Shown: positions 1 through 64,000 of the stretch, in pieces
Numbering within the stretch: position 1 is the first letter of the stretch
Layout of the letters: each line of letters opens with the position of its first letter
DNA from: a virus
Taxonomy: Duplodnaviria > Caudoviricetes
Length of the DNA: 64,000 nt
Direction: 5' to 3' (one strand)
Virus record (IMG/VR): IMGVR_UViG_3300008110_007313
Program-made: the position numbers and the translations under genes
The notes under the pieces: model-generated
Seen by the model: the letters and a program-made list of their open reading frames with translations, nothing else
Database searches by the model: none
Told to the model about the DNA's origin: nothing

Positions 1-81
1 GCAATGTGGGGATTTTTGACCATTTGTTTTAGTTGGTCAAGAGTTAGTATGCTACTCATTTATAGGCTCCTATTATTTTTA

Positions 82-1086
82 TCAGCAGTTCCATTTACGC
101 AGGGCCAGAGCCTTGCGTGTGGGCTTGCCGTTGGGCTTTTTCATTGGCCCTTTGACCCCTGACATTCTAGCGCAGAAACTCTTACGGCGTTTGGCAGCTT
201 TTGATCCAGGCTTGAGTTTTGATGGTTTGGTAGTCACTGCCATTTGTAATTTTGAACCTGGGTTCTCTCTACGATAACTGGCCACACCTTTGGCGTTGAG
301 TCCACCTTTTTTGCTCTTGCCTTCTTTTCTGCGCCAGGCCGCTGTTTCATACAGCACATTGTCCGGAAGTGCTTCAAAACTTTCCCATACCAGATCTTCA
401 CTCACGCGATTCTTTTGGGCCATTTCTGACACTAGATCTTCCATGGCTTCGAACATCTCATCCACTTCCGGATCTACTTCGTCTGATGCTTCTTCTGAGT
501 ACATGTAGTCCCACACAGTGACCAACATTGATTTGGCCACAGCAATCTTTTCCTGACACCATTCAGGCAAGTTATCACCGCTTTGAATTAACTCATCAAT
601 GCCTTCTACAGCACGGCTCAGTGTTTCAAGGTTATTGTCGGCCATGCCTGCTTCGTCATCGTATTCAGGATTGTAGTCTTCTGCTATGCCTTGTTGACCC
701 GACATATCCATCAGTTGTCGAACATAGAAATTATAATGACCACGACGGCTGTTGTATTCTCTATTGCCCAGCACAGTCTTTAATGCGGCCACAGCATCAC
801 TTGCTTCTGAACCACGCATTATTTTTAGTGCGTCAGTCACAAGTGAATCCACACGCTGTGAACCTTCAGCTACCCCTTCTGACTTGTTGCCCCAGTTGCC
901 AGCACCTTTTTTGCGACACTGTACCAGTCGACCCGAAGCATACGCTGACGGCCATACCTTGGCACTGGCTTTGACTTTGTGATAGCAAGCATCTTTCTTT
1001 TCTGCCAGGACTAGGTCACTGAATGCAGGACCACCGCACTTAGGGCAAGTCATTTGAGATTCGTTTACAAGTTGATTGATTTTCAT
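82..1086 (-). CDS. Modular putative internal head protein with basic Cys-containing modules (DUF5872/DUF6321-like)
   Basis: N-terminus MKINQLVNE; modules DACYHKVK..VWPSAYASGRLVQCRK and AAWRRKEGKSKKGGLN..KSFCARM..LRKWNC each start after a hydrophobic-x-E site; contains GVAEG/GIAED. Confidence 0.6.
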   Translation of the reverse strand: MKINQLVNESQMTCPKCGGPAFSDLVLAEKKDACYHKVKASAKVWPSAYASGRLVQCRKKGAGNWGNKSEGVAEGSQRVDSLVTDALKIMRGSEASDAVAALKTVLGNREYNSRRGHYNFYVRQLMDMSGQQGIAEDYNPEYDDEAGMADNNLETLSRAVEGIDELIQSGDNLPEWCQEKIAVAKSMLVTVWDYMYSEEASDEVDPEVDEMFEAMEDLVSEMAQKNRVSEDLVWESFEALPDNVLYETAAWRRKEGKSKKGGLNAKGVASYRRENPGSKLQMAVTTKPSKLKPGSKAAKRRKSFCARMSGVKGPMKKPNGKPTRKALALRKWNC

Positions 1087-1430
1087 TTTTTCTTTGTGGC
1101 CACGTTGATGGCTGCTCCTTTGCGATTGGCGTCAGGATCTTGACGACGTTTGCGAGCCGCTGCACTTGCACGGCCTTTTTTGCCCAGGGCATGTGCCTTG
1201 GCTTGTGGTAAACACTTGGGTTTGCCTTCTGATTCTGAATCACGAGCACAGTCTCCACGGATTTTGCCGTCTGGACCAAATCGCACCCATTTTTGTTTGA
1301 ACCACTTGCGCAGATCTTCTTCAAGGTCTGCTTCGCTGATCTTTTTGCAACTGCCTGGTGAGTATTCAGCTGTGCCTGGCACACGCCGATAGCCCTTCCA
1401 ACAAGATTCCAGTATTTCTCTGTATCTCAT
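1083..1430 (-). CDS. Small basic putative internal head protein
   Basis: MRYREILE; CWKGY..GSC mini-module; DLRKWFKQKWVR..KPKCLP module; ATGA overlaps with both neighbours. Confidence 0.6.
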   Translation of the reverse strand: MRYREILESCWKGYRRVPGTAEYSPGSCKKISEADLEEDLRKWFKQKWVRFGPDGKIRGDCARDSESEGKPKCLPQAKAHALGKKGRASAAARKRRQDPDANRKGAAINVATKKK

Positions 1431-1699
1431 CGGGTTGCACTTTCAAAAATTTTTCTTTGTTCGCCGTACCAGTCTTGCCAGCCGTCTCTGCGAGCCGAAC
1501 ATTCATAGTAGGTGGCATAATTTTTCACAACCACACGTAGAAGATCAGTGATTGCAGTTTCAGTGGGCAACATCTGAGTCAACTCTGGGCAGCTTTTCAT
1601 CAGCTCCGGCGGTGCATCAGGAAATTTTTGCTTGACTGGGACTACAGTAGAGCAGGCTGACAAGATCACGACAGTCAATAACAAAGCCATGCTTTTCAT
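1427..1699 (-). CDS. o-spanin (Rz1-like lipoprotein)
   Basis: Lipobox LSAC after signal peptide, Pro-rich KFPDAPPELMKSCP, directly after i-spanin-like gene. Confidence 0.75.
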   Translation of the reverse strand: MKSMALLLTVVILSACSTVVPVKQKFPDAPPELMKSCPELTQMLPTETAITDLLRVVVKNYATYYECSARRDGWQDWYGEQRKIFESATR

Positions 1700-2208
1700 T
1701 TTTTGTCTCCCTGTGCTGCACGATTCAGAATGGCCGCTGCATTGTGAGCATCTATCACCGCAGCTGGTACAGGGCAGTTTTCAATGTATTTGATAACTTC
1801 CTCACGCTTGATTCTTTCAGGGCCTTCTACCATTACTTCTTTGGTGTTCCATTTATCAATATACTTGATAATTTCTTCGCCTTTTTCTCGCACCACTCGG
1901 GTTTTTTCTACCACACGAGTTTGCACTTCCACATTGGTCTTGGCACTGCGAGCCTCAGCTTCGGCAACCTTTAGTTCCATTTCGGCCACACGCTGTCGCC
2001 ATTCAGATTCTACTGAATAGCCACCACGTAGGTACACGCCCAGCGCCAACAGCACAATGCCAGCAATCTTGAACGGCAGTTGATACTGCCAAATTACAGG
2101 TATGCGATGCGCAAACAGGCCAGCCACGGCCAAGATCACACCCAGCACAAGTATAGAATTAACTGCCCATAAAATGGCAGTGTCGGGGAGAAAATGTAAG
2201 ATCCACAT
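1696..2208 (-). CDS. i-spanin (Rz-like)
   Basis: N-terminal TM helices, then coiled coil and C-terminal C-x-V-P motif; late TAAATA at 2214-2219. Confidence 0.7.
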   Translation of the reverse strand: MWILHFLPDTAILWAVNSILVLGVILAVAGLFAHRIPVIWQYQLPFKIAGIVLLALGVYLRGGYSVESEWRQRVAEMELKVAEAEARSAKTNVEVQTRVVEKTRVVREKGEEIIKYIDKWNTKEVMVEGPERIKREEVIKYIENCPVPAAVIDAHNAAAILNRAAQGDKK

Positions 2209-2216
2209 GCCTGTAT

Positions 2217-2795
2217 TTAGTAACCAAAATCAAGATTACGTTGCTTTAGCTTTTGCCAGGTCTGTGTGTATGTTGCAAACTCAGTGTGTTGGTACTGTTC
2301 TAAATTTTCTCGCATGAAACTAGAAAAATCATCCTGGCCAGTGTCAATGCAGAACACCTGATCTGCCCACCAATCTACCGTGGTTTGATTGTAGTATTGC
2401 CAGTGATGTTCCAGCGCCATGTTCATGGTATGATCTAACCCATGCTCTAGGATTTCTGGCCGATGCAGGTGTTGAGTCCAGACTTGCCAGCAGCGATTAT
2501 AACTAGGCGCAAAATGACTTTTGATTTTGATAATTTGTCGACCTGGAAAATGCTGAAATAGCAGTTGGGTGTCAAGGCAGTGTGTAAGCTCAATGAGATT
2601 GTGTCTTGACTTCAGTTGAGTTGACTCTTTGGGGTAGGGCCTGGTATCGGGATCCTGGTAGTTGATTTCTGGAGTTGGGTCTGGCCCTGAGTGACTGTGT
2701 GCGTGTTGGTTGTGACGCCATTGTTTTTGCAGAAGATACCTGGCCAGTCGATTGCCCCCACTGCCGGGAAAATAAGCAATTACGCAGGCATTCAT
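2217..2795 (-). CDS. Sulfotransferase-like/P-loop-like protein
   Basis: Start moved to ATG 2795 (ATGA overlap with upstream stop); N-terminal IAYFPGSGGNRL motif. Confidence 0.45.
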   Translation of the reverse strand: MNACVIAYFPGSGGNRLARYLLQKQWRHNQHAHSHSGPDPTPEINYQDPDTRPYPKESTQLKSRHNLIELTHCLDTQLLFQHFPGRQIIKIKSHFAPSYNRCWQVWTQHLHRPEILEHGLDHTMNMALEHHWQYYNQTTVDWWADQVFCIDTGQDDFSSFMRENLEQYQHTEFATYTQTWQKLKQRNLDFGY

Positions 2796-3868
2796 GAGTA
2801 GTAGTAAACAGACTGATCGCGACTGGGAAACAGATCCACAGGCGAATCTTCTCTGCGTATGTCCAGAGTCAAACAATGAAGTCCGCCATCCCAGAATGTT
2901 CTAGTACGAAATGGCAAGCTGTGCGCAGTGATTCCAAATTTTTCCAAGGCTCTAAATACAGCTTCGTTTTCTCCCAGCATGAGCACATTTTTTTCGTCAA
3001 CAACCAAGCAGTTGACTTCAAAGTAAGTTTCTGTATAATTGCCCACCCAGTCTAGTGCATGTTTGATCACATGATCATTAAATGCTTGATTATTACTAGC
3101 GCCGGCAAGCCAAAATTTACCATTGGCTCCAGGAGTATTTCTTCCATGTTGATTGTTTGAAAACTCCGGCTTTGCAATATTGATCTGTTCCCAGCCAGGA
3201 AATGTTCGATCATAGTCTGAAAAATAACGGCTGGTCAGCAGTAGCCCGGGCTTGATTGCAGCAAAACATGCGTCAACATGCCCGCCGTTGTTCAACAGAT
3301 GCAAACGACTGTCAGCAAAATACGGTTTTATTTTTTGATCAAATTCTTGTTGCAATAGATCAATTTGACTGTTTCGTTGTACGTGAAACACATCAAGATA
3401 AAGATCCTTGCCGACTCTCACAGTGTTTGCGCCGCTGAGACTGCCCAGGTGTTCGAGTCTGATTTCTGGTATCACCTGTGATCCAGCATCAGCAGCATAA
3501 CGGTCAAGTGCTGGCTGCCAAGCTTGGGCCATCCATTCAGGATAAAACAATTTGTTTCCGTGCGCTAAAAAATGATCTCTGGGGGTAATCTGCGGCTTCA
3601 GCAAGGTAGTGGGATGATGCGGATGCCCGTCGGGAGATATGAAATCATCTATTTTGTGATACTCAGGCCGCACTACATCGACTCCAAATTCCTGGAGTTT
3701 ACTCTGGATCGTGTTGAGATCTGCCTGAGTTTTTTCAGTGAGTTCATAAAACACATCTCGAACCTGAGACTCAAGGTGATCATAAAAATGGCTGGGGTAA
3801 ACATCTCCCAGCCATACTTCTTTCAGCTTGCCCCAGTTGGTAAAACTATTAACCAGTGGTGTTGACAT
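2792..3868 (-). CDS. Amidinotransferase (glycine/inosamine-phosphate amidinotransferase family)
   Basis: NSFTNWGKLKEVWLG, PRDHFL, GHVDAC, WDGGLHCLTLDIRR (catalytic Cys motif). Confidence 0.85.
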   Translation of the reverse strand: MSTPLVNSFTNWGKLKEVWLGDVYPSHFYDHLESQVRDVFYELTEKTQADLNTIQSKLQEFGVDVVRPEYHKIDDFISPDGHPHHPTTLLKPQITPRDHFLAHGNKLFYPEWMAQAWQPALDRYAADAGSQVIPEIRLEHLGSLSGANTVRVGKDLYLDVFHVQRNSQIDLLQQEFDQKIKPYFADSRLHLLNNGGHVDACFAAIKPGLLLTSRYFSDYDRTFPGWEQINIAKPEFSNNQHGRNTPGANGKFWLAGASNNQAFNDHVIKHALDWVGNYTETYFEVNCLVVDEKNVLMLGENEAVFRALEKFGITAHSLPFRTRTFWDGGLHCLTLDIRREDSPVDLFPSRDQSVYYYS

Positions 3869-4526
3869 CGGAATTCCTTTTCAATGTATTTAAGAATTCC
3901 TGTGTTTGGGCGGTTTTAATTCCAGTAACTTGCAGTGTGGCTCTAGGCACATGCCCTGCATTGGCTGTGGCATGTGGTACATTGACCCAATCAAATGTTG
4001 AAACATCGCCTGCACGCCAACCAGTCCAGGCATAGTTGCCATAACTCCAGAAATGTCCTTGCTGCCAGTCTGTGAGCTGTACAAAATAGCGTACCACTTG
4101 GCTGGGATCAGCCGGCATCCATTTTTCCAGCTTGTCTAAGTGCAAGTTCCACACTTGTCCAGGATGTTGCACATGTATGCGGGCCATGCTTTTTTCCAAG
4201 CCAAATTGATCAGCAATGCGCTGAAACACCGGCGCTAGATCATAAGTCAAGTTTGTGACCACGTAGTCGCGCCCATAGCCTTGCTGTTCTAGGTCATGGT
4301 CTTCTTGATCGTACTCTTCTGTGGCACGTTTTAATGGATCTGACTCGCGACCTCGAGTACGCCAGGTCACAGATTTTGATACAGCGACCGCAGCAGCTAG
4401 TTCCGCAGTCCAGTCTGGCTCGATGTGTCCTAGGTGTTGCACAGTGTCCCAGCGTGGATCCTGTTGTGTAGTATCAAAATGATATTGGCTGCGGGCTCGG
4501 GTTATTTCCCAATTTGATTGTGTCAT
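3849..4526 (-). CDS. Fe(II)/2-oxoglutarate oxygenase (cupin fold)
   Basis: LHLD..VPHATAN..RATLQVTG: HxD..H triad plus Arg. Confidence 0.75.
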   Translation of the reverse strand: MTQSNWEITRARSQYHFDTTQQDPRWDTVQHLGHIEPDWTAELAAAVAVSKSVTWRTRGRESDPLKRATEEYDQEDHDLEQQGYGRDYVVTNLTYDLAPVFQRIADQFGLEKSMARIHVQHPGQVWNLHLDKLEKWMPADPSQVVRYFVQLTDWQQGHFWSYGNYAWTGWRAGDVSTFDWVNVPHATANAGHVPRATLQVTGIKTAQTQEFLNTLKRNSDVNTTG

Positions 4527-5197
4527 ATTACTGTTACCTCAATATCGTTGTTGGTGTAATTTTGTCTGTAACTGCTGTCTGGCCAGGCAATGTTTAATGC
4601 ATTACATAATTCCAAATTAGTGCGCACCTGTTTTGATCCGCGGTGTTTGTAATTCCACATAGTGTCAGTGATACCTTGATTTTGTTTCTTGATACACGTG
4701 GCCATGTGCTTTAAATCTTGATAATATTCACGGTATAATGGATACGTTATATCAAAATGGCCACATTTTACCCACCAACCCAGGCAAGAATCATTGCTGC
4801 GATGAACCAACACAATGGCACAATCCATGAACTGTTCACGCAAGTGTCGGATATTTTGTTCATACGAGAAGATGTGGCTTTTGATGATTCTAACTCCTTG
4901 GGAGTCTTTGCTAAACGGGTAATCAAAGCTGGCCTCCAATTGTTGTCGGTCGAGTATGGTGAGATCCTCGGGCAAAGGACAAGCCATGCCAGGATCCCAA
5001 TATGCACCCAAATGCATAAGTTCTCGCTGACCTGATGCATCGTGGTAATACGTCCACTCGTCTCTGTAGTCTGAACGATCTATCGATGGCGAGTAATAGA
5101 TGTTTTTTACAACACTGCTCCATTTTGAGCCTGGAGCGCCGGCTACAAAGACATATTTCATTTGTTGGGAGTAATTCGTCGAGCAATAGGTTGCCAA
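4523..5197 (-). CDS. Sulfotransferase-like/P-loop-like protein
   Basis: YVFVAGAPGSKWSSV, IIKSH and IVLVHR motifs; true start probably at MKYVF (about 5161). Confidence 0.5.
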   Translation of the reverse strand: MATYCSTNYSQQMKYVFVAGAPGSKWSSVVKNIYYSPSIDRSDYRDEWTYYHDASGQRELMHLGAYWDPGMACPLPEDLTILDRQQLEASFDYPFSKDSQGVRIIKSHIFSYEQNIRHLREQFMDCAIVLVHRSNDSCLGWWVKCGHFDITYPLYREYYQDLKHMATCIKKQNQGITDTMWNYKHRGSKQVRTNLELCNALNIAWPDSSYRQNYTNNDIEVTVI

Positions 5198-6120
5198 GTT
5201 TGTTGCAGTCGAGCCATGCTTGCTCGCACTCCGGCAGCTGAATGTTCTGTAGGTGTGATATACATCATGTTTTCACGAAACTTGACAGCGGCTTCAGCTG
5301 ATTGAATAGCAGGCACAAACTGATCACGGTACCATGCTTGAATTTCAGGGGGTGTGCCTGGTGGCAATACCATGTTCCAGCAACCGTGAATGCTGAGTCC
5401 AGGCGCTGCTTTGCTCATCAAAGGAATATGCTCTAGCCCAGGCAAGGCACGTGTGTCTGCAATGCCAATGAACTTGAGACGTCCTGCTTGCACATGTGGA
5501 TAGCCCACAGCCACTGGTGTTACACCAAACTCTACGTGCCCGCCCATGACATCTAGTAGAGCCTGTGCTGGGCCTTTGTACATGGCAGTTTGAAGGTTGT
5601 CGCTACCTGCTACACTTACTTTGTCTACAAGATATTCCACTGCCAGCTTGTGTCCACCACCGCCAATGGCCACAGTCATTCGTTGTCGATTACGAATGGC
5701 TGCAACAAATTCTTCTGGTGTGTTGATCTTGCTTGACGGATGTGCCCAAAATGCCAGGGGTGATCTAGCAATGTTGGCAATGGGTTCCAGATCCATGGGG
5801 TTGTACTTGATCATGTCCTTGAACCAGATTTCGGGAGTGACCCAGTTTGATTGGCAAGCAGGCACACTTATGGTGTGACCATCACGTGGTGTTGTGACAA
5901 AATGATTGATAGCAATGTTGCCGTCAGCTCCTGGGCGATATTCAGAATTGAATTTGGCTCCAGTTTTACGTTCCACAATGTCTGCAACGATTCTAAACGA
6001 GATTTCGTTGCCAGCACCAGGACCATTGGGGAATATCACCGTAACAGGTTTAGTGGGCTGCCAAGCCAGCGCAACAGTAGGCGCCAAAACTAAGGCTGCA
6101 AGTAATTTTTTCATTGACAT
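5158..6120 (-). CDS. Bug/TctC tripartite tricarboxylate transporter substrate-binding protein
   Basis: Signal peptide then WQPTKPVTVIFPNGPG, YRPGADGNIA, YKGPAQALLDVMGGHV; SD AAGGA. Confidence 0.9.
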   Translation of the reverse strand: MSMKKLLAALVLAPTVALAWQPTKPVTVIFPNGPGAGNEISFRIVADIVERKTGAKFNSEYRPGADGNIAINHFVTTPRDGHTISVPACQSNWVTPEIWFKDMIKYNPMDLEPIANIARSPLAFWAHPSSKINTPEEFVAAIRNRQRMTVAIGGGGHKLAVEYLVDKVSVAGSDNLQTAMYKGPAQALLDVMGGHVEFGVTPVAVGYPHVQAGRLKFIGIADTRALPGLEHIPLMSKAAPGLSIHGCWNMVLPPGTPPEIQAWYRDQFVPAIQSAEAAVKFRENMMYITPTEHSAAGVRASMARLQQTWQPIARRITPNK

Positions 6121-6212
6121 AGGGTTCCTTAAATAGTATACTTGATTTACAGCAACAGAGCAAAAATTTTTATGGTCTGTTGTAAAATTCTCTTTTATTT
6201 ATAAAATTTTTT

Positions 6213-6941
6213 ATGAACACCAAAATTTTTAATCTAATCACAAAAAATTTGCAACAGGCATTTGCTTTGCCCAAGTATGCAGATATTGTGATCAACGCAG
6301 ACACTGTAGTCAACACACTGCCTTGGACCCCGGCACGCTACTCAAAGTTCAAAGACGCTGTGGAAGCAGAACTTAGCTTGCCCTGCGAGTATCGTGGCAC
6401 CCTGCGTGAAATTACAGACGACCTAAGCGAACGCTACACACATAGGTTTTTTGCTGAGATTTGGAAACCACGCACAGGCGACTATGAACACACGGGCTGG
6501 GAATTGGCTGACGAAGTTAACAAGCTGAATCCAGAGAAAGTATTAGATGTAGGCTGTGGATATCATCCTTTTAAAGGACGCATACACAATCTAATTGGTA
6601 TTGATCCCTACAACAACTGTGCTGACTATGAAGTGGACATCTTGGACTACAAGGTCAAGCCCGAAAGCTACGATGTTATTATTGCCCTGGGATCAATCAA
6701 CTTTAACTCACGAGATGAAATTGAATCACGATTCGCGCACTGTGTGACGTTGTTGAAATCCGGCGGCCGGTTCTTTTTACGAGCCAATCCAGGGATAACA
6801 CACAAGACAGGGCCTTATGTGGAAATCTTTAATTGGACTTTTGAAGTTGTAAATGAATTTGCCGAAAAGTACAATTTAAATCTAGACACATTCAAGAAAG
6901 ATGCCAATGATAGATTGTATTTTGTCTATACCAAACGATGA
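6213..6941 (+). CDS. Class I SAM-dependent methyltransferase with N-terminal carrier-protein-like domain
   Basis: VLDVGCG motif I, LIGIDP, YDVIIALGSINF, LLKSGG. Confidence 0.8.
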   Translation: MNTKIFNLITKNLQQAFALPKYADIVINADTVVNTLPWTPARYSKFKDAVEAELSLPCEYRGTLREITDDLSERYTHRFFAEIWKPRTGDYEHTGWELADEVNKLNPEKVLDVGCGYHPFKGRIHNLIGIDPYNNCADYEVDILDYKVKPESYDVIIALGSINFNSRDEIESRFAHCVTLLKSGGRFFLRANPGITHKTGPYVEIFNWTFEVVNEFAEKYNLNLDTFKKDANDRLYFVYTKR

Positions 6942-7157
6942 TTATTTGCCGGCAGCTCTTAGATTAGCCCCATTATTGAAGCTGGGACTGTAAGGACTGT
7001 TGCCCGGAATGTTGCCCTTGCGAGCTGACCAGTAGTAGCCTGCACGATGCCCCGAACAGTCCTTGGTACAAGGTGAGCCCAGAAAACTCAACTCATCCAA
7101 CTGTTCTTCTTGACTTTTTTTGATCTGGCGCCGACGCATAAATTCACGCAGTCTCAT
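6942..7157 (-). CDS. Small putative internal head protein
   Basis: MRLREF..QLDE then FLGSPCTKDCSGHRAGY. Confidence 0.55.
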   Translation of the reverse strand: MRLREFMRRRQIKKSQEEQLDELSFLGSPCTKDCSGHRAGYYWSARKGNIPGNSPYSPSFNNGANLRAAGK

Positions 7158-8329
7158 AGTCCAGCCAACTCTTTGAGTCTGCGCACTGTTTCGCCCATGG
7201 TACCAGTCCTAGGCTGATCAAACATATCTGCTTGTCTATCAGCTCTGGCACGACTGATGGTAGGCAGCACATCATCGCTGCCAGCAGGCAATTCCACAGG
7301 TTCGTTGTACATATAGGTCACATTAGAATTGGGATCCTTGGTGACCTTGGGCACTCGTGGACCACGGTCCACTGTGGTAGGCAGCGGTTGATCACGCATA
7401 GGAGCAGTCTGAGTTGCAGCTGGTTGACTCTTGGCAGCAGGTTCAACTGGGGGCTTGATTCCAATTGTAGGAGGAGCGTATGTGTTAGTGTTGGCCGGCT
7501 TATTGATTTCTGTGTTGCGTTGATCTTTGTCTTTTTCTCTTTTCTTGCGACTGTCAGATCGGCGTGTTTGTCCAGATCCTGCAAACGCAGAAGGTTCTTT
7601 GTCGGCCTTGGGCAAATCAACCTGGCTTCGACTCACAGGTTCTTTGTTACCGCCCTGGCGCAACTGACGCTCCATGCCATCTATTTCGCGATTGAGTTGA
7701 TTGAGTTCGTTGTCGAGACTGTCATTTTCTTGATCTAGATTGGCGATCTGTTGGCTTTGTTTTTTGCTGAGATCACGTAGGCGATCTAGAGTTTGATCTT
7801 GACGAGCATTGGTTTTGTTCTGTGCACCAAAACTTTGGTCAGTGGTAGTTTGGTTTTCTATTTCGTTGCGTATAAACGCTTCTATGTCAGATCTAGCTGA
7901 CGGATACTTGGCATAGGCCTGACGCAGTGCCACACTGAGTTTGGGGTCTTTTACTCCTGATCTGCTGAGATCAGGTTGTTCTTTTTTTTCGCGTTCAAAC
8001 AGCCCGGCCTGTCCTGCACTCATGTTCACAGGCGTAACATTGAGATTGAGTCGGTCAGCCAAGGCCAAGAACTTGTCGGACCTGCTCATGGTGTTGTACA
8101 CAAAGTCTCGTTTGTCACTCATGTCCTGTAGCTGATTGTAGTGATCAGCCAAGGCATCCACTTCTGGATCGCTGAGTTTGATCACATCGTCGCCAAAGGT
8201 CAGCGTCAAGGTAGCGGCAGTTTTACGCCCTTGATAAAAATCAACCAGCATTTTGAAATTGGCGCCGCCAAGTGCTTTGCTGCCTACGGCTCCGTATTCT
8301 AACAGTGTAACAACGTCTGTGATTTTCAT
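7154..8329 (-). CDS. Putative core/internal head protein with coiled coil
   Basis: MKITDVVTLLE; heptad region; ends RRLKELAGL; TATAAATA 5 nt upstream. Confidence 0.55.
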   Translation of the reverse strand: MKITDVVTLLEYGAVGSKALGGANFKMLVDFYQGRKTAATLTLTFGDDVIKLSDPEVDALADHYNQLQDMSDKRDFVYNTMSRSDKFLALADRLNLNVTPVNMSAGQAGLFEREKKEQPDLSRSGVKDPKLSVALRQAYAKYPSARSDIEAFIRNEIENQTTTDQSFGAQNKTNARQDQTLDRLRDLSKKQSQQIANLDQENDSLDNELNQLNREIDGMERQLRQGGNKEPVSRSQVDLPKADKEPSAFAGSGQTRRSDSRKKREKDKDQRNTEINKPANTNTYAPPTIGIKPPVEPAAKSQPAATQTAPMRDQPLPTTVDRGPRVPKVTKDPNSNVTYMYNEPVELPAGSDDVLPTISRARADRQADMFDQPRTGTMGETVRRLKELAGL

Positions 8330-8333
8330 AATT

Positions 8334-8789
8334 TTATTTATAAGCAGTGCGATTGATGTTCAAGCGTTGCTGAAGTCTTTGTATAGCAGTGTCGGCTTTT
8401 TGTATCAAACTGGCATAGTTGTCTTGATCGGCACCTCGCATGTACAATGCTAAGTCTGTGTCAGCTTCTAGTCCAGGGTTCATGAGTCCGCGTTTTTCGG
8501 CCGCTGTTCGCAGTTTTTCCAGCTGTTGCATTTTGTCAATGGCTGCGTTTACTCCAGACAACTTGGTTTTGAGTTCTGAATAGCTGTATTTGCTATAATC
8601 TGTAGGTGGAGTAGGTGCCGGGCGTCCAGCCTTGGCAGTCATAAATCGTTGAGCCATGTTTTTCTCAAAATCCTGTTGCCAAGCAGCTACGTCTTGATCT
8701 CGTTGTTGTGTGATAGCACCACGAGCCTGTTGCAGAGCAGCCAGGGCTTCAGGTTTGAGTGCTTCTTGTAAAAATTCACTGGCTCTCAT
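8334..8789 (-). CDS. Putative internal head protein
   Basis: MRASEFLQEA, similar to T4 capsid-targeting sequence MKTYQEFIAE. Confidence 0.55.
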   Translation of the reverse strand: MRASEFLQEALKPEALAALQQARGAITQQRDQDVAAWQQDFEKNMAQRFMTAKAGRPAPTPPTDYSKYSYSELKTKLSGVNAAIDKMQQLEKLRTAAEKRGLMNPGLEADTDLALYMRGADQDNYASLIQKADTAIQRLQQRLNINRTAYK

Positions 8790-9397
8790 TTTTTGTCCCG
8801 TGGTTGAACAGCAGTGGGCATGTTCTTGTATCTACGTGTGTTGGGGTCGTATACTGTCTTCATGGGACCAGCACCAGCCAACTTCTTGAGTCGGTTGACC
8901 ATGTCATCAAAGTCTGCAGGGTCGTGACGTCCACCAATTTTTTCCTTGGCACCTTCCATGTTGGCAATAGGTGCCACAGGAGCATCGGCTACATCCTTTT
9001 CTAACTGGCTGATGTCGCCTTCGTCCATTTCGTCAGGTTGTGCGGTGCTGTGAATTCTCCCGGTACCAGCGGTTGGAACAGCACCACTGGTACGAGCAAA
9101 AGGATCTGCGGGCAAGCGTTTGCTTTGTCCTTTGAAAATATCATCTCGACGAGTTTTTGATCCGTCACCGCCATAACCTGTGGCAGTTAAGTCTCGGCCG
9201 TATTCGCTGCCGCGATGAGCATTGTAGTAATCATCTCTGTCATAGTTGCCTTCCGCCACACCTTGCTTCTTGAGAATATCCAGTGCGTGTTTTTCCATCT
9301 GTTTTTTGGTAATAGGTTTACCGGGTGCTTCCTTACCTTTGAAATAATCAGAACCTTTTTTCACGACCTGGTTGTGGTGCTGACTTATCCATTTCAT
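8786..9397 (-). CDS. Modular putative internal head protein, probable C-terminal part of a frameshifted gene
   Basis: GVAEG and RLKKLAG motifs; lies in +1 frame to 9348..9971 across an A6 run. Confidence 0.5.
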   Translation of the reverse strand: MKWISQHHNQVVKKGSDYFKGKEAPGKPITKKQMEKHALDILKKQGVAEGNYDRDDYYNAHRGSEYGRDLTATGYGGDGSKTRRDDIFKGQSKRLPADPFARTSGAVPTAGTGRIHSTAQPDEMDEGDISQLEKDVADAPVAPIANMEGAKEKIGGRHDPADFDDMVNRLKKLAGAGPMKTVYDPNTRRYKNMPTAVQPRDKK

Positions 9398-9971
9398 TCA
9401 AGCCTTCCGCCACACCTTTTTTCATTTTGTCTAACTGCGTTAGTCTTGCGAGCTCTTGATCAGTCAAGGGGTTGTCTAACTTGGGCACCTTGGGTTTGAC
9501 GTTGGTGGGGTAGTATGCTGTTTTTGCACGATTTTTTGTACCAGGAATTTGTTGGTTGGCCACACGCACGCCTTCATCAACATCATCTTTTGCCGTACCT
9601 TGAGACTTTTCAGCACGAGCAATTCTATTGCCTAGGCTGTTTAACTCATGTTCCATGGCGCGAGCTTGACGCTCGCGATCAGTCAAGTTCTGTTCACGAT
9701 CTGCATACTGCCAATTATTGCCGCCCAGTGAGTCATACTCATTTTTCATTTGTTCGTATTTGGCTTTTAGTTCTGGCAATTGAGCTAGATCTGCCTGGGC
9801 AGCATTAGAGTCTGCCTGTGTTCGTTCTGCATCGCGCTGTGCCATGCGTTGACGACTGCGCTCACGTTCTTGTTCTGGTGTTCCAGCAATGCGAACATTC
9901 ATACCCCGGGCGCGGGCCATTGCTGCAAATTGGTCAGCTAGATTTTCTGTTACAACTTGATTTATTTTCAT
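9348..9971 (-). CDS. Modular putative internal head protein, probable N-terminal part
   Basis: MKINQVVTEN; VDEG, GVAEG and LNEM sites. Confidence 0.55.
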   Translation of the reverse strand: MKINQVVTENLADQFAAMARARGMNVRIAGTPEQERERSRQRMAQRDAERTQADSNAAQADLAQLPELKAKYEQMKNEYDSLGGNNWQYADREQNLTDRERQARAMEHELNSLGNRIARAEKSQGTAKDDVDEGVRVANQQIPGTKNRAKTAYYPTNVKPKVPKLDNPLTDQELARLTQLDKMKKGVAEGLNEMDKSAPQPGREKRF

Positions 9972-10510
9972 TATCTAATTCCTGCTAGACTTTGTAGCGC
10001 ACGACTTTCATCTGTGGGTTCGTGTATCTTTTTAGGAGCAATACCAGCAGCTGATCTAACATCATTTAGATCTTCGTCGTGCACACGACGATATTCGTTG
10101 GGCGTGCATGGCACAATCTTGGCAAACGCATCTTCGTCCCAGTCATAGTTTTGGTCTTGATAGCGCCAACGCCAGTCGCTGGGTTCAAATTCTGTAAGGG
10201 TGCCAAGGTCACTCAGCAGGTCCTGGATTTGCCCGGCCACTGCTGATCTACGACGCAATTCAACATACACTAGATAACGACTGGGTTTGATTTCACCAGG
10301 ACTACGGTCTGCGTCCAGCACAAAGTCATAGCCCTTTTCAAACCAGCTTACTAGGTCCTTGGCAGCTTGCAAATCTCTTACAAAAAAGCTCACAACCACA
10401 ATGTCAGCATCATCACCCATTTTTGAAGTAAACTCATCAATGTGAATGGTAGGCTTCATCATGCCATCTAGGTCTTTGTACTGTAGGCCTTCTAACAAGT
10501 GTTTGAACAT
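9971..10510 (-). CDS. Hypothetical protein, possibly head assembly
   Basis: MFKHLLEG; ends LQSLAGIR; coupled to both neighbours. Confidence 0.6.
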   Translation of the reverse strand: MFKHLLEGLQYKDLDGMMKPTIHIDEFTSKMGDDADIVVVSFFVRDLQAAKDLVSWFEKGYDFVLDADRSPGEIKPSRYLVYVELRRRSAVAGQIQDLLSDLGTLTEFEPSDWRWRYQDQNYDWDEDAFAKIVPCTPNEYRRVHDEDLNDVRSAAGIAPKKIHEPTDESRALQSLAGIR

Positions 10511-11103
10511 TATATGGCTCCTGGTGCTGCGGGCTGTTGCGGTGTGGCTGCTAGGTTCTGTTGAGCAGTATCTGCTGCTGTATCGCTTTGATTTTCCTGT
10601 TTGTCTAGATCCTGCTCATAGGCTTGATCTAGTTCGTCAAGATCAATTTCTTGGTCTTCCATCTCAATTGATCCAGTCTTGATGTCATTCATCAGACTCT
10701 TGGGCATGATAATTTCTACCAACCATACAGGTTTTTCAACGATCTTGGCTTTTTTAGTGCCAGGTATGTAGTCTGAAGGATCTGTGATGCGAATAGGAAT
10801 TTTAATCATTTTCTTTTGATAGTTGACGTCACAGTCAAAAGGCAACAATCTACGGGCACCACGTGGATCAGGCATGAGTTTTTCGGGCCACATAAATGTA
10901 CAGGCCACACGATATTTTGTGATTTCGGGACCGGCCACAAGCTCGCCAATCTCCCAGTTTTTAAAGGCATACATATCTACTTCGTCCAACACACGCTCAA
11001 AATCTAGTAGCGTGGTAATTGTGCCCTCGCTCATGTAGATATCGCGGATATTGTCGGCGACTTGCCAGTAGTCTTCGTGGTTTTTAAATAGGTCTCGATC
11101 CAT
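10510..11103 (-). CDS. Hypothetical late protein
   Basis: 197 aa globular-looking ORF; TAAATA at 11111-11116. Confidence 0.65.
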   Translation of the reverse strand: MDRDLFKNHEDYWQVADNIRDIYMSEGTITTLLDFERVLDEVDMYAFKNWEIGELVAGPEITKYRVACTFMWPEKLMPDPRGARRLLPFDCDVNYQKKMIKIPIRITDPSDYIPGTKKAKIVEKPVWLVEIIMPKSLMNDIKTGSIEMEDQEIDLDELDQAYEQDLDKQENQSDTAADTAQQNLAATPQQPAAPGAI

Positions 11104-11266
11104 GGTTGTATATTTACCACAACAGGACTCAAGCTGGATTTTGACATCACAGGGTCAACAGCCTAATACTTATGCTGAAAAACCAAAGAAATCTGTCCAC
11201 ATAATTCTCTGATTCACTGTACCGTAAATATCCTTGTCCAACTAACGGACACAAGGAGAAAACACT

Positions 11267-12004
11267 TTGAGTAGAAACCGCGCTGCGAAAGCACAAAACA
11301 AACGTATGGTACAGACACAAGAGAACACTATCAGCTTTAACCAAGCACCTAAAGCGGCACAGCGCCGCATAGACCTGATCCCTCGAACACGAAATCAGGA
11401 ACGCTTGGTGCTGGCTCTTTTGGACGCTGACCAACACATAGTTGTTACCACTGGTCCTGCTGGCACTGGCAAAACGTATCTAGCCATGCAAGCAGCAGTA
11501 AAAGCATTAAGAGAAGGAGATTGCGATCGCATAGTATTAACACGCCCAGCGGTTGGCGTAGAGGGAGAACAACATGGTTTCCTCCCGGGCAATTTAGTTG
11601 CTAAAATGGAACCTTGGACTCGTCCTTTGCTAGACGTCATGCGGGAATACTACCGCCCTCAGGACATTGTAGCCATGATAGAAGATCAGGTTGTGGAAAT
11701 TGCGCCTCTGGCATTCATGCGCGGCCGCACCTTTAAAAACTCGTGGATTATTGCCGACGAAATGCAAAATGCAACTCCGGCACAGGCCAAGATGTTAATG
11801 ACTCGCATTGGAACGAACTCTAAGATTGTGATCACAGGTGATGTTGAGCAAGCTGATCGTAACGCAGACGACAACGGCTTGATGGACCTGGTAACAAGAT
11901 TGCAATCTTTCCCAGTGAACGGTATCACGGTTTGCCCCATGGAAAACCGTGATGTTCAGCGACACAAGATCATAGGAGAAGTGTTACGACTCTATAGTAA
12001 ATAA
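11267..12004 (+). CDS. phoH: PhoH family protein
   Basis: GPAGTGKT, LTRP, GFLPG, PLAFMRGRTF, DEMQN, GDVEQAD; TTG start with SD AAGGAG. Confidence 0.95.
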   Translation: MSRNRAAKAQNKRMVQTQENTISFNQAPKAAQRRIDLIPRTRNQERLVLALLDADQHIVVTTGPAGTGKTYLAMQAAVKALREGDCDRIVLTRPAVGVEGEQHGFLPGNLVAKMEPWTRPLLDVMREYYRPQDIVAMIEDQVVEIAPLAFMRGRTFKNSWIIADEMQNATPAQAKMLMTRIGTNSKIVITGDVEQADRNADDNGLMDLVTRLQSFPVNGITVCPMENRDVQRHKIIGEVLRLYSK

Positions 12005-12009
12005 GGGCC

Positions 12010-12672
12010 ATGCTGGCCCAACTTGCCCACCCTAATTTAATCGTAGTTCACTACAGACCATATCAGGGTGGCAAGTTTTTCATCAACTGCCTTGCTCATC
12101 ACTACAAAGTAATGCCTCAGCTGGATACCAGCTGTTACCTGTCTGGTCAAGATTTCAAAATACAACAAATTCACAACAGTTTGCCCCCGCCTGAACACCT
12201 ACGCAAGTGGGAAAAATTCGAGTTGGGTTGCAGATCTTTTTGGGGCGGTAAGTTGACTGAATTGTTGCAACGTACACAACAACCTAACTCAGTGTCAACT
12301 GAATTGTTGAGTCAATACCGTTGTTTCATAGTCAATCACATGACCAATCCAGAACGCCTTGATCTAATTGATCTGAATCTGCCAATGGCCAGACACATTG
12401 TACTCACCAACGCTGATGAGTTTTGCAAGACGTCAATTGAGAAAAAAGCACCTCTGGACTATGATCCCAAGTTGTCAACAGGATCATTTGAAAGACACAT
12501 GTTTACAAACCGCAATGCATTTTTTCTAGATGTAGATTCTGCATATTCTAACTCAACACAATTGATTACGCAACTGCATCGGTGTTTGATCTGGCTGGGC
12601 GTGGATACTGAACTAGATCCAACAGTATCTCAGTTTATTGATCAATATCGTTGGCTTCATGGCCTACAATAG
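12010..12672 (+). CDS. Sulfotransferase-like/P-loop-like protein
   Basis: VVHYRPYQGGKFFINCL motif resembles 2217..2795; TAAATA 6 nt upstream. Confidence 0.45.
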   Translation: MLAQLAHPNLIVVHYRPYQGGKFFINCLAHHYKVMPQLDTSCYLSGQDFKIQQIHNSLPPPEHLRKWEKFELGCRSFWGGKLTELLQRTQQPNSVSTELLSQYRCFIVNHMTNPERLDLIDLNLPMARHIVLTNADEFCKTSIEKKAPLDYDPKLSTGSFERHMFTNRNAFFLDVDSAYSNSTQLITQLHRCLIWLGVDTELDPTVSQFIDQYRWLHGLQ

Positions 12673-13270
12673 TTTGATATGCTTCGCGCCAGTTTTTGAC
12701 CACTGGATAGTTGCAGCAATGGTGCATGTTGTGTCCGTGTTCCATGAGCATGCTGTTTAGACCCATGCTATAGCCCACGTCAGCGTTTTCAGGCTTGTCT
12801 TCAATCCACCAGCAACCTGAACCTGCGTATGGCTCCAGTGCTTCGTTTTTATCAGCACCTGTATCCAAGCACACAATTGATTCAAACACTGTTTCACCAA
12901 ACATCTTGCGCAGATTCATTTCTCGCAGTCGTTGTGCATTGATATCCCGGCTTAGACTTGTGATACAGTGAAACACGTAGCCATGCTCTTCGTGCAGACG
13001 CTTGACATAGTACATGGCATCACGCAAGGGTGGCAAAAACCCAATGGCCGCCGATTCATTGAACATTCTAATCAGCTTTTTGCCCTGCTCTCGAGTAATG
13101 CCATAGCGTTCACCGATGTCATAGACAAATGCAGACCCGGGCTGTTGTTCATGCCCGTGTTCTTCCATCCAGATTGCAAAGGCATACTCCCAGTTCAACA
13201 GCACGCCGTCGGCGTCAACTAGGATTGTTTGCGTTGGGTTGTACTTCAGATTCTGATTTGGTTTCTTCAT
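12635..13270 (-). CDS. HAD-superfamily 5'(3')-deoxyribonucleotidase-like phosphatase
   Basis: ILVDADGVLL (motif I), CITS (II), K (III), WIEDKPEN (IV). Confidence 0.85.
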   Translation of the reverse strand: MKKPNQNLKYNPTQTILVDADGVLLNWEYAFAIWMEEHGHEQQPGSAFVYDIGERYGITREQGKKLIRMFNESAAIGFLPPLRDAMYYVKRLHEEHGYVFHCITSLSRDINAQRLREMNLRKMFGETVFESIVCLDTGADKNEALEPYAGSGCWWIEDKPENADVGYSMGLNSMLMEHGHNMHHCCNYPVVKNWREAYQTIVGHEANDIDQ

Positions 13271-13532
13271 TTTTTACTATCTCATAACCGTTTTCGTCAA
13301 ACAGTCGCTTGATGATACTTTCGTAGTGTTGCATGTAGTATTCTACAATGCGGTGGAAATTTTTGGGTACTTGAACACCGCCCATGTGACATTTTTCTAC
13401 CTGGAGTGTTTTAAAGTCCAAGATCACATTGGCAGTTTGCAGGTCTCTTGTTTTTAGCCGTTTGGACACTTGCATGGCTTCGTCTAGTCGGCCATCCGCT
13501 TTGCGGTAATAGGTTAGAATAAAATATCTCAT
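13215..13532 (-). CDS. Hypothetical protein
   Basis: ORF 7 nt downstream of a consensus sigma70 -10 box. Confidence 0.65.
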   Translation of the reverse strand: MRYFILTYYRKADGRLDEAMQVSKRLKTRDLQTANVILDFKTLQVEKCHMGGVQVPKNFHRIVEYYMQHYESIIKRLFDENGYEIVKNEETKSESEVQPNANNPS

Positions 13533-13604
13533 AACGTTATTGTAACAATTTTCTAATAAAATGTCAATGCTTCTACTAAATTTAGAGCATTATAAATCAA
13601 CAGT

Positions 13605-14225
13605 TTAACACACTAGTTTTTTGAGAACACTGTTTTTTTCAGTCCAGGTTGTAAACGTTTGATCAAACTTATCAAAATCTCTAATAGGTGTTTGTGTTAA
13701 TTGCTGTACTACATTGATCAAGTTCTGCCTGTTAAAAAAATCAGCCAATGCAATGGCTTGCATGTTGGGCACGGTTTTCCAGATATGAACCTGCTTTAAC
13801 CACAGTGTAGAAAAAAATTGTCGAGCATTGTGCTCAGTTACTCGTTGTTGAGCCCAAACGGGCAAAGTTTGTTTGTGAACCTCAACAAAATGCATTAGGC
13901 TGTTTTGATGCCGTTTGGCAATAAACACATCGATGATACCAACTGCGGCCGACTCAGGAAAGTCTATGTAATAAAATTTCTCAGCCAGTTCTACAAACCA
14001 ATCAAAATAATAGTGCGAATTCTCAACAGGATCAACTTGAGACCAATCTAAGATGCTAGGAACTACATTTTTGTAATCTACACAGATATCTCTAAAATAA
14101 CGTCGGTTGTGTAACACCAACCCAGTGTCTGTAATATTACATTCTACAGAAGTATTCAAATCGAGTTGTTGGAGGCACAGTGTTTTTAAAAAATCACCCC
14201 CAGTTCCTCCCACATAACAAATCAT
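13605..14225 (-). CDS. Sulfotransferase-like/P-loop-like protein
   Basis: Start moved to ATG 14225 (ATGA overlap); MICYVGGTGGDFL. Confidence 0.45.
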   Translation of the reverse strand: MICYVGGTGGDFLKTLCLQQLDLNTSVECNITDTGLVLHNRRYFRDICVDYKNVVPSILDWSQVDPVENSHYYFDWFVELAEKFYYIDFPESAAVGIIDVFIAKRHQNSLMHFVEVHKQTLPVWAQQRVTEHNARQFFSTLWLKQVHIWKTVPNMQAIALADFFNRQNLINVVQQLTQTPIRDFDKFDQTFTTWTEKNSVLKKLVC

Positions 14226-14776
14226 TGATTGAACACGGTGCATAAAAATTTGTATAAAAATTGATGTGTTTTTTCGCCAATGTGCGTTCGCGAAACATCC
14301 CAATCTAAATTTTTAATCATTGGGTAGCACTTTGGATAAGGCAACGGTTTTCCACAAAATACATGCACAAAACTATAAGGGACCAACTGCTGATAGTAAT
14401 CGTTCAAACGTTCAGGATTTCGGTCCGACCAAACCACAGCCATTTTAACATGTGGAGCATAGAGATCAGAATTTAAAAAATTCTCAATGATTTGAAAAAT
14501 ATGTGCATTATCGTACAATCCGGATATACCATAGTTTTGAGAATTTTTAAACTTGCTAGCAAAGATTTTATCTTCGTCTATTCCAATGCCTAACACAAGG
14601 CTACACCCAAAAAAGGCATAGTCTGGCACACATTCAAAATTGTTAGAACTTCGGAATCCTAGATTGTTAAAACGATAAGTGACTGTTTGTGTACTGTCTT
14701 TTCCAAATGTGTTTACAGTTTTCCCATGTTGATTCCACATAGGAATCACTGGATTCTTTAGATTGTTATCTGACAT
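14222..14776 (-). CDS. SGNH-hydrolase-like protein
   Basis: YRFNNLGFRS..AFFGCSLVLGIG..NYGISG; start may be 14740. Confidence 0.5.
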   Translation of the reverse strand: MSDNNLKNPVIPMWNQHGKTVNTFGKDSTQTVTYRFNNLGFRSSNNFECVPDYAFFGCSLVLGIGIDEDKIFASKFKNSQNYGISGLYDNAHIFQIIENFLNSDLYAPHVKMAVVWSDRNPERLNDYYQQLVPYSFVHVFCGKPLPYPKCYPMIKNLDWDVSRTHIGEKTHQFLYKFLCTVFNQ

Positions 14777-15684
14777 AGCTCAATAAGTGTAGCACTCAAA
14801 TTGATTTCTGTGTCAGCCACTGAATTGTTGTTTACCAGCCCGTTGCGAATGATCACAATAGCTTGGTCTTGGCGCTCGGGAGTATCGCCCCATAGTTCTA
14901 AGTTATCGTACATCCAGCGAAAGATATCTTCAGCTTCTTCAGGATTGGCGTTTTGACACAGCAGTGTACGTGCCTGACGAATTTGTCCACGCTTGAACAA
15001 GTCCACAGCATCCAGCTTCCAGTCACGTGCTGAACGATCAGCTTCACCTGGCGGCACAAGTCGGCCTGTTTGGCTATTGAGTTGAACCAAGTTCAGACAT
15101 TTGCGCAGGTCTGGATAAGTGGCTTTGACATAACTGTCCAAGGTATCTAGTTCAAACTCTACACCTTCTGTGACTAACACAGTAGCAACTCTAGCAGTAA
15201 ACTCTGTGTGATCAGTTTTGGTAATGTGGAAGCCTTGACAGCGACTGTGAATAGGACTGATGATCTTGTGCGGATAGTTACATGTAAGAATGAATCGTAC
15301 AGTCTGCGAGTAATCTTCCATCAAATTACGCAGTGCAGGTTGCACTGAATCCTTGTTCATGTAGTCTGCTTCGTCAATCAGCACAACCTTGAACTTGCCA
15401 AATGGCATGGTTTGACAAAAGTTGATTAGCTTGTCCACCCATTCGATCTTACGTGCTTCTTTTGAACCGTTTGCATACATCACATCGTATTCGTCCACAC
15501 CCAGTTCATTGATCAGCATTTTGGCCAAGGTGGTTTTGCCTGTACCTGCTGAACCTGATAGCATCAAGTGTGGAACTGATCCGTCTTGTATCCATTGTTG
15601 TACTTGATCTCGTTGTGCCTGATCTACAAATACATAACCGTCTACTGTGTTGGGACGGTACTTCTCTACCCATAACTCTTTCAT
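14758..15684 (-). CDS. Sliding-clamp loader AAA+ subunit (T4 gp44/RFC-like)
   Basis: LWVEKYRP, GSAGTGKTT, IDEADY, FILTCNY, SRC motif. Confidence 0.95.
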   Translation of the reverse strand: MKELWVEKYRPNTVDGYVFVDQAQRDQVQQWIQDGSVPHLMLSGSAGTGKTTLAKMLINELGVDEYDVMYANGSKEARKIEWVDKLINFCQTMPFGKFKVVLIDEADYMNKDSVQPALRNLMEDYSQTVRFILTCNYPHKIISPIHSRCQGFHITKTDHTEFTARVATVLVTEGVEFELDTLDSYVKATYPDLRKCLNLVQLNSQTGRLVPPGEADRSARDWKLDAVDLFKRGQIRQARTLLCQNANPEEAEDIFRWMYDNLELWGDTPERQDQAIVIIRNGLVNNNSVADTEINLSATLIELCQITI

Positions 15685-15872
15685 GTTCTTCCTTGTGGAA
15701 TGTTTTGGCCCAATTGCCGTTCAAACGATGACTCTATGTTTTGCATGTCCTCAGGCAGTGGTGGCGGAACATAACGAGGCTTGGGCTCTTTCTTGCCAAA
15801 GATCTCAGTATGTCTAGCTGCCAGTTCTTCCTGACTAACACTTGATGGACGTGGTCTTGACCCTTTACTCAT
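15681..15872 (-). CDS. Hypothetical protein
   Basis: Small ORF coupled to clamp loader gene. Confidence 0.55.
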   Translation of the reverse strand: MSKGSRPRPSSVSQEELAARHTEIFGKKEPKPRYVPPPLPEDMQNIESSFERQLGQNIPQGRT

Positions 15873-15873
15873 T

Positions 15874-16161
15874 TTACACTAACTCCTCAACAATGCCAAG
15901 TATTTCGGCAATAATCAATAGTAAACCGCCTGTTGCAATAAATTGCAAAGACAATTCAGGATTAAAAGCTGCCAAGATAAATGCTGTACCAGCAGCTACC
16001 CTTACAAAACTCTTGACAAGGCTCACATAAAAGTGGCCTCGACTGGTGTCTTTTGGTTGTATTTCTATCATAGGTGGGTGGTGCGGGCAACGGCCCTGTT
16101 TATAGTCACAGTCAGGAGTGTATTCCTTCCTGCAGATTTTACATTTTGTCATTGAGTACAT
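15874..16161 (-). CDS. Hypothetical membrane protein with Cys-rich N-terminus
   Basis: CKIC..C..GRC followed by two hydrophobic helices. Confidence 0.55.
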   Translation of the reverse strand: MYSMTKCKICRKEYTPDCDYKQGRCPHHPPMIEIQPKDTSRGHFYVSLVKSFVRVAAGTAFILAAFNPELSLQFIATGGLLLIIAEILGIVEELV

Positions 16162-16384
16162 TCCATACTTGGCGTTTGGATTGTTGATCTAACCAGTCTT
16201 TTTCTGTGTCTCCAAAGCTGGGAGAAGTTCTAATAATTTCGTCTAGTATGTGTTTGATTTGATAAAGGTCTTGCTTGCATCCCCACTGAATATAACCATC
16301 GTTGTAGGGGCTGTTCATTTCAAGTTCGGCTCGATGCAGTTGATTGACCACGTCAACTACATCCCAGCGTTTGGCAAAACCCAT
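16139..16384 (-). CDS. Hypothetical protein
   Basis: Start moved to MGFAKR, 2 nt after the GroES stop. Confidence 0.6.
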   Translation of the reverse strand: MGFAKRWDVVDVVNQLHRAELEMNSPYNDGYIQWGCKQDLYQIKHILDEIIRTSPSFGDTEKDWLDQQSKRQVWNVLNDKM

Positions 16385-16385
16385 G

Positions 16386-16790
16386 TCAGTTGTGCTGCAT
16401 CCAGCTGGGTTTGGCTTCAATGTTGATAGCGTCCGAGAATGTGGTATCCTGTGGTTCTTCATCTGATTCCATCATGATGTCCTTGGGATCAACTCTGCGT
16501 AGAGTTTGCTTGCCGTTCTCATCCTCAATGTCAATACCTCGAGTCCAGCGTCCGTGTTCCACACAGATCCATGTGCCTACCCGGATATCTTTTTGATCAG
16601 GACCCACTGCATAGACCTTGCCCCAGCGTGGACGAATGCCTGAGCTCTTGCCGTTGTCTGTGGGCAGTATAAGACCTCCACGGCTGATACGTTCTTTAAA
16701 ATTCATATCGCTTACAATCACAGCGTCTCTCAAAGGTTTGAGTTGTGCGCGATCAATGCGATGTGGTTCAAAAGCTAGTTTTGTCATCAA
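16386..16790 (-). CDS. groES: Co-chaperonin GroES (Cpn10)
   Basis: LKPLRDAVIV..GGLILP..GKVYAVGP. Confidence 0.85.
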   Translation of the reverse strand: MMTKLAFEPHRIDRAQLKPLRDAVIVSDMNFKERISRGGLILPTDNGKSSGIRPRWGKVYAVGPDQKDIRVGTWICVEHGRWTRGIDIEDENGKQTLRRVDPKDIMMESDEEPQDTTFSDAINIEAKPSWMQHN

Positions 16791-16993
16791 CTTCCTTTTT
16801 TGGGATTGCTAACTTGTTTTTGGTACTGCTGATTGACTTGATCGGTTTTCTTACTGATCACACGATTCATGTCATCGACTAGGTCTCCACGTGCATTGAC
16901 TTTCATGTTGCCTACGGCACGTACATTTTCATTTTTTAGGCGTAGACTGGCCATGTCTACTGTTTTACCCATTGCTGTTTTGTGAGTTTTCAT
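16787..16993 (-). CDS. Hypothetical late protein
   Basis: SD AAGGA; TAAATA at 17012-17017. Confidence 0.65.
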   Translation of the reverse strand: MKTHKTAMGKTVDMASLRLKNENVRAVGNMKVNARGDLVDDMNRVISKKTDQVNQQYQKQVSNPKKGS

Positions 16994-17014
16994 AGTAATC
17001 TCCTTGGTAATTAT

Positions 17015-17533
17015 TTAACGCAGAAATTCGTTGGGGTTTAAATCATAGTGTAAACTGTCAATTCTGTGTACTCGTAGTTTATACAACACATAACTGGCCA
17101 CACTAGAACCACGTCCTACACCCCAGATCAATTCATGTTCAGTCATAACATCTACCAAATATTTGAGATAGCGTAGTAGATTAAACAAGTTACGTTCTTG
17201 AAATAGCATGAGTTCTTGTCCACAGCGTTGCAGTTCAGCATCAGTTTGGCATAAACTCAGCACATGTTCGGCAATGTCAAGATCTTTATAGGACTGAGGC
17301 ATGTACCAATTGGCCTGGCAACGATGATCCCACTCTTGCTGGCTCTGTTGCTGACACATTTCATCGTAGCGTATAAAAGTTGGCACATTATCTAGAATCA
17401 ACGCGGCTGTTTCTAGATCAATGCTGTTGTCTACCAGCAAGTGATCCAAGGTGGCAAAGTCATGTCCTTGCATGTACAAGTGCACAACATCGTTCTCACC
17501 AAAGATCATTTGTCCAAATTTGTCAGTTTTCAT
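17015..17533 (-). CDS. dnaE: DNA polymerase III alpha-like fragment (split DnaE)
   Basis: R..QEL..F..YL..LVD..WGVGRGSSVASYVLYKL.VHRIDSLHYDL..NEFL; stops before the PDxD catalytic motif. Confidence 0.8.
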   Translation of the reverse strand: MKTDKFGQMIFGENDVVHLYMQGHDFATLDHLLVDNSIDLETAALILDNVPTFIRYDEMCQQQSQQEWDHRCQANWYMPQSYKDLDIAEHVLSLCQTDAELQRCGQELMLFQERNLFNLLRYLKYLVDVMTEHELIWGVGRGSSVASYVLYKLRVHRIDSLHYDLNPNEFLR

Positions 17534-18119
17534 TTTTTGGGAAATTTGCAAATACTACAGTGTTGGCAGTGTGCTTGACCTCATCGGGCCATTCAAGTCC
17601 GTATTCTTGCCAGCCAGTGGTTGTAACTTTAACAACGTTTTGAGACACAGTTTCTAATTCAATGTTTTCGTGTTGAGTGTTGGACAATGTCCACCAGCCA
17701 TCGTTGACAAACGGACCCAGAGTATCTTCTTCATTGTGCAGATACCAGACCTGATCGCCCAATGTGCTTTGAATGTTGAGGTCTGTGATTATCATGCGAC
17801 CTTCCATGATAGCATTGAGCTTGCAGTATAACATTATACCAATGAGTTGGTCAACTGGTTCTTCGGGCAAGGTGGTCACATTTATACCCAATAGACTCAT
17901 CATTTCTGCTTTTTCTTCATGCACCTGATTGATGAATACTGTGTTTTCCAACTCGCTCCAAATAAAACACTTGAGGCGATTCATTGCAATATTGGTTTGT
18001 TCAGCATCAGTAGTTTTGGTAACCAAATCTAAACTAACTGAGTATTGATTGAGTTGCAATGAATCTTCATAGTAAATGCCCGCCATGAAGTCTATGTCGT
18101 ACTGAAGTCTTACGTTCAT
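17523..18119 (-). CDS. Hypothetical protein
   Basis: 198 aa ORF in the same operon as the DnaE fragment. Confidence 0.65.
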   Translation of the reverse strand: MNVRLQYDIDFMAGIYYEDSLQLNQYSVSLDLVTKTTDAEQTNIAMNRLKCFIWSELENTVFINQVHEEKAEMMSLLGINVTTLPEEPVDQLIGIMLYCKLNAIMEGRMIITDLNIQSTLGDQVWYLHNEEDTLGPFVNDGWWTLSNTQHENIELETVSQNVVKVTTTGWQEYGLEWPDEVKHTANTVVFANFPKNEN

Positions 18120-18349
18120 TTGATGTTGATTTTGTCTGAATGAGCCATGGCACCAGATTTTTCTGATGCTTCGCGCAGTCGTTGTTGATACTTGCTTTGG
18201 TAGCTTTCCAAAGCCATTCGAATTTGATTGCAGAGATGTCCGTTGCCGGTTTGCGCGGCTATAGACAGTTTTCGGTTTAGTTCGCTGATCTTGTCAGTGA
18301 GCTGTTCTTCGCTCAGTGAATCAAGGCTGCCAATCAAAGGATGTTCCAT
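18116..18349 (-). CDS. Hypothetical coiled-coil protein
   Basis: ORF 7 nt downstream of a sigma70 -10 box. Confidence 0.65.
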   Translation of the reverse strand: MEHPLIGSLDSLSEEQLTDKISELNRKLSIAAQTGNGHLCNQIRMALESYQSKYQQRLREASEKSGAMAHSDKINIK

Positions 18350-18395
18350 AGAGTAATTTTACTACAGAACACCCAGCAATGTCAACACAAATTGG

Positions 18396-19898
18396 TTAAG
18401 CCCAACTACCAATTGAAGCCACAGCACTGGTACCCAATGGAACCAATTTGATATAGCTGTTGGCCAATACAGTGGGAGCGCCGCCTGGGGCAGAACTAAA
18501 TTGGATTTGCGGAGTAAAAGTTCCACTGGCATTGGATTTTACTATGCCTTTGAGCACCACTGTGATGTTTTCTGCGGCAGTGGTACTGGCTGCTGTGACC
18601 ACAGTGGCGGTAGCACCTGTGCCATAGATACGACTCACAGCACCTAGCGCATTGCCATTGGTGCTGGTGGTATCAGCAGTGTATGTCATAGACGACAAGG
18701 TGCCACTCAGTGCAAACAATGTACTCAGGGTGTGACTGTTGGTACCAGCACTTCGTGTGATGTAGTACACTGCTTCAAACATATAGGCAGTGCTAGCGTC
18801 CAAAGTAATTGCACTGGGAGAACTGAAAACGTTTTGAGCTGACGCAGAGTCGCTGAGCACGTTGTTGGAAGCCTGCAATCGAAATGCCACAGAAGGTGCC
18901 AATCCTCGACGGCTGGCAGTAGGGGTAGTATAGAAAACTACACCGTCGTATTCAAATGCACCTGCACCTGGTGTGGCCAGTACATCGCCGGCGGTGAATT
19001 GCAGTGCAGCCAGCGTGGTTGTTCCAATGTTTGGTCTAACTTTGGAGTTTAAAAATGCTCCGTTTAGGTTACCAGTGGCAGTAACGTTGCCAATCACCAA
19101 ATTGCCACCAGTGATTGTGCCAGTGGCGCTTACACTGCCAGCTGTGACTAAATTACCACCTGTGACGTTGCCTGTAGCAATTACTTGTTGACTGGCCAAT
19201 ACATTGCCTGTAGCACTGACAAAACCTACCCCGCCTGAACCAGCAATAATATTACCAGTAGCAGTGACGTCATCGACCTGCAGATCAGCAGCCGAAAAGT
19301 TCGTCAGCGCACGATTCAAGTCAAAGATAGTTACAGTGCTGCCACCGTTGTAGGTACCAAACGCAAACTCATAAGTGCCGGCCGCGGAAAAAGACAATGT
19401 GTAAGGTCCAGCTGCTGGTGGTGTGGGGCTAATACCTTGTAGACCTGATACTCCCAGGGTCACTGAACTTGGCAAAGTAACTGTGTGCGCAATGTTGGTA
19501 ACTTCAATTTGTAATTTGATGTAACCGTAGCTACCAGTACCTGGGAAGTTAACAAAACTCAAAGATATGCTGCCGGAAGTGCTAATACTCTGATAATGTC
19601 CGCTGGCATAGTTGATGCTTATGGCTCCACTGGTGGAAGTCACTGTGACTTTGGTACCCGAAAAGTCTTGAATTTTTGCAGCATAGATTAGATTGTCCAA
19701 CATGTTGTTGTCTAATGTTCCGCCAGTGAGTGCGCTTTTGAGCACTGCCTTGGCCTGCAGGTCGTTGATTTCATCTTCGGCATATTGAAAGTTTACCTTG
19801 GTATTGGTAAAATTATCACGAAAGCCTTGTGAATTGTTATCTTGCCCGGCTACTGGGTATGAGCCGTCAATGTTGTTTGGGTTAATATTGCTTGACAT
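18396..19898 (-). CDS. Virion structural protein (baseplate/fibre-like)
   Basis: MSSNINPNNIDGSYPVAGQDNNSQGFRDNF N-terminus; G/T/S/N-rich beta content; SATGN repeats. Confidence 0.7.
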   Translation of the reverse strand: MSSNINPNNIDGSYPVAGQDNNSQGFRDNFTNTKVNFQYAEDEINDLQAKAVLKSALTGGTLDNNMLDNLIYAAKIQDFSGTKVTVTSTSGAISINYASGHYQSISTSGSISLSFVNFPGTGSYGYIKLQIEVTNIAHTVTLPSSVTLGVSGLQGISPTPPAAGPYTLSFSAAGTYEFAFGTYNGGSTVTIFDLNRALTNFSAADLQVDDVTATGNIIAGSGGVGFVSATGNVLASQQVIATGNVTGGNLVTAGSVSATGTITGGNLVIGNVTATGNLNGAFLNSKVRPNIGTTTLAALQFTAGDVLATPGAGAFEYDGVVFYTTPTASRRGLAPSVAFRLQASNNVLSDSASAQNVFSSPSAITLDASTAYMFEAVYYITRSAGTNSHTLSTLFALSGTLSSMTYTADTTSTNGNALGAVSRIYGTGATATVVTAASTTAAENITVVLKGIVKSNASGTFTPQIQFSSAPGGAPTVLANSYIKLVPLGTSAVASIGSWA

Positions 19899-19910
19899 TT
19901 TTTATCCTTG

Positions 19911-22900
19911 TTACACCAAAATGTTCTGTTTGGGGAATACCAAATATTTATCGTAGGTTTCGCCTGGATTGTACATATCCACTGGCTCAATGAATTCCAT
20001 GCTACCTTCATCAAATATAGTTTCTGTTGTGACCACTGTGGCAAATGGTAGCCAGCTAATTCTAGACAGTCCAGTGCCGGGTGTGGTTGGTCGATACAGT
20101 TGTGCGCTGCGATATTGCGAACCACGACTGATTTGCACAAACTGATTTGGTGCCGTCTGTGTTTCTAAAGTACAGGTTACTATTTCAGTAACTGCATCTA
20201 CGCTAATTCTCCATATTGCCATGCGATCGTTGCCAAATTCGCCAACCAGGCTACCAGAGGCAGTGGTCAACGTTACTGGAACTGTACCGCCGGCACCACT
20301 GGTAATTCTGAAACGTGTTGCATCTACAATATCAAGTACATAGTAGATTTGGTTGCCTGTTGCAAAAGGAACAATGTTTCCAAATCCTGTACCTGTAAAC
20401 CAAATTATATCACCTGGTGCCATGTTGGCAGTGGAACTACAAGTTATTGCATTGGTTGCAGATGAAGTGGCAGTGCAGACAACCTGATAGCCGCCAGGCA
20501 CAGTAACACTTTCGTCGTATTGCTGTTCACTTAGGCCTGGTTGAGTCGCAGTAGGTCCTTGATCAAACAATCCACCATCATAGATGGTGTCATAGAGCTG
20601 CCAGCCATCTGTGGTAGTAGCATAGTTGGACCCAGGTGGGCCGTCGTAGTTCTCTTGTTTGACAAACACAATAGTGTCGCCGTTGATCTGTGCAATCTGT
20701 CCATCAAGTCCGCCAAGGCTGTTGATATAGCTGAGAGTTCGCTGATTTACGTCGCTAAATGCAAGATTGGTTGCAATGCTGACATTGCCAATAAATTGTT
20801 TACCTGCTGTATTGAATCGATCAAACGTGGTCAAGCTAGGTTGTGGCGTCCAGTCTTGAGTGGTAGTATCCCAATTTGCACTCAGTGCGCGGTCTAGTAC
20901 GTAACGATCAACTTTGAAATCAACTTGGTTGAGTTGTTGCCCAAACTGAGTAGCTATGTAATAGGCAATTTGATCGCCGTGTCCTGGATTAGCATAGCAG
21001 AGTACCCAGGCTGGTGTAAATCCCAACACTCGACCATCGGCTTGTTTACTAGTCATCCATAAAGGAAGACCAGTCGAAATTTGTCCCACAGTGTCAATTA
21101 CTTGATCTCTCATGTTGTCTAGACTGTTGGGATATACCGCAATGATTGATGTACTGCCATCTGCTGGGTCAGTTATAGCATATGGCAAAGGCACAATCTT
21201 GCTCACACTCTCGCCTTGGGGGTTGACCAAGTTGTCAATTATTTTGCTATAAACAACTTCATAGATAATATTACCGTCAGAGTCCACAGCACGAGCAGTG
21301 TTGATTTCGCCTAATACTAAATTCTTCCAGTAGTGATTGAGATACAAACTTTCTACGTAGGTTGACAGAGCGTCGGGTGCTAGACCAAAAGCATGCTGAT
21401 AGGTAACTTTAGATGCTTTACCAAAATTTGGATCAGTGGGTCTGAATATAAAGCTAGGCACAAAGATAGACTCATTGTCTAACAATGAAGCAATGAGTAC
21501 TCGGTCTTCAGCCGGAGGCATAGCCTCCACGTAGAGATTTTGATATGGTGCATTATACTCACGTACCACACGCACAGTAAATGTCTTGAACACGCTGACC
21601 ACGTCTCTTGTGCCGGTGGCCTGCATGACTGCGGTCAACGCAGCTCCTGTACCGCCAAATCCCTCGGCTACGGTGATTGTAGCAGGACCTGTATACCCAG
21701 CGCCAGAATTGCTAACTGTTACCGCAGTTATAGACCCACTGGTTACAGTAATATTTCCAACCTGAGCTTGTACCGCGCTGGCGCCAACGGGAGTTTCAAA
21801 AACAATAATAGGCAAATTGATTGAACTAAAGCCTGAACCACCGTTGGTTACAATCACTTCGCTGACGTTGTACAGTATTTGTTGAGTGTCAGGCGCATAG
21901 GCGTTGACAGTAAATTCAAAACTGCTGTCCCATGTAGTAGTATTGTTATCAAATGTGGTAGCGCCTAGATCAATAGCAAAAGTGTTAAAAGTTACTCGCC
22001 CTGCAATTTCGCCTGTGGGCAACAGTTCCAGCCCCTGCGGCAAACTGTTAAATGCACCAGAAGCCAATTTGTAAGACAGTTCTCTACCGCCGCGATTTAC
22101 AGCTTCTACTTGTAACAGACTGGTACTACCGTTGACAATTGTACCAAGATCTGAATCAGTGAGCCAGGTAATTTCGCTGTCAATATCGCCTGCTACAGTG
22201 AGAGTAAACGGAAATGGTTGGCTAGCAATCACTGTGCCAGCGGTCATTGCACCGGAAGAAGTAGTCAAGGTCAATGGTGTTGTTGCACTTGTGCTTGCAA
22301 CCACACTGAATTCGGTAGCACTGTAAACATGCAGTACATAGTATATGGTATTTCCAGCGGTGCTCAGCCCGCCTAGAGCTGTGCCTGACAGCTTGATAGG
22401 AATATACAGTGGAGCAGAGTTAGAAGGATACCATTCAGAAATGCCAGCCAATGGCGCGGTACTGTTGCAAGTGATCTTGTTGGTCGATGCGCTGGTCGAC
22501 GTACAGCTTACATTTGTTCCCACAGTTGCGGTCTGATAGACCACAATGTTAAAACTGTATTCAACTTCGGTTGTACCTTGATCAGGAATGTTACCATAAA
22601 ACCATCCAGTTTCTGGATCCAAGATCAAGCCAGGCGGCAATCCAAAACCTTCATTGACATTGATAGCGTAACTGATATCTTCGGTATCATAATCTTCGCC
22701 GATGAATTGATAACCATATTTGTTGGCACTACGTACAGTGCCCAGATCACTGGGAGAAGCATTGACCAGGAATGGTGCTCGACTGTTGGTTTCGTCTGCT
22801 GTAATAAATGTGTTGTCTGCGGTAAATGTTGTGTTGTCGGCAGTCATTTCGTTGCGAGCATACACAAACATTGTAAAAGATCTTAGATCACTGCTTTTAC

Positions 22901-23792
22901 CATCACTGACTTCAAGACTGAACTGATAATTTCTGCTGATAAACTCCACTATAAAGTCATAAGGTTCAGAGTCAGTGGAAGTAATATCATATCCTGGACT
23001 TTGATCCAGAGGGAAAGAAGGTACAATATAACCACTGATTAGACCAGTTGGACTCAATACCAAACCTGGAGGCAGCTGACCAGAGGCCAATGACACCACG
23101 GTGAGTTCTCCGGGATCTAAGTCAGTGTACTGAATTTGTATATTGACTTGGTCTCCATCATAGAACGTGCCAATGCTGCCTGCAGGAGTGGTAAATTTTG
23201 GCACATCGTTGCCGGTAATTGTTATCTCAAAAGTTCTGTCAGCAATGCGATCAATTGTGCCTAGTACAGTTTTAGTATAACTGCGAATTACAAATTTACT
23301 AGTCACATCCACAGCAACTTCTACAGGCACGCCTTGTAGACTGGTAATAGCTCTTGGAACTCCAGTCAAAGTTCCTGTGTCTGCAATCTGCAGACCGGTG
23401 GGCAATGCTCCAGCAATCTGTGTATAAAACACACGCTGGGAGAAAAACGCAGTCATATCACCTGAGTCGGTAGTCAGCGTTTTAGGTTGACTACTGGTTT
23501 CTGAATCACTGACTCTAAATTGTGTGGAGTTAATTACGTCATATACAAAATATTTGACTCCTGGTTGCAGACCACCGAACGTTAGACCAACGTTGCTGAC
23601 AAATTCTACTTGTAAGTTCCTATACAATCCAGCGGTGCTGGCACAGGTAATTGCATTAGTGGTTGCAGAAGTAGCTGTACAAACTGTGTTGGCCAATGGC
23701 GCAACTGTTGTGAGTAACGGTTGTTGATAGAATATACCTTCGGGTATGACCCCTAGACTGCCTGCAGGAGTAATCCACTGTGGTTGTGCCAT
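19911..23792 (-). CDS. Large baseplate/structural protein with Ig-like domains
   Basis: Repeated P.W/F.TPAGSLG..LP.GL.L...G.I.G Ig-type motifs; three inserted ~80 aa modules. Confidence 0.75.
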   Translation of the reverse strand: MAQPQWITPAGSLGVIPEGIFYQQPLLTTVAPLANTVCTATSATTNAITCASTAGLYRNLQVEFVSNVGLTFGGLQPGVKYFVYDVINSTQFRVSDSETSSQPKTLTTDSGDMTAFFSQRVFYTQIAGALPTGLQIADTGTLTGVPRAITSLQGVPVEVAVDVTSKFVIRSYTKTVLGTIDRIADRTFEITITGNDVPKFTTPAGSIGTFYDGDQVNIQIQYTDLDPGELTVVSLASGQLPPGLVLSPTGLISGYIVPSFPLDQSPGYDITSTDSEPYDFIVEFISRNYQFSLEVSDGKSSDLRSFTMFVYARNEMTADNTTFTADNTFITADETNSRAPFLVNASPSDLGTVRSANKYGYQFIGEDYDTEDISYAINVNEGFGLPPGLILDPETGWFYGNIPDQGTTEVEYSFNIVVYQTATVGTNVSCTSTSASTNKITCNSTAPLAGISEWYPSNSAPLYIPIKLSGTALGGLSTAGNTIYYVLHVYSATEFSVVASTSATTPLTLTTSSGAMTAGTVIASQPFPFTLTVAGDIDSEITWLTDSDLGTIVNGSTSLLQVEAVNRGGRELSYKLASGAFNSLPQGLELLPTGEIAGRVTFNTFAIDLGATTFDNNTTTWDSSFEFTVNAYAPDTQQILYNVSEVIVTNGGSGFSSINLPIIVFETPVGASAVQAQVGNITVTSGSITAVTVSNSGAGYTGPATITVAEGFGGTGAALTAVMQATGTRDVVSVFKTFTVRVVREYNAPYQNLYVEAMPPAEDRVLIASLLDNESIFVPSFIFRPTDPNFGKASKVTYQHAFGLAPDALSTYVESLYLNHYWKNLVLGEINTARAVDSDGNIIYEVVYSKIIDNLVNPQGESVSKIVPLPYAITDPADGSTSIIAVYPNSLDNMRDQVIDTVGQISTGLPLWMTSKQADGRVLGFTPAWVLCYANPGHGDQIAYYIATQFGQQLNQVDFKVDRYVLDRALSANWDTTTQDWTPQPSLTTFDRFNTAGKQFIGNVSIATNLAFSDVNQRTLSYINSLGGLDGQIAQINGDTIVFVKQENYDGPPGSNYATTTDGWQLYDTIYDGGLFDQGPTATQPGLSEQQYDESVTVPGGYQVVCTATSSATNAITCSSTANMAPGDIIWFTGTGFGNIVPFATGNQIYYVLDIVDATRFRITSGAGGTVPVTLTTASGSLVGEFGNDRMAIWRISVDAVTEIVTCTLETQTAPNQFVQISRGSQYRSAQLYRPTTPGTGLSRISWLPFATVVTTETIFDEGSMEFIEPVDMYNPGETYDKYLVFPKQNILV

Positions 23793-23803
23793 ATTTTAAA
23801 ACC

Positions 23804-26437
23804 TTAGTTGAGAAATACCCAGGCAGAGCCATTCCAACCTTTGAATCGACCACCGGTTGTGTTCAAATAAATGGCTCCAGTAACTGGACTAGCAGGATCA
23901 GCAGCAGAGGCAGGCACTACCAAAAATGGTCCTGCGGCCGTGATAACTGACCCAGTAATATTACCCGTTGCACTGATCACTCCAGGTGTGTTAATGTTAC
24001 CGCTGTTGGTATTACCAGTGACATTCAAAGTGGATGTTACATTGCCGCTAAGGCTCAGTGTGGCACCTGTAATAGCTGCTGTAGAGTTAACGTTACCACC
24101 ATTGACGTTGGCAGTAGCAATAACGTTGGTGCCTGTTACATTTCCTGTGACATTAACAACACTGATAATATTGCCACTAAGGCTTAGTGTGGCACCTGTA
24201 ATAGCTGCAAGTGAATTGATGTTGCCGCCAATGATGTTACCTGTTGAACTGACCAGTCCAACACTGTTGACATTGGCGCCAGTGATGTTACTGGTGACGT
24301 TGAGTGCAGTGATAACGTTTCCGCTGAGACTGATAGCCACAGTGTTGACGTTGCCTGAAGTTAAATTTCCTGTGGCAGTAATTAAACCACCAGTGACTAT
24401 GTTGCCTCCAATAACGTTACCAGTTGAGGTGACATTAGCTGTGGCTACAAGGTTTGCTCCACGTACATTTCCTGTGGCACTGACCAAACCACCTGTGTTA
24501 ATATTGCCGCCAGTGATGTTTCCAACCACGGTGGCCAACCCAGGAGAACTCAAATTGCCGCCAGCAATATTGCTGCTAACATTAAGATCACTGATCACGT
24601 TACCAATCAAGCTCAAGCTACCGTTGGTTACCAGGTTACCGCCAATCACGTTACCAGTGGCACTGAGTATACCACCAGTTCTCACGTTTCCGGCATCCAC
24701 GTTGCCAGTGACGCTGACGCTGGCACCTTCTAATCCGCCAATGATCAAGTTGCCGTATGCACTGATTGCAGTAACCACATCATTGGTCATGGTTACTTGT
24801 GTGGCTGCTAGAAATTTACCAGCTGAATTGTCGTAGCCAATAAATGCTGACAGCTCACTGCCAGAGTAATACCACAGTTGTTCGCCTCGATCTTTGCCGT
24901 CGTTGCTGGTCAAAGGTGTGTTGTTGGGTCCGCGGCCCAAACTTATAATTGGATCCTCTACTGCCAGTGTGGTCACGTTGTTGTAGACCAAGTCGCCATC
25001 TACAGTAAGGTTGCCAGTGATTATGGCGCTGCCTGACACTGCAAGACTACCATTGGTGACTAAATTGCCACCGGTGATATTACCAGTAGCACTGACCACC
25101 CCACCAGTGTTGATGTTTCCACCTGTGATATTGCCAGACGCAGTTACAATGCCAGTGCTTACATTGTTGCCTGTGATGTTGCCTGTGGCAGTTATGATAC
25201 CACTAGAAATCACATTGCTGCCTTGCACATTGGCTGCACTTGTGATGTTGCCCGTAGCGGTAACTATGCCTGTGGCCACAATGATTGCAGTATTCAAATT
25301 GAGAGCTTCAAGATTTCCAGCAACGTTTGCTGTGCTAGTCACTAGCAATTGGCCTACATTGGCCAGGCCAGTACCTTGAATGTTGCCAACACTGATGTTG
25401 GCGTTGGCAGTTATGTTATTACCGGTGATATTTCCTGTAGCATTAACAGTAATACTGGTAACTCTATTGGTAGCGTCAACGTTGGCAGCACCTACAGTAC
25501 CACCAGGTACACTGACATCAGTTCCGGTGAGTACGCCTCCAGCGGTGATACCACCTGTGGCTGTAATCAATCCACCAGTTACAATGTTGCCACCAACAAC
25601 GTTGCCCACGGCTGAAATAGCAGCCAAAGCAGAAACGTTGTTTGAACTGACATCGCCGTTGCCGCCTAGGGCATTACTGACATTTAAAAAGTTTAAAGTG
25701 CCCACAGTTTGCAAACTGGAGTTTACTACGTTTGCGCTCAAAGTTGACCCAACTATCAGAGCTGCATTGCCCACTGAAGTAATGCCTGATAATCCTGATC
25801 CGTTGCCGGTAAAAAACTGTGCTGTAATATTACCTGCTGCGGTAATGTCGCCTCCGGCACTGACCTGTCCAGTGGTCAACAAATTACCGCCTGTGATGTT
25901 GCCCGTGGCACTGACTTGTCCACCGGTGTTAAAATTGGATGCTTGAGCATTGCCCGATACACTGATCAGGCCTGAAGTAACAAGATTGCCACCTACTATG
26001 TTACCTGACGCACTCAAATTGGCCAATACGCCCACAGAAGTCAGTGTACTGTTGGTCACGTTTGCACTCAGCGTATTACCCACAAGAGCGTTGGCAGGAG
26101 CCACAGATGTAACTCCAGTAAGTTGGCTACCATTACCTAAAAACAATCCTGCACTAACTATGTTACCAGTGACACTGACAATGTTTGCTGCCACAGTGCC
26201 TAGTATTGTAGCACCTGTGCCCGACACTACAACAACGTTGGGAACACCAGTACTGCTCATGTTGATTACACTGTCATCAACAATGCTGATGTTTGAAGAT
26301 CCGTTGCTAATACCGCTTACACCACCAATGTTGAATAATTCTGTAAAGTTTTCGTTGGTTTTGATAAAAGCTGTGCGTAGCGGATCGCCATCGCCGTCAT
26401 TAGCGACATTGCCTACGTTGATTACTTGCTGTGTCAT
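23804..26437 (-). CDS. Fibre/baseplate protein with T4 gp9/gp10-like N-terminus and long beta-solenoid repeats
   Basis: INVGNVANDGDGDPLRTAFIKTNENFTEL; dozens of SATGNITGGNL-type repeats. Confidence 0.75.
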   Translation of the reverse strand: MTQQVINVGNVANDGDGDPLRTAFIKTNENFTELFNIGGVSGISNGSSNISIVDDSVINMSSTGVPNVVVVSGTGATILGTVAANIVSVTGNIVSAGLFLGNGSQLTGVTSVAPANALVGNTLSANVTNSTLTSVGVLANLSASGNIVGGNLVTSGLISVSGNAQASNFNTGGQVSATGNITGGNLLTTGQVSAGGDITAAGNITAQFFTGNGSGLSGITSVGNAALIVGSTLSANVVNSSLQTVGTLNFLNVSNALGGNGDVSSNNVSALAAISAVGNVVGGNIVTGGLITATGGITAGGVLTGTDVSVPGGTVGAANVDATNRVTSITVNATGNITGNNITANANISVGNIQGTGLANVGQLLVTSTANVAGNLEALNLNTAIIVATGIVTATGNITSAANVQGSNVISSGIITATGNITGNNVSTGIVTASGNITGGNINTGGVVSATGNITGGNLVTNGSLAVSGSAIITGNLTVDGDLVYNNVTTLAVEDPIISLGRGPNNTPLTSNDGKDRGEQLWYYSGSELSAFIGYDNSAGKFLAATQVTMTNDVVTAISAYGNLIIGGLEGASVSVTGNVDAGNVRTGGILSATGNVIGGNLVTNGSLSLIGNVISDLNVSSNIAGGNLSSPGLATVVGNITGGNINTGGLVSATGNVRGANLVATANVTSTGNVIGGNIVTGGLITATGNLTSGNVNTVAISLSGNVITALNVTSNITGANVNSVGLVSSTGNIIGGNINSLAAITGATLSLSGNIISVVNVTGNVTGTNVIATANVNGGNVNSTAAITGATLSLSGNVTSTLNVTGNTNSGNINTPGVISATGNITGSVITAAGPFLVVPASAADPASPVTGAIYLNTTGGRFKGWNGSAWVFLN

Positions 26438-26527
26438 AAATCGGAATCCTTGTGAAGTATTTAGCGTATCAACAATGCTGTGTCGAACAGTTGATTTCTG
26501 GCTAAATATGGTGAGTTGGAGTGATCA

Positions 26528-28588
26528 ATGTCATATATTATCAATAATAGTCGCGGCAACATTGTTGCTGTTGTTCCCGATGGTACCGTAAACCAAGGAG
26601 CGACCAGTCTGAGTTTGATTGGGCAAAACGTAACAAATTACGGTACTGACCAAAACGAAAATCTAGTATTCTTGCTAGAAAATTTTGCCTCGCCTTCGGC
26701 ACCAAATCAGCCCATCCTAGGGCAACTTTGGTACAAAAGCGACGAAGATTTAATTTATTCCTACAGCACAGCCAATACCTGGCAAGCCTTGGTCAACGAA
26801 GCCTATGTGCAGGCACAAAAGATCAGTCCTATTTTTACAGGAGTACCACAGGCGCCTACTGCACCTGCTGGCACAGCTAACACACAGATAGCTACTACTG
26901 CTTTTGTAACCAACAGCCCGCAGTTTGCAGGCGCCCCAACTGCTCCAACTGCGACACTTGCAACATCGAATACTCAGATTGCAACCACAGAGTTTGTAAA
27001 AAATGTGGCCAACAACCTGGGCACTATGTCCCAACAAAACTTTAACTCTGTGGCCATCACTGGAGGTACCATTACTGGACTGTCTGCGCCCTTGCCAGTG
27101 TTGTCTGGGGGTACAGGAGCTCAAGATGCTATCAACGCTAGAATCAATCTTGGACTGGGCTCTATAGCCACACAAAATGCCAACAGTGTTGCTATCACTG
27201 GCGGCTCTGCCACAGGACTCACAACACTGTCATTGTCTAATCCAACTTCAGGTGCTGTTTTCAGCACTGGCGGATCGCTGAGTGCGGTGAGCACATTGCC
27301 TATTAGTCTAGGGGGCACAGGTGCCAGTGATGCTGCCAACGCTAGAATCAACCTTGGTCTAGGTTCAGGTGCGGTAACCAACATTGGTACCATTGCAACA
27401 CAAAATGCCAACAGTGTTGCTATCACTGGCGGTACAATAACAGGTATTTCTGATTTGGCCGTGGCCGACGGAGGCACAGGTGCTAGTGATGCTGCCAATG
27501 CTAGAACCAATCTAGGAGCCGCTGCTCTGGGCAACAACAGTGATATCACTTCTATCACAGGACTGACCACTCCCTTGGCACCCTTGTACGGCGGCACAGG
27601 TGTGTCAGGACTCACGCCCAACGCTTTGGTTGTAGGCAATGCCTCATCCAGCGTAAAAAGCATACTGCCAGGAAATGCAGGTAATGTGTTGATCAGCACA
27701 GGGTCGCAGTGGATTTCTCAGGTATTCCCTGACGCTGGAGGTACCGTGACCAGCATAGAATTTATAGGTGGCAATGGTATTCAAATCACAGGTATCAATC
27801 CTGTGACCAGCGCAAGTACTATAACAATTAACAACGCAGGTATTACACGCATCCAAGGACCTAACATTGCTCTCACATCCACAGGCGTGGAATTTGTGGG
27901 CAACGGCGTGAGTCAAAGTGGCAACGTATTTACATTTAGTAGCACTGGTGCTCAAGGTCCCATTGGTCCAACAGGCCCAGCAGGTCCGCAAGGTGCAGAG
28001 GGCGCTACCGGGCCACGGGGTGCCACAGGACCACAGGGCTTGCAAGGCGAACGTGGAATTCAAGGGGCGCAAGGTCTCACCGGTGCCACAGGTCCTGCAG
28101 GTCCTAGTTATACCTTGCCCACAGCATCATCTAGCACACTAGGCGGGGTTAGAATTGACGGAACCACAATTACCATTTCTGGATCAGTTATTTCTGCCAA
28201 CATGCCAACTGCTACAGTATCGACACTGGGCGCTGTTCGTCCAGATGGTACTACAATTAAAATCAGTTCAGGGGTTATTTCAGCTCCTACTGCTACAGGA
28301 TATACTATCGTTTTTGCCACAGCTCAAAACTGTGTGGGATTTTCAAACAGCTTTGAATGGAACAATTCTACAAACTATTTTGATGTGTTTCCGCCAGCCG
28401 GGTTTAATATGACTCAATTGCAGGGATTCATGGCCAGCATGAGCAAAATATTCTTTGCAGGTAATGTCAACCTTGACGATTCAATGAGAACGGAATGGGC
28501 TGTGCAGGCAGATAGAATTCGAGTATGGGTTCAAAATACTGAACAGCGAGATACACCGGCGGTTAACTACATAGCTTTTTGGAGATAA
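26528..28588 (+). CDS. Tail fibre protein with collagen-like segment
   Basis: [33 protein letters not shown] repeats; GGTGA..AR.NLG repeats; 18 Gly-X-Y triplets. Confidence 0.85.
27171..27432 (+). repeat. 34-bp direct repeat inside tail fibre gene (27171-27204 and 27399-27432)
   Basis: Identical cacaaaatgccaacagtgttgctatcactggcgg. Confidence 0.9.
27947..28108 (+). repeat. Collagen (Gly-X-Y)18 coding repeat
   Basis: GAQ GPI GPT .. GPA GPS counted directly. Confidence 0.95.
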
Positions 28589-28592
28589 TTTA

Positions 28593-28952
28593 ATGTATTA
28601 TATTTGCGTAGAAAATGACCGTGTAACCGGTGTACTAAACTATGAACCCAACGTTCCGTCTTCGGTCACAGTTGTAGTGATATCAGACGAAGATCATGCC
28701 AAACTTGATCAAAGAACCCATTACTTTGACATACCCACATCAAGTATACAGCCTTACCCCCAGAGCGAACTTGACAAACTGGCTGCTAGAAACGCCAGCC
28801 TAGAACATCAGAAATTTTTGAACAATACTGACTGGAAAGTCATGCGCCACATAAGAGAAAAGGCCCTGGGCATACCCACAAGCCTTAGTAATGCAGAATA
28901 CTTAGATCTTGAACTAGAGCGTGAACGTCGCGCCGCTGCAATCACACACTGA
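28593..28952 (+). CDS. Tail fibre assembly chaperone-like protein
   Basis: Follows the fibre gene; [20 protein letters not shown]-terminal pattern. Confidence 0.65.
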
Positions 28953-29262
28953 AGCTAGAACCGCATCCACAGGTGCTTTGTGCCTGTGGATTGTCAATCA
29001 CAAAGCTGGATCCCATGTCCGATTCGTCCCAGCGAATATTGGCATTTTGTAAGTACTGCATGCTCATAGCGTCTACCAACACAGTAACATCGTCGTAGGC
29101 AAAATCAAAATCGTCTTCGTTTTTGGCTTCGTCTAGAGTGAAGCCATATTGGAATCCTGAACACCCACCACCTTGCACAAACACACGTAGTTTTGCATTG
29201 GGGTTGTTCTCTTCTGCCAAGATGTCTTTCAACTTGGTAACGGCACTCGTGTCTAATTTCAT
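28942..29262 (-). CDS. erpA: A-type Fe-S cluster carrier (ErpA/IscA/HesB)
   Basis: [32 protein letters not shown]. Confidence 0.92.
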
Positions 29263-29810
29263 TATAGTCTTTCGTTACAAACGTCCCAGTCAATGATCTT
29301 CCAGATATTGTCTAAGTAACGTTCTTTGTCTGATTGATAATCCAGGGCCCAGGCGTGTTCCCACCAGTCTACTAGCACACAGATGTCGGTGCGCACAGCA
29401 TGATTGGCAATGGTCTTGATATCCCCGCCTGTGCTCAAGTAAACCCAACCTGATCCTTGGATCTTCATTGCGGCCTGTTTGAATTCTTCTTTGAAATCTT
29501 CCCAGGTTTTGAATTTTTCTTCTATCAACGCGAGTACTGCACCACGCGGTCTGTTGGCGCCTTTGGGAGCCCGAAGCTGAGGGAAAAACTTATTGTGTAA
29601 AAAACTGCCAGCACGATTAAAATCCGCATTGCCTTCTCCTGCATTGTAGCGTTTGGCATAGCCCTTGGCCAAATGCTCAAAATGATAGTCTATGGTTTCC
29701 TTGCTCATTACGGGTTCAAGATCTTTGACACCATAAGGTAAAGGGGTAGTTTCCAGTTTTGCCGGACGAGTGCTTGCTTCTACAAGATTGATGTGGTCAC
29801 GTAGTTCCAT
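29262..29810 (-). CDS. sodA: Fe/Mn superoxide dismutase, Mn-type signature
   Basis: [34 protein letters not shown]; extra N-terminal [12 protein letters not shown]. Confidence 0.88.
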
Positions 29811-29817
29811 GTTGTAT

Positions 29818-30036
29818 TTATTTGCGACGGGTGATACGCCCTTTGGTAAGATCGTAGGGTGAGAATTCCATTTCTACTCGATCTCCCAACAACACCTTGA
29901 TGTTGTTCTTACGCATACGCCCAGATAAGTGAGCTACAACCAAGTTTGGTAAATTGTCTAATTTGATGCGGAACATGGCGGCGGGCAGAACTTCTTCTAC
30001 TCGACCTTCCATGTTAATAATATCTTCTTTTGCCAT
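29818..30036 (-). CDS. infA: Translation initiation factor IF-1
   Basis: MAKEDII..G.V.E.LP..F..KL....[34 protein letters not shown]. Confidence 0.95.
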
Positions 30037-30046
30037 AAGCAATTAC

Positions 30047-30448
30047 TTATTTGAACACCAATTCTGCTGTGATCTTCTTTAACCGATCCATACGGAAACT
30101 GCGCCAGGATTGTGCTTCTAAATCAAACACTTTGATCACAGCAGGATCAGTTTCCTTGCGGGGTTTTTTGGACTCTAGAACAATGCCATCCACGGGACCC
30201 GGTGTGGGCTTTTGTGGCTGTGGCGGAATCAAGTCCCAGTTCAAAGTGCATCGCATGTCACGATCTGTGCCATCTGCTTTGGTAAATTGTACTGTGATTT
30301 CTTGCTTGTTTAGCAAACTTGTAACCCAGTCACGCATGATGGTCTTGTTGACGTCATCTGCTTCTTGGTACTGTGTGCCTGGTACTCCTTTGAGCAAGCG
30401 CACAACTTCTTGTTTTTCCCACATATCGGCATTCATAATTTCATCCAT
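30047..30448 (-). CDS. WYL/SH3-like protein of T4-type phages
   Basis: VQFTKADGTDRDMRCTL..VFDLE..WRSFRMD; start adjusted. Confidence 0.6.
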   Translation of the reverse strand: MDEIMNADMWEKQEVVRLLKGVPGTQYQEADDVNKTIMRDWVTSLLNKQEITVQFTKADGTDRDMRCTLNWDLIPPQPQKPTPGPVDGIVLESKKPRKETDPAVIKVFDLEAQSWRSFRMDRLKKITAELVFK

Positions 30449-30483
30449 AATAATTTCTCTGTTGGTTAATAAACGTTTCTTGA

Positions 30484-30750
30484 TCACGGAAAAGTCAACT
30501 TAAACACCGACAAGTCTTGCTGATCAGCAAAGTAAACTTGATACTTGTCAAAGTTGGCAAGGTCCGTAAAGTTGCTGTTGCGACCTGCCCAGGCCATGGT
30601 CCATCGTCCTTCAGGATTGTCTAGCGGATGCCACGGATGTCCAAACTGTTTCTCCAACCACTGAGATGCCGGCACTCGCTTGGGCATGTCAATAAGGGTT
30701 TCGTGTTCCAGATTTCTTTCGGGACTGAGATATGATAAATGTCGACTCAT
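30484..30750 (-). CDS. Hypothetical protein
   Basis: ORF ending in FADQQDLSVFKLTF. Confidence 0.55.
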   Translation of the reverse strand: MSRHLSYLSPERNLEHETLIDMPKRVPASQWLEKQFGHPWHPLDNPEGRWTMAWAGRNSNFTDLANFDKYQVYFADQQDLSVFKLTFP

Positions 30751-30777
30751 GAGTAGGCCTTTCTGTTATAGGGAGAG

Positions 30778-31170
30778 TTAACCACGACGCATGCGGGAGA
30801 TTTCCACGGCCTCTTCATCGCTGAACACAGGCACAGCATTTGACTTGTGCATGGTAGCAATGCCCTTGACCTTGGTGCCAGTATAGACCTCGTGTACAGA
30901 TGCGGTTGAGGAACCTGGGGTCACAAGGCTAGGAATGTTGTGTGTGTTGCTACGACCAACAGGAGTGCTTAATTTGTAAGTCAACGGTTCTGCCGCAAGC
31001 GCACGTTGGCGGCGCTTCTCGTCAGCATCTAATTCCCACTTGGTCTGCATCTCTTTCCATGACGCATCGAGCTCACGTGCCTTACGTGCTTCTTCTGCGT
31101 TGCGAAACTTCTGTTTACCTTTTTTCTTACCGCCCATGGTCAAGGCAGGGTGTGCAAGATGCATAGTCAT
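30778..31170 (-). CDS. Hypothetical protein of T4-like phages
   Basis: YTGTKVKGIATMHKSNAVPV motif. Confidence 0.7.
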   Translation of the reverse strand: MTMHLAHPALTMGGKKKGKQKFRNAEEARKARELDASWKEMQTKWELDADEKRRQRALAAEPLTYKLSTPVGRSNTHNIPSLVTPGSSTASVHEVYTGTKVKGIATMHKSNAVPVFSDEEAVEISRMRRG

Positions 31171-31337
31171 GATTTAGTCCTCAGTTCTCGACATTGTTTA
31201 CGTACCTTGGCAGGGAAGTCGGGGCTAATCTCCGCCAGTTCACAATTATAACGCATCTCGGTATTTCCGGTCAAGCCAACGTAGGTCAGTCCCAAAGCAG
31301 CCAATCCGCAGATTACGGCAATTACAATAGATGTCAT
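31167..31337 (-). CDS. Small membrane protein
   Basis: N-terminal TM helix, YNCELAEISPDFP. Confidence 0.55.
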   Translation of the reverse strand: MTSIVIAVICGLAALGLTYVGLTGNTEMRYNCELAEISPDFPAKVRKQCRELRTKS

Positions 31338-31567
31338 TGCTTTAGTTCTTCCCACATGTATTCATCATCGGGCATGTGGGCTACAGATTTGAGCCAACCT
31401 TGATCAATACAGGCAGCAATAATCTGTTTGTATTGTGCAGGACACTTGTCAGTGAGTTCGATACTGGCCCGAGGTACAAGCATGATACCATCGGGCGAAA
31501 AATAAGAGTGTTTTTCGCCCGCATAGATCTTGCGCCAAGGCTTAGAGTTTGTGTTGAATGTGGCCAT
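31334..31567 (-). CDS. Hypothetical protein
   Basis: ORF coupled to both neighbours. Confidence 0.55.
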   Translation of the reverse strand: MATFNTNSKPWRKIYAGEKHSYFSPDGIMLVPRASIELTDKCPAQYKQIIAACIDQGWLKSVAHMPDDEYMWEELKQ

Positions 31568-31568
31568 A

Positions 31569-31961
31569 TCAATAAAACAAAGGTTCTACGGTGCGCTCAT
31601 TTTTCAGCGCCATCATGATTTCGTCTTGCTCAGAATACACCAAGTCCGAAAATTCTAAATGTAAACGACGTTGGGCATCAGTCATCTTGAGCCAGGCACG
31701 GATCTGAGCTCGACTACCCCAGGCTTCTGCTGGCATGCAGTTGATCATCCACTTGGTAAGATTTTTCAAAGCTTCCACTGTGTTGGCAGGATGACTATGA
31801 AGGATAGCTGTGGCTTCATTGGCATACCAGGCCATGAAAAACCCACCAGGCTCCCAACCATGAGTCAGATAGTTGTACATGGGGTCAGCAAAATCCTTGT
31901 CCACTTGCCAGTGGTGCAAGGATTTCATGAGCCGGTTTTGACTGTATTTTGTTAGTTCCAT
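31569..31961 (-). CDS. Hypothetical protein
   Basis: Start moved to MELTKY, 7 nt after the -10 box; GWEPGGF..EAWGS. Confidence 0.6.
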   Translation of the reverse strand: MELTKYSQNRLMKSLHHWQVDKDFADPMYNYLTHGWEPGGFFMAWYANEATAILHSHPANTVEALKNLTKWMINCMPAEAWGSRAQIRAWLKMTDAQRRLHLEFSDLVYSEQDEIMMALKNERTVEPLFY

Positions 31962-32007
31962 GCTGTTATTATAGCACAGACGCAATTTTGAGTCAATATA
32001 ATACTTT

Positions 32008-32304
32008 TTACTTAAACAGAATCAATGCCATCAGCACAGCCTGCACAATAAAACCAACGCCAATTGTGACAATGTTTAGCACATCCTTGAGTACCACAGC
32101 TCGTAGGAACATCAAGACTAGGCCAGTCCAAGCAAATAGCACAATGTCCAAGTTAGGTGTGCGATCTGAAAGTCCAGTCATCAAGGCCAACAGTGTGGGA
32201 ATGGTTGCGGCATGCACAACAATGGCTGCCAACCATCCTAGAGTTTCTGCAGAGATTTTGGTCAAAGTTGTGGAAAGAAATGTGCGTACTGATTCGATGT
32301 TCAT
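32008..32304 (-). CDS. Three-TM membrane protein
   Basis: Three hydrophobic segments; ATGA-coupled to the hydrolase gene. Confidence 0.65.
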   Translation of the reverse strand: MNIESVRTFLSTTLTKISAETLGWLAAIVVHAATIPTLLALMTGLSDRTPNLDIVLFAWTGLVLMFLRAVVLKDVLNIVTIGVGFIVQAVLMALILFK

Positions 32305-32879
32305 GTGCGATCTCCGTAGAAAATATGACGTCCAATTTTTTCAATTCGGGGCAGTTTCCAGCCCGGGCTAACATAGTCAGCGTGATAGAAAAGAGCATGC
32401 TTTAAACTGGGCAGTCGGAATCCCTCCAACAGCACCTTCTTGGCTACTTCTTCGCTTTCACGCCACAGGGGCGGATGTACCGCTTTCACTTTGTGGTTGC
32501 CTTCGCAATACCACGAAAATTGACATACTACTTTTTCGTAGAATATGTTCTTTTGATAAATCACGCCACAAACACCTGTACCAAAGCGGCCAGATTCCAC
32601 GCGGTTCATAGTAACTTGGGCAACAGCCACTTTGCCTTCAAAAGGCTCACTTGCGGCTTCCCAGTAGATGTTGCGAGTCAGGCACTCCAATTGCTTGGTG
32701 CGCTCTGCGGCTGTAACATAGCCCTCGGGCATGCCAGCTCTTGTTTCGCGTAGACTGTCAAGGCGTGTATTACAAACTGCTATCACACATCCGATCACAG
32801 CAACAAAGCCCAAAGTTTTGAGACTCCGCGACAGCCACGACGTCAAGTCGATTTTGTTTAAGGTTAGGTTTGTTTCCAT
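32301..32879 (-). CDS. Cell wall hydrolase, SleB/Hydrolase_2 family
   Basis: CLTRNIYWEA..EGKVAVAQVTMNRV..CQFSW..LFYHADYV.PGW..IGRHIFY; N-terminal TM. Confidence 0.92.
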   Translation of the reverse strand: METNLTLNKIDLTSWLSRSLKTLGFVAVIGCVIAVCNTRLDSLRETRAGMPEGYVTAAERTKQLECLTRNIYWEAASEPFEGKVAVAQVTMNRVESGRFGTGVCGVIYQKNIFYEKVVCQFSWYCEGNHKVKAVHPPLWRESEEVAKKVLLEGFRLPSLKHALFYHADYVSPGWKLPRIEKIGRHIFYGDRT

Positions 32880-32975
32880 AGGCGTTTACTTACTCAGTTG
32901 GATTGAATTTCCTGTAAAGACCGGGCCAAAATGAAGCATTTTTGCCATTAAGTGGGCAGTTATCCCACTTAATGT

Positions 32976-33004
32976 ATTATAAAACAAATGAGGTTATTTG
33001 TCAA
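32976..33004 (-). promoter_or_regulatory. Consensus sigma70 promoter for the SleB-like gene
   Basis: TTGACA-17-TATAAT. Confidence 0.85.
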
Positions 33005-33809
33005 CTCTGCACACAGGAATCGGTTCCATCTTGTGCAAGTTTCGGGCACGGATAGCACGATAAGTTTTGAGTTGTGCTCGTTCTTCTTTGCTCATTTGGA
33101 TTGGCAATGTGTTGTACACACACTCTCGATCCAGACGATCGTTGGTCATGGCACGTTCTAAATCTGGGTAGCTCATGCCCAATTGATCTTCGTCTGTGCG
33201 ACCATCTGTCCATAGGCCATCTGTGGGTGCAGCATCAATGATCTCTTGTGGCAAGCCAAATTCTCTGCCCATGTCCCAGACTTCAGTTTTCATACAGTCA
33301 CCGATGGGGCTGATGTCCACGCCACCGTCACCATATTTGGTAAAGAACCCCACACCAAAGTCTTCTACCTTGTTGCCTGTGCCCACAACAATACCACCAT
33401 GACTTTGTGCAATTTGGTACAAGGTCATCATACGCAAACGAGCACGTGAGTTAGCAAAAGCCAAATCAGTTTGCGATACATTACCAGATTCTGGATAACA
33501 GTAAGGATCCACTTTCTTTTCAAATGCAGAAAACACAGGAGTCAAGTCCATGCTCATGTGTGTGACATTTTCTCGGTAGCGTTCCAGCAACCAAGTTGCC
33601 TGCATTGAACTGCGATTGTCCAAGGTCTTGGACTGACGAATTGGCATCTGTACCACAATGGTTTTAAGCCCAGTTTCGGCGCACAAGGCACTTACAACCG
33701 AACTGTCGATACCGCCCGAAATGCCCACTACAAGAGTTGAAATCTTGTTTTTGGTAGCATACGATCGGATCCATTTTGTGATATGTTTGATTCTTTGTTT
33801 TGATGTCAT
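32994..33809 (-). CDS. nadE: NH3-dependent NAD+ synthetase
   Basis: GISGGIDSS, NSRARLRM..LY, VGTGNKVE, GFFTKYGDG, PTDGLW. Confidence 0.95.
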   Translation of the reverse strand: MTSKQRIKHITKWIRSYATKNKISTLVVGISGGIDSSVVSALCAETGLKTIVVQMPIRQSKTLDNRSSMQATWLLERYRENVTHMSMDLTPVFSAFEKKVDPYCYPESGNVSQTDLAFANSRARLRMMTLYQIAQSHGGIVVGTGNKVEDFGVGFFTKYGDGGVDISPIGDCMKTEVWDMGREFGLPQEIIDAAPTDGLWTDGRTDEDQLGMSYPDLERAMTNDRLDRECVYNTLPIQMSKEERAQLKTYRAIRARNLHKMEPIPVCRVDK

Positions 33810-34288
33810 AATTTTATATCAGGTTTGGGCATTGATTTGAGTTTGTTCCACATTTCGGCTTTTTCTTTGCACTTCTTTTCCAGTTTGCGATAACGATCAC
33901 CCAGTTTCTTCAAGTCGTCCCATTCCTTTTCAAGTTCAGGATTTGGAGTCAGCATGTTGAGTCGATCTTCTAGTGCTTCAAGAGTCTTCATCAAGCTCTT
34001 GCCATTGATATCAATGTCAGCGTTGGCACCTCGTAAACTAAGCGTGCCTGATTGATTTAGATCCGCGGCACTGGTACCATTCCACCCTGTTGTGGTGTTT
34101 GTGGTCCACATGGTGTTTGAACCGGCAGCGCCGATTGTTATAGCTGGTCCAGCTGATAGAGGCGATATAGTATAAGCCGGGCTGGCCATTGTGATACTGC
34201 TACTGAGATCTATTGTTTGGTAATTGTAATCTTGTGAAGAGATTGCGTCTTCTAAGTTTGAGAAGGAAATGTCTTTTGAATCAGCCAT
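33806..34288 (-). CDS. Hypothetical protein
   Basis: S/T-rich N-terminus, C-terminal coiled coil; start adjusted. Confidence 0.55.
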   Translation of the reverse strand: MADSKDISFSNLEDAISSQDYNYQTIDLSSSITMASPAYTISPLSAGPAITIGAAGSNTMWTTNTTTGWNGTSAADLNQSGTLSLRGANADIDINGKSLMKTLEALEDRLNMLTPNPELEKEWDDLKKLGDRYRKLEKKCKEKAEMWNKLKSMPKPDIKL

Positions 34289-34425
34289 GAGCCGTCCTTG
34301 TTGTCTATCCACTCAAGTGTGTCGCCTTCTTGCCAACCAAGCTCGGCGCACAACTCGATACCCAGGTCCAGCACAAGTTCGCTGGTATCTGGGTCTTCAA
34401 CTACGTTCACAATCTTTGAGGTCAT
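34252..34425 (-). CDS. AbrB/MazE-like DNA-binding protein
   Basis: ELVLDL..ELCAELGWQEGDTLEW. Confidence 0.65.
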   Translation of the reverse strand: MTSKIVNVVEDPDTSELVLDLGIELCAELGWQEGDTLEWIDNKDGSWLIQKTFPSQT

Positions 34426-34548
34426 TGGGTTGCTGGCACCGATACCAGACAGCAAGTCGAGCTATCTTCTCTTTTATAAGTTGCTCTCTTTGTTCTGGAG
34501 TCAGCACAACGGGCCATTCAGTTTGGTGTAGTTGACTTTCTTTTACAA

Positions 34549-34740
34549 TCATTTTGCGGCTGTCGCCAATGCTTCTTTTTCTGCTGTGATTTCCTTGCGG
34601 CGTTCCTTGATACCTTTGCTCATTTCTTGCAGGGCCTTGCGAGCACGAGCAGCCGCGGCCTTAACACCCTTGGATGTAAACTTTTCATTTTCCGCAATGT
34701 ATGTTTCGTAAGCGGCGACGATTTGTTCATGTTGTGTCAT
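34549..34740 (-). CDS. Histone H1-like (Hc1-family) protein
   Basis: KGVKAAAARARKALQEM.K..KERRKEI; SD AAGGA; consensus promoter. Confidence 0.65.
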   Translation of the reverse strand: MTQHEQIVAAYETYIAENEKFTSKGVKAAAARARKALQEMSKGIKERRKEITAEKEALATAAK

Positions 34741-34822
34741 GATGGTTTCCTTTATAAATGACAAAAATAATTATACACAGTCGTGTTGCGACTGTCAATA
34801 AATGTGGTAATGTTGACTCCTG

Positions 34823-35071
34823 TTAGTTCAGGTAAATGTGTCGACGATTCCAGGTATCCCAGACTGTGGTATTGGCCATGCTGTATGTCCAAGACACGCA
34901 AAATTTATGAAATGCTGTTTGGTCATGCAACATCATTCGATTGCCAGTGATGTGAACATGGTCCACACGGTTCTCTTTAACCCAAGTTTTGAACAGTATT
35001 TCGGCTTGATCGCTGTTGCGCACAATCACAATATACAGCGGCTCCGCTGTACGATAAGTTGGTATGGTCAT
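34823..35071 (-). CDS. Hypothetical protein
   Basis: ORF downstream of TAAATA 35114-35119. Confidence 0.55.
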   Translation of the reverse strand: MTIPTYRTAEPLYIVIVRNSDQAEILFKTWVKENRVDHVHITGNRMMLHDQTAFHKFCVSWTYSMANTTVWDTWNRRHIYLN

Positions 35072-35147
35072 GAATAAGACAAGGCCGAATTTGGCACTTC
35101 TTGGTTGGCCTTGTATTTACACCTTTAGCAACAAAACGGCCAAAAAG

Positions 35148-35171
35148 AAAAGCGGCCTCTAGGCCGCTTTT
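35148..35171. terminator. Intrinsic terminator, possibly bidirectional
   Basis: aaaagcggcc-tcta-ggccgctttt. Confidence 0.8.
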
Positions 35172-35192
35172 GGCACTGCTCAAGTCAGTGAC

Positions 35193-35570
35193 TTACATGG
35201 GGGCGTCTTCTACAGCGGCCAGGATGTCACTGGCAGTGACGTTCTTGGTAGGCTTCTTAGCAGGAGCCTTGGTAGCCTTGGTGGCCTTGACACGGACTTC
35301 ACCTTTCTTGGCAATCTTGGCCTTCTCAGCCAGTTTGTTAGCCACAGCAAAGCCAGCATCACCTTCGGTGATACCTTGTTCAGTGAGATACTGGAGAGCC
35401 TCCAGCTTGGTCATCTCGCGGGGCAGTTCAACCAGGTTGATGTCAGTGCATCCGGCCTTGTTGAGGATCTTGACACGAGCCACCAGGTCGTTAGCAAAAC
35501 GGGCCTTGACGGTGCCGTCAGCGTTCTTGGCTGTACCAGCCACGGTAAAAGTTTTTTCAGTTGCGGACAT
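35193..35570 (-). CDS. Hypothetical basic protein with K/A-rich tail
   Basis: Own promoter, SD and terminator. Confidence 0.7.
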   Translation of the reverse strand: MSATEKTFTVAGTAKNADGTVKARFANDLVARVKILNKAGCTDINLVELPREMTKLEALQYLTEQGITEGDAGFAVANKLAEKAKIAKKGEVRVKATKATKAPAKKPTKNVTASDILAAVEDAPM

Positions 35571-35701
35571 AATGTTGCCTTTCAAAGTTGCCTATTAAGT
35601 TAAAATTCATGTTGCTTTTTACACAACATATCAATATTATAGCAAAAGAGCATTTATTGGTCAAGCCTTTTTTGCAATAATTTTGATTCTTTTTGCCCAA
35701 A

Positions 35702-35830
35702 TTACTGGGCCAATTCTTTGCTGGTTTGTTGAATGGTTTCAACGCCACGGTCCAGCATGCGGGCAATACCACCAAAGCCCACACTTGCCACTACCAAACC
35801 AAGCACAAATCCGATTACCAAGTTGCGCAT
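35702..35830 (-). CDS. Small membrane protein
   Basis: MRNLVIGFVLGLVVA; TAATG overlap with upstream stop. Confidence 0.6.
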   Translation of the reverse strand: MRNLVIGFVLGLVVASVGFGGIARMLDRGVETIQQTSKELAQ

Positions 35831-36600
35831 TAGATCACCTTTACGCGGTTGAGTTGAGTCTTGCCGTCGCGGTGTGCCTTGACGGTGCCTTTGATCTGGA
35901 TCCAAGATCCAGTTGCTAATTTAGATCGATAGCTGAAGAACACAGCTTGATTGTCTTGAGTGATTGCAGTAACCCAAAAAATACCATAGGTCTGACTGTA
36001 GTTGGCACTGACAATCTCTACGTCAAATTCAACTTTGCTGTCCACTGCGCCCACATAGCCGCCTGCAGCCTGGCGCACCCGGCTTTGAGTCTCTTGGCGA
36101 GCTATAGCACGTTCCTGACTGGCTGGCAAGCATGCAACCAGGGCCAATTCCAACCGGTGAACGGCAGTGTTGAATTCTTCATTTACTGCCAGAGTCTTGG
36201 CCACGTTGAGATCAAACTCAGTGAGCTGGCTTTTGAGCCCACGAAGGGTCAAGTCTTGTTGAAGGAATTTACGGCACTCCTGACCTTGTGCAATATCTTC
36301 TACGGTGAGAAGAGCAGGGTTGGCAAGAATGTCTGCCATGATGTCACGATTGCGAAGTTTTGCAACCACGGTGGTGTTGGTGTTCTCGTCCACTCGGTAT
36401 TCAGTTGCTTTGACATAACTACCATTGATGCGTTGAGCCGCACATGCCGCACCCCACACATTGTCTACAGAGTGAACGACACCTGCAGGTTTGGCACGGG
36501 GCTTCCACGTCGAACGTGGAGTTTCATAGTCGTCATCCATCTGACCCAGGCGTTTAATTTCCTGTGATGTCATGTTACTTACGTCTACAAATCCTGGCAT
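35830..36600 (-). CDS. Hypothetical protein with C-terminal OB-fold-like domain
   Basis: IQIKGTVKAH..TQLNRVK; SD AAGGAG; start adjusted. Confidence 0.6.
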   Translation of the reverse strand: MPGFVDVSNMTSQEIKRLGQMDDDYETPRSTWKPRAKPAGVVHSVDNVWGAACAAQRINGSYVKATEYRVDENTNTTVVAKLRNRDIMADILANPALLTVEDIAQGQECRKFLQQDLTLRGLKSQLTEFDLNVAKTLAVNEEFNTAVHRLELALVACLPASQERAIARQETQSRVRQAAGGYVGAVDSKVEFDVEIVSANYSQTYGIFWVTAITQDNQAVFFSYRSKLATGSWIQIKGTVKAHRDGKTQLNRVKVI

Positions 36601-36648
36601 GTTTGGCTCCTTGTTTCTTAATATGCTTATATTATAGCAAATCGGCAA

Positions 36649-37125
36649 TTAAAGGTCAACCGTTTCCCACGTTTTGATTTCTTCTTCAATCAGTTCGTCT
36701 GCAAATGCTTCGCTCAACGGAACCAATTGGCCGCTCAGTGTGTCTGAACCGTAGTTGTTGCCCACGTACCACACACCGTCCCGCATGATATAGTAGTACT
36801 CGGCTCCACAGCCATCAACTCGCTTCATAAAGTCTTCGAATGTGTGATCTACTGCAAACCCACAACCATTTTCCTTACGATCACGACCGTAAAAAGTAGT
36901 GATGCCTTTGACAGGGTTGTCAAATGTGTGGCGGACACCTTCGGGAATCTCAACGTTTCGATCCAAGCTACTGATATCACCCAAGGCTACCAAGTGATTG
37001 GCCTTGGCACTGTCATAGTGCTCCAGCAAGATCCGGCCGTTATAGTCCAGATAGCCATCCCATTGACAGTAGATTGACTTGCAGACGTCGCCATGCATCA
37101 CACCAATTCTTGAACGTGTACCCAT
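36649..37125 (-). CDS. Hypothetical phage protein
   Basis: MGTRSRIG..IYCQWDGY..NGRILLEHY..EYYY. Confidence 0.7.
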   Translation of the reverse strand: MGTRSRIGVMHGDVCKSIYCQWDGYLDYNGRILLEHYDSAKANHLVALGDISSLDRNVEIPEGVRHTFDNPVKGITTFYGRDRKENGCGFAVDHTFEDFMKRVDGCGAEYYYIMRDGVWYVGNNYGSDTLSGQLVPLSEAFADELIEEEIKTWETVDL

Positions 37126-37126
37126 T

Positions 37127-37324
37127 TTAAGCTACCTCTTTCTGTTGCAACCAAAAATATTCATTGATCAAATCTGCAGGGAAATCCTCATGGTACCAAA
37201 AATAGTACTTGGCAGATTTTAAACCTTGTGCTTTTTTTACAACCTCAAAACCCAGTGCAAGAATGTCATTCTCTGCTGTGAGCTTGGGGTTGACTGCAAA
37301 TACATCTTGTGCAAAACTTGACAT
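37127..37324 (-). CDS. Hypothetical early protein
   Basis: Follows a promoter cassette and SD. Confidence 0.6.
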   Translation of the reverse strand: MSSFAQDVFAVNPKLTAENDILALGFEVVKKAQGLKSAKYYFWYHEDFPADLINEYFWLQQKEVA

Positions 37325-37387
37325 CTTTTTTCCTTTTTTCTTACTATACAAGTATTATAGCAAATCGGGAATATTTGGTCAACCTTT

Positions 37388-37645
37388 TTAGTCTAGCACG
37401 TAAAACGGCTGATCGTCGATGCCCAGAGCATCGTACACCATCTCGCGAACAGCCGTGTCCATGGCTTCACCAAACGCATCATGTTCTGCCAACTTACGCA
37501 GAGCTTGAAGAGTCTGTGCCCAGGTCAAATTGTGAACTCGGGCGGCAATAACAATACCTTGCACGGCGTGGTTGCCTGTGTCACTGAACATGCCATAATC
37601 GGGCACCACGTTGCCAGTCAAGTTGTATTCAATTTCGATGTTCAT
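37388..37645 (-). CDS. Hypothetical early protein
   Basis: SD AAGGA; start adjusted. Confidence 0.6.
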   Translation of the reverse strand: MNIEIEYNLTGNVVPDYGMFSDTGNHAVQGIVIAARVHNLTWAQTLQALRKLAEHDAFGEAMDTAVREMVYDALGIDDQPFYVLD

Positions 37646-37667
37646 GTTGGTTCCTTGAACAATAAAA

Positions 37668-37943
37668 TTAACCAAATTCGTACATGTACTGGGCCACTGA
37701 AGGATCCAGTTTCACAAGATCTCGAGCGGCCGCTGTGAGCTCACGATAACGACGGTTGACTTCTGCACGGGGCAATTCGCCATCACAGCTGAGATTTTCA
37801 GGGCTCAGATCACAGTCAATCATCTCAGCCACACGTTTACGGCCTGCGGCAGTTTGAACTTCGTACAAGGGTTCTGTACGCTGACCCCGGAACAAGGCTT
37901 GGTATTTGTTCTTGTTGTCGATAAATGTGGTAAGTGCTCGCAT
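37668..37943 (-). CDS. Hypothetical early protein
   Basis: Follows a cassette; LSPENLSCDGE motif. Confidence 0.65.
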   Translation of the reverse strand: MRALTTFIDNKNKYQALFRGQRTEPLYEVQTAAGRKRVAEMIDCDLSPENLSCDGELPRAEVNRRYRELTAAARDLVKLDPSVAQYMYEFG

Positions 37944-37949
37944 CGCTAA

Positions 37950-38009
37950 CTCCTTTTTAATTACTATACAAGTATTATAACAAATTGGAAATTTTTGGTC
38001 AACCGTTTT
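37950..38009 (-). repeat. 60-bp promoter+RBS cassette, copy 1
   Basis: Near-identical to 38293-38352 and 56870-56929; TTGACC-17-TATAAT..AAGGAG. Confidence 0.9.
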
Positions 38010-38286
38010 CGCGGTCCATGATGTACTCAAAAAGCACAAATTTTGCACGATTTAACAGTTGGCGCTGGGCTTCGATAGTTGCAAAACTGGGCTGTTCGTA
38101 GGCCATCATCTCTTGTGCATCGCTCATCATGCTGGCCACAATCATAGCAGGACCAGAAATTTTGAATGTAATGCTTGATTCGATGCTGTCACGCAGGTCT
38201 GCTTCGGTGCAACCGTACATGTTGATCTGACGTTGACGTTGCATGTCTTGACCAACTGCGGCGCGAATTGATGCTGTTGCTGTCAT
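37999..38286 (-). CDS. Hypothetical early protein
   Basis: Follows cassette copy 2. Confidence 0.65.
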   Translation of the reverse strand: MTATASIRAAVGQDMQRQRQINMYGCTEADLRDSIESSITFKISGPAMIVASMMSDAQEMMAYEQPSFATIEAQRQLLNRAKFVLFEYIMDRENG

Positions 38287-38292
38287 TTCTGG

Positions 38293-38352
38293 CTCCTTTT
38301 TAATTACTATACAAGTATTATAGCAAATCGGGAATATTGGGTCAACCGTTTT
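38293..38352 (-). repeat. 60-bp promoter+RBS cassette, copy 2
   Basis: Direct sequence comparison with copies 1 and 3. Confidence 0.9.
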
Positions 38353-38388
38353 GTTCTGCTTAAAAAACAGGCAAATTTAGTGTTGTTT

Positions 38389-38622
38389 TTATACAACAAG
38401 GTATTTGTACGCAAGACCCGCAAGTCCTGTGAGCAACATCACACCGTTTGTGACAATTAAACTGGCTTCGCGCCAGCGGATGCTGACTATGAGCCAAATT
38501 AACCCGCCAACTGCCAGGGTTATTGGACCCTCGGGATAGTAGCCCAGAGAGTTGATTGCAGTTCCTGCAATAAGGATCACAGTTGCGATCCACTTTAGAT
38601 ACCAGTTTAAATCTTTTTTCAT
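38389..38622 (-). CDS. Small three-TM membrane protein
   Basis: LKWIATVILIAG..YP.G..LW..VS.RWRE.SLIVTN; 7 nt after the -10 box. Confidence 0.65.
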   Translation of the reverse strand: MKKDLNWYLKWIATVILIAGTAINSLGYYPEGPITLAVGGLIWLIVSIRWREASLIVTNGVMLLTGLAGLAYKYLVV

Positions 38623-38653
38623 ACCCTAATTATAGCAAATCGGGAATATTTGG

Positions 38654-39076
38654 TCAACCAAATGCTGTATCGCGGTATTCTAGGCAGTTTTCTAATTGAT
38701 CTAGAGGTATGTTGTGAGCACGATAGCCTTCGCAGACCAGATTGTAGTAGCCACGAGTAGGCTCTGAATCTTCATGTCCGGGTTGCATGCGGTACACCAG
38801 AGCATGCAACGTTCTTGCGCCATACACAACCGAACTGACCACGCGGTCATAGTAAAAAGGATAACCTTCCAACTGGTCCAGAGATTTTAGATGTTGGTCT
38901 GTGATTTCCCACAACACCCCGTCTACAAAACTGTCGCCACAGGGCTCTACATCTGCATGGCGTGCAAATCTAAAACTGTGATTGACCAAGCGAGCATGGC
39001 CCAAGGACTTTGCGCCTGGGCATCGTTGAAACATTTCCTTGGGGTTGGTATTCATACCATATGCGAAATACAACAT
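38654..39076 (-). CDS. Gamma-glutamylcyclotransferase (AIG2-like)
   Basis: YFAYGMN..VDGVLWEI..LDQLEGYP. Confidence 0.85.
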   Translation of the reverse strand: MLYFAYGMNTNPKEMFQRCPGAKSLGHARLVNHSFRFARHADVEPCGDSFVDGVLWEITDQHLKSLDQLEGYPFYYDRVVSSVVYGARTLHALVYRMQPGHEDSEPTRGYYNLVCEGYRAHNIPLDQLENCLEYRDTAFG

Positions 39077-39132
39077 CAGCGTTTCCTTTTGAGTTTAGAT
39101 AGCTGATATTGTAACAGATCTATGTTTTTTAG

Positions 39133-41094
39133 TCAACCAACAGGCCTTGACCAGTTGTCGCGTTTTTCCCAGCCCAGTCTAAATCCATAGTGAAAACCGT
39201 CTAGGTCCGGGTATCCGTTGGGACCACGAGCTTTGAGATCATACTCAAACTTGGCATGCCAATCTCCGCGATGATTGATTTTGAACCAGATGTCTGCGTT
39301 AAATTCATCGCCTTCGTGAAACACTCGTACAGGCCCAAATTCTGCAAGATCTTCTGCATGATCAAAACGCAGTTTGAGTTCAAACTCTCCAACTGCCAAC
39401 CACAGTATTCTCAACAATGGCCATATTTCATTGACCAAGGTGTCGGCCACGGGATTGATTGTGGTCTTAATGATCTGATAATCAAAGTCTTCTTGATACG
39501 GAATCAAAGGACGAATATTAGCCGGAGAATAAGCCAAGGTATAATGATCCTCAACGCCGGGACGTTCAATGTGTTGTCCGTATTTGATACCCTGTTCATG
39601 TCGACGCATGTGATTCATCAAGATGTTCACACTTTTGAGTCGCACCAGTCTATGCGCCGCGGTATTGGTGTGGTCCTCAGTGGTCCATAGTGCACCAAAG
39701 TGTCCGTGGCTGATTCCAAACTTCTCACGCTCTTGACTCAATGGTGTATCAGGCAACACATTACAGGTCTGCACAGCATAGCCAGCAATATTGGTTCTGC
39801 GGGTACGCCACATCAAGGTCATGGTATCTGCAAAATCTTTGGCAGTTTCGCCAGGGAAGCCCACAAACCAGTTGGTAAATGCACTGATACCAACTTTGGT
39901 TATGTCATTGAGATTTTGTTCTACTGATTCTCGTTTGACATTCTTTTTCATGATGTCCAACACTCGCTGACTGCCTGACTCCACACCAAAGTTCAACATG
40001 TTGCAGCCGCTGGCCTTGAGATCTCGAAAGTAATCTATATCCATACGATCATCGTTGCGACAGTATCCTACCCAATGCAGGTCATGCATACCGCGTTCAA
40101 CTACGCCGCGAGCAAAGGCCCGTAGTTCTTTGAGATTACCATTGACCAGGCTGTCAATGAACCAGATAGTACGAACACCAAAAGTTTTATATTGATACTC
40201 AATTTCGTCCACAATGTTGCCAGCCAGCCTGCCACGATATCGCCAGAATGTTGTTTCCGAGCAGAACTGGCACTTGGCCACACATCCGCGACTGATTTCA
40301 GAACCCACTGAAGTGCCTAGTCGATACAGTTCCAGGGGCAGATCGCTGTAGTCGGGCCATGGCATAGAATCTAGATCAATGCGCTGTTCTTTGGGATGAC
40401 GCAGTATGTGATCTGGGATGGTTTCGCCAGCTTCGACCTTTTCTAGAATGTCCAAAAAGATCAGTTCGCCTTCGCCTACCACAATGTGATCGTACAGTTC
40501 GGGACGTTTGACTTTTTCCTGTATGGCCTGTGATCCTCCGGCCAAGAACACAGCGTCGGGCAGGCGTTCACGCAGGCGTTCTACTACCCAGTTGGCACAG
40601 TTGTTGTTGGTGTAGTACAGGCTGAACCCAACTACATCAGGAGCAAATTCTACAATCTGATCAATGTACTTGAGCAACAGAGGTTCGATAACCGGGTGTA
40701 CATCTTGCCAGTATGGTTCTTCTTTGTCCCACTTCCAATCAGTGTAGGGACTCCATAGTTCCTCGCCCAGCTCACTGTAACACAACACATTGAGGTCGTA
40801 TGCACAGGCCGCAAAACCTGAGGCTTTGGCCAGGGCCGTGAGTCGTGCAATATTGTAAGGTGCAATATCCACTGACCAAAATGGAGTCATTACCATGGCC
40901 ACCCGTGTTTGACGAGTGGTTGGGTGAATAATTACCGAACTTAGATTTTTTTGCGGACGACCTCGACTCAGTTCTTCTACCACACTCAACATCTGTGTGT
41001 GTGGACAGTCTGACTGAATCGCTGGAGTACTAGACTTCAGTGCCGGTTGAATCGCAAAGACTTTTTTGTTGATAGAGTCTCTTGCTGTTGCCAT
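39133..41094 (-). CDS. Cobalamin-binding radical SAM enzyme (class B)
   Basis: PDVVGFSLY and LAGG (B12 domain), SRGCVAKCQFC, FGVESGSQRVL, VGFPGET. Confidence 0.9.
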   Translation of the reverse strand: MATARDSINKKVFAIQPALKSSTPAIQSDCPHTQMLSVVEELSRGRPQKNLSSVIIHPTTRQTRVAMVMTPFWSVDIAPYNIARLTALAKASGFAACAYDLNVLCYSELGEELWSPYTDWKWDKEEPYWQDVHPVIEPLLLKYIDQIVEFAPDVVGFSLYYTNNNCANWVVERLRERLPDAVFLAGGSQAIQEKVKRPELYDHIVVGEGELIFLDILEKVEAGETIPDHILRHPKEQRIDLDSMPWPDYSDLPLELYRLGTSVGSEISRGCVAKCQFCSETTFWRYRGRLAGNIVDEIEYQYKTFGVRTIWFIDSLVNGNLKELRAFARGVVERGMHDLHWVGYCRNDDRMDIDYFRDLKASGCNMLNFGVESGSQRVLDIMKKNVKRESVEQNLNDITKVGISAFTNWFVGFPGETAKDFADTMTLMWRTRRTNIAGYAVQTCNVLPDTPLSQEREKFGISHGHFGALWTTEDHTNTAAHRLVRLKSVNILMNHMRRHEQGIKYGQHIERPGVEDHYTLAYSPANIRPLIPYQEDFDYQIIKTTINPVADTLVNEIWPLLRILWLAVGEFELKLRFDHAEDLAEFGPVRVFHEGDEFNADIWFKINHRGDWHAKFEYDLKARGPNGYPDLDGFHYGFRLGWEKRDNWSRPVG

Positions 41095-41329
41095 GCGGAT
41101 ATTTACCGGCGTGCGTTAGCTCTTTTTTGAATTCCTTGTTGACATAGTAGTCAATCAGTCTACGTTGAATATGTTGCAACAAATCACCGTGATCGTCGGC
41201 CACAATAAATCTTACAGGGCAATGTCCCCATGTTTGTGTGCGCTGAAACTCTGCAAACCACTGACGGTGATTTCGGTCATCTGCGTTGAACGCAATCCAA
41301 GGTCTGTGATGAAAATTAAGAATGCTCAT
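41030..41329 (-). CDS. Hypothetical protein
   Basis: RPWIAF..HRQWF..WG.CPVRF; tail overlaps the radical SAM start. Confidence 0.6.
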   Translation of the reverse strand: MSILNFHHRPWIAFNADDRNHRQWFAEFQRTQTWGHCPVRFIVADDHGDLLQHIQRRLIDYYVNKEFKKELTHAGKYPHGNSKRLYQQKSLCDSTGTEV

Positions 41330-41919
41330 GCTTGCTCCTTATGAGTAGATAACCGTTTTGATTTTTTATTCTCAGAGATGCCAAACAATTTGTTAGCACG
41401 ATCCTTGAACTCTTGCTCTTTTTTAGCGTTTTCTGTTTGCTTCTTTACCTTCGCTGCTTTCTTACGCAAATTAGCTTCGCGTTTCCTGCGAGTCTCGGAC
41501 ATGGGTTTAAATTCGTAACTAAACTTTAATCCATCGGCTTGGTAGATGTTTCTCTCAACAATGTGTCGCAAATCTTCTCTACCGCACAGCAGTCGTTGGC
41601 GGCACAGGTCTACGTTGTCGATCATCAAATCTACACCATAGATAGTAGATAGTGCTTGTTCAAAGGTACTACCATTCTCCATCTTGCGTATCAACACTTC
41701 GCCTAAAAACTGACCGTCGCCACAACTGTTGTCTAGGAATGTCTTAGACGGATCTTGGAACTGTTCGATTGGAATTTGTTCCAGGATCTCACGCACAAGT
41801 TCTGTAGGAGTAAAAACCTCACCGGTGGCCTTTACTCTCAGTTGGTCACGTTCTACTCCGCCCATGTAAGCACGGTCACGGATGTGATCTATAACTTCAC
41901 TTAACGTTGGCTTCGACAT
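41326..41919 (-). CDS. Short N6-adenine MTase-like protein (SAM-binding half only)
   Basis: TGEVFTP, FLDNSCGDGQF, IYGVDL, ADGL; no NPPY. Confidence 0.75.
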   Translation of the reverse strand: MSKPTLSEVIDHIRDRAYMGGVERDQLRVKATGEVFTPTELVREILEQIPIEQFQDPSKTFLDNSCGDGQFLGEVLIRKMENGSTFEQALSTIYGVDLMIDNVDLCRQRLLCGREDLRHIVERNIYQADGLKFSYEFKPMSETRRKREANLRKKAAKVKKQTENAKKEQEFKDRANKLFGISENKKSKRLSTHKEQA

Positions 41920-44900
41920 AATCTATTTCTTCTTGTGTAAGACCAAAGTGTTGGTAAAGTTCTTGGTCCGTCCAAATTTTACTAGCAAGTTTAGGTAACG
42001 ATGATAGAACTTTTCCATTAAGGAATCCGCTCCACTTACCAGTATTAACAATAAATTTATAAAGTTTACTATCGAGATAACTCAGAATATGTTGTGCCTC
42101 TGTAGAGTCTGCTAATATGTATTGGCATACTTCTGAGGTTCCGAGATTGCCTGCACTAAAAAAAGGTTTAAAATATCCACTGGTGGTCCAAACAATTTTA
42201 GACTTTAAAAAGTCCTTTGATTGTTTTTTGCAAAACTTTGTTTGTGCATTTGTATGGAATGTTGTATATTTGTAAGTTGTATCCTGAGTGTCAGAGAAAT
42301 TATTATTCTTATGGTCACTATGGCAAGATGTATCGCAAAGTATATCTAACTTAGGGTGAGTTGAATTGATAACTTTGTTGTGTATAGGAAATGTCTTTGC
42401 AAAATTTCTTGGCAAGTACTGAAGTTTAGTGATGTCTACTTCAAGGCCGTCGATCACGGCCGTTTGTGTGTTTTTATTTTTTTGTACACACCATGCTGTA
42501 AAACTACTACCAACTGTAAAATATTTTCCTACTTCAGTATCTACCCATACAACAGAATTATCTTTAAACATCTTTAGAAGTTGACTATTTGGACTCATCC
42601 AACTGTCAGGAGTTACAAACGCAATAAATCCATTTGGATTTAACAACTCAATGCCCTTTTCTGCAAATTTGCTCCACAGATTATGGCTTTTTGGTTGTTT
42701 TGTTCCTTTATCGTTATTACCTTGATAAGGAGGGTTGCCTACTATCACATCAAATTTCATATCAAACTCCAATTCTGTAAAATCACCTTGCATTACTACA
42801 ATGCCTGGGTATTTCCGTTTAATCTGATTACAGAGAAAACTATATTTGTCATTATACACAATCTTGTCTATAATATCAATACCAAACATGTCCACTAAAA
42901 CATCTATCTCAGAACCATGTCCGCCGGCCACTACAAGAATCCTCTTGCAATGCTTACTCTTAATAAATCTTTTTAGTTCTCGGTTGCCAAAAATTTCAAA
43001 CCAAAGTTTTGCGTCATCTTTAAGAATAGCGAGTGCGTTATTCTCAATGTGCTTTTGTGTCGTATTATATTTACTCATACGCACAATCATGTCTAGTTCT
43101 GGAATGGGCAAACAGTCCTCGTCTGCTAGAGTCTTGATTGTTGTAGTGTCTACGCCGTACAGTTCAATAAATTCTTTTTGCATTTCTGCATTATTGCCGA
43201 TAATATCAAGGCATTCTAAAAAACTCTCCCCTTGATAATTGCTTAAGGCAAGGACAGTTGTAGCACTTCCGTTAATTGCTCTTTTTGCTTTGTCAAGGAT
43301 TACCGCCAATGGATTTTTTTTTGGTCGGCCATTTTTAGTTGTACCAGCATCAAAGGTCTTTCCAGTCTTGATGATTTTGTCAATTTTAGATTTTTCTGCT
43401 TTATTGCTAGTAGATCGTTTTGCAAGTTCACCCAATGCCTCTACCAAACTTGGTGCAAGATTAACCAAGTCATCTAAGGTCATTTTGCTACGCGAATTAG
43501 CAATCTCCAATAGTTTATTATTATCTTCAAACTGCTTGATAACTTCGTCGGCATCGATCCAGTTACCGGAGACTATGTCCTTGATGTTGACACTATTCAA
43601 TACTTCTCGAACTGCATCGGGATAAGTTTTACCCTTCTGACGGATCAGCAATGCCGCTTCTACTGCCACGCTCATGACAGAGTTACGAGTCTTACTTTGG
43701 TCAAAAGCAAAGTCAAAGATGTGTCCAAACTTTTTGTCGTATCCAGGTGTAAGGCAACGGCTATATTTCTGCATGTAAGGATAAACATCACCACCTTCTT
43801 GCATAAACAAGCAGGCTTGGATCTCAGGAATGCTATAACTACGAGTTCCCATCATGTTAGTAATCACTAGCAGTTTGTCGCGACCTGGGTAGTATCCGTT
43901 TTGTAGGCGGACTAATTCTTCCTTAGTGTCTCCTTCGGAATCTTTGTTATTGGTATAGTCGCCGTTAAGGATTAGAACCTTGTGTTCTGTGCAATGCTTC
44001 TCGATAATTTCTGCCAATGCCTCCATTGCTTTTTTAGAGATATTAACAAACAACATAAGATTGTTAATAATCTCACCTGCAGCCTCACTTAGGTTCATTC
44101 CGTAGATAGGCTGATACCCAAGCATATCTTGGAATGCCGCAGAAATAAACTTTTCTTGCGATCGCGACTTTTCTAAAATCTTATTGATGTTGGGCAAGAC
44201 ATCCTTGTCAAAATCTTCCAATAGTTTGTTCATCTTTGGATTAAACAACATATTATAGAATCGACGCACTACTACATTAGGAATACTTGTATCTTGCTCC
44301 ACCATGCAATAAGGAACACTAATAATTTCGTCAATAGCGTTCTTACCAAATGCCTTGGCAAGGCGACCAATATTGGTTCCGCTGGCGTTAATACGAGTAA
44401 CTGTTTTGTTTTCTAAGATGTAGTCAACTTTTTCTACTTGGCTATCTGTATGAGTGCCAAAGTCGGTTTCTTCTAATAATGCAATATGTGTGCCTGCTAG
44501 TTCGTTGATCCATTCGTATTTTTCTTCTACTTCAGGATTCAGACTGATAAACACAATGGGCATTTTACCATCAGTAATGGCTTGTTTATACTGATCTTCG
44601 GCATCTGAATCTGCCGCGTCAATAAAACACATAGATGCAAAGTCTACATATTTTGCACACTCGTCCTTATAGGATGTCTTGACACTAAGGCCTACCCCAT
44701 ATGCCATAACAAGCATCGAGCTGTGACCAAATTCTTCTTGCATTTCTTTTGCAAGGGTTAAGAACAAAATTGTTTTACCGATGCGAGCCGCAAGTTCGCA
44801 GACAAAATTAGTTGCTAGTCCATTTTGTTTTAAAACATCCAGTACTTTTTTAATAACAAGCTTCTGCACATTTCGTAGACTCACAGATTGTTTTATGTGA

Positions 44901-45346
44901 TTAGGGTTAAGTTTTGCCGCACATGTTCTAATCTTTGTATTGAGCCACTGTCGAATTGGTTCAAAATCTTTTGACTTAACAAACTCGTCAATAAGAAACT
45001 GTTCAACTGCTACCCGAAAGACTTCGTTACGTTTACCTGTTTTGGGGTCTTGGAGTTGGGCCGCAAAAGTTTGACGCACCTCTTTATGCAGAGCATAATC
45101 CCTGTAACCGGGATTAGGAATGGAATCTAATAGATAATGTTGCCATCCCAAGTTTTTAGAACTTTCGTGGCCGCGCATACGACTTTCAATGGTACTAAAC
45201 TCTGCATCAACTCGAGTATCACCGATGCCAAACTCTAAGAATCCAGTTGACACCATAGCCTCGATTCGAGGCTTATTAGATTCAATATAGATGCCTTGGG
45301 AATCTGTTGTAAGTCCTAGTTCCAAAGGACTTTTAACGTAATTCAT
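41897..45346 (-). CDS. Restriction-modification-like fusion: nuclease-like, SF2 helicase-like, N6-MTase and TRD
   Basis: IGDTR..HKEV..EVF; ARIGKT and LLEETDFG; FDVIVGNPPY; visibly AT-rich. Confidence 0.75.
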   Translation of the reverse strand: MNYVKSPLELGLTTDSQGIYIESNKPRIEAMVSTGFLEFGIGDTRVDAEFSTIESRMRGHESSKNLGWQHYLLDSIPNPGYRDYALHKEVRQTFAAQLQDPKTGKRNEVFRVAVEQFLIDEFVKSKDFEPIRQWLNTKIRTCAAKLNPNHIKQSVSLRNVQKLVIKKVLDVLKQNGLATNFVCELAARIGKTILFLTLAKEMQEEFGHSSMLVMAYGVGLSVKTSYKDECAKYVDFASMCFIDAADSDAEDQYKQAITDGKMPIVFISLNPEVEEKYEWINELAGTHIALLEETDFGTHTDSQVEKVDYILENKTVTRINASGTNIGRLAKAFGKNAIDEIISVPYCMVEQDTSIPNVVVRRFYNMLFNPKMNKLLEDFDKDVLPNINKILEKSRSQEKFISAAFQDMLGYQPIYGMNLSEAAGEIINNLMLFVNISKKAMEALAEIIEKHCTEHKVLILNGDYTNNKDSEGDTKEELVRLQNGYYPGRDKLLVITNMMGTRSYSIPEIQACLFMQEGGDVYPYMQKYSRCLTPGYDKKFGHIFDFAFDQSKTRNSVMSVAVEAALLIRQKGKTYPDAVREVLNSVNIKDIVSGNWIDADEVIKQFEDNNKLLEIANSRSKMTLDDLVNLAPSLVEALGELAKRSTSNKAEKSKIDKIIKTGKTFDAGTTKNGRPKKNPLAVILDKAKRAINGSATTVLALSNYQGESFLECLDIIGNNAEMQKEFIELYGVDTTTIKTLADEDCLPIPELDMIVRMSKYNTTQKHIENNALAILKDDAKLWFEIFGNRELKRFIKSKHCKRILVVAGGHGSEIDVLVDMFGIDIIDKIVYNDKYSFLCNQIKRKYPGIVVMQGDFTELEFDMKFDVIVGNPPYQGNNDKGTKQPKSHNLWSKFAEKGIELLNPNGFIAFVTPDSWMSPNSQLLKMFKDNSVVWVDTEVGKYFTVGSSFTAWCVQKNKNTQTAVIDGLEVDITKLQYLPRNFAKTFPIHNKVINSTHPKLDILCDTSCHSDHKNNNFSDTQDTTYKYTTFHTNAQTKFCKKQSKDFLKSKIVWTTSGYFKPFFSAGNLGTSEVCQYILADSTEAQHILSYLDSKLYKFIVNTGKWSGFLNGKVLSSLPKLASKIWTDQELYQHFGLTQEEIDYVEANVK

Positions 45347-45519
45347 TCTTCATCTCCATAATCTGCGCTATCAATCTGTTCTTGTTCAAAGGTCTCAGCC
45401 TCTGCTCGAGTAGCAAAGGTGTCACCAAACGTGGTCCAGCCGCCAATGCCGCCGGCAAATTGTACTACCCACTCTCCAGGGCAGATCTCTACCACACGGG
45501 TAGGAACAAGCTCGCTCAT
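45343..45519 (-). CDS. Hypothetical early protein
   Basis: Follows a partial cassette with SD AAGGAG. Confidence 0.55.
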   Translation of the reverse strand: MSELVPTRVVEICPGEWVVQFAGGIGGWTTFGDTFATRAEAETFEQEQIDSADYGDEE

Positions 45520-45634
45520 TGCGATCTCCTTTTTAACTATCTTACAAGTATTATAGCAAATTGCCAATTATTGGTCAACCAAAGAAATGTGGCTAAAAAG
45601 CCACATTTCCTGCTTAAATTTTAAGCAATTTTGG

Positions 45635-45895
45635 CTATTTTTTATCCCGTATCTGGTTGATCAAGTCTTCGGTAGCAGGAGACACAACCACATCTGTTTC
45701 TAAATGCTTGGCTCGCATGATCCTAATACTAACTCCTTTGGTTTTGAGATTCTCTGCTTCTTCTTGATCCATACCCTGTGCTACAAGATCGTCGATGGCC
45801 TGTTGAGGTAAATTACTGGGCAGTAAATCGCCACGACTTACAGTGAATACTCTGCCGTCTTTGGCCTCGATAATTTTTTCTATTTTGAATTTCAT
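45635..45895 (-). CDS. Hypothetical protein
   Basis: TAATG-coupled ORF. Confidence 0.55.
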   Translation of the reverse strand: MKFKIEKIIEAKDGRVFTVSRGDLLPSNLPQQAIDDLVAQGMDQEEAENLKTKGVSIRIMRAKHLETDVVVSPATEDLINQIRDKK

Positions 45896-46617
45896 TAGTA
45901 GTCGCCCCCACCGAACTTCATCACAAACAACAATCGTTCATATGACAAGGGCCGGTCTTCGCAGCCAGGCATAGTAAATTCAATGCTGTTTACAATTAGG
46001 AATTTTTCTTGCCAAAACACCGCAGTTTTGTACCCGCGATCCTGAATCCACTGATGTGCGTCTTGACCTTCGGAGGCTAAAAATCTAGCATAATCTAAAT
46101 CTTGGCCCCAGCGTTTGAGTTCAGGGGTTTGACACAAGGTATAAGCAAAAGAAAAATTTTGGTACCGGGGCATGGTCTTTTTTCGTAGGCCCAGCTTGAT
46201 CGCTTCTGATCTAAAAAACTTGCGTTCCTCTAGGGATCTAGGACCAACAAATACTGGGTCCATGACCAAATACTCTTCGTCCTTGGACAACCAGGCAACT
46301 GCAAAGTGGTCATGGTAGTAAATGTTTGGTTCGTCCCAGTCAATACCCATCTCATCGTTGTCTAAGGGATTTGGTTTTAGCTCTCCCAACGTTTTTATTT
46401 TGCTTTGATAATTGACTACAGCGTTGATGTTGTAGCGTTTTAGTGCCCACTCGGTGAATCCTTCGCATACAGCTATGCCTTTTGATTCTCGTTTCTGTAT
46501 TATTCCTACGCCACCAATGGTCTGAATAAAATTGTACAGAAGATTTTGAGCAGCATTATAAACCTGTGGATCTTTTTGTTGTTGCTTTTGGTCTCCAATA
46601 TTCACTTCAAAGGTCAT
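45895..46617 (-). CDS. Hypothetical protein, possible transglutaminase-like Cys protease
   Basis: VCEGF..HFAVAW..VMDP gives C/H/D order. Confidence 0.35.
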   Translation of the reverse strand: MTFEVNIGDQKQQQKDPQVYNAAQNLLYNFIQTIGGVGIIQKRESKGIAVCEGFTEWALKRYNINAVVNYQSKIKTLGELKPNPLDNDEMGIDWDEPNIYYHDHFAVAWLSKDEEYLVMDPVFVGPRSLEERKFFRSEAIKLGLRKKTMPRYQNFSFAYTLCQTPELKRWGQDLDYARFLASEGQDAHQWIQDRGYKTAVFWQEKFLIVNSIEFTMPGCEDRPLSYERLLFVMKFGGGDY

Positions 46618-46829
46618 GGCAAACTTTCCTGAACATTGTATACAGCAGCCAATGCTTCAGCCAGTCGTCTGTGGTTCTCTTGTGCCGCGGCGTAGCCATC
46701 ATCCCAACCTTCTCGGTAGCGTGGATCTCGAATCAGTCGGTCTTCGGCTCGTTCTCCTATGCTTTCTAATAAGGCACGTAGACGGCCTGAACCGCCGGGT
46801 AAATTGTTGTCGTTGTCTTTCATGGACAT
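46614..46829 (-). CDS. Hypothetical protein
   Basis: SD AAAGGA; Y.EGWDDGY motif. Confidence 0.55.
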   Translation of the reverse strand: MSMKDNDNNLPGGSGRLRALLESIGERAEDRLIRDPRYREGWDDGYAAAQENHRRLAEALAAVYNVQESLP

Positions 46830-47028
46830 TCCTTTGTAAAGTAATGTGCTGATCTGCCGTTGGCGTTGTGTAGACCTGTTCTACCATCACCTACCATTGA
46901 TATCATCGCTGGACTACCTGTATGTTCGCTTCCAGCATTGCACTGGGGGCCGGGTAGTATTCTCCGATCAACCTGGAGTAAACTTATTGTATAACACTTG
47001 TGCAGTATTGTCGACGCATTTGAACAAG

Positions 47029-47385
47029 TCAGCGTATTACAACTTGATCTTCCGATCGACGGTCACTGTAGAACCGGTGGCCAATGCGACGAATAGTGTC
47101 GGCTGCTGTTTGCGGATCATTTTCGAACATCTCGCGAATGTCTTCTGCAGAGATCCCTGGTTCAGCACTGCACAGGTAAATTTCGTAGTGACGCTGTGGA
47201 TTAAATTGTGCTCGTAGACGCCAGTGCATTAGATTAGGCATCTCAATATGCCGGGGGCGCTGGCCAGTCTTCAATGTTTCAAACAAAATTTTCTGTTCAA
47301 TGTCTGACACACACACCACAGCTTCCAGTCCGCGGCAGTCCCACATAATAGCAAATGAATGAGTTTGAGAACTGCGGTCAGTCAT
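47029..47385 (-). CDS. Hypothetical protein
   Basis: MWDCRGLE..RAQFNPQRHYEIY. Confidence 0.65.
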   Translation of the reverse strand: MTDRSSQTHSFAIMWDCRGLEAVVCVSDIEQKILFETLKTGQRPRHIEMPNLMHWRLRAQFNPQRHYEIYLCSAEPGISAEDIREMFENDPQTAADTIRRIGHRFYSDRRSEDQVVIR

Positions 47386-47615
47386 AGCATGAACTTTTTT
47401 AATACAGTACGAGCTTCGCTCAAGTCTTCCATGATCAGATCTTCGACTGCTTCTTGTACAATCAAGGTCATGAGAGTCTGACTCATATTAAACTGTTCAG
47501 TATCTAGACAAGACTGCCACGTCTGTAGATCTTCTAATGTTTCAAGACTCCACATAAAGTCTAACATTTCGACCTGTTCTTCAGTGAGATTGGTTAGTGT
47601 AAGAGGTTTGTTCAT
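47382..47615 (-). CDS. Hypothetical acidic protein
   Basis: ORF coupled to 47029..47385. Confidence 0.6.
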   Translation of the reverse strand: MNKPLTLTNLTEEQVEMLDFMWSLETLEDLQTWQSCLDTEQFNMSQTLMTLIVQEAVEDLIMEDLSEARTVLKKFML

Positions 47616-47671
47616 AGTGCAAGTATAAAATTAAAAAGACATTCATACTATAACACTAAACGATATCAATG

Positions 47672-47905
47672 TCAAGCCCAGTGTAGCGTAAAAGCCACAA
47701 AATCTCGTTCAGTGTCAAAATAGAAAATGTAACGTCCGGGACGAGTATCTGTGCTGATTTCAATCAGTTGCCAGCGCCAGGTGGCAATCAGTTCAGTTTT
47801 GGACCAGGCAATGATATCATCCAACACCCCAAAAGGTTTGGTTATTTCCCGTGAGTAAGGAAAGCTTTCTTTACTGCGATGGTCAAGTTTGTCAATAGTC
47901 AACAT
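47672..47905 (-). CDS. Hypothetical protein
   Basis: YIFYFDTERDFVAFTLHW C-terminus. Confidence 0.6.
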   Translation of the reverse strand: MLTIDKLDHRSKESFPYSREITKPFGVLDDIIAWSKTELIATWRWQLIEISTDTRPGRYIFYFDTERDFVAFTLHWA

Positions 47906-48695
47906 TGTACAAAGAATATTTAACCACTGGAGTATACAGGCGGTTAGATATTAGGTCACTGACAGTGGCCAATCTTTTTATTTTGTCCACAGCACCCAGC
48001 ACAATCACTGCATAACGGCGCCCAGATTCTTCGACCATCAGAGCCATGCAAAAACCCGCAGGGTTTGTAAAACCCGTTTTGCTCACAAGAATATTGTTGA
48101 ATCTAGTTAGAGTAGAAGTATTGGTGTTGTTTAAACTGACCTGACGACTGCGTTTTTTACCTGTGGCCTCCACAGAAATCTGTGTGCGAACGCTGACATC
48201 ACGAATAAATGCATAGCGATCAGCATGTGTGACCATTATAGCTAGGTCACGAGCGGTACTGACATTGAGTCTACTGAGCCCGCTGGCATCGTCGTAGTGA
48301 GTTTGCCACATGCCCAGCCTCTGTGCCTTGGAGTTCATGGCCTCCAAAAATGCACTCCGACCACCGGGGTAGTCTTGTGCCAAGGTTTCTGCGGCACCGT
48401 TGTCTGATTTGACCAGCATGGCCATCAACAGTTCTCTGCGAGTGTAGGTCTGTCGAGGTAAAAAGCTACCCACGCGATTGTCCAACATGATTCGTCGATC
48501 GAGATTCCAGTCTGAGTCCAAGGCAATCATGGCAGTCATGAGCTTGGTAATTGATGCCATGGGACGTTGTTCGTCGGCGTTTACGTTGTATTGCACTGAT
48601 CGATCTGCGGTGTCATAGACCAGTACCGATTGTGTTTTTGCCGCAACACAACCGGATACAAATACCAACAGTAATAAAAGTTGTTTCAACCCCAT
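47892..48695 (-). CDS. pbpG: D-alanyl-D-alanine endopeptidase, peptidase S11 (PBP7-like)
   Basis: Signal peptide; ASITKLMT (SxxK), SDN, SKTGFT. Confidence 0.88.
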   Translation of the reverse strand: MGLKQLLLLLVFVSGCVAAKTQSVLVYDTADRSVQYNVNADEQRPMASITKLMTAMIALDSDWNLDRRIMLDNRVGSFLPRQTYTRRELLMAMLVKSDNGAAETLAQDYPGGRSAFLEAMNSKAQRLGMWQTHYDDASGLSRLNVSTARDLAIMVTHADRYAFIRDVSVRTQISVEATGKKRSRQVSLNNTNTSTLTRFNNILVSKTGFTNPAGFCMALMVEESGRRYAVIVLGAVDKIKRLATVSDLISNRLYTPVVKYSLYNVDY

Positions 48696-48916
48696 TTTAA
48701 CTGATAAAAACTAGCCAAGGCTGCATCGCGAAACCTAAACACAGTCTGGCGATTGCGCACAGCATCGTGCGAAAAGTTGTCATATTCAGCACTGTAATAT
48801 GACCATACAAAGTCCTGCTCTTGAATCAGCCCTGATGCCATGAGCTGATTCTTGTATTCTATGGCCTCATGCGGATATACATCCTGCAGAATCACTTGAT
48901 ATTTAAGCTCAGACAA
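48686..48916 (-). CDS. Hypothetical protein
   Basis: TTG start after SD GAAAGGA; ends FRFRDAALASFYQLKW. Confidence 0.55.
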   Translation of the reverse strand: MSELKYQVILQDVYPHEAIEYKNQLMASGLIQEQDFVWSYYSAEYDNFSHDAVRNRQTVFRFRDAALASFYQLKWG

Positions 48917-49145
48917 GCCATTCCTTTCGAATGATACAGTCGCAACTTTCTGGACGACTGTCAAAATATATGCGGTAATCTTGAATTTCAAAGTGTTTGC
49001 AAAAACTAGCCCCGTATCGGGCACCTTTTAGTGCTTCAAATGTGTATTGTTTTTGCCAGGCGGTGTATTGTTCTTGGGTAACCGAACGCGGCGAGCCAGC
49101 GGCAGCAACACCACGGCCAGTAAGTTGTTGAAACACGGTATTCAC
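48909..49145 (-). CDS. Hypothetical protein
   Basis: GARYGASFCKHF motif. Confidence 0.55.
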   Translation of the reverse strand: MNTVFQQLTGRGVAAAGSPRSVTQEQYTAWQKQYTFEALKGARYGASFCKHFEIQDYRIYFDSRPESCDCIIRKEWLV

Positions 49146-49147
49146 GA

Positions 49148-49852
49148 TTACAAAATCTCCAAGTTACCCAGCTGATAGTACACTCGATTGTGATAGTATC
49201 CTCGTGGATGCTTGGCCCAGGCCTGAGCTCGAACATTGATCTCTGGGCGTTTGAACATGTTTTCAACAATAGAAATCAACGGATTGTCTTGTTTGACTAC
49301 CATGAGATAAGGCGCGGTACTGACTGAGCTGGTCCAGTAAAAATCAACATAGTCGCCTATTCGTCTACTGCGTAGCACACGTTCCAGGGGTCGAAGAGCA
49401 CCTTGAAAATTTATGTGCCCAAATGAGATTTCACTTGGATCTTGTGTAGTTGCAAACACTCGATCCTGTGCCTGATCTTCTACATAAAAATAAGGAAGTC
49501 GGTGCAACAGTCCGAGGTCCTCGTGAGTGTATTGGTGTGTGTCATTTACAATGCCGGCTATCTTGCGTCTCAGTACCGTGGTACCTTGTCCTGTTTTCAG
49601 TGCCTGCCAGGTCAGACGTGCGCGATAATACTGTCTTAGATTCTGTGCTGTTTGTCGATCTTGTTCATTGGGTACCACAGCACCAAAATCCAACCAACGA
49701 TTAGCAAAGTTTTCCTGCCAGGCTCTGTAGCTGGCGCAGGTCAGCACTACTGGATCTTCTTTGAAGGTTACCGGAGCACTGTTGCGAGGTTTTTCAACAT
49801 CTGACAGCCACTGGTCAATGACACCTCGGGAAATAACAGAAAGATTGGGCAT
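49148..49852 (-). CDS. Hypothetical protein
   Basis: EDLGLLHRLPYFY; start adjusted. Confidence 0.6.
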   Translation of the reverse strand: MPNLSVISRGVIDQWLSDVEKPRNSAPVTFKEDPVVLTCASYRAWQENFANRWLDFGAVVPNEQDRQTAQNLRQYYRARLTWQALKTGQGTTVLRRKIAGIVNDTHQYTHEDLGLLHRLPYFYVEDQAQDRVFATTQDPSEISFGHINFQGALRPLERVLRSRRIGDYVDFYWTSSVSTAPYLMVVKQDNPLISIVENMFKRPEINVRAQAWAKHPRGYYHNRVYYQLGNLEIL

Positions 49853-49859
49853 AGGTATT

Positions 49860-50345
49860 TTACACAGGGTTGGAATTTTCGTCGACTTCTTGCCAGGTAT
49901 AATCACCTAACCAGCGGACTCGGCAGATGTACTCATATTCTTTGGGTGCGGCAGTGGCCCATTCTGTGGGACCGTGCATGACCAGCCGGGTACAATTTTT
50001 TCTATGATCATGACACAACCAATAGATTTGACCATGGGAAATTTGAAACTCATATCGAGCGGCATGAACCAGGTCTGTGATGTCAAGTCTACGCTTGATT
50101 TGATCGGCCTGCTGACTCAGCACTGAGACCAACTGCATGATACGATCGTATTCTTGTTGAGCATGCAGCCTGGCCACATTGATCATGATGTCTTTTTGTT
50201 TTTCAACAGGAACAAGATCAAATTTAAATCCGCCGGCTTCGGTGGCGTAGGGTGTTACGTTGCGATTGAAAAAGTGAACCAGAGTATTACCAGTGGTAAC
50301 ATCAAAGCTGTCACGCCCTTTGGCTGAGTTGGAGTCTTCGCTCAT
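49860..50345 (-). CDS. DUF2452-like protein
   Basis: AQQEYDRIMQ..A.YEFQ..GQIYWL..GPTEW. Confidence 0.6.
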   Translation of the reverse strand: MSEDSNSAKGRDSFDVTTGNTLVHFFNRNVTPYATEAGGFKFDLVPVEKQKDIMINVARLHAQQEYDRIMQLVSVLSQQADQIKRRLDITDLVHAARYEFQISHGQIYWLCHDHRKNCTRLVMHGPTEWATAAPKEYEYICRVRWLGDYTWQEVDENSNPV

Positions 50346-51091
50346 CAGTCCCACAAGGCCTGGTAGTACTTGCCAAACAGTCGGAATCCGTTTTGAATGC
50401 GAGCTTCAACCACTTTCATGGCATCATAATCGCACTTGTAGGTGTCTTTGGGACCTTTGCCCATTTGGTAGTACCGGTGCTCGCCTTTGGGCACTTCGTT
50501 GCCGTCGGCATCAACAGGCACCCACAAGATGTCATGTTCGCCTGAGCGGAACTGGTCCTCCCAAGAGTCATCCACTTTGCACTCGAATGCAAAGATCATT
50601 TCGTCCATGGCCCAGTCCCAACGTTTGAAATGATTCTCGTCAGTGTCCCATTCGTTTTCCTTGGCAGGAGCCGCTGTGCTACGCAGGTGTTCGGGCACAT
50701 CTTCGTCATCCACAAAAGGAGCACCATGCTTGGCTTCTTTGAGCTGTTTCAGCATGGGCAGGATAATAGGACTCAAGGTATGGTCCATGCTCCAGGTGTC
50801 CCAGCGATCAATCTTGATGATCTTGATTTCAGGATGCACACGATCCAGAACCCACTGAATTGCCTTGCTGATGGGTTCAAGACGATCACTCCAATGATCG
50901 CACCATTCGGGACGTTCCACATAGGAACTCTTACCACCAGCCTTGACCGTCTCAAGGTCGTCTATAGTGCGTTGCAGGCTCTTGTTGCGACTGCACTTTG
51001 ACCAGTCAGTCCAAAAGAACATGTAGTCCAACATGGTATACGGTGAGATCCAGTGATAACGGGGTTTGCTCAAATATATTTTCATTACCAA
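50345..51091 (-). CDS. Hypothetical phage protein
   Basis: IDRWDTWSMDHTL..ILPML..W...DEMIFAF..GFRLFGKYYQALWD. Confidence 0.75.
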   Translation of the reverse strand: MVMKIYLSKPRYHWISPYTMLDYMFFWTDWSKCSRNKSLQRTIDDLETVKAGGKSSYVERPEWCDHWSDRLEPISKAIQWVLDRVHPEIKIIKIDRWDTWSMDHTLSPIILPMLKQLKEAKHGAPFVDDEDVPEHLRSTAAPAKENEWDTDENHFKRWDWAMDEMIFAFECKVDDSWEDQFRSGEHDILWVPVDADGNEVPKGEHRYYQMGKGPKDTYKCDYDAMKVVEARIQNGFRLFGKYYQALWD

Positions 51092-51276
51092 TTTCCTACG
51101 TCTGTTATGTCTTCTTGCAGATCATCATGCCCATGATAAATTGCAGAGTGGCTTGCGCCAATGCCTGATTCTGATGTTTCTTCTATTGTAACACTTTCAA
51201 TGTTTTTGGTCAAGGCCAAAAACACTGCAAGGCGTTCAATCTGATGTCGGCTCAGGGTCACTTTTCGATACGACAT
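51085..51276 (-). CDS. Hypothetical protein
   Basis: SGIGAS motif, in operon. Confidence 0.55.
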   Translation of the reverse strand: MSYRKVTLSRHQIERLAVFLALTKNIESVTIEETSESGIGASHSAIYHGHDDLQEDITDVGNW

Positions 51277-51505
51277 TCATGCTCTCCGCTGTATAGTCTA
51301 AAAAATCGCCATGTTTGTTGCGTATCAAGGCAGCATGTGGATCCAGAATTTCAATCTCCACATCATAGTTAGTGACTTCATAGTCCACAAAAGAATGGTC
51401 CTCAGCATACTGCCTAAAGTACACTCCACCCTCAAATCCTGATATCAGGATACCACGCTGTCCTTTTGCTGGAACTTCTAGATTTCCACTGTTTTTAGTG
51501 TCCAA
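51236..51505 (-). CDS. Hypothetical protein
   Basis: VYFRQY..DYEV pattern. Confidence 0.55.
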   Translation of the reverse strand: MDTKNSGNLEVPAKGQRGILISGFEGGVYFRQYAEDHSFVDYEVTNYDVEIEILDPHAALIRNKHGDFLDYTAESMNVVSKSDPEPTSD

Positions 51506-52344
51506 TTTGCGGCCTCCGGTTCGTGTCCAATATATCCACGTGGGTTACATACCACACGGGTTTCACCAATCATGTAGTCAAACGGATGGTGAGTGTGTCC
51601 ATGTGTCCACAGTCGGATATGTGGACGTTGCTCAATAAACTCATCTAGGTCTGAACTGTAGCCACCATTCATCACAGTGTCATGTGCATACATTTCGTGT
51701 GTGCTACGACGACTGGGTGCGTGATGCCCAACCACAACATACTTGTTGGGATTTTTGCCCAGCATAGCAGTTACCACTTGAATGTATTCTTTCATCTTCA
51801 CATGTTCAGACGCAGCATCATCTGGGCTAAACTTGCTCACACGAGTTTTAAACTCGCCTTCCTGTGTTCTAAAGTGAACTGGGATAGAGCTGTTGGAGAT
51901 CACACGGAAGTCATTCATCATGGTTCGCATGTGATACAAGGTCAGCGGATCATGATTGTTCATGTCAGTCCACAATGTGCCACCAATAAAGGTAACATTA
52001 TCAATGACTTTGATTTCACGTTCAAGGATATACAAGTTACTTAGATGTGCCAACTTTCTACGCATATCAGTTAATGCAGTTGCAAAATCACTATGGTAGT
52101 ACTCATGGTTGCCCATGACATAGATCACGTGGGCAAAGTTCGAGGCACAGCGTTCAAAGAAATCATGAAAACGTTCAGAGCGATGTCGAGCAAAGCCCAT
52201 TTCTGTTTGGCGACGGTCACGCATGTCCAGGTCAGCGGCTACACAGATATCGCCGCTGAGAATTAGTACTTCAGCACCATCGATGTTGGAAATGTTGATA
52301 TCACCAAATTCAAGGTGTAGATCGGACGCTATTGCTATTTTCAT
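51478..52344 (-). CDS. Calcineurin-like metallophosphoesterase
   Basis: SDLH, GDI, GNHE, HHAP, HGHTH. Confidence 0.92.
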   Translation of the reverse strand: MKIAIASDLHLEFGDINISNIDGAEVLILSGDICVAADLDMRDRRQTEMGFARHRSERFHDFFERCASNFAHVIYVMGNHEYYHSDFATALTDMRRKLAHLSNLYILEREIKVIDNVTFIGGTLWTDMNNHDPLTLYHMRTMMNDFRVISNSSIPVHFRTQEGEFKTRVSKFSPDDAASEHVKMKEYIQVVTAMLGKNPNKYVVVGHHAPSRRSTHEMYAHDTVMNGGYSSDLDEFIEQRPHIRLWTHGHTHHPFDYMIGETRVVCNPRGYIGHEPEAANWTLKTVEI

Positions 52345-52690
52345 CTGGGTTCAATTCAATTTCTTTACGTAGTTTAGCTAAGACGTCAGGATCGCCATCG
52401 ACCACTGTGGCATTGCAATCAGGAAATCTCTTGTTCAAGCGCTCACGTAGTTGAACAATGGATTCACCTTGCGCTACAAAGCTACCGTCAACTACATTAT
52501 ACATGAAATAGTTATTTTGGTCAAACTCTAATTTGAGCTTGATTTCGTTGGCCGTTTCTTCAGGTTGATCTGGACCAGATACTATGTCAGCAAGACGTTG
52601 TATCAATCGTTGAGCCATCCACCTGATGGCCAGGATCGTGATCAAGACTCCAAAAATTGCACCAACAAAAGATCCCAATAACAGTTCCAT
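52310..52690 (-). CDS. Membrane-anchored hypothetical protein
   Basis: N-terminal TM; FVAQGES. Confidence 0.6.
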   Translation of the reverse strand: MELLLGSFVGAIFGVLITILAIRWMAQRLIQRLADIVSGPDQPEETANEIKLKLEFDQNNYFMYNVVDGSFVAQGESIVQLRERLNKRFPDCNATVVDGDPDVLAKLRKEIELNPDENSNSVRSTP

Positions 52691-52691
52691 A

Positions 52692-52991
52692 TCACCCTCT
52701 CATGCTTTCCATAGTAATAATTTTACCCAATTCACGTTCAAAATCCAGTTCGTCTTGAATCACATAGACTTTGCGATAACTGCGATCTGTTTTGCGATCG
52801 TAGTGATTGAAACTCACAATGCGTCCGCCAATGGCTTTGTGTACTTGCATATTTAAGCCTTCTTCTGACTCAAAGTCATCTCGTACTCGAACTGTACCAT
52901 GTTTGCCAGAGTTGAGTCTCAACTCTGGTGGCTCAGGACAATCTTCAACATCGCGCAGTTTGCGTCGAATATAGTGCCATACAAATTTCAT
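52692..52991 (-). CDS. Hypothetical protein
   Basis: Start moved to MKFVW (ATGA overlap); AIGGRIV. Confidence 0.6.
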   Translation of the reverse strand: MKFVWHYIRRKLRDVEDCPEPPELRLNSGKHGTVRVRDDFESEEGLNMQVHKAIGGRIVSFNHYDRKTDRSYRKVYVIQDELDFERELGKIITMESMRG

Positions 52992-53440
52992 GCTGTTTTC
53001 CTTTGTTGCAAATATTGTTCCCACTGTACCCATTTGTTCCGGACCAAGAATCCCCAATCACGCTGTTTTGGTCCGGGCATGAACAAGGTCCAACAAGTTA
53101 TCGTAGGATCCAGTTCGATACGGTGGTATGTTTCAGCGCTGGCAGTTCTAAAGCTACCAGGCCCACACCACTTGGCAACTTCGCCAATTTTTTGACCTTG
53201 CTCGTTGAACTGCGGACGCCATTCCCAGTAGCCACCTTTTAAAATCAAAGTAGCAAAAGGCCAGGGATGATCATGTACATCATCAGGATCCGATTTCAAA
53301 AACTTGTGAAGAAACACATTGAAGGGGAAACGCTCTCGTTCTTTGAGAAACAGATAATAGCGTTCCAGGTAAGGTTCATTGTCCACACGATCATAAACAA
53401 TACGCTTGCGACCCAGACGTTCTAGCAATTTGAGAAACAT
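52988..53440 (-). CDS. Cupin-domain protein
   Basis: LHKF..SD..HDHPW..GGYWE..YHRIEL. Confidence 0.75.
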   Translation of the reverse strand: MFLKLLERLGRKRIVYDRVDNEPYLERYYLFLKERERFPFNVFLHKFLKSDPDDVHDHPWPFATLILKGGYWEWRPQFNEQGQKIGEVAKWCGPGSFRTASAETYHRIELDPTITCWTLFMPGPKQRDWGFLVRNKWVQWEQYLQQRKTA

Positions 53441-53491
53441 AAAAACTCCTTTGCCCAGCAATTATAGCAAAGATCAATTTAACAGTCAATA

Positions 53492-53518
53492 AAAAACCCG
53501 CCATATTAGCGGGTTTTT
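53492..53518. terminator. Intrinsic terminator
   Basis: aaaaacccgc-catatta-gcgggttttt. Confidence 0.85.
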
Positions 53519-53538
53519 GGTACTGCTAGATCTAACGA

Positions 53539-53805
53539 TTAGACCAGGCCCATGGCCATGGCCTTGTAGCCAGCGGCAATCAGTTTGCGACTTGGAGTGC
53601 CCAAACGATACTCAGTAACTTGAACATGGTTGCCGGCCACACGCTTGTTGGCGTACACAGCATAACCCGCTTGACGGATACGGCTAACTTCGGCACTAAT
53701 GTTCTTGATACCAAAACGCTTGCCGGCTTGGCTAGCGCTCACACGCTCACCAGCTTGAAGAGCGTTCAACAGTTTAAAGGTTTTAGTTTCTTGATTGATT
53801 TGCAT
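53539..53805 (-). CDS. Winged helix-turn-helix protein
   Basis: LLNALQAGE..A..RFGI.N..A.VSRIRQAGY; strong SD and own promoter. Confidence 0.7.
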   Translation of the reverse strand: MQINQETKTFKLLNALQAGERVSASQAGKRFGIKNISAEVSRIRQAGYAVYANKRVAGNHVQVTEYRLGTPSRKLIAAGYKAMAMGLV

Positions 53806-53893
53806 TTGATAATCTCCTATATAGATGCTGTTGCGTCAGCATGATGCTATTGTAGCAAACAACACTGGAGTAAATCAAGAAGTTTTGGCACTA

Positions 53894-54547
53894 TTACTTT
53901 GGTACAGTTGACCAAATAACAATAGCTCGTTTGCATTCAACCCCGTGACTGGGGAAATCGTCGCTGGTATGAAACTTGCGTCGATTGGTTGCAAACAGGT
54001 CTCCCCGGCGCCAAGGAAAAACAGCTTCAGGAGTGAGCCATTGTAGGTCTAAGCGATCCACATGTGTAAGGTATCGCTGATGAAATTCGTCGTCTATGGC
54101 ATGCGGCTGTGGTTGAATTTCGTTTACCCAAACATCCAAAGTCTTGATGGTTTCGTGTTGTTGTTCAAACACAATGGTGTTGCTTTCGTAATTGTCCAAG
54201 GGTATAATAAACGTCCAAGCAGCCAGATCAGAACCCGCGGGATCAAAACTCGCACTCATCACGTCTGAATGTATGCCGTAGGGAACATAGGCATTGAGAA
54301 TGTGTGTGGTTGCTAACTGTACATTTTGTCCAAAATGTTGATGAATTCTGGGAACAAGAATGTCTGCTACTGCCTGATACTTTTCCATCCATAAAAAGAA
54401 ACTGTGAGTGACTGCATTATGACCAGCGTTGGTGCCAACATCAATGAACGTTGTTTCAGTTGTTCGATGTTTTTCCACAGTGGATTCAATAATGGAAATC
54501 TCAGCGTCGCTGAGAAAATTTGGGATAGTACGTGATTCAAAGTCCAT
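53894..54547 (-). CDS. Fe(II)/2OG oxygenase-like protein
   Basis: IHSD..TFIIPL..FHTS (HxD..H); TAAATA 7 nt upstream. Confidence 0.65.
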   Translation of the reverse strand: MDFESRTIPNFLSDAEISIIESTVEKHRTTETTFIDVGTNAGHNAVTHSFFLWMEKYQAVADILVPRIHQHFGQNVQLATTHILNAYVPYGIHSDVMSASFDPAGSDLAAWTFIIPLDNYESNTIVFEQQHETIKTLDVWVNEIQPQPHAIDDEFHQRYLTHVDRLDLQWLTPEAVFPWRRGDLFATNRRKFHTSDDFPSHGVECKRAIVIWSTVPK

Positions 54548-54622
54548 AGTACCATATTTAATTGTAATTTTTAAACGGCGCAGATAAATAACCGTGTACA
54601 AACACATAGAACGGCGTGAAAT

Positions 54623-55054
54623 ATGTTACAAATAATAACATCTCTTAGTGATGACCTTGAGGCATTGATCCGGGACGATCCTGTTCGACCTGAGATTCCT
54701 GTCAGCGACCGAGTTAATCAGAACTCAAGAATCTACATGCTCAAAGAAGGGGACAAGACGCAGGCCGTGACCTGTGTGAAGTTCTTGAACACAATTCCCG
54801 AGGCAGTGGATGACTTGGTTGGTTTGGTTGGGAGTGCCACAACTGCGGTATTTTACACTATTTGGTCGTATTCGGCAGGTGCTGGACGCTCGCTGATTCA
54901 AGAGGCCCAGAAGTCGATTGAAGCTGAGTTTCCCGGAATCGATACCTACGTTACCTTGAGTCCAAAGACCGAGATGGCTCGTCGCTTCCATCTAAAGAAT
55001 GGTGCTGGTGTGTACCGCGAAAATTCTACCACTGTGAATTACATCTATAAGTAA
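54623..55054 (+). CDS. Hypothetical protein, GNAT-like
   Basis: AVFYTIWSY..GAGR.LI..VTLSP..FHLKNGA. Confidence 0.6.
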   Translation: MLQIITSLSDDLEALIRDDPVRPEIPVSDRVNQNSRIYMLKEGDKTQAVTCVKFLNTIPEAVDDLVGLVGSATTAVFYTIWSYSAGAGRSLIQEAQKSIEAEFPGIDTYVTLSPKTEMARRFHLKNGAGVYRENSTTVNYIYK

Positions 55055-55124
55055 TTGTGCTCGTGTAGCAATCTTGTCCTGCAAGGGGCGGGACTTGAAC
55101 GACACACATACACAGGAGAAAAAC

Positions 55125-55352
55125 ATGAGCAAAACACCTTACGAGATCCGTCTCGAACTTCTCAAAATGGCCAACGAAATCCTCGTAACGCCAGTCTTCC
55201 AAACTCGTGACGCTATGTTACAGGAATATCATTCCAAGTTAACTGAAGCTAATCGCGAAACTCACCCGTTTCCTACTTTACCAGATTTTCCGTCTAGCAC
55301 AAGTATTGTGAGCAAGGCCGAAGAACTCAAGAAGTTTGTAGACCAGGCGTAA
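55125..55352 (+). CDS. Hypothetical phage protein
   Basis: MSKTPYEIRLELLKMA..AEELKKFV; SD AGGAG. Confidence 0.7.
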   Translation: MSKTPYEIRLELLKMANEILVTPVFQTRDAMLQEYHSKLTEANRETHPFPTLPDFPSSTSIVSKAEELKKFVDQA

Positions 55353-55356
55353 AAAT

Positions 55357-55378
55357 GAAAGCCCCTTGCGGGGCTTTC
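55357..55378. terminator. Intrinsic terminator between convergent genes
   Basis: gaaagcccc-ttgc-ggggctttc. Confidence 0.85.
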
Positions 55379-55735
55379 TTATGGCTGTATGCTTTTAACG
55401 TGCTTACAGTCGCCTCGGAATCGGAAACCGGAACATGTGCATGATAGATTTCCACCATCGTCTGTGACGGTATATTCATCGCCTTTTGATCCTTTTATAG
55501 TCCATGTCTTGGCAACAGGGCGATCATTGTGATCAACAAACCCAAAAATGTTACGCACGACCTCAAACTTGCGTCCACGCACATCAATCTGAATGGGCTT
55601 TTTGAACACTTGCACATCTGCAGGATTACCCCAACGTGCATAAGCATAGGCACGATTCTTAGCATCGTCCATCCAATATACATGTGGAGTTTCTCGACCA
55701 TCGTCCCAGCGAGTCATTTCAATGAACGCTTTCAT
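55379..55735 (-). CDS. SWIM zinc-finger protein
   Basis: GSKGDEYTV..CTCSGFRFRGDCKH. Confidence 0.8.
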   Translation of the reverse strand: MKAFIEMTRWDDGRETPHVYWMDDAKNRAYAYARWGNPADVQVFKKPIQIDVRGRKFEVVRNIFGFVDHNDRPVAKTWTIKGSKGDEYTVTDDGGNLSCTCSGFRFRGDCKHVKSIQP

Positions 55736-55833
55736 TTTGCCATGATCCTTGCCAGCACTTCACGAGCAGCCGCCAAGTCCTCCACGGGCCAAGTTGAATA
55801 TTTTTGAGTCCAAGCAATAGAGTACAGTTTCAT
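55732..55833 (-). CDS. 33-aa peptide missing from the ORF track
   Basis: MKLYSIAW..ARIMAK; coupled at both ends. Confidence 0.5.
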   Translation of the reverse strand: MKLYSIAWTQKYSTWPVEDLAAAREVLARIMAK

Positions 55834-55834
55834 T

Positions 55835-56185
55835 TTATTTCTCCAAGGCGTAGGGAGCATTCCAACGACCAATGTTGACATCGATGTAATGCGAGCAGTG
55901 GAAGTAATCAGTCATTGCATCTGATTCGTCAAAGTATTCAGGACCACGCATGGCCGGAATCACTTCGCTCAAGAAGTCCCGAGCGCGACCAGTATAGTGT
56001 TCTTGATACCAGTAGGGATTGACCTGGATATAGTCGCCGCCAAAGTCAATGTTGCCTTGTTTGACTGTGAGCACCAGACTAGAATGATTGCGAACGCTGA
56101 GTGTGGCTTTGACACCATACCGTTTGCAAATGGCCCGGATAGTGGGTGCCAGACGTGCCTTGTGCTCTTGACTCATGAATGCCAT
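55835..56185 (-). CDS. Hypothetical protein
   Basis: SD AAGGAG; DSDAMTDYF..Y.D.NIG.W. Confidence 0.7.
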   Translation of the reverse strand: MAFMSQEHKARLAPTIRAICKRYGVKATLSVRNHSSLVLTVKQGNIDFGGDYIQVNPYWYQEHYTGRARDFLSEVIPAMRGPEYFDESDAMTDYFHCSHYIDVNIGRWNAPYALEK

Positions 56186-56196
56186 GTTATATCTCC

Positions 56197-56436
56197 TTAA
56201 GCGATGTTGAGTTGAACTTGCAAACCTTCCCAGGTACCAGCATGACCGGTGCAAGCGGATTCGATGCCAGGACCACTACGATAAAACTCAAGCGAGTCCA
56301 GGGCTTTCTGAACAGCGGCATTGCATTGACCAAGGTCGCCCACGCCACTACGAATCTGTCGGGCAGTGGCATAGAAGCATGCGGCACCTACAATAACACG
56401 AAAACGCTGGGCTTGTTTAAAACGCTTGACTTGCAT
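56197..56436 (-). CDS. Hypothetical early protein
   Basis: SD AGGAG; promoter at 56469-56497. Confidence 0.6.
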   Translation of the reverse strand: MQVKRFKQAQRFRVIVGAACFYATARQIRSGVGDLGQCNAAVQKALDSLEFYRSGPGIESACTGHAGTWEGLQVQLNIA

Positions 56437-56584
56437 GTTGAGCTCCTGTTTTGTTACTCTATGTCAATATTATAGCAGTTTGGGAAATTTCAGTCAACCA
56501 TAATCCCGGGCTTAGATCTTACGCTTTGAGCTGTCCTGGTTGAGGGCCGGGGTAAGGAATATCCTTGAATGTAATACTTGAGTA

Positions 56585-56863
56585 TTACATTGACCAATAC
56601 GTTTCTGAAGCCGGGTTGCAACACCAAGGAGTGTCTGCGTCAATTTCCACAGGCTTGCCACTCATCAAATTTTTGACAGTGATTTTTGGTGCAGTGTATT
56701 TGTCACGAGCAATGATGCTGAGATCTGCAACCGACCAACCTGCTTTTCGGCAAAGACGAGTGCGAGTAGCACGGGCGGCACCAAAAGTTTTGTATGCACG
56801 AGTTTTGTTGGGACCGTCTGTAACAATAAGACCGGTACCACGAGCAACGATTACATATGACAT
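56585..56863 (-). CDS. Hypothetical early protein
   Basis: Follows cassette copy 3; TPWCCNPASETYWSM. Confidence 0.65.
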   Translation of the reverse strand: MSYVIVARGTGLIVTDGPNKTRAYKTFGAARATRTRLCRKAGWSVADLSIIARDKYTAPKITVKNLMSGKPVEIDADTPWCCNPASETYWSM

Positions 56864-56869
56864 CTTGAA

Positions 56870-56929
56870 CTCCTTTTTAATTACTATACAAGTATTATAG
56901 CAAATCGGGATATTTTGGTCAACCGTTTT
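56870..56929 (-). repeat. 60-bp promoter+RBS cassette, copy 3
   Basis: Direct sequence comparison with copies 1 and 2. Confidence 0.9.
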
Positions 56930-57291
56930 GTTGTAGTGAAAAAACAACACTTTTTTGCCTGTTTTTTAAGCAGATCAAGTGTTGTTTTTTTGCAACAATC
57001 ACAGCTCAATAGCCCTGCGCGCAGGGTGCCCTTGGCAAACTGTGCTACATGAGTAAGCTCATGCGCAAGGGTAGCACCCAACACGGCTATGTCCTTGACA
57101 GGTCGGAGCACAACCAAGTAGGTGTCCATACCTTTAAGTGGCACAGTGGTGCCTAGATCTTCAAGGTCGGGATCTATTATAACATGCAGGAGCTTCTTGC
57201 TTTTGGTCAGTTTTAACTGTTCCAACATAGAAGGAAGCAGACTCTCAACAAAACGTTTGGTTTTGGTACTGCCTTCGACATGAAATTCCAT
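56884..57291 (-). pseudogene. HExxH metallopeptidase-like gene, apparently 3'-truncated
   Basis: LAHELTHVAQFAKG, then the frame runs through palindromic non-coding DNA and the next promoter. Confidence 0.5.
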
Positions 57292-57413
57292 GCATTACTC
57301 CTTGTTTTTAATGTATTCTAATTATAGCAAAAGGCGAATTATTGGTCAACCACAGGATATAGGAATATATTAGTAGAAACCACTAGTGGTAAATACTGAG
57401 AAGGAAAACAAAC

Positions 57414-57584
57414 ATGACCGCAACCATAGCACGACTACTGGAACGCCTGGCTGAAATGTTCCCCAAGCAAGATTATCAATCACGTTTGGACCGCTACCTG
57501 AACAGCAAAAATGTTCAAAGCACGGCCGAGTTAGAGCACTGGGCACGCCAGTACGATCACAACCAACGCGGGTGGTCAATATGA
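57414..57584 (+). CDS. DUF3563-like small protein (not in ORF track)
   Basis: LLERLAEMFPKQDYQSRLDRYL..AELEHW.RQYD; TAAATA and SD AAGGA upstream. Confidence 0.6.
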   Translation: MTATIARLLERLAEMFPKQDYQSRLDRYLNSKNVQSTAELEHWARQYDHNQRGWSI

Positions 57585-57673
57585 AAAAAGCACTGCAAAC
57601 AATTGTGGATTTTTTTATTGAGTACGGCGAATACCGAGCCAAGACTTACCACAAGTACAAGTCTTGGTATTGA
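57581..57673 (+). CDS. 30-aa peptide (not in ORF track)
   Basis: ATGA-coupled; MKKALQTIVDFFIEYGEYRAK. Confidence 0.5.
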   Translation: MKKALQTIVDFFIEYGEYRAKTYHKYKSWY

Positions 57674-57684
57674 CTAAAATCTGG

Positions 57685-57933
57685 TCAACTTGGACGTAAT
57701 AACCAGCCTTGGCCAGAAATTCGATGATACCAGCAATAAAAAGGTTCATCGATGATCAATTTGTAGTTTTTGCATAGATGCCAATATTTTGGCAAAATTT
57801 CCATGCCATCAATAAACACTGTGTCTGTGCTGGAAAACTGCAAGACATCATGTAGCCCTGCACGACTCAAGACTCCGTTGCATTCTATATCCAAGTGGTA
57901 GTCAGTACCCAGCAGATCGAAAAAGTTGTTCAT
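57685..57933 (-). CDS. Hypothetical protein
   Basis: EPFYCWYHRISGQGWLL; downstream of the radical SAM gene. Confidence 0.55.
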   Translation of the reverse strand: MNNFFDLLGTDYHLDIECNGVLSRAGLHDVLQFSSTDTVFIDGMEILPKYWHLCKNYKLIIDEPFYCWYHRISGQGWLLRPS

Positions 57934-59176
57934 ACTCTGGTAGATAGTCTAAGATGCTGTTTTTGCGATTGCCTTCGAGCTGTTTTAAAAACTGCACCAA
58001 GTCTGGCAAGCGATGACTTTCGTCTGGTTTGTTTTTCAAGTAGTTTACATAACTCTGTAAATCTTGTACGACCTGTTGCTGGGCAACGTTAGGGTTTCGT
58101 ATGTTTATTATGGTTTCAGAATCAACAGTATGTTGGTCAACCCAGTGCTGTAGCTCATCAATAATATGCTGTCTATATTCAATTGGCAACACCGCAGGTC
58201 TCAAACATTCTGGCTGATTTAAAAAATTACAACTTTCCACAGTGATGTTGTGATTCCAGGCATATTCATAAATTTCCAACATGTGTCCAACTGTGAGTGC
58301 AGTGGGGGTAATTCTAAATTGGGTAAGCCATTCATGTTCTTTAGCCACAGCAAGCCAACGATTCATGGTCTCAAACACTGTAGACAAGCTCACAGGGTAA
58401 CGAACGTAATCATTAACGTGTTTGAAACTTTCTACGCTCATTCCAAGATTTACGCCCTGGAACTGTTTCAGCAAATCAACAACATCGTCGCGCCAGACAC
58501 CAAGGTTGGTTGTAAATCCAACAGTGGCGGTGCGATGCAAGCCGGCGTGAATCAACGCTTCAAGAATAATCTTAAACGCAGGAGTGATCAGTGTTTCGCC
58601 GCCAATGAAATGTAGATACTGTATGTGCGGACTAGAAACAAGGGCGTCAACTAGTCGTTGCACCAATACAGGATCGTCGGTCCAATTGGCAGGTACATTA
58701 TCGCTGACTATTCCAATCTTTTTAAATTCAGCAGCCAGACGAGAACTCGAATGAGGGCTACAAAACACACAGGCGCCGTTGCAATAATTGCCAAGGTCTA
58801 TTTGCCAGTCCTGGGGCATTTGTGTGGTTGTAGCACCTTTGGCAAATTCCTTGGACCAAGGGCTAGATACCAGTGTTTTTTCAAACTGTTCGATACGAAC
58901 ACCTATTTTCAGCAACTGTTTTTGTCGGCCGCTGACTTTGTTGTGTTGCTCCATCTGTGTGCAGTCAGCACAGCCCACTGGCAATTCACCATTGAGAAAC
59001 TGTTGCCTGACCGCAGACATTTGATGCTGAAAGAACTCTGCCGGTGTTGCAGTGCGTATACTGCCAGCAGAATTTCTTTGATCTTTGGTAGCCCAACGAC
59101 AGTACTCATAGTGGCCAGCATTGTTGATTCTCATATGCAGCCAAGGGCTAGAACAGAAGTTGGACTTTAAATTCAT
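57902..59176 (-). CDS. Radical SAM enzyme with N-terminal twitch/SPASM-like Cys domain
   Basis: FCSSPW..C..GCADC; GNYCNGACVFC; FIGGET. Confidence 0.88.
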   Translation of the reverse strand: MNLKSNFCSSPWLHMRINNAGHYEYCRWATKDQRNSAGSIRTATPAEFFQHQMSAVRQQFLNGELPVGCADCTQMEQHNKVSGRQKQLLKIGVRIEQFEKTLVSSPWSKEFAKGATTTQMPQDWQIDLGNYCNGACVFCSPHSSSRLAAEFKKIGIVSDNVPANWTDDPVLVQRLVDALVSSPHIQYLHFIGGETLITPAFKIILEALIHAGLHRTATVGFTTNLGVWRDDVVDLLKQFQGVNLGMSVESFKHVNDYVRYPVSLSTVFETMNRWLAVAKEHEWLTQFRITPTALTVGHMLEIYEYAWNHNITVESCNFLNQPECLRPAVLPIEYRQHIIDELQHWVDQHTVDSETIINIRNPNVAQQQVVQDLQSYVNYLKNKPDESHRLPDLVQFLKQLEGNRKNSILDYLPEYEQLFRSAGY

Positions 59177-59799
59177 CAGGTTCGGTTTTCTACAATCTTA
59201 TCAGCAAGACCCATATTTACTGCTTCTTGTGCTGACAGGAAAGTATCGAACTTCATGAGCTGGTAAAACTCGTCGTAGGTCTTGCCTGCGGTGTTGTGTT
59301 TGACATACAACTCAGTGAGTCGACGATTTACCCGCTGACTTTCTTCAAACGCACGTTTTGAGTCTTCAAATTGCAGTTCTTGCACATGCACTGAACCACG
59401 AGTGCCCGGGGTACCAGAACTAACACGATGAATCATAGTGCGGCTTTCAGGCAGTACAAATCGTTTGCCCGCGGCACCTGCTTGTGCTAAAAATGAACCC
59501 ATAGAGCAAGCTTGACCAATCACAATGGTATGCACATCAGGACGAATAAACTGCATGGTATCGTAGATGGCCAGGCCGGCTGACACTGACCCACCGGGCG
59601 AGTTGATGTAAAAACTGATGTCTTTGTCAGGGTCTTCGGCTTCTAAAAACAGCAACTGGGCCACAATCAAACTGGCAGTATGCTCGTTTACATCTGTGTC
59701 CAACATCACCACGCGGTCTCGTAGCAAGCGACTGTAGATGTCGTAGCTACGCTCGCCTTTTGAGGTTTGTTCAACAACCATGGGGATCAAACTGGGCAT
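59176..59799 (-). CDS. clpP: ClpP protease (paralogue 1)
   Basis: [44 protein letters not shown]; start moved to 59799. Confidence 0.95.
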
Positions 59800-59860
59800 A
59801 AATTCTCCTATGTTAAGTAATGCGTTAGGATAAGTATAACATATTCTTCCGGAAAACACA

Positions 59861-61405
59861 ATGAGAGACCTGCTCAATATACTCGACTCAGTACTCAATG
59901 AGGTAACAATTTCCAAGGCCAAATATGGTCCTGGCACCCAGTTCTCGCTCAGTGGTGGCGCGGCTGGGCAAAAAATGCTGGCCATGATGCAACAGCAGGA
60001 ATTTGACCCTACTCCTCCCTTAACCATGCAAGATGTCAACAGCATGAGCAACGAAGAAATTCTTGGTTTGCCCACGGTCACTGTGGGTTCAGGTCCTGAT
60101 GGTTATGTGTTTTCCAACAACGCTGGTCAAATGCTGTTGGTAACCGGCAGTGCCAGTGCTATTGGTCCCATGTTCAATGCCTACAGTGGTGCAGGTGCTC
60201 AGTCCGACGACGCCGAAGGTAAGATTGCTAACCGTGGAGAAACTTCTGAAGGTATTTTAGGAGCTGCCATGTTTGCCAAGTTCACCAAACGTGAACCCAA
60301 TGAAGAAATTGGCACAGTAACACCGCAAGATATTAACACAGTGCTTGACAATCTCAAACAAACCGGCGAAGATCAATACGAAGTCGAAGTACAAGATTTT
60401 GATAATAAACATGCTGACTCAGTGACCTTTGTGTTGAGACTGAAGTCAGGACCTTATGCAGATTTGATGGATCCCGCCAAACGCGGACTGTTGGCCAACG
60501 AGTTTTCCAGTGCCGCAGGCTACGTCAACAGTGCCGATGCCGAACGCTACAGTCGTTACTTTTATATCAACGGCAAAGCAGATCAGATTGTGATCATGGC
60601 CGACGGAGTCACTGGTGAAAAAACACAAAAGACTGATGTCTGGGTCTACGTCACAGATGAAAATGGGCAGCCGCGCAAACTACGACTCAACACCAGTTTG
60701 AAAGTTGGGGGTATTGGACAGTTTGGTCAGGTAGGTGGAGACAGCGAAGAAACACAACAGACCTTGTGGAACTACTTTGGTATTGATGTTGATCCGGCCT
60801 TGAAGAATTTTGGAACCAAGGTCAAAAAAGATCCACGACAAGCTTTCAAAAATGTGTACCAATATGCAGCCAAACAAATTGACGATCAACTGCAAGGTGC
60901 TGATGCTGACCAAGAAGCTGCTGTGATCAACAACATTGCACAGGGTATCACACACTTTGCTACCTTGGGCGATCCTCGAGTCGAACTGGTAGACTTCAAC
61001 AAAGGTGGATTCAAAATTCTAAGGTTCAACAATCTGGTGCAAAAATTGCAAACTGTTAATCTAGCAGCCAGTTATGTAGACGACAAAAAATGGCCTGAGG
61101 TTTCAATTCACGAACGTGGCAATCCCAAAAACAAACTGCTTACCGTGCGCATGAAAATTGAAAACAAGCCCACTAAGAAAAACCCTGATGCACTGTACAT
61201 CCGCAACTATATTGAAAAAGAATCTTTGTTGGAAAAGCTCACTGAATATCGCAGAGCTAGTTGGGACGAAGCCGGTGGTGTAAGTACAGATGATTTAGAT
61301 CAACAGTTGAAAAAACCACGACTGCGTGGTCCTGGCGCCAAAGCAGCACAACGATCAGTGGAACCCAAGACTGACGTTGAGACTTTGGGGAGGAAAAAAC
61401 GATGA
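59861..61405 (+). CDS. Putative virion-packaged protein with possible PD-(D/E)xK nuclease motif
   Basis: [30 protein letters not shown]. Confidence 0.45.
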
Positions 61406-62250
61406 GAGCACAAGAATTTGCAACTGAAGCACAAGAACTAGATGAGATAGTACGCCTGGGTGCTGCTGGGTTCAGTGGTGGTAAAGGATATCTCAACTCC
61501 TATGGCAGAGAAAAGTCAGTGCGTGAACTTCCTGGTGGCAGTGGACTATTGTATAGCGTGACCAAAGACAGTGGTGATTTCATAATCAAAATGTGGGATC
61601 CTGTCAACAAAGGTGAATTTCAACCAGCACCTATAGGTCCTCGTCCGTCATATTATACTAGACGTGAATGGCAAAGCAGAATTGAATACCTGCAACAACG
61701 AGATGTTCGACGCAAGGCAGAGTTTGATCGAGCTCCTGGTAACCTGATTGGACAACTTACAGTTGATAGCGTGGGTCGCAGTTTCCCCATGCCTGGTGCT
61801 GTGCAAGTAGGAACAATCACTGTGGATGAAGACTATCGCGGTGGCGGTATTGCCAAAGCATTGTATGGCATAGTACTGACCATAATGAAACGTCCCTTAC
61901 TGGCGGGCACCAGTCAAACGCCCGGCGGTCGTAAAAACTGGCTGAGCCTGAGTCAGATCCCTGGCGTGCAAATGAAAGGATATTTCAGCATAGATGACGA
62001 TGAACTAGATACTGATCCAAGAATTAACAACCCAAGAAGTTCTAAACGAGCGGATCAGAACATTGATACCATCATGGGCAAGCTGGGCGGAGAATATATA
62101 GGACAAGGCTATGATGGACATTATTTTGCCTTTGATGTCAAACCAAACACCTCCAAGCAAGAACTTGAATCATACATAAACACAAATCTAAGCCGAGTCT
62201 ACGGCGGTGGTTATGGTTCGGGTGGCCTATACGCTGTTTGGACTGGCTGA
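61402..62250 (+). CDS. Putative virion-packaged GNAT acetyltransferase
   Basis: [27 protein letters not shown] (acetyl-CoA motif A); QTPGGRKNW. Confidence 0.65.
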   Translation: MRAQEFATEAQELDEIVRLGAAGFSGGKGYLNSYGREKSVRELPGGSGLLYSVTKDSGDFIIKMWDPVNKGEFQPAPIGPRPSYYTRREWQSRIEYLQQRDVRRKAEFDRAPGNLIGQLTVDSVGRSFPMPGAVQVGTITVDEDYRGGGIAKALYGIVLTIMKRPLLAGTSQTPGGRKNWLSLSQIPGVQMKGYFSIDDDELDTDPRINNPRSSKRADQNIDTIMGKLGGEYIGQGYDGHYFAFDVKPNTSKQELESYINTNLSRVYGGGYGSGGLYAVWTG

Positions 62251-62252
62251 GC

Positions 62253-62825
62253 CTAGCGAGACAACTGGCTGATGTGGTCACAGATACCTAGTTTGAGTGC
62301 TTCTTCGGCACTCAAGTAAACATCATGTGGGGGCAATAGGTACTGTTTGATTTCGTCTTCACTCAGTCCGGTACAACTCACATAGTGATTGACCATGCGT
62401 GTTTGTGTGAGTCCAAACTCTTTCATTGTGGCCAACAGTTCATGATGTTTACCATCACTGCCCCAGGCATACTGATGACTCATGATTGACGTGTTGGGAG
62501 TAAGTGTTCTGCGCCCTGCACTTCCTGCCAAAAAGATCAGCAATCCTGCTGATGCAATCTGTCCCAGACCCACTGTTTTGATAGCTATGTTGGAACTGCG
62601 CATCACATCAATCAAGGCAAATGCGGCACTCATGTCTCCACCTTCGCTACAGATCATCAACAGTAGTTCTTTTTTCTTTTTCTTGGTCACAAAGTTTTCG
62701 TACAAAATCCATTCTACTATGGGCGCGATACTGTCTTGTGTGACTTCGTCCATGAACACATACATGCCGTTGTCATGCAGTGCTTCACTGTGGTTGGTTT
62801 CTGGTACGTTGGTGTCTTGAGCCAT
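62253..62825 (-). CDS. ClpP-like protease (paralogue 2)
   Basis: ICSEGG, GQIASAG, MSHQ, DVYLSAEEA. Confidence 0.85.
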   Translation of the reverse strand: MAQDTNVPETNHSEALHDNGMYVFMDEVTQDSIAPIVEWILYENFVTKKKKKELLLMICSEGGDMSAAFALIDVMRSSNIAIKTVGLGQIASAGLLIFLAGSAGRRTLTPNTSIMSHQYAWGSDGKHHELLATMKEFGLTQTRMVNHYVSCTGLSEDEIKQYLLPPHDVYLSAEEALKLGICDHISQLSR

Positions 62826-62840
62826 GTTTTATAAAAGAAA

Positions 62841-62862
62841 AAAGCAGCCCGGAGGCTGCTTC
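62841..62862 (-). terminator. Intrinsic terminator overlapping a late promoter
   Basis: aagcagcc-tccg-ggctgctt followed by TTTTCTTTT on the minus strand. Confidence 0.8.
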
Positions 62863-62876
62863 TATTTATGGGCAGT

Positions 62877-63452
62877 TTATTCAGTGCGTTTGCCTTGTGT
62901 GTCAAGTTCTTTGAAAGCCGCATCTGACTGTCGCTGTACTTGATTTTGTGCACGAATTTGATCACGGCGTTGTTGTATTTGATTGGCAGTGCCTGTGGGC
63001 AAAGCAACCAACACATAACTACGGAATCTAGCGCCTTCGGCCAATCGTTTTACTTCTACAATTTCAGCACCTGTTATGTCCACGGTACGACACATTGATC
63101 GAATTGCAACCGAGCTATTTTCCACACTTTGTTCGCCTACGTCAGCACGGAATAGCTTGGAGTTTTTGTCTACTTCTCCACCAGCGGCCATGCAAATTTT
63201 ACCAAAAGCTACTGTTTTAGCCTTTTCGTCAGCCATGGACAAATCTGCACTGACCGCACTACCGTTGGCATAAACAGCGGCGTTGGATTTGGGCAATTCA
63301 GTCATCCACTTAGGTGCCTTGTCGATAGCTCGTTCAGCATATTGCTCACGCTTCTGCGTTTCTTCGTAGGCCCTGCGTTCATACGTTTCTTTGGGAGCGG
63401 AACTGCAAGCAGAGAGAGCAGCCACAGCAATAAGTGTAATAAAATGTTTCAT
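62877..63452 (-). CDS. Lipoprotein (LPP20-like)
   Basis: Lipobox LSAC; PKWM..Y..G. Confidence 0.7.
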   Translation of the reverse strand: MKHFITLIAVAALSACSSAPKETYERRAYEETQKREQYAERAIDKAPKWMTELPKSNAAVYANGSAVSADLSMADEKAKTVAFGKICMAAGGEVDKNSKLFRADVGEQSVENSSVAIRSMCRTVDITGAEIVEVKRLAEGARFRSYVLVALPTGTANQIQQRRDQIRAQNQVQRQSDAAFKELDTQGKRTE

Positions 63453-63462
63453 AGATTTGTCC

Positions 63463-63585
63463 TTAACGTGATTTAACCCAATCGCCAGCTTTTTTCAAGT
63501 CATCGCCGGCACCACCTACCAAACCGCCTACAGTACCACATGCAGACAGCACAAACGCAACAGCCAAGATTGCGATATGTTTCAT
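63463..63585 (-). CDS. Entericidin-like small lipoprotein (not in ORF track)
   Basis: MKHIAILAVAFVLSACGTVGGLVGGAGDDLKKAG. Confidence 0.65.
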   Translation of the reverse strand: MKHIAILAVAFVLSACGTVGGLVGGAGDDLKKAGDWVKSR

Positions 63586-63612
63586 AAAAACTCCAAAGTT
63601 ATAAAGATACTG

Positions 63613-64000
63613 TTATTGTACACGAGGAGACTGTTTGATGTCAACCACTAACCAGCGATTGTCAGTGGTTTGGCAAATTATCCCGCCGATGCGACCAGAA
63701 GGGTGTTTGAATTCCAAACAGGTACTACCAGGATACTGTTGGTGACTGAATGGTCGTCGACCATGATTGTACAACGGAAATTCGTGCAGTTGTCCAGCAT
63801 ACCCCACAGCATACACTGTGTTTATTCTTGGGGTTCCCACTTCTGGGGAGTCATTGCAGTTCAGGGTTTTACGACTGGCCACTTGGATACTGCCAATTTG
63901 TTCGTGTATGGCGTCTTTGGCTCGCTGTGTGGCCATGGTACAAGCTTCCGAAGCTGGCCTGCCATCTGCCCAGGCAAAACGACCAGTGCCTACGAATTCC
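63613..64000 (-). CDS. Hypothetical protein, 5'-partial
   Basis: Frame stays open to the window edge upstream of the listed ATG. Confidence 0.55.
   Translation of the reverse strand, partial: EFVGTGRFAWADGRPASEACTMATQRAKDAIHEQIGSIQVASRKTLNCNDSPEVGTPRINTVYAVGYAGQLHEFPLYNHGRRPFSHQQYPGSTCLEFKHPSGRIGGIICQTTDNRWLVVDIKQSPRVQ

Follow-up and report, generated by a model that had tools for sequence, protein, structure and literature searches.

Predicted capsid-targeted modular cargo proteins of an uncultured PA5oct-like jumbo phage

Why should phage proteins whose bodies have nothing in common begin with almost the same short peptide? The question is raised by a group of genes in a 64,000-nucleotide stretch of viral DNA (IMG/VR record IMGVR_UViG_3300008110_007313; here called the window), whose source is an uncultured PA5oct-like jumbo phage. 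Its nearest cultured relative is Pseudomonas phage PA5oct, and a near-complete relative, G001, is syntenic with the window. An initial annotation had listed ten unrelated open reading frames (ORFs) with such a leader, placed them between positions 82 and 10510, and proposed that they encode polyproteins that are packaged and cut in the capsid. All ten N-termini that it quoted are present in the sequence, although three of the ORFs (at 29262, 59861, and 61402) lie outside that interval and only the rest inside. A spanin pair (1427-2208) and an enzyme cluster (2217-6941) are also found within 82-10510 and do not belong to the cargo system. We consider it fairly probable that seven late-strand genes encode head-internal cargo, that is, proteins, several of them modular, that would be tagged, processed by an S77 protease, and in some cases provided with a second handle (the LAG motif, described below), and whose pieces would leave the head with the DNA.

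Results

A strict leader was defined as ^M[KR]xx[EQD][FILV]xxE and a relaxed leader as the same pattern lacking the final E. The strict form is present in 4 of the 97 ORFs in the window (82-1086, 8334-8789, 9348-9971, and 61402-62250), with 0.02 to 0.03 expected from composition or shuffled N-termini, and the relaxed form in 7 (0.4 to 0.5 expected). No shuffle reached either count, and the leader is thus enriched over shuffled N-termini, which the proposal had required. A position matrix trained solely on the leaders of three related genomes and then applied to the window gave its top ranks to exactly the seven motif-type N-termini of the initial annotation; its familywise 95% threshold was passed by four leaders and by 0 of 372 internal Met sites. 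The claim of at least ten leader ORFs has to be reduced to these seven, as the superoxide dismutase (SOD), the ORF at 59861-61405 (MRDLL...), and that at 9971-10510 (MFKHLLE) do not fit. The leader also recurs in the relatives G001 (7 observed, 0.11 expected), G004 (7 and 0.13), G002 (2 and 0.17), and PA5oct (1 and 0.11).

The capsid-targeting tag of T4 is MKTYQEFIAE (PMC8442874), and MRAQEFATE in the window and MRAQEFITE in relatives are very similar to it, as had been noticed earlier. Seven window proteins carry such a tag of about 10 residues ending in Glu (another example is MRASEFLQE). That the proteins are otherwise unrelated also held true: all pairwise BLASTP E values between the bodies exceed 0.05, and matches between the listed proteins are limited to the leader, the linkers, and the LAG motif. 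In many leader genes the start lies in an ATGA that overlaps the previous stop, and this favors K or R at position 2. Such an overlap could speak for leaders and linkers being only recombination cassettes or flexible joints, in proteins that stay uncut and need not enter the capsid; the close match of the leader to the T4 tag speaks against this.

The mosaic architecture is exemplified by the 334-aa predicted cargo polyprotein at 82-1086 (Pfam DUF6321, 5e-22; PHROG 727/3477), which like all of its parts lies on the minus strand and consists, in this order, of a leader, a Zn ribbon, a basic module, a helical module, an acidic module, and DUF6321. The leader, MKINQLVNE (aa 1-9, 1060-1086), follows the strict motif. 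The basic module KKDACY...WPSAYASG (aa 30-74, 865-999, charge +7) follows LAE and terminates in SEGVAE. The helical module SQRVD...QQGIAE (aa 75-136, 679-864, pLDDT about 90) is a cassette that is present in some family members and cleanly missing from others (indel P0001 74-136, between KSEGVAE| and GQQGIAE|). The acidic helical module (aa 137-247, 346-678, charge -27), delimited by homologue comparison, AF2, and charge, ends with VLYE, and the basic DUF6321 module (aa 248-334, 85-345, charge +24) starts after LYE. DUF6321 (PF19846) itself matches residues 256-332 with 78.7 bits against a gathering cut-off of 28.5. In the AF2 model of the whole protein, which has a low pTM (0.34), confidence dips at the junctions, namely at E9, E74, E136, and near E247.

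The very large mosaic family of this protein comprises at least 8000 close relatives and 6584 cluster representatives, and DUF6321 is found in 536 cultured phage records. Homologues start with MKITSIIAE, MKIDNIIAE, MKFKDLTE, and similar peptides, and of 144 representatives (clusters at 50% identity) 52 have the strict and 84 the relaxed leader, a pattern that persists among highly diverse homologues whose bodies are different. Two findings count against a cargo function: the final Glu is missing in some family members (MTLTEFHQSCP), and DUF6321 has further been found in podophages of Pelagibacter and in a Synechococcus phage of 33.7 kb. T7-like podophages are not known to encode an S77 protease.

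Linkers in the cargo proteins have the form G/S-[VILM]-[A/T/P]-E; P3 (V/I/M/L) and P2 (A/T/P/E/S) vary, and P1 is always Glu. Of 116 clean module indels between members of the 82-1086 family, 86 have [VILM]xE in register on their flanks, compared with 4.5% for random intervals; in natural variants, module boundaries thus fall on [VILM]-x-E. The motif [VILMFY]xE precedes the KKDACY module in 30 of 34 distant homologues, DUF6321 in 111 of 141 representatives, and two further module starts in 13 of 17 and 56 of 86 representatives, which supports the earlier statement that modules begin right after hydrophobic-x-E. The five internal sites named there (LAE|KKDAC, LYE|TAAW, LEE|DLRK, VDE|G, and VAE|G, the last one three times) are all present, and every one recurs in distant homologues. 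A six-frame translation of the window contains GVAEG at three places, each of them within this cluster. Of the relatives' proteins that have at least two linkers, nearly all are leader bearing, large mosaics, or scaffold proteins.

Module swaps between genes and between phages occur at these linkers, and the pattern is conserved at the DNA level too. Of 13 GVAE linkers from four genomes, 6 have exactly the same 15-nt sequence, GGTGTGGCGGAAGGC, and because of this identity, linker conservation could in part reflect a recombination joint. A 37-nt repeat covers both linkers at 9233-9269 and 9387-9423, and the mosaic exchange of modules between genes likewise fits an explanation based on recombination only. 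Linker DNA may well be the site at which modules are exchanged, but this role is compatible with that of a protease site. Moreover, the amino acid pattern, with its constant P1 Glu, persists where DNA and residues differ, and it equals the published specificity of a protease family that the lineage encodes. We therefore regard uncut joints as an improbable explanation.

The prohead protease gene is absent from the 64-kb window, and membership in the gp21 family can be stated at the level of the lineage only: Peptidase_S77 (PF03420; T4 gp21 type) is found in PA5oct gp152 (5e-24, Pfam) and in all four near-complete relatives, G001 to G004 (1e-23 to 5e-27, above the curated cut-off). T4 gp21 cuts after L/I-X-E, with residues 4 and 7 of the tag involved in targeting and residues 8 and 10 in processing (PMC9026906). 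As the linkers match this specificity, the polyprotein would be cut into pieces inside the head. A further indication, which is new here, comes from relatives that carry internal Tat-type signals directly behind a linker Glu. All 10 of these signals sit 3 to 4 residues after the Glu (Pfam TAT_signal, 22.2 and 19 bits with a cut-off of 22.7), and they only make sense if the linker is cut; the free N-terminus that they require also argues against uncut joints. In the window proteins we found no Tat signal and no twin-arginine motif at a free N-terminus.

Similar features are found in the other minus-strand genes of the cluster. The 115-aa protein at 1083-1430 has the leader MRYREILE and, from aa 39, after LEE, a basic module (charge +15); PHROG 23735, a profile of 81 positions, aligns from the same residue, and the G002 orthologue has ELEE|NLRDWF. 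The 71-aa protein at 6942-7157 (leader MRLREF...) contains the module LSFLGSPC... after QLDE, and the same module, preceded in both cases by L-x-E, closes a 220-aa deaminase-like protein of G001 and a 118-aa protein of G002. The 151-aa protein at 8334-8789 has the strict leader MRASEFLQE (matrix score, 10.3). The ORF at 8786-9397, whose start is uncertain and which overlaps the previous gene by 50 nt, has a GVAEG linker (aa 46-50) and a RLKKLAGAGPMKTVY module; its C-terminal module is found again at the end of the leader-bearing G001_161462-162670 and of G002_54027-55862, and the N-terminal 73 aa of the latter match those of the 82-1086 protein. The 207-aa protein at 9348-9971 (strict leader MKINQVVTE) has a module after VDE|G (aa 134-185) followed by a GVAEG linker (aa 186-190), and this module has an 81% identical counterpart, preceded by VEE|G, at the C-terminus of G001_158973-160166.

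Some cargo proteins are marked at the other end as well. The scaffold homologues of G001, G002, G004, and PA5oct end with DLKRLAGL, DIKRLAGL, or ELRRLAGIK, and the pattern L-[KR]-x-L-A-G-[LI] has three matches in the window (0.05 expected), marking three predicted cargo proteins. One is the 391-aa protein at 7154-8329 (minus strand; leader MKITDVVTLLE), which ends with ...VRRLKELAGL (7157-7189). In an alignment of 17 family members (A1), M1, K2, I3, and E11 and, at the other end, R384, L388, A389, G390, and L391 are invariant, and the stretch between them, above all its C-terminal half, is far less conserved. That the LAG motif is common to the scaffold C-terminus and to cargo proteins is new here, and the motif is probably a second handle by which some cargo attaches to the assembling core or shell, judging from this resemblance.

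Leader and LAG motif might instead be degradation tags that are read by a Clp system of the phage and set protein levels. Two ClpP homologues (59176-60045 and 62253-62825) lie on either side of two listed genes, and PA5oct encodes ClpX, ClpA, and ClpS. The C-terminal LAG-L is loosely like ssrA-type LAA tags, and the M-basic-hydrophobic N-termini resemble one class of ClpX N-motifs. However, the LAG motif is not always terminal, being internal in 8786-9397 and lying ahead of a 110-aa domain in four members of the family; it ends the scaffold, which works inside the prohead; and the leader is far closer to the T4 capsid tag than to any Clp motif. As such tags would also leave the linkers and the Tat signals unexplained, we think this highly improbable.

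The remaining listed genes are of different kinds. The 179-aa conserved protein at 9971-10510 (minus strand; PHROG 13138, annotated as virion structural protein) is not of the leader type; it has LLE|G near its N-terminus and a C-terminal LQSLAGIR, and its orthologues retain [LF][LF]E[GA] and L/MQ[SA][LA]AG[IL]. The Fe/Mn SOD at 29262-29810 (minus strand) has an N-terminal extension of about 20 aa: the Pfam Sod_Fe_N match begins at aa 22 (profile position 5). The extension is conserved in relatives. The SOD could possibly be cargo of a different leader type. On the plus strand, the matrix and a comparison with G001 place the start of the 514-aa protein at 59861-61405 outside the main leader; the G001 counterpart keeps MRDLLDLLDSLTE and is otherwise similar in the last 42 aa only. 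Also on the plus strand, the 282-aa GNAT-like protein at 61402-62250 (Pfam Acetyltransf_1 just below the cut-off) has the best leader, MRAQEFATE (matrix score, 15.5), and 78 of 120 homologues have a strict leader of two interchangeable subtypes. No internal-protein or Alt family was matched when all twelve proteins were scanned with Pfam and PHROG.

The PA5oct record carries an ESI-MS/MS note for gp150 (MKINDIITE; adjoining the portal), gp230 (MRLDEIQ), gp235 (RIKKLAGI), gp261 (the SOD homologue, with ISIAE|A), and gp295, and lacks it for gp296, the homologue of 9971-10510. This flag is weak evidence because the mass-spectrometry list includes obvious nonstructural enzymes (RNR, ligase, ClpP, and FtsH). 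Against a cargo function, 2 of the 4 relaxed leader matches in PA5oct are not flagged, and no homologues of the island 82-9971 were found in PA5oct, so the cultured model lacks these cargo genes.

Discussion

Taken together, our comparisons suggest that the tagged mosaic proteins probably enter the capsid and are cut into pieces inside it. The leader would be a propeptide of 8 to 11 residues (M-K/R-x-x-Q/E/D-hydrophobic-x-x-E) that guides its protein into the prohead's scaffold core and is removed after its Glu by the S77 protease, and the LAG motif may act as a second signal toward the core or shell. Several cargo proteins consist of small, independently folding modules strung on short linkers; the pieces of the 82-1086 protein would include the acidic and both basic modules. 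Most likely, the basic pieces remain with the DNA after packaging and leave the head together with it on infection, which is the least certain step. In relatives, a Tat signal may become exposed on some freed pieces, which would be exported to the periplasm of the host.

It is possible that the proteins are packaged and processed but serve head assembly only, as additional scaffold or core parts or as DNA counter-ions that are degraded or retained. The motif in common with the scaffold would fit this, and the acidic and basic modules recall the core peptides and basic internal proteins of T4 (PMC9026906). The proteins of the island 82-9971 contain no peptidase or enzymatic domain detected by Pfam or PHROG, and no structural match to known effectors was found. 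On the other hand, the island is hypervariable among close relatives, as is typical of conflict genes and not of assembly parts, the GNAT-like enzyme bears the leader as well, and Tat signals unmasked behind linkers point outside the capsid. We give this explanation a small but real chance of being correct and favor cargo that leaves the head.

Several known systems resemble the one proposed here. One is a 530-aa protein of Synechococcus phage S-E7, annotated as "structural protein, T4 GC0119" and one of the DUF6321 proteins of aquatic phages, in which the same basic DUF6321, KKDACY...WPSAYASG, and W..G..G.C...KPKC modules are strung together. It differs in starting with MPLVNQEAE, without a leader, and its joints (VAE|K, QME|G, and QNE|S) are less regular; DUF6321 also occurs in small podophages. 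In encapsulin cargo-loading peptides and scaffold C-termini, a short peptide at or near the C-terminus would tie cargo or scaffold to the inside of an HK97-fold shell; the LAGL motif is analogous to these, without sequence relation, and its partner binding is putative. Polyvalent proteins are likewise multimodular, highly variable in content, delivered with DNA, and presumably split into functional units (delivery and cutting being inferred in our case). They are proposed to process themselves by an embedded metallopeptidase (MPTase) domain (Iyer et al. 2017, PMC5512222), whereas the window proteins have no embedded peptidase domain but a prohead-protease motif at the joints, and the island modules are small and nonenzymatic.

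In phiKZ, 201phi2-1, and SPN3US, a diverged homologue of gp21 processes inner-body and ejection proteins, cutting at S/A/G-x-E or A-x-E. These are also jumbo phages with many DNA-copackaged proteins and a three-residue motif cut after Glu, often at several sites per protein. The present lineage differs from phiKZ-type jumbo phages in its T4-like replication and head module, its hydrophobic P3 (as in T4), its short T4-like tags in place of propeptides of more than 100 residues, and its mosaic cassettes.

With IPI, IPII, IPIII, and Alt of T4, the proteins share a tag of about 10 residues (core Q/E-E/D-F-hydrophobic-x-E) on unrelated, often basic bodies, variable gene content behind a constant tag, and, in the lineage, a gp21-family (S77) protease with a hydrophobic-x-Glu cleavage motif, cleavage here being predicted. 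T4 internal proteins are cut once, beside the tag; Alt is additionally cut near its C-terminus (PMC9026906, PMC8442874). Unlike T4, the present system, known from its sequence alone, has mature parts without sequence similarity to T4 proteins, a second, scaffold-like C-terminal motif, predicted cuts that expose Tat signals in relatives, and several proteins in which shuffled modules, up to five or more of them, are chained together with the motif at each joint.

Results

The 64-kb window is phage DNA without a close cultured relative; a megablast search of positions 82 to 10510 against cultured phages gave no match. The clamp loader encoded in the window and that of the 287-kb Pseudomonas jumbo phage PA5oct share 50% identity, and positions 9971 to 17533 are syntenic with 187.5 to 192.9 kb of that phage. 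PA5oct, as the cultured relative, has the head module, the protease and the leader type in common with the clade; no homologues of the cargo island genes (82-9971) were found in it. Many relatives of the window are present in IMG/VR, and three near-complete ones were compared here: G001 (332 kb), G004 (353 kb) and G002 (364 kb). Collinearity between G001 and the window extends over positions 81 to 62838, at approximately 65 to 89% DNA identity, except for 7.1 to 10.2 kb, where there is no DNA similarity. This indicates that the putative cargo genes lie in a hypervariable island within an otherwise conserved late region. Related-locus scans of IMG/VR with 8334-8789 and 9348-9971 as queries found no relatives, and the T4 late-promoter box TATAAATA gave no signal (2 matches versus 1.6 expected). 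The island also holds a spanin-like pair (1427-2208), composed of a lipoprotein (LSAC lipobox, PHROG Rz-like spanin) and a membrane protein, and the cargo genes are interrupted by an enzyme cluster (2217-6941) that is partially conserved in G001 and G004.

The initial annotation proposed that at least ten unrelated ORFs start with variants of a T4-type capsid-targeting leader, and all N-termini and internal sites that it quoted are present in the sequence. The strict leader, M-[KR]-x-x-[EQD]-[FILV]-x-x-E, was found at 4 of the 97 N-termini in the window, versus 0.02 to 0.03 expected, and the relaxed form, without the final Glu, at 7, versus 0.4 to 0.5 expected. The proposed enrichment over shuffled N-termini holds, as no shuffle reached 4 strict or 7 relaxed leaders. 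As the motif had been chosen post hoc, we scored the window with a position matrix whose training set was limited to the leaders of G001, G002 and G004. The seven top N-termini were exactly the seven motif-type ones of the initial annotation, with a score gap below them, and at a familywise threshold four N-termini and none of the 372 internal Met sites passed. The N-termini of the SOD (29262-29810), of 59861-61405 and of 9971-10510 (MFKHLLE) do not fit, and the number of leaders is therefore seven, not ten. The ORFs can indeed be called unrelated: the twelve proteins compared have nothing detectable in common beyond short motifs. An ATGA start overlapping the preceding stop is frequent among the leader genes; this favors Lys or Arg at position 2 and leaves the remainder of the motif unexplained.

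The strict leader is also enriched genome-wide in the relatives, with 7 observed versus 0.11 expected in G001, 7 versus 0.13 in G004, 2 versus 0.17 in G002 and 1 versus 0.11 in PA5oct, and the G001 island contains four leader genes in a row whose bodies differ. Among relatives of the 82-1086 product, a 334-amino-acid mosaic protein ending in a DUF6321 (PF19846) module, 52 of 144 representatives of 50%-identity clusters have the strict leader and 84 of 144 the relaxed one; most of those without a leader look like fragments starting at an internal Met. In the 7154-8329 family M1, K2, I3 and E11 are invariant, whereas conservation is low over much of the C-terminal half. The GNAT-like protein (61402-62250) has the strict leader in 78 of 120 homologues, and its orthologues start with MRAxEFxxE or MKIxELxLxE, subtypes that both occur among the window leaders as well. 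The T4 capsid tag is MKTYQEFIAE (PMC8442874), to be compared with MRAQEFATE in the window and MRAQEFITE in the relatives. In T4, targeting depends on residues 4 and 7 of the tag and processing on residues 8 and 10, and gp21 cleaves after L/I-X-E (PMC9026906). The GNAT-like gene belongs to a pair of plus-strand genes (59861-62250) flanked by two ClpP homologues (59176-60045 and 62253-62825), one of which is 63% identical to PA5oct ClpP and the other distant. The first ClpP ORF, as called, overlaps 59861-61405 and has an N-terminal extension of about 95 residues; the true start may thus be further in.

Close relatives of the 82-1086 protein number at least 8000, with lengths of 268 to 563 residues, and there are 6584 cluster representatives at E <= 0.001; members of the family differ by whole modules. 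Module boundaries were taken from clean indels with conserved flanks, which replaced BLAST HSP ends and all global-alignment gaps, both of which were too noisy. The linker [VILM]-x-E is present on both sides, in register, in 86 of 116 unique clean indels, versus 4.5% of random intervals; typical joints, with a slash for the predicted cut after Glu, are KSEGVAE/G, QQGMAE/D, NKGVTE/G and RAVPE/G. In distant representatives, hydrophobic-x-Glu precedes the four modules of the window protein in 30/34, 13/17, 56/86 and 111/141 cases, and ES[IV]E follows DUF6321 wherever this module is not terminal. The sites after which the initial annotation had internal modules begin are backed by these comparisons: LAE/KKDAC and LYE/TAAW by distant representatives of 82-1086; LEE/DLRK by the G002 orthologue, which has LEE/NLRDWF, and by the 81-position profile of PHROG 23735, which aligns from exactly there; VDE/G by G001, where the same module follows VEE/G; and VAE/G by GVAEG linkers and the clean indels of the 82-1086 family.

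Modules are also transferred between genes. One G002 protein begins with a match to residues 1 to 74 of 82-1086 and another ends with a match to residues 131 to 334, and the module of the 71-amino-acid protein 6942-7157 is the C-terminus, after QLDE, of a 220-amino-acid deaminase-like protein of G001 (164061-164723), which has a zinc motif like that of cytidine deaminases (HGERAAI...SPCSERM). In the AlphaFold model of 82-1086, local confidence is good (75.7) but the pTM is 0.34, and the confidence dips (residues 8-13, 69-74, about 131-140 and 254-258) are at the predicted cut sites; the charges of the pieces differ sharply (+7, -27 and +24). Foldseek searches with this model gave nothing below E = 2 in the PDB, and among viral models only other DUF6321 proteins. 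DUF6321 is also found in small podophages, and a cyanophage record contains a 530-amino-acid protein of the same basic modules annotated as structural; a literature search on DUF6321/DUF5872 and the cyanophage gene-cluster label GC0119 gave nothing useful. At the N-terminus of the SOD (29262-29810) is an extension of about 20 residues that is conserved in its PA5oct homologue (172979-173527). It has LVE/A and KLE/T in the window protein and ISIAE/A in the PA5oct protein, which carries an ESI-MS/MS note in the PA5oct record, a flag also found on evident non-structural enzymes.

Ten distinct Tat-type signals (D/E-M/L-S/T-RRGFL-...-AQA) were found within relatives of 82-1086, with the pattern xRRGFLxGxGAAA...AQA in homologues P0058, P0138, P0145, P0169, P0178, P0215, P0217, P0224, P0232 and P0260. 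All ten sit 3 to 4 residues past the Glu of a [VILM]-x-E linker, at protein positions 7 to 414, and two of them score near the cut-off of Pfam TAT_signal. Two mosaic cargo proteins of G001 have an internal signal of this type, 161462-162670 (L098:1462-2670) and 162670-164073 (L098:2670-4073); no Tat-signal modules were found within the window. A Tat signal is functional only at a free N-terminus. As these signals lie just past a linker Glu, they provide independent, if indirect, evidence for linker cutting.

Of 13 GVAE linkers in four genomes (window 9248-9262 and 9402-9416; G001, G002 and G004), 6 have exactly the same 15-nt sequence, GGTGTGGCGGAAGGC, encoding GVAEG, so the joints are conserved at the DNA level too. 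A 37-nt repeat, which also encodes GVAEG, joins two window linkers. The identical linker DNA and this repeat suggest that the linkers are probably recombination joints as well, a role that alone could account for part of their conservation. At 9298-9423, ORFs 8786-9397 and 9348-9971, which are in different frames, share 50 nt between the two copies of the 37-nt repeat. This may be one frameshifted gene, two genes, or a second gene starting from an internal Met (MEKHALDILKKQGVAE/G).

The window has three copies of a second motif, L-[KRQ]-x-L-A-G, versus 0.05 expected, each of them in the cargo cluster and followed by Leu or Ile (7157-7189, 8873-8899 and 9974-10003). The scaffold ends in the same LAG motif (...DLKRLAGL, DIKRLAGL or ELRRLAGIK) in PA5oct (84724-85830), G001 (319750-320844), G002 (261426-262520) and G004 (225198-226283). 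The motif is invariant in the 7154-8329 family, four homologues of which have P[VI][NT]E/A and an extra 110-amino-acid domain after it, and it is also present in PA5oct gp235, which has an ESI-MS/MS note, and in mosaic proteins of the G001 and G002 islands. The leader and LAG motifs could be read as Clp degrons, an explanation that we rank low. The LAG motif may give its proteins a second point of attachment to the assembling head; a complex prediction for the G001 major capsid protein and the last 45 residues of 7154-8329 gave no answer (score 0.00) and weighs neither for nor against this.

PA5oct gp152 is a Peptidase_S77 protein (5e-24), and this family was found above the curated cut-off in all four near-complete relatives searched. 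The head module has a conserved order: portal, small protein, acidic core protein, protease, scaffold and capsid protein. The small protein adjoining the portal in PA5oct (gp150) has the N-terminus MKINDIITE, followed by GYYNPADDSSAIAHK, and an ESI-MS/MS note on its record. The capsid protein of the lineage has YLKE/NASAG about 40 residues from its N-terminus, which we take to be the place of the T4 gp23 LTE/A maturation site. The PA5oct paper, which reports 93 virion-associated proteins for 461 coding regions, contains nothing on processing or targeting tags, and tags or linkers of this type are absent from the jumbo-phage review as well.

Discussion

The sequence patterns make it fairly probable that proteins with leaders and linkers are targeted to the capsid and cleaved there. 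We are less confident about the fate of the cleaved pieces, which the initial annotation saw as condensing DNA or being ejected into the host. More tentatively, and with a good deal less likelihood, the capsid of this clade may be a programmable loader based on the tag, the LAG peptide and the cut linkers, where cutting unmasks Tat labels and injected pieces are re-exported. Such a loader would use a T4-type tag at the N-terminus, a C-terminal L-K/R-x-L-A-G-L peptide that mimics the scaffold, and protease-cut linkers by which any module could be plugged into a polyprotein. Cutting would expose further address labels, such as the textbook Tat signals in the relatives, and once these are unmasked, a piece that enters a newly infected cell together with the DNA would be sent out again into the periplasm of that cell. 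If true, this would be the phage equivalent of a viral polyprotein and an effector-delivery system. Two details are new in this analysis, the C-terminal motif resembling that of the scaffold and the cryptic Tat signals, and both offer cheap, concrete hypotheses.

Should the rules for tags and linkers prove correct, one could tell from sequence which proteins are packaged, and probably injected, by an environmental jumbo-phage clade that is uncultured and very abundant. The T4 capsid-targeting principle, described in most detail for T4 and its close relatives, would then be a device in general use among T4-like jumbo phages. With mosaic polyproteins, cargo may evolve fast through cassette swaps at the joints, which may double as protease sites and recombination sites.

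Polyvalent proteins (Iyer et al.), for which self-processing by an embedded peptidase was proposed, differ from the case described here, and the ejection proteins of phiKZ and SPN3US differ from it in lineage, motif and tag length. The closest known system is that of T4, in which the internal proteins and Alt carry a capsid targeting sequence and gp21 is the protease; the proteins in the window would work alike, although their mature parts are not homologous to those of T4.

Follow-up and report, generated by a model that had tools for sequence, protein, structure and literature searches.

The window analysed here, a stretch of 64,000 nucleotides, comes from an uncultivated freshwater giant (jumbo) phage of lake-water origin. 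Its region 2217-6941 holds six ORFs; five are encoded on the minus strand, and the sixth runs divergently on the plus strand. Homology searches of other phage contigs returned numerous diverged homologues for each of the six, indicating that they are genuine genes. The plus-strand gene encodes a predicted methyltransferase (g242, 6213..6941), and the predicted minus-strand products follow in the order TctC/Bug solute-binding protein (g320, 5158..6120), sulfotransferase-fold enzyme (g224, 4523..5161), Fe(II)/2-oxoglutarate (2OG) oxygenase (g225, 3849..4526), amidinotransferase (AT; g358, 2792..3868) and a P-loop-like or sulfotransferase-like protein (g219, 2217..2795). Three junctions (TctC/g224, g224/g225 and AT/g219) are ATGA overlaps, and the g225/AT junction is a 20-nt overlap. 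An i-spanin-like membrane protein gene (1696..2208, minus strand; phrog_4952, E 6e-9) follows g219 on that strand after 8 nt and shares an ATGA overlap with the next gene, a LysC/Rz1-like o-spanin candidate (1427..1699, minus strand; PF23793 LysC, E 8e-5, under the cut-off). The former is kept downstream of the island in relatives, and the LysC call for the latter recurs on them. The upstream flank consists of virion/cargo genes (DUF6321, phrog_12928), in agreement with the original prediction, which set the cluster between spanin and head genes. Because of the ATGA overlaps, the gapless continuation into the spanin genes and the lack of a convincing minus-strand terminator inside, the five genes from TctC to g219 are predicted to form one operon. 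The layout of five overlapping minus-strand genes with a divergent methyltransferase was thus confirmed, with two starts corrected: g224 begins at the ATG at 5161 (212 aa), because a relative has a stop upstream of that ATG, and g219 at the ATG at 2795 (192 aa).

The divergent intergenic region between g242 and TctC (6121..6212) is where the promoters of both units probably lie. A sigma-70-like TTGACA-17-TATACT was found at 6114-6142 (+), TAAATA at 6130 (+) and TATAAATA at 6196-6203 (-), and an SD-like AAGGA stands 5 nt ahead of the TctC ATG. All the genes had been placed behind TAAATA boxes, which was not borne out: TAAATA was not enriched (27 observed, 29.6 expected), and only two boxes stand in promoter-like positions, at 6196 for the TctC operon and at 6130 for the methyltransferase. 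TATAAATA was not above chance either (2 observed, 1.6 expected). The pathway had also been called late, a description that was not supported: occurrences of the promoter motif do not exceed chance, and only the shared orientation with the lysis genes speaks for it.

The g242 protein matched Pfam Methyltransf_25, Methyltransf_23 and Methyltransf_11, all under gathering scores, and its Atlas feature neighbours were viral Methyltransf_11 clusters. It was found in 81 loci with 65-91% identity in relatives, being the most conserved gene of the island. These results indicate a class I SAM-dependent methyltransferase; DNA-methyltransferase motifs were not seen in it by inspection. The g320 protein matched PF03401 (E 2.2e-22; score 80 bits, cut-off 27) and carries an N-terminal Sec-type signal peptide conserved in relatives, indicating a secreted TctC/Bug-family binding protein (tripartite tricarboxylate transporter receptor). 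It had been described as lacking a TctA partner, which holds for the window, where no TctA homologue was found, and not for the relatives: these add TctA (PF01970, E 4e-89), in some cases with a TctC-like gene in place of g320, as well as extra TctC copies and DctP TRAP binding proteins.

The AF2 model of g224 (pLDDT 91.7) was compared with solved structures by VIA-align. The best matches were the protein tyrosine sulfotransferases TPST1/2 (Z 10.3-9.8; 165-169 residues aligned, rmsd 3.7-3.8), with other sulfotransferases at Z 9.2-8.1, a lead of just 1-2 Z units, and kinases at Z 8.5 or below. AFDB clusters named sulfotransferase aligned with TM 0.83/0.79 (E 4e-17/2e-15), and the Atlas shape matches were Sulfotransfer_3 clusters. 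Its invariant elements are the loop GAPGSKWSS, KSH96 and R121. The beta1-loop-helix, a conserved basic loop residue and an Arg after the central strand are common to g224 and TPST1/2, whereas identity is 12-13%, the loop is unlike the TPST-type motif and g224 is far smaller. Taken together, the model suggests that g224 has a sulfotransferase fold. For g219, the AF2 model (pLDDT 90) gave a best Z of 7.4 to kinase domains and Z 5.6-5.9 to sulfotransferases over 160-167 residues, with TM 0.54-0.61 to Atlas sulfotransferase clusters; P10, G11, G13, G14, R16, H72 and R101 are invariant. The structure weakly suggests a small P-loop-like or sulfotransferase-like protein, so that of the two sulfotransferase-like proteins originally named, g224 was supported and g219 much less so. 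Pfam sulfotransferase models matched neither protein, the canonical PAPS-binding motifs were not matched letter for letter, Walker A GK[ST] is absent from both, and neither has a detectable sequence relation to known natural-product sulfotransferases.

In g225, the motif H129-x-D131...H185...R195 is invariant, also in distant relatives, and its family comprises 1321 representative clusters. The nearest named Atlas family is PF05118, which was also the only Pfam family matched among 36 distant members (3/36, best E 2.7e-4). These results place g225 as an Fe/2OG oxygenase in the Asp/Asn beta-hydroxylase (PF05118) lineage, of which it is a distant member. The g358 protein matched PDB entries at E 1e-7 as a single sequence, and its family profile matched AGAT (1.8e-28), SxtG (1e-26), HsvA (1e-23) and StrB1 (7e-22). 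Residues R97, H197, D199 and C332 never vary, D98 is kept in 90% or more, and 462 relatives were found in IMG/VR, indicating an L-arginine-type amidinotransferase with intact Cys/His/Asp residues. The amidinotransferase, oxygenase, Bug protein and methyltransferase classes were therefore upheld.

We analysed co-conservation in 80 g224-seeded related jumbo-phage loci. The results showed that the methyltransferase, TctC, g224 and g225 were kept in order across nearly all of them at 45-90% identity, suggesting that these four genes are the conserved core of the island. Since g225 is missing from some relatives (L007, L164), hydroxylation would not be obligatory for g224. Two other loci (L060/L062) carry MT-TctA-TctC-g225-g224-AT, related gene sets were found in L013, L081 and the marine virus AG-345-D19, and AT-oxygenase, AT-sulfotransferase and TTT-oxygenase-sulfotransferase-AT neighbourhoods recur, rearranged, in unrelated phages. 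The claim of a linked tailoring cluster was thus strengthened. Relatives also carry a third sulfotransferase-like family (c12, 35 ORFs) and a protein, c8, with an APS-kinase domain (PF01583, E 1e-10, passing the cut-off) and an NMNAT/PPAT-like nucleotidyltransferase; c8 is absent from the window. The g219 family has only 12 clusters in 5.8 billion proteins and always lies directly downstream of an amidinotransferase, and TTT genes occur in only 13/83 AT loci. The AT and g219 make up an accessory two-gene cassette found in a minority of relatives, and the AT is not central to the system. What unites the island is sulfation and beta-hydroxylation rather than guanidino chemistry.

Because related phages keep most of the operon genes together, these genes probably form one chemical "decorating" system. 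From the observed gene anatomy, enzyme classes and co-conservation, we infer the reaction order, the use of PAPS and the target, and tentatively favour, at somewhat less than even confidence, one co-transcribed accessory operon for hydroxylation and then sulfation with an optional amidino step. Its enzymatic core would be the beta-hydroxylase-type g225, putting a hydroxyl on the target, and the PAPS-type sulfotransferase g224, O-sulfating the new hydroxyl with host PAPS; many relatives have an APS-kinase/nucleotidyltransferase protein of their own. A methyl group may be added by g242, and in the accessory cassette g358 would carry out amidino transfer dependent on arginine and g219 a second sulfotransferase-like step. 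As the target, we tend to favour a macromolecule produced late in infection, either a virion fibre/collagen-like protein or a surface glycan, in which case TctC would supply or sense an acidic solute and would not define the substrate. The reappearance of the same gene set, rearranged, in distant lineages and the sulfation theme of c12 and c8 are consistent with this module. The window also encodes a collagen-repeat tail-fibre-like protein (PF01391, E 5e-9) about 20 kb from the operon. This is weak evidence, because collagen-like tail fibres are common in phages. Against a macromolecular target, the secreted binding proteins (TctC here, with TctA and DctP in relatives) suggest small-molecule uptake, and to our knowledge the substrates of known amidinotransferases are small amines, not proteins.

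A published bacterial parallel lends support to the proposed decoration of virion, glycans or host surface: for operons with beta-hydroxylase, PhyH-methyltransferase, sulfotransferase and PAPS synthetase, hydroxylation followed by sulfation of collagen-like or phage tail-collar proteins has been predicted (Iyer, Abhiman, de Souza, Aravind 2010, PMC2938197). The phage operon resembles these in linking an Asp/Asn beta-hydroxylase-type 2OG oxygenase, P-loop sulfotransferases and a methyltransferase, in the PAPS-making enzyme (here in relatives), in the proposed hydroxylate-then-sulfate logic and in a connection to phage-type fibres. It differs in being phage-borne and headed by a secreted TctC, in its amidinotransferase cassette and in having no adjacent collagen/tail-collar gene, and the analogue itself is a prediction.

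Alternatively, in what was the main reading of the original prediction, TctC and host TctAB could import an acidic amine-bearing metabolite, which the cytoplasmic enzymes would turn into a guanidino, hydroxylated, sulfated and possibly methylated metabolite, signal or toxin. We consider this possible, at roughly a one-in-four level of belief. The translationally coupled binding-protein gene heading the operon, the TctA, extra TctC, DctP and class I glutamine amidotransferase/peptidase C26 of relatives, and the small-amine substrates of all solved g358 relatives are in its favour. The enzyme classes also match the tailoring sets of cylindrospermopsin (CyrA/CyrI/CyrJ/CyrN) and saxitoxin (SxtG/SxtN/SxtO), with amidinotransferase, Fe/2OG hydroxylase and sulfotransferase in this phage and an APS kinase in its relatives. 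The parallel with Cyr and Sxt stood at the level of enzyme class and not beyond it. The scanned ORFs included no enzyme for building a scaffold (neither PKS nor NRPS, as originally stated, nor ATP-grasp), the AT is accessory, g225 belongs to a lineage of protein/lipid beta-hydroxylases, and g224 is closest structurally to enzymes acting on protein tyrosine. Moreover, the operon sits within virion and lysis genes, and a lytic phage has no evident gain from such a metabolite.

The genes may instead be independent auxiliary genes, TctC raising organic-acid uptake and the enzymes having separate targets, packed by genome compaction in an accessory hotspot by the lysis cassette. In relatives, between 0.7 and 6 kb separate g225 from the spanins, an interval in which many cassettes are shuffled, the island is flanked by nucleases, PhoH and metallophosphoesterase, and the AT is mostly found in other places, next to DnaB, radical SAM or c13/c14 genes. 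However, about 80 loci preserve the TctC-g224-g225 order while diverging by 40-90% in sequence, the families involved come together again in changed order in distant lineages, and the sulfation genes g224, c12, g219 and c8 cluster together, which makes independence unlikely. Sulfur scavenging, in which TctC imports an organosulfate or sulfonate and an AtsK/TauD-like g225 frees sulfate/sulfite for PAPS synthesis (through c8 in relatives and through the host in this phage) and the sulfotransferases, is very unlikely. The 2OG-dependent alkylsulfatase AtsK is the sole significant solved-structure match of the g225 profile (E 4e-4), c8 joins nucleotidyltransferase-like and APS-kinase-like domains, and the phage comes from lake water; but the AtsK match spans only 46 C-terminal residues, the HxD-to-distal-His spacing of g225 is 54 residues against about 150 in the TauD family, its Pfam affinity is to PF05118, not TauD, and the window is without c8. 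DNA hypermodification, with base marking by the methyltransferase, hydroxylation by a TET/JBP-like oxygenase, activation by P-loop kinase-like proteins and group addition by the amidinotransferase, fits the frequent position of the AT among replication genes in other phages (DnaB, Pol III alpha, radical SAM) and the kinase-like folds of g224 and g219, but is highly improbable given the missing Walker A, the TM of 0.83 between g224 and proteins named sulfotransferase, the lack of TET/JBP matches for g225, the Methyltransf_11 neighbours of g242 and its lack of DNA-methyltransferase motifs, and the secretion of TctC.

Cyanophage PstS is a phage-encoded binding-protein auxiliary gene. Similarly, tctA is listed among marine phage auxiliary genes (review PMC6359870); in both cases, as with g320, the phage supplies a periplasmic or membrane part of a host uptake system, whereas g320 is translationally coupled to tailoring enzymes and conserved throughout a jumbo-phage family, in some members together with TctA and DctP. 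Purified virions of cyanophage S-SCSM2R contained an amidinotransferase and a 2OG oxygenase encoded nearby (PMC12801897), which is consistent with the favoured module. This amidinotransferase is homologous to g358 (27% identity), and 2OG oxygenases and unknown genes come immediately after it (ORF266-270), beside KdsA/KdsB and glycosyltransferases, in a Kdo and glycan synthesis context; the other genes there have no detectable homology to those of the window, and TctC and g224 are absent.

Six genes were found at 2217-6941, five on the minus strand and one divergent on the plus strand, as the original prediction had described. The minus-strand ORFs encode a TctC/Bug protein (g320, 5158-6120), a sulfotransferase-like protein (g224, 4523-5197), an oxygenase (g225, 3849-4526), an amidinotransferase (AT, g358, 2792-3868) and a second sulfotransferase-like protein (g219, 2217-2876), while the divergent ORF encodes a methyltransferase (g242, 6213-6941, plus strand). 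Because homologues fix the starts of g224 and g219, we moved them to the ATG at 5161 (MKY...; one relative carries an in-frame stop upstream) and the ATG at 2795, respectively. With these starts, ATGA overlaps are present at the TctC/g224, g224/g225 and AT/g219 junctions, and g225 and AT overlap by 20 nt, so that the predicted overlaps of the minus-strand genes were borne out. The g219 gene ends 8 nt before a spanin-like gene (1696-2208, minus strand, phrog_4952), which overlaps by ATGA with a second spanin-like gene (1427-1699, minus strand, weak LysC/Rz1 match). From the overlaps and the 8-nt gap, it follows that the minus-strand unit extends from the intergenic region 6121-6212 through the spanin-like pair. 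Upstream of the operon are virion and cargo genes (DUF6321, phrog_12928), in keeping with the predicted position between spanin and head genes.

The claim that all of these genes lie behind TAAATA boxes failed. In the window, 29.6 copies of TAAATA were expected and 27 were found; for TATAAATA the figures are 1.6 and 2. Both were rejected as enriched promoter motifs, and promoter-like placement was found solely for the boxes at 6196 and 6130. On the minus strand, TAAATA also stands 5-7 nt before a start codon at 2214-2219, 8335-8340, 11111-11116 and 41100-41105, and the copy at 2214 opens with the stop codon of g219. Judged from their sequence, these copies look like an intercistronic junction (TAA-ATA-N5-ATG) and not a promoter.

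A PDB search with the single g358 sequence matched AGAT, SxtG, HsvA and StrB1 at E about 1e-7, and the profile of its 31-member family matched them at 1.8e-28, 1.2e-26, 1e-23 and 6.7e-22, respectively, with no deiminase, DDAH or other relevant match. R97, H197, D199 and C332 are invariant in the 31 sequences, and D98 is kept in at least 90% of them. Pairwise alignments placed the g358 residues on Cys407 and His303/Asp305 of AGAT, and the protein carries the catalytic Cys of the C-terminal GG[FL]HC motif, the His-x-Asp pair and the Asp of PRD. The full-length similarity to solved enzymes and the intact catalytic residues argue for the amidinotransferase class that had been assigned. The single sequence stayed without a match in Pfam and NCBIfam at E <= 0.01, and g358 represents a divergent phage branch of the amidinotransferases.

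In the oxygenase g225, H129-x-D131, H185 and R195 (facial triad and 2OG-binding Arg) are invariant in 36 sequences, and the corresponding H, D, H and R do not vary in 36 more distant family members either. The window protein itself has no Pfam match, and its single-sequence PDB search returned nothing meaningful. Among the 36 distant members, three match PF05118, the family of the Asp/Asn beta-hydroxylases (best E 2.7e-4), and none contains another Pfam family; the nearest named Atlas (protein-cluster resource) neighbours of g225 also carry PF05118, which is found in 17% of one neighbouring viral cluster. The family comprises 1321 representative clusters. The invariant HxD...H...R set and the PF05118 affinity of distant members are consistent with the predicted Fe/2OG oxygenase class.

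The two sulfotransferase-like assignments fared differently. For g224 (predicted fold, pLDDT 91.7), the exhaustive structural search VIA-align gave sulfotransferases as the top six matches (Z 10.3-8.5), led by tyrosylprotein sulfotransferases (Z 10.3-9.8), with kinases at Z 8.5 or below. AFDB predicted-structure clusters named sulfotransferase matched at TM 0.83/0.79 and Atlas Sulfotransfer_3 clusters at TM 0.59-0.62, so its predicted fold supports the assignment. The invariant elements GAPGSKWSS (following strand 1), KSH96 (following strand 90-94) and R121 (following strand 115-120) sit where PAPS-binding and catalytic elements are expected, without being letter-for-letter canonical motifs. 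No family in Pfam, NCBIfam or PHROG matched g224, its best Foldseek match in the PDB had merely E 0.01, and single-sequence and profile searches of the PDB returned nothing meaningful for g224 or g219. A search for cellular homologues of g224 in 185,579 species genomes gave only three hits, all on phage-like contigs binned into MAGs.

The g219 protein (pLDDT 90) is predicted to have the same broad P-loop-like fold as g224. Its best VIA-align match was a kinase domain (Z 7.4), followed by sulfotransferases at Z 5.9-5.6 with longer alignments; Atlas sulfotransferase clusters matched at TM 0.54-0.61, AFDB gave no significant match, and no Walker A lysine motif was found. On its modelled fold, g219 is weakly sulfotransferase-like and not cleanly separable from kinases. 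The g219 family has 12 clusters in 5.8 billion proteins. Three proposed kinships of g219 were rejected: it has no profile-level similarity to g224 as a paralogue and none to a domain within the 653-aa B12/radical SAM protein of the window, and in a [YF]xxGxGG family (12010-12672, plus strand; 13605-14225, minus strand) only a 15-18-residue N-terminal loop aligns with it. Since no similarity extends beyond this Y-x-x-G-x-G-G-like loop (hhalign probability of the two ORFs under 2%), such a paralogue family is unsupported.

PF03401 scored 80.3 bits against a cut-off of 27 in g320, which has a signal peptide; its N-terminal hydrophobic leader ending in ALA-W is conserved in relatives. The identification as a Bug binding protein therefore stands, as does the statement that it lacks a permease partner here, since no homologue of TctA, the permease of the tripartite tricarboxylate transporter (TTT), was found in the window. 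TctA is encoded in the related loci L099, L116, L060/62 and L081, four lineages in which TctA and a TctC-like gene take the place of TctC. The permease is full-length (L116:8651-10096; PF01970 E 4e-89; likewise in L099, L060/L062 and L081). Other relatives encode DctP-family TRAP binding proteins (L127:10552-11535; PF03480 E 2e-50), and some have second TctC copies followed by a 396-aa gene (c24). The matches of the g242 protein to Methyltransf_25/23/12/11 (E 4e-4 to 5e-3) all fell short of the gathering scores; its Atlas neighbours carry Methyltransf_11 and a VLDVGCG motif was seen by inspection, in line with the predicted methyltransferase and suggesting a phage-specific branch of class I SAM methyltransferases.

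No near-identical DNA was found in cultured phages, and none of the RNA runs searched for the window stretch carries it. DNA of the window is present in metagenomes from lakes and other freshwater, covering 16 studies. In IMG/VR the amidinotransferase has 462 relatives and g224 has 207, and many of these lie on contigs of 300-350 kb. We clustered all ORFs of 162 loci and found a conserved layout that starts with the divergent methyltransferase, TctC, g224 and g225; a variable stretch (0.7-6 kb) separates these from the spanins, after which come a GH19-like endolysin and holin-like genes. The variable stretch contains a third sulfotransferase-like family (c12), an APS-kinase/nucleotidyltransferase protein (c8), an SGNH-like protein, c21 (widespread, with 1565 relatives, matching no family), a glutamine amidotransferase/peptidase C26, second TctC copies and DctP TRAP binding proteins. 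The amidinotransferase occurs in only a subset of the island relatives (the island being the operon and its counterparts), g219 was found only directly behind AT and directly before the spanins, and g225 is missing in two relatives.

The c8 protein, absent from the window, occurs in 43 island ORFs. At L096:9903-10703 it has 265 aa, with an N-terminal APS-kinase-like P-loop (PF01583 E 1e-10, above the Pfam cut-off) joined to a C-terminal NMNAT/PPAT-like nucleotidyltransferase half. The logic of adenylyltransferase plus 3'-kinase is common to PAPS and CoA synthesis, which makes c8 a candidate for a compact donor synthase. Two related loci, L163 and L164, are contigs of the MAG 'Haliscomenobacter sp. 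EUL_031' and are phage contigs of the same family with differing islands, one full (c12, c19, c8, c21) and the other minimal (methyltransferase, TctC, g224, spanin). TctA was looked for in this MAG for host inference and was absent.

The same gene families re-associate in other lineages, which supports the predicted tailoring cluster, except that its amidinotransferase proved accessory. In L060/L062 the order is MT-TctA-TctC-g225-g224-AT in one direction, and in L013 AT is joined with two TctC genes and a g225-like gene. A g225-like gene lies directly before AT, behind a UDP-sugar dehydrogenase, in L050, L065 and L078, and the cyanophage S-SCSM2R has 2OG oxygenase genes after AT, next to Kdo and glycosyltransferase genes. 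Because 70 of the 83 AT loci have no TTT gene, with AT there beside c13/c14/DUF6614 or DnaB/radical SAM genes, AT is a mobile accessory gene that joined the island repeatedly and not its core. The marine virus AG-345-D19 (L168, MH319720.1) has at 4615-6804 a divergent pair, AT of 431 aa and a sulfotransferase-fold gene of 280 aa that resembles g224, with a methyltransferase-like gene 2.5 kb away; its virus record set holds three amidinotransferase copies.

Elsewhere in the window, two radical SAM proteins are encoded, one of them B12-binding (39133-41094, minus strand; PF04055 E 1e-19, PF02310 E 9e-8) and the other at 57902-59176 (minus strand); amidinotransferases in other phages often adjoin radical SAM/SPASM genes. 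The region with the lowest GC, 42-46 kb (0.37-0.40), contains the gene of a 1149-aa protein (41897-45346, minus strand) whose C-terminal domain resembles DNA methyltransferases (phrog_3689 E 1e-34). A PhoH-like ATPase (11267-12004, plus strand) is 86% identical to PhoH of relatives, and an NT5C-like 5'-nucleotidase (12635-13270, minus strand) matched at E 7e-5, just under the cut-off. On the PhoH side of the island, relatives encode secreted nucleases and a metallophosphoesterase.

Hydroxylation followed by O-sulfation is the best-supported common denominator of the island, and we tentatively favour a module of this kind with no firm commitment to a target. The beta-hydroxylase-type oxygenase g225 would act first and PAPS-dependent O-sulfation would follow, with methylation and, in this phage, amidino transfer as further steps. 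Bacterial operons of beta-hydroxylases, sulfotransferases, methyltransferase fusions and PAPS synthetases have been described, in which co-encoded collagen-like or phage tail-collar proteins were proposed, as a prediction only, to be hydroxylated and then sulfated (PMC2938197). The mechanism proposed for our island agrees with this comparative-genomics prediction. About 20 kb away, a tail-fibre-like protein of 686 aa (26528-28588, plus strand) has a triple-helix collagen repeat at residues 474-526 (PF01391 E 5e-9); should proteins be what the island modifies, this one is a candidate substrate. This fibre, the location of the operon among virion and lysis genes, and the co-purification of AT and a neighbouring oxygenase of S-SCSM2R with virions (PMC12801897) weakly favour a macromolecular target.

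A small-molecule pathway, one of the readings in the original prediction and here acting on an imported metabolite, is a doubtful but real alternative, favoured by the secreted binding proteins, TctA, DctP and the amidotransferase, and by the habitual action of amidinotransferases on small molecules. As predicted, no scaffold-forming PKS/NRPS or equivalent was found beside the tailoring genes among the scanned ORFs of the window and the related loci. That unrelated neighbours were simply packed together is unlikely; the conserved layout of the clustered loci speaks against it, and the occurrence of AT mostly elsewhere speaks for it. Sulfur scavenging like that of the 2OG dioxygenase AtsK, whose C-terminal motif the g225 profile touches at E 4e-4, seems improbable, and hypermodification of DNA by these enzymes is hardly credible.

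None of the component classes is new to phages, and the enzyme combination is known as a bacterial prediction. Phage sulfotransferases, amidinotransferases and 2OG oxygenases have been repeatedly annotated, with roles openly called unknown (PMC10580990, PMC12801897), and tctA is listed among phage genes (PMC6359870). What is new is that a phage links these enzymes, by translational coupling, with a TTT binding protein, that relatives have accumulated several sulfotransferase-like families and a donor-synthase-like gene, and that AT and g219 form a cassette. The island links these enzymes in one operon that has been kept throughout a family of lake jumbo phages both large and widespread; some members also encode uptake components and an enzyme that probably makes PAPS, which makes the system concrete and testable. 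If the target is the virion or cell surface, sulfation and possibly amidination would join the repertoire of phage-directed modification, and the 2010 hydroxylase-sulfotransferase operon prediction would be put to the test. With a small molecule as the target, the island would be one of few examples in which a lytic phage tailors a metabolite whose precursor is imported. In the most far-reaching reading, which we regard as rather unlikely, a family of freshwater jumbo phages would have a sulfation system of its own, made up of as many as three sulfotransferase families, a donor synthase that compactly joins adenylyltransferase and 3'-kinase, a beta-hydroxylase and sometimes an amidinotransferase. 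It would post-translationally hydroxylate, sulfate and guanidinylate collagen-like virion fibre proteins, or do so to surface glycans, and thereby change adsorption or the range of hosts; if true, no sulfation-based modification of a virion or host surface would have been described for a bacteriophage before it.

Follow-up and report, generated by a model that had tools for sequence, protein, structure and literature searches.

Promoters abutting start codons, with probable leaderless mRNAs, in a clade of freshwater jumbo phages that encode IF-1

A 64-kb stretch of DNA from an uncultured phage, referred to here as the window, carries a gene for translation initiation factor IF-1, and a number of its ORFs begin with an ATG that lies a few nucleotides after a promoter-like hexamer. 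This locus raises the question of whether the phage expresses part of its genome from leaderless mRNAs and, if it does, whether the phage IF-1 serves those mRNAs in particular. Where Shine–Dalgarno (SD) sites are the norm, poor translation is usually assumed for leaderless mRNAs. A preliminary description of the window had proposed a leaderless translation program together with a phage-supplied IF-1 that favors it over host mRNAs, and had named co-occurrence of the two features across phage genomes as a check. We examined the geometry, statistics, and conservation of these start sites in the window and its relatives, and compared them with other phages that do or do not encode IF-1.

Results

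Source phage and relatives

The window appears to derive from a freshwater jumbo phage of the T4-related supergroup that includes PA5oct, Phosso, and CBB. Comparison of 6 kb of the window with cultured and deposited phages by megablast gave zero matches at the DNA level. IMG/VR holds 269 relatives of the window, all of them uncultured freshwater phages, on contigs of up to 364 kb. As the reference relative we used G001, a 320-kb contig with an estimated completeness of 92% and approximately 80% nucleotide identity to the window in the shared parts. G001 has 61 to 62 proteins in common with PA5oct and Phosso and only 11 to 12 in common with T4 and the huge-phage record LR756511, the LR756511 figure (12) referring to the first 320 kb of that record. 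A late sigma factor of the gp55 family is encoded by G001 (phrog_12791, 1.6e-74; phrog_234, the T4 gp55 family, 4e-24), with its nearest cultured homologs in PA5oct-like phages, Phosso, 121Q-like phages, CBB, and XaC1; no gp55 homolog was found in the first 320 kb of LR756511 (a 595-kb record). G001 also carries a gene for bS21. No tRNA genes were found in the 64-kb window. One described group of phages with bS21 is said to have Bacteroidetes as hosts. Membership of the window in that clade (Chen et al. 2022) was considered and dropped; the window has σ70 consensus promoters and AAGGAG sites.

Late-type boxes at start codons

The preliminary description had located TAAATA 4 to 7 nt before the ATG at 2208, 8329, 11103, 12010, 29810, 41094, and 54547, and we found the hexamer at all seven, where the ATGs open ORFs of 170 to 653 codons (Table 1). 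The pattern TAAATAN{4,7}ATG is expected 2.58 ± 1.40 times in a sequence of this kind, and none of 100 dinucleotide shuffles reached the seven occurrences observed. Counted per hexamer, 7 of the 27 TAAATA copies in the window lie 4 to 7 nt before a long ORF, compared with 0 to 4 of 14 to 91 copies for control hexamers matched in composition. What is conserved is the core, TAAATA or TAAGTA, and there is no conserved −35 element; the full octamer TATAAATA is present at one of the seven window sites, and the bases upstream of the core vary. The stop codon of the upstream gene lies within or beside the box at three of the seven.

Table 1. Positions of promoter-linked start sites and of the infA locus in the window.
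Feature	Position	Strand	Description
TAAATA-N5-ATG (2208)	2206..2219	-	170-aa membrane-like gene
(TA)TAAATA-N5-ATG (8329)	8327..8340	-	391-aa gene; sole full TATAAATA among the seven
TAAATA-N7-ATG (11103)	11101..11116	-	197-aa gene heading a minus-strand unit; upstream neighbor divergent
TAAATA-N6-ATG (12010)	11998..12012	+	220-aa gene
TTGACA-17-TACAAT-6-ATG (13532)	13530..13567	-	predicted leaderless early gene, 105 aa
TTGACA-18-TAAAAT-6-ATG (18349)	18347..18385	-	predicted leaderless early gene, 77 aa
A-type Fe-S carrier (IscA/ErpA-like)	28942..29262	-	Fe-S_biosyn 7.1e-17; start abuts sod stop
Fe/Mn superoxide dismutase-like gene (sod)	29262..29810	-	Sod_Fe_C 1.6e-22, Sod_Fe_N 1.9e-07; predicted leaderless from TAAATA
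TAAATA-N4-ATG (29810, sod)	box 29815..29820	-	box overlaps infA stop codon
infA, translation initiation factor IF-1	29818..30036	-	72 aa; PF01176, 70.8 bits vs cut-off 30.2
TAAGTA box	30044..30049	-	7 nt before infA ATG; its TAA is the WYL_2 gene stop
WYL_2 (Sm-like SH3) gene	30047..30487	-	PF10902 1.9e-11; upstream of infA; start codon uncertain
TTGACT-17-TATAAT-6-ATG (31961)	31959..31996	-	predicted leaderless gene, 130 aa
TAAGTA-N7-ATG	32877..32892	-	192-aa gene; box kept in 18/32 distinct relatives
Contrast cassette	38284..38345	-	same promoter type as the σ70 cases, 30-nt leader and AAGGAG SD; one of ~12
TTGACC-17-TATAAT-6-ATG (38622)	38620..38657	-	predicted leaderless membrane-protein gene, 77 aa
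TAAATA-N5-ATG (41094)	41092..41105	-	653-aa gene, after a ~230-nt intergenic gap
TAAATA-N7-ATG (54547)	54545..54560	-	217-aa gene, divergent from the gene starting at 54623

The same hexamer emerged from a motif-free test, in which all hexamers ending 3 to 8 nt before the first ATG of ORFs of at least 100 codons were ranked by enrichment. TAAATA ranked first in the window (58-fold) and third in G001 (25 cases, 47-fold), and the remaining top hexamers were all SD variants. For ORFs of at least 80 codons in G001, the distances from TAAATA to ATG form a sharp cluster (11 at 4 nt, 8 at 5 nt, 4 at 6 nt, 5 at 7 nt, and 3 at 8 nt) over a background of approximately one per bin, and a second hump lies at 17 to 28 nt and is accompanied by SD sites. 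TAAGTA peaks at 5 nt, with seven occurrences of TAAGTA-N5-ATG, and has no distant class. TATAAT has peaks at 6 nt (six cases) and 30 nt (10 cases). An SD-like 4-mer coincides with the TAAATA box in 2 of 31 cases in G001 and in none of the seven in the window.

Start codons were assigned by simple rules of this analysis rather than by a trained gene finder. On these calls, the window has 51 SD-led starts, eight late-box starts, five σ70-adjacent starts (one of them doubtful), and 31 others, most of which overlap the preceding gene; the corresponding numbers in G001 are 210, 40, 13, and 92. The layout in which a promoter is fused to the start codon covers about 13 to 15% of genes, or about one in seven. 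It is found clade-wide. Among 65 distinct relatives, every sod upstream region has TAA[AG]TA 4 to 7 nt before an in-frame ATG (40 at N5, 19 at N4), the letters of the spacer vary, and loci with a gene other than infA upstream keep the box as well.

σ70-type promoters fused to start codons

The σ70 −10 boxes reported before the ATGs at 13532, 18349, 31961, and 38622 are likewise present, each as part of a near-consensus promoter consisting of TTGACx, a spacer of 17 or 18 nt, and TAnAAT. Exactly 6 nt intervene in all four cases, so the A of the ATG is the seventh base after the −10 hexamer. The full σ70-N6-ATG pattern occurs five times in the window, compared with 0.00 expected from shuffles; four of the matches open ORFs of 77 to 130 codons, and the fifth opens a mini-ORF of nine codons. 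The 6-nt spacing of the 38622 promoter is kept in relatives (5 nt in one), and its spacer letters vary. About 12 near-identical σ70 promoters in the window are followed by a leader of 25 to 32 nt and a canonical AAGGAG site. The existence of these sister promoters indicates that the SD-less genes form a distinct class and are not the sign of a host that ignores SD sequences.

Predicted transcription start points

In the cryo-EM structure of gp55, the adenines of the T4 late box occupy pockets at −12, −9, and −8 (PMC7892883). The octamer TATAAATA is thus positioned at −13 to −6, which means that a 5-nt spacer puts position +1 on the A of the ATG (PMC7892883). A σ70 −10 hexamer with 6 intervening nucleotides, by its geometry, likewise places +1 on that A. 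With a 4-nt spacer, which is the commonest or second commonest, the T4 geometry would place +1 on the U of the AUG, and this implies either a flexible choice of start site or a local geometry that is off by 1 nt.

The genomic context of the boxes points to promoters. A divergent upstream neighbor precedes 16 of the 40 late-box starts in G001, compared with 21 of the 210 SD-led starts. In three divergent gene pairs the two ATGs are separated by no more than 23, 28, and 48 nt, and each direction has its own box; one intrinsic terminator is directly followed by TAAGTA-N5-ATG. As expected of a late promoter, TAAATA also occurs 17 to 45 nt before SD-led genes in the clade and in Phosso, CBB, and XaC1.

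At the sequence level, the box-led starts have three properties expected of leaderless genes, namely no SD or room for one, enrichment of ATG alone, and weak 5′ folding. The triplet after the box is ATG in 40 cases, GTG in five, and TTG in two, the last two being at the level of the non-start controls ATT and ATC, with six and four; GTG or TTG begins 46 of the 210 SD-led genes on our own gene calls. The mean minimum free energy of the first 42 nt is −2.88 kcal/mol for box-led genes and −4.50 kcal/mol for SD-led genes (Mann–Whitney p = 2e-4). The messages of the promoter-fused genes therefore probably have no leader, as far as start points can be read from polymerase geometry.

Some of these genes may also be reached from upstream. 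In G001, 13 of the 40 late-adjacent starts lie 0 to 15 nt past a same-strand gene whose stop codon is in or near the box, and termination–reinitiation could operate at these sites. In four lake RNA libraries, contigs span the infA–sod junction and the infA start; of the 1.2-kb infA–sod stretch, only small shares were found in lake metatranscriptomes. These metatranscriptome contigs cover and bridge genes of relatives and carry no information on 5′ ends, strand, or level. If they represent RNA and not DNA carry-over, read-through transcripts exist as well. No RNA data set was listed among the sequencing runs matching a 10-kb stretch of the window.

Together, these data bear out the part of the proposed leaderless translation program that concerns a subset of genes with a promoter fused to the ATG and no room for an SD. 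The word program is overstated, because the subset amounts to only about 13 to 15% of genes, and strong AAGGAG sites precede most early genes and many late ones.

The infA locus and the phage IF-1

The infA gene encodes a genuine, conserved IF-1. The PF01176 match spans residues 8 to 71, and the protein can be aligned over its whole length with solved IF-1 structures of several bacteria, including chains from ribosome complexes (E 1e-21 to 1e-17). infA is present in 78 of 80 related loci. It belongs to a same-strand run of genes in the order WYL_2, infA, sod, and A-type Fe-S carrier (erpA-like), and its stop codon forms the first three bases of the TAAATA box of sod, 4 nt from the ATG. No start codon earlier than the ATG at 29810 is available in the sod ORF. 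The σ70 promoter at 31959..31996 is the nearest upstream one that could read through to infA; the stretch from 31996 to 29262 has no predicted terminator on the minus strand.

infA itself had been described as preceded by TAAGTA at 7 nt, and this box is present at 30049 to 30044. Upstream of infA in 63 distinct relatives, TAAGTA or TAAATA lies at 4 to 9 nt in 36, of which 24 have TAAGTA-N7. The box is lacking in the other 27, several of which have an SD (AAAGGA) together with a TTG or GTG start.

We aligned 61 phage IF-1 sequences, comprising 60 distinct relatives and the window. Most invariant positions of the family are retained: kept in at least 95% are G11, L17, P18, F22, S38, G39, M41, R42, I46, L49, G51, D52, V54, P60, Y61, D62, L63, G66, R67, and R71, and largely kept are R23 (90%), E57 (92%), and I68 (93%). 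The unusual C terminus RITRRK, to which attention had been drawn, is real and specific to the clade, with Arg replacing the aromatic residue before the last Arg. Also changed are the NGH loop, with one additional residue and loss of its His, H35 (34%), Y44N, R46K, and aromatic70R. The nearest bacterial IF-1s, from alphaproteobacteria, gammaproteobacteria, and cyanobacteria, are 59 to 66% identical. We attempted to derive a donor or host from them; several phyla lie in the 59 to 66% range, and none was singled out.

IF-1 and the leaderless layout across phages

The signature of boxes close to the ATG and the presence of IF-1 were scored in 11 phages. Both are present in the clade of the window and in LR756511. 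Phosso and LR756508 have IF-1 without the signature, HTVC008M has the signature without IF-1, and T4, PA5oct, CBB, XaC1, TH47, and S-SCSM1 have neither. The 2 × 2 table gives a one-sided Fisher p of ~0.28 (computed by hand), so that this co-occurrence check reveals no association between IF-1 and the signature. Phosso combines IF-1 with the same late-sigma family, yet its TAAATA boxes lie 20 to 34 nt from the ATG with SD sites, and its infA has a TTG start 31 nt after a TAAATA box. In LR756511, infA is SD-led, and the close class of boxes comprises nine cases at 4 nt and seven at 5 nt. A crude count of the pattern in LR756511 gave 49 compared with 34 in the reversed control; ORF-aware distance histograms were adopted because this count is too insensitive.

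Acinetobacter phage MD-2021a was rejected as an IF-1 phage, being a bacterial contig with leuB and truA beside infA. Listeria, Staphylococcus, and Enterococcus records were left out of the set of IF-1 phages as suspected bacterial contigs.

According to a review, leaderless, 70S-scanning, and SD-led initiation are all stimulated by IF1 (PMC9031893). A bias toward one mode of initiation is known for IF2 and IF3, and IF1 is not known to be selective for leaderless mRNAs (PMC9031893). The idea that the phage supplies IF-1 to favor leaderless mRNAs thus finds no support among the phages compared, which provide counterexamples in both directions. We take the missing association and the lack of known selectivity of IF1 as indications that the phage factor is a general supplement of initiation capacity.

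Discussion

Comparison with known systems

T4 late transcription relies on the gp55 sigma, gp33, and the gp45 clamp. The clade resembles T4 in having an A/T-rich box without a −35 element, a sigma of the gp55 family, and boxes before many genes, often back to back. It differs in position and in sequence. In T4, 13 to 30 nt (peak 28) separate TATAAATA from the ATG, an SD occupies the interval, and no copy is closer than 13 nt; in the clade only the core TAAATA/TAAGTA is kept, and half of the gene-proximal copies are 4 to 8 nt from the ATG. The boxes of T4, PA5oct, CBB, XaC1, TH47, cyanophage S-SCSM1, and Phosso all lie 13 to 45 nt from the ATG, with none at 3 to 8 nt. A parallel is offered by HTVC008M, a cultured T4-like pelagimyophage of 147 kb, which has a sharp SD-less class of (T/C)ATAAATA-N5-ATG starts (12 at N5; 16 of 170 long ORFs are box-adjacent). 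Unlike the clade, it uses N5 spacing almost exclusively and has no IF-1.

The σ70 cases are akin to the lambda cI mRNA, transcribed from PRM, and to other leaderless σ70 mRNAs, in which the −10 plus 6 nt likewise puts +1 on the A of the AUG, translation depends on an AUG, and a 5′ end without structure is favored. In contrast to lambda cI, the layout recurs here in several early genes of one lytic phage, beside approximately 12 promoters with SD leaders. It also resembles the −10 regions adjacent to ORFs described in Deinococcus–Thermus (PMC12340547).

The Thermus phages phiYS40 and P23-45 similarly use promoters abutting the start codon for many of their later genes (PMC3594737). The nearest precedent is phiYS40, in which middle and late transcripts are leaderless and IF2 is raised and IF3 lowered during infection, which has been proposed to favor leaderless messages (reviewed in PMC3594737). 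Those phages differ in having a Deinococcus–Thermus host rich in leaderless genes (PMC12340547) and in using host sigma and host-encoded factors. The clade, for its part, has strong AAGGAG SD sites, a gp55-type box in addition, the layout at approximately 15% of genes, and a phage-encoded IF-1 without a known bias.

IF-1 in phages is already known from huge phages, the translation genes of which include IF1, IF3, bS21, and S1 and have been suggested as a means of redirecting translation in the host (Al-Shayeb et al. 2020, PMC7162821). The uncultured huge-phage records LR756511 (595 kb) and LR756508 (484 kb) carry IF-1. The huge-phage study drew no link between IF1 and leaderless transcripts (PMC7162821), and the IF-1 of the present clade has fixed substitutions of its own. 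An omics paper on PA5oct gives only σ70-like motifs and does not mention leaderless transcripts, and a dRNA-seq study of phiKZ found no leaderless phage transcripts. Within the library searched, we found no paper describing gp55-type promoters fused to start codons.

Interpretation

We consider it likely that gp55-type and σ70 promoters fused to the AUG generate leaderless or near-leaderless mRNAs, and that the phage IF-1 is a general supplement. TAAATA, with its variant TAAGTA, would be the core of a late promoter read by a gp55-type phage sigma, with about half of its gene-proximal copies placed 4 to 8 nt (mode 4 to 5) before an ATG. A subset of host-type σ70 promoters would contribute a −10 hexamer exactly 6 nt from the ATG. 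The known geometry of the polymerases predicts that transcription starts on the AUG or within approximately 3 nt of it, so that about 13 to 15% of genes would be expressed as leaderless or near-leaderless mRNAs, to be translated from a 5′-terminal AUG without an SD sequence. The remaining genes would depend on strong AAGGAG sites or on overlap with the preceding gene. infA itself may be reached in two ways, by read-through from upstream σ70 promoters and from its own late-type box. Most likely its product supplements a limiting initiation factor during takeover, alongside the phage bS21, a role that we infer from the comparisons above; a specific action on leaderless mRNAs is improbable. A special role of IF-1 for leaderless or tightly coupled cistrons is a minority possibility.

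In one rival explanation, the phage IF-1, altered in its C terminus and loop, would retune host ribosomes late in infection such that leaderless phage mRNAs outcompete SD-led host mRNAs. Y44N, R46K, aromatic70R, and the one-residue loop insertion are fixed in the clade at otherwise conserved positions, most relatives have a late-type box upstream of infA, and IF1 stimulates leaderless translation in vitro (PMC9031893). Furthermore, the two lineages that combine IF-1 with the signature are only distantly related, as G001 and LR756511 share 12 proteins compared with the 61 to 62 that G001 shares with PA5oct and Phosso, and phiYS40, with leaderless middle and late mRNAs, raised IF2, and lowered IF3, offers a precedent (PMC3594737). 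However, HTVC008M has the signature (12 at N5) and no IF-1, Phosso and LR756508 have IF-1 and no signature, and the Fisher test over the 11 phages gives p ~0.28. SD-led initiation needs IF1 too, and no selectivity of the factor is known (PMC9031893); moreover, 85% of the genes of the phage itself fall outside the leaderless class, and the infA box is missing in 27 of 63 relatives, some of which have an SD instead. On balance we regard this retuning as unlikely. A broader scheme, in which SD-led initiation and initiation at 5′ AUGs from σ70 and gp55-type promoters run in parallel while the diverged IF-1, perhaps together with bS21, tilts host ribosomes late in infection toward 70S-type initiation on leaderless and closely coupled phage cistrons, appears rather unlikely as well.

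The box could alternatively act in translation, if TAAATA-N4-8-ATG were a stop–restart signal for 70S scanning or an A/U-rich, SD-independent ribosome-binding site on longer transcripts, and in that event IF-1 could matter for coupling through 70S scanning, which IF1 strongly stimulates (PMC9031893). An upstream stop lies in or next to the box at three of seven sites in the window and 13 of 40 in G001, and contigs from RNA libraries span the junctions; both observations speak for this explanation. Against it, 40% of the sites have a divergent upstream neighbor, and other boxes follow a terminator or lie in divergent spaces of 23 to 48 nt that must hold promoters. The hexamer also stands 17 to 45 nt ahead of genes with an SD, both in this clade and in Phosso, CBB, and XaC1, as expected of a late promoter, and the σ70 cases are complete −35/−10 promoters with a fixed 6-nt spacing. 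These observations make a translation signal quite improbable. It is more improbable still that start codons were misassigned and that the true starts lie downstream behind ordinary ribosome-binding sites, the proximity of box and ATG being incidental. Our start calls do come from simple rules and not from a trained gene finder. Nevertheless, the conserved N-terminal LPY/LEP motif of sod lies downstream of the 29810 ATG with no other start codon before it, and the sod ATG stays 4 to 5 nt from the box in 62 of 65 relatives. ATG alone, and no other triplet, is enriched at the box distance, and the signal persists when only the first ATG of ORFs of at least 100 codons is used.

For the biology of these phages, the comparison yields a negative result on one side: carriage of IF-1 is not tied to the promoter-fused layout. 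Annotation is affected as well, since gene finders built around an SD will put such starts in the wrong place. If the start points predicted here are confirmed, the clade would exhibit systematic leaderless translation in giant phages that otherwise rely on strong SD sites, and this would raise the question of how leaderless messages, including those of genes of 500 to 1800 codons, are translated well enough.

Promoter and start-codon arrangements in the phage and its relatives

In the window, a sigma70 promoter of the form TTGACC-17-TATAAT is common to at least five early promoters and is followed by a near-identical 30-nt leader (ACTTGTATAGTAATTAAAAAGGAG...). The genes behind these repeated promoter and leader cassettes are small and unrelated to each other. 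A further consensus promoter, read on the minus strand, precedes an ATG that lies 59 nt upstream of a Shine–Dalgarno (SD)-led gene starting at 35570, and the short open frame of this ATG may be a leaderless mini-ORF inside a 5′ leader. Elsewhere in the window, the phage SOD has about 20 additional N-terminal residues (29750-29810, minus strand) ahead of the usual LPY/LEP fold start, and the sequence of this added stretch differs between relatives.

The 320-kb relative genome G001 encodes ribosomal protein bS21 and a gp55-family late sigma factor with a long N-terminal extension, its open frame spanning 331 codons versus 185 aa in T4. Three close divergent gene pairs of this genome each contain two outward-facing late-type boxes (TAAATA or TAAGTA), which at 205515/205539 immediately adjoin each other. 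At two further sites, ~40719 and 313398, about 45 nt seem to hold a terminator, a promoter, and a start codon.

Positions of the features described (N5 and N8, nucleotides between box and ATG)
Feature	Location	Strand	Detail
Repeated promoter and leader cassettes	Window 37353, 37973, 38316, 45549, 56893	minus	First base after −10 hexamer
Consensus sigma70 promoter	Window 35627-35664	minus	−10 box 6 nt before ATG, which opens a 9-codon ORF only
gp55-family late sigma gene	L084:1987-2979 (G001 61987-62979)	minus	
bS21 gene	L184 (G001 287934-288092)	minus	
Divergent gene pair	G001 152084/152113		28 nt between start codons
Divergent gene pair	G001 205515/205539		23 nt between start codons
Divergent gene pair	G001 182775/182824		48 nt between start codons
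Intrinsic terminator hairpin and T-run	G001 ~40719	minus	TAAGTA-N5-ATG follows within ~10 nt
T-run	G001 313398	minus	TAAATA-N8-ATG follows
SD-type infA start	L002-L008, L013, L018, L023-L026, L042, L047, L073-L077		

Among other IF-1-bearing records, the 595-kb huge-phage record LR756511 (L209-L224) is enriched in TAGATA, TATATA, and TACATA, alongside TAAATA, 3 to 8 nt before gene starts, which suggests a looser TAnATA box in this phage. SD-type hexamers showed no enrichment ahead of gene starts in the 484-kb IF-1 carrier LR756508 (L250-L269), suggesting a host that does not use SD sequences. In the record named 'Acinetobacter phage MD-2021a' (L103, CAKLQH020000005.1), infA lies among leuB, leuD, truA, and ansA, so the record is probably a stretch of bacterial genome deposited under a phage name.

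In some relatives, infA, the phage IF-1 gene, starts with TTG or GTG after an AAAGGA-type SD, replacing the ATG after TAAGTA. Within a single clade, the start region of this conserved gene therefore comes in two forms, SD with TTG/GTG and TAAGTA with ATG.
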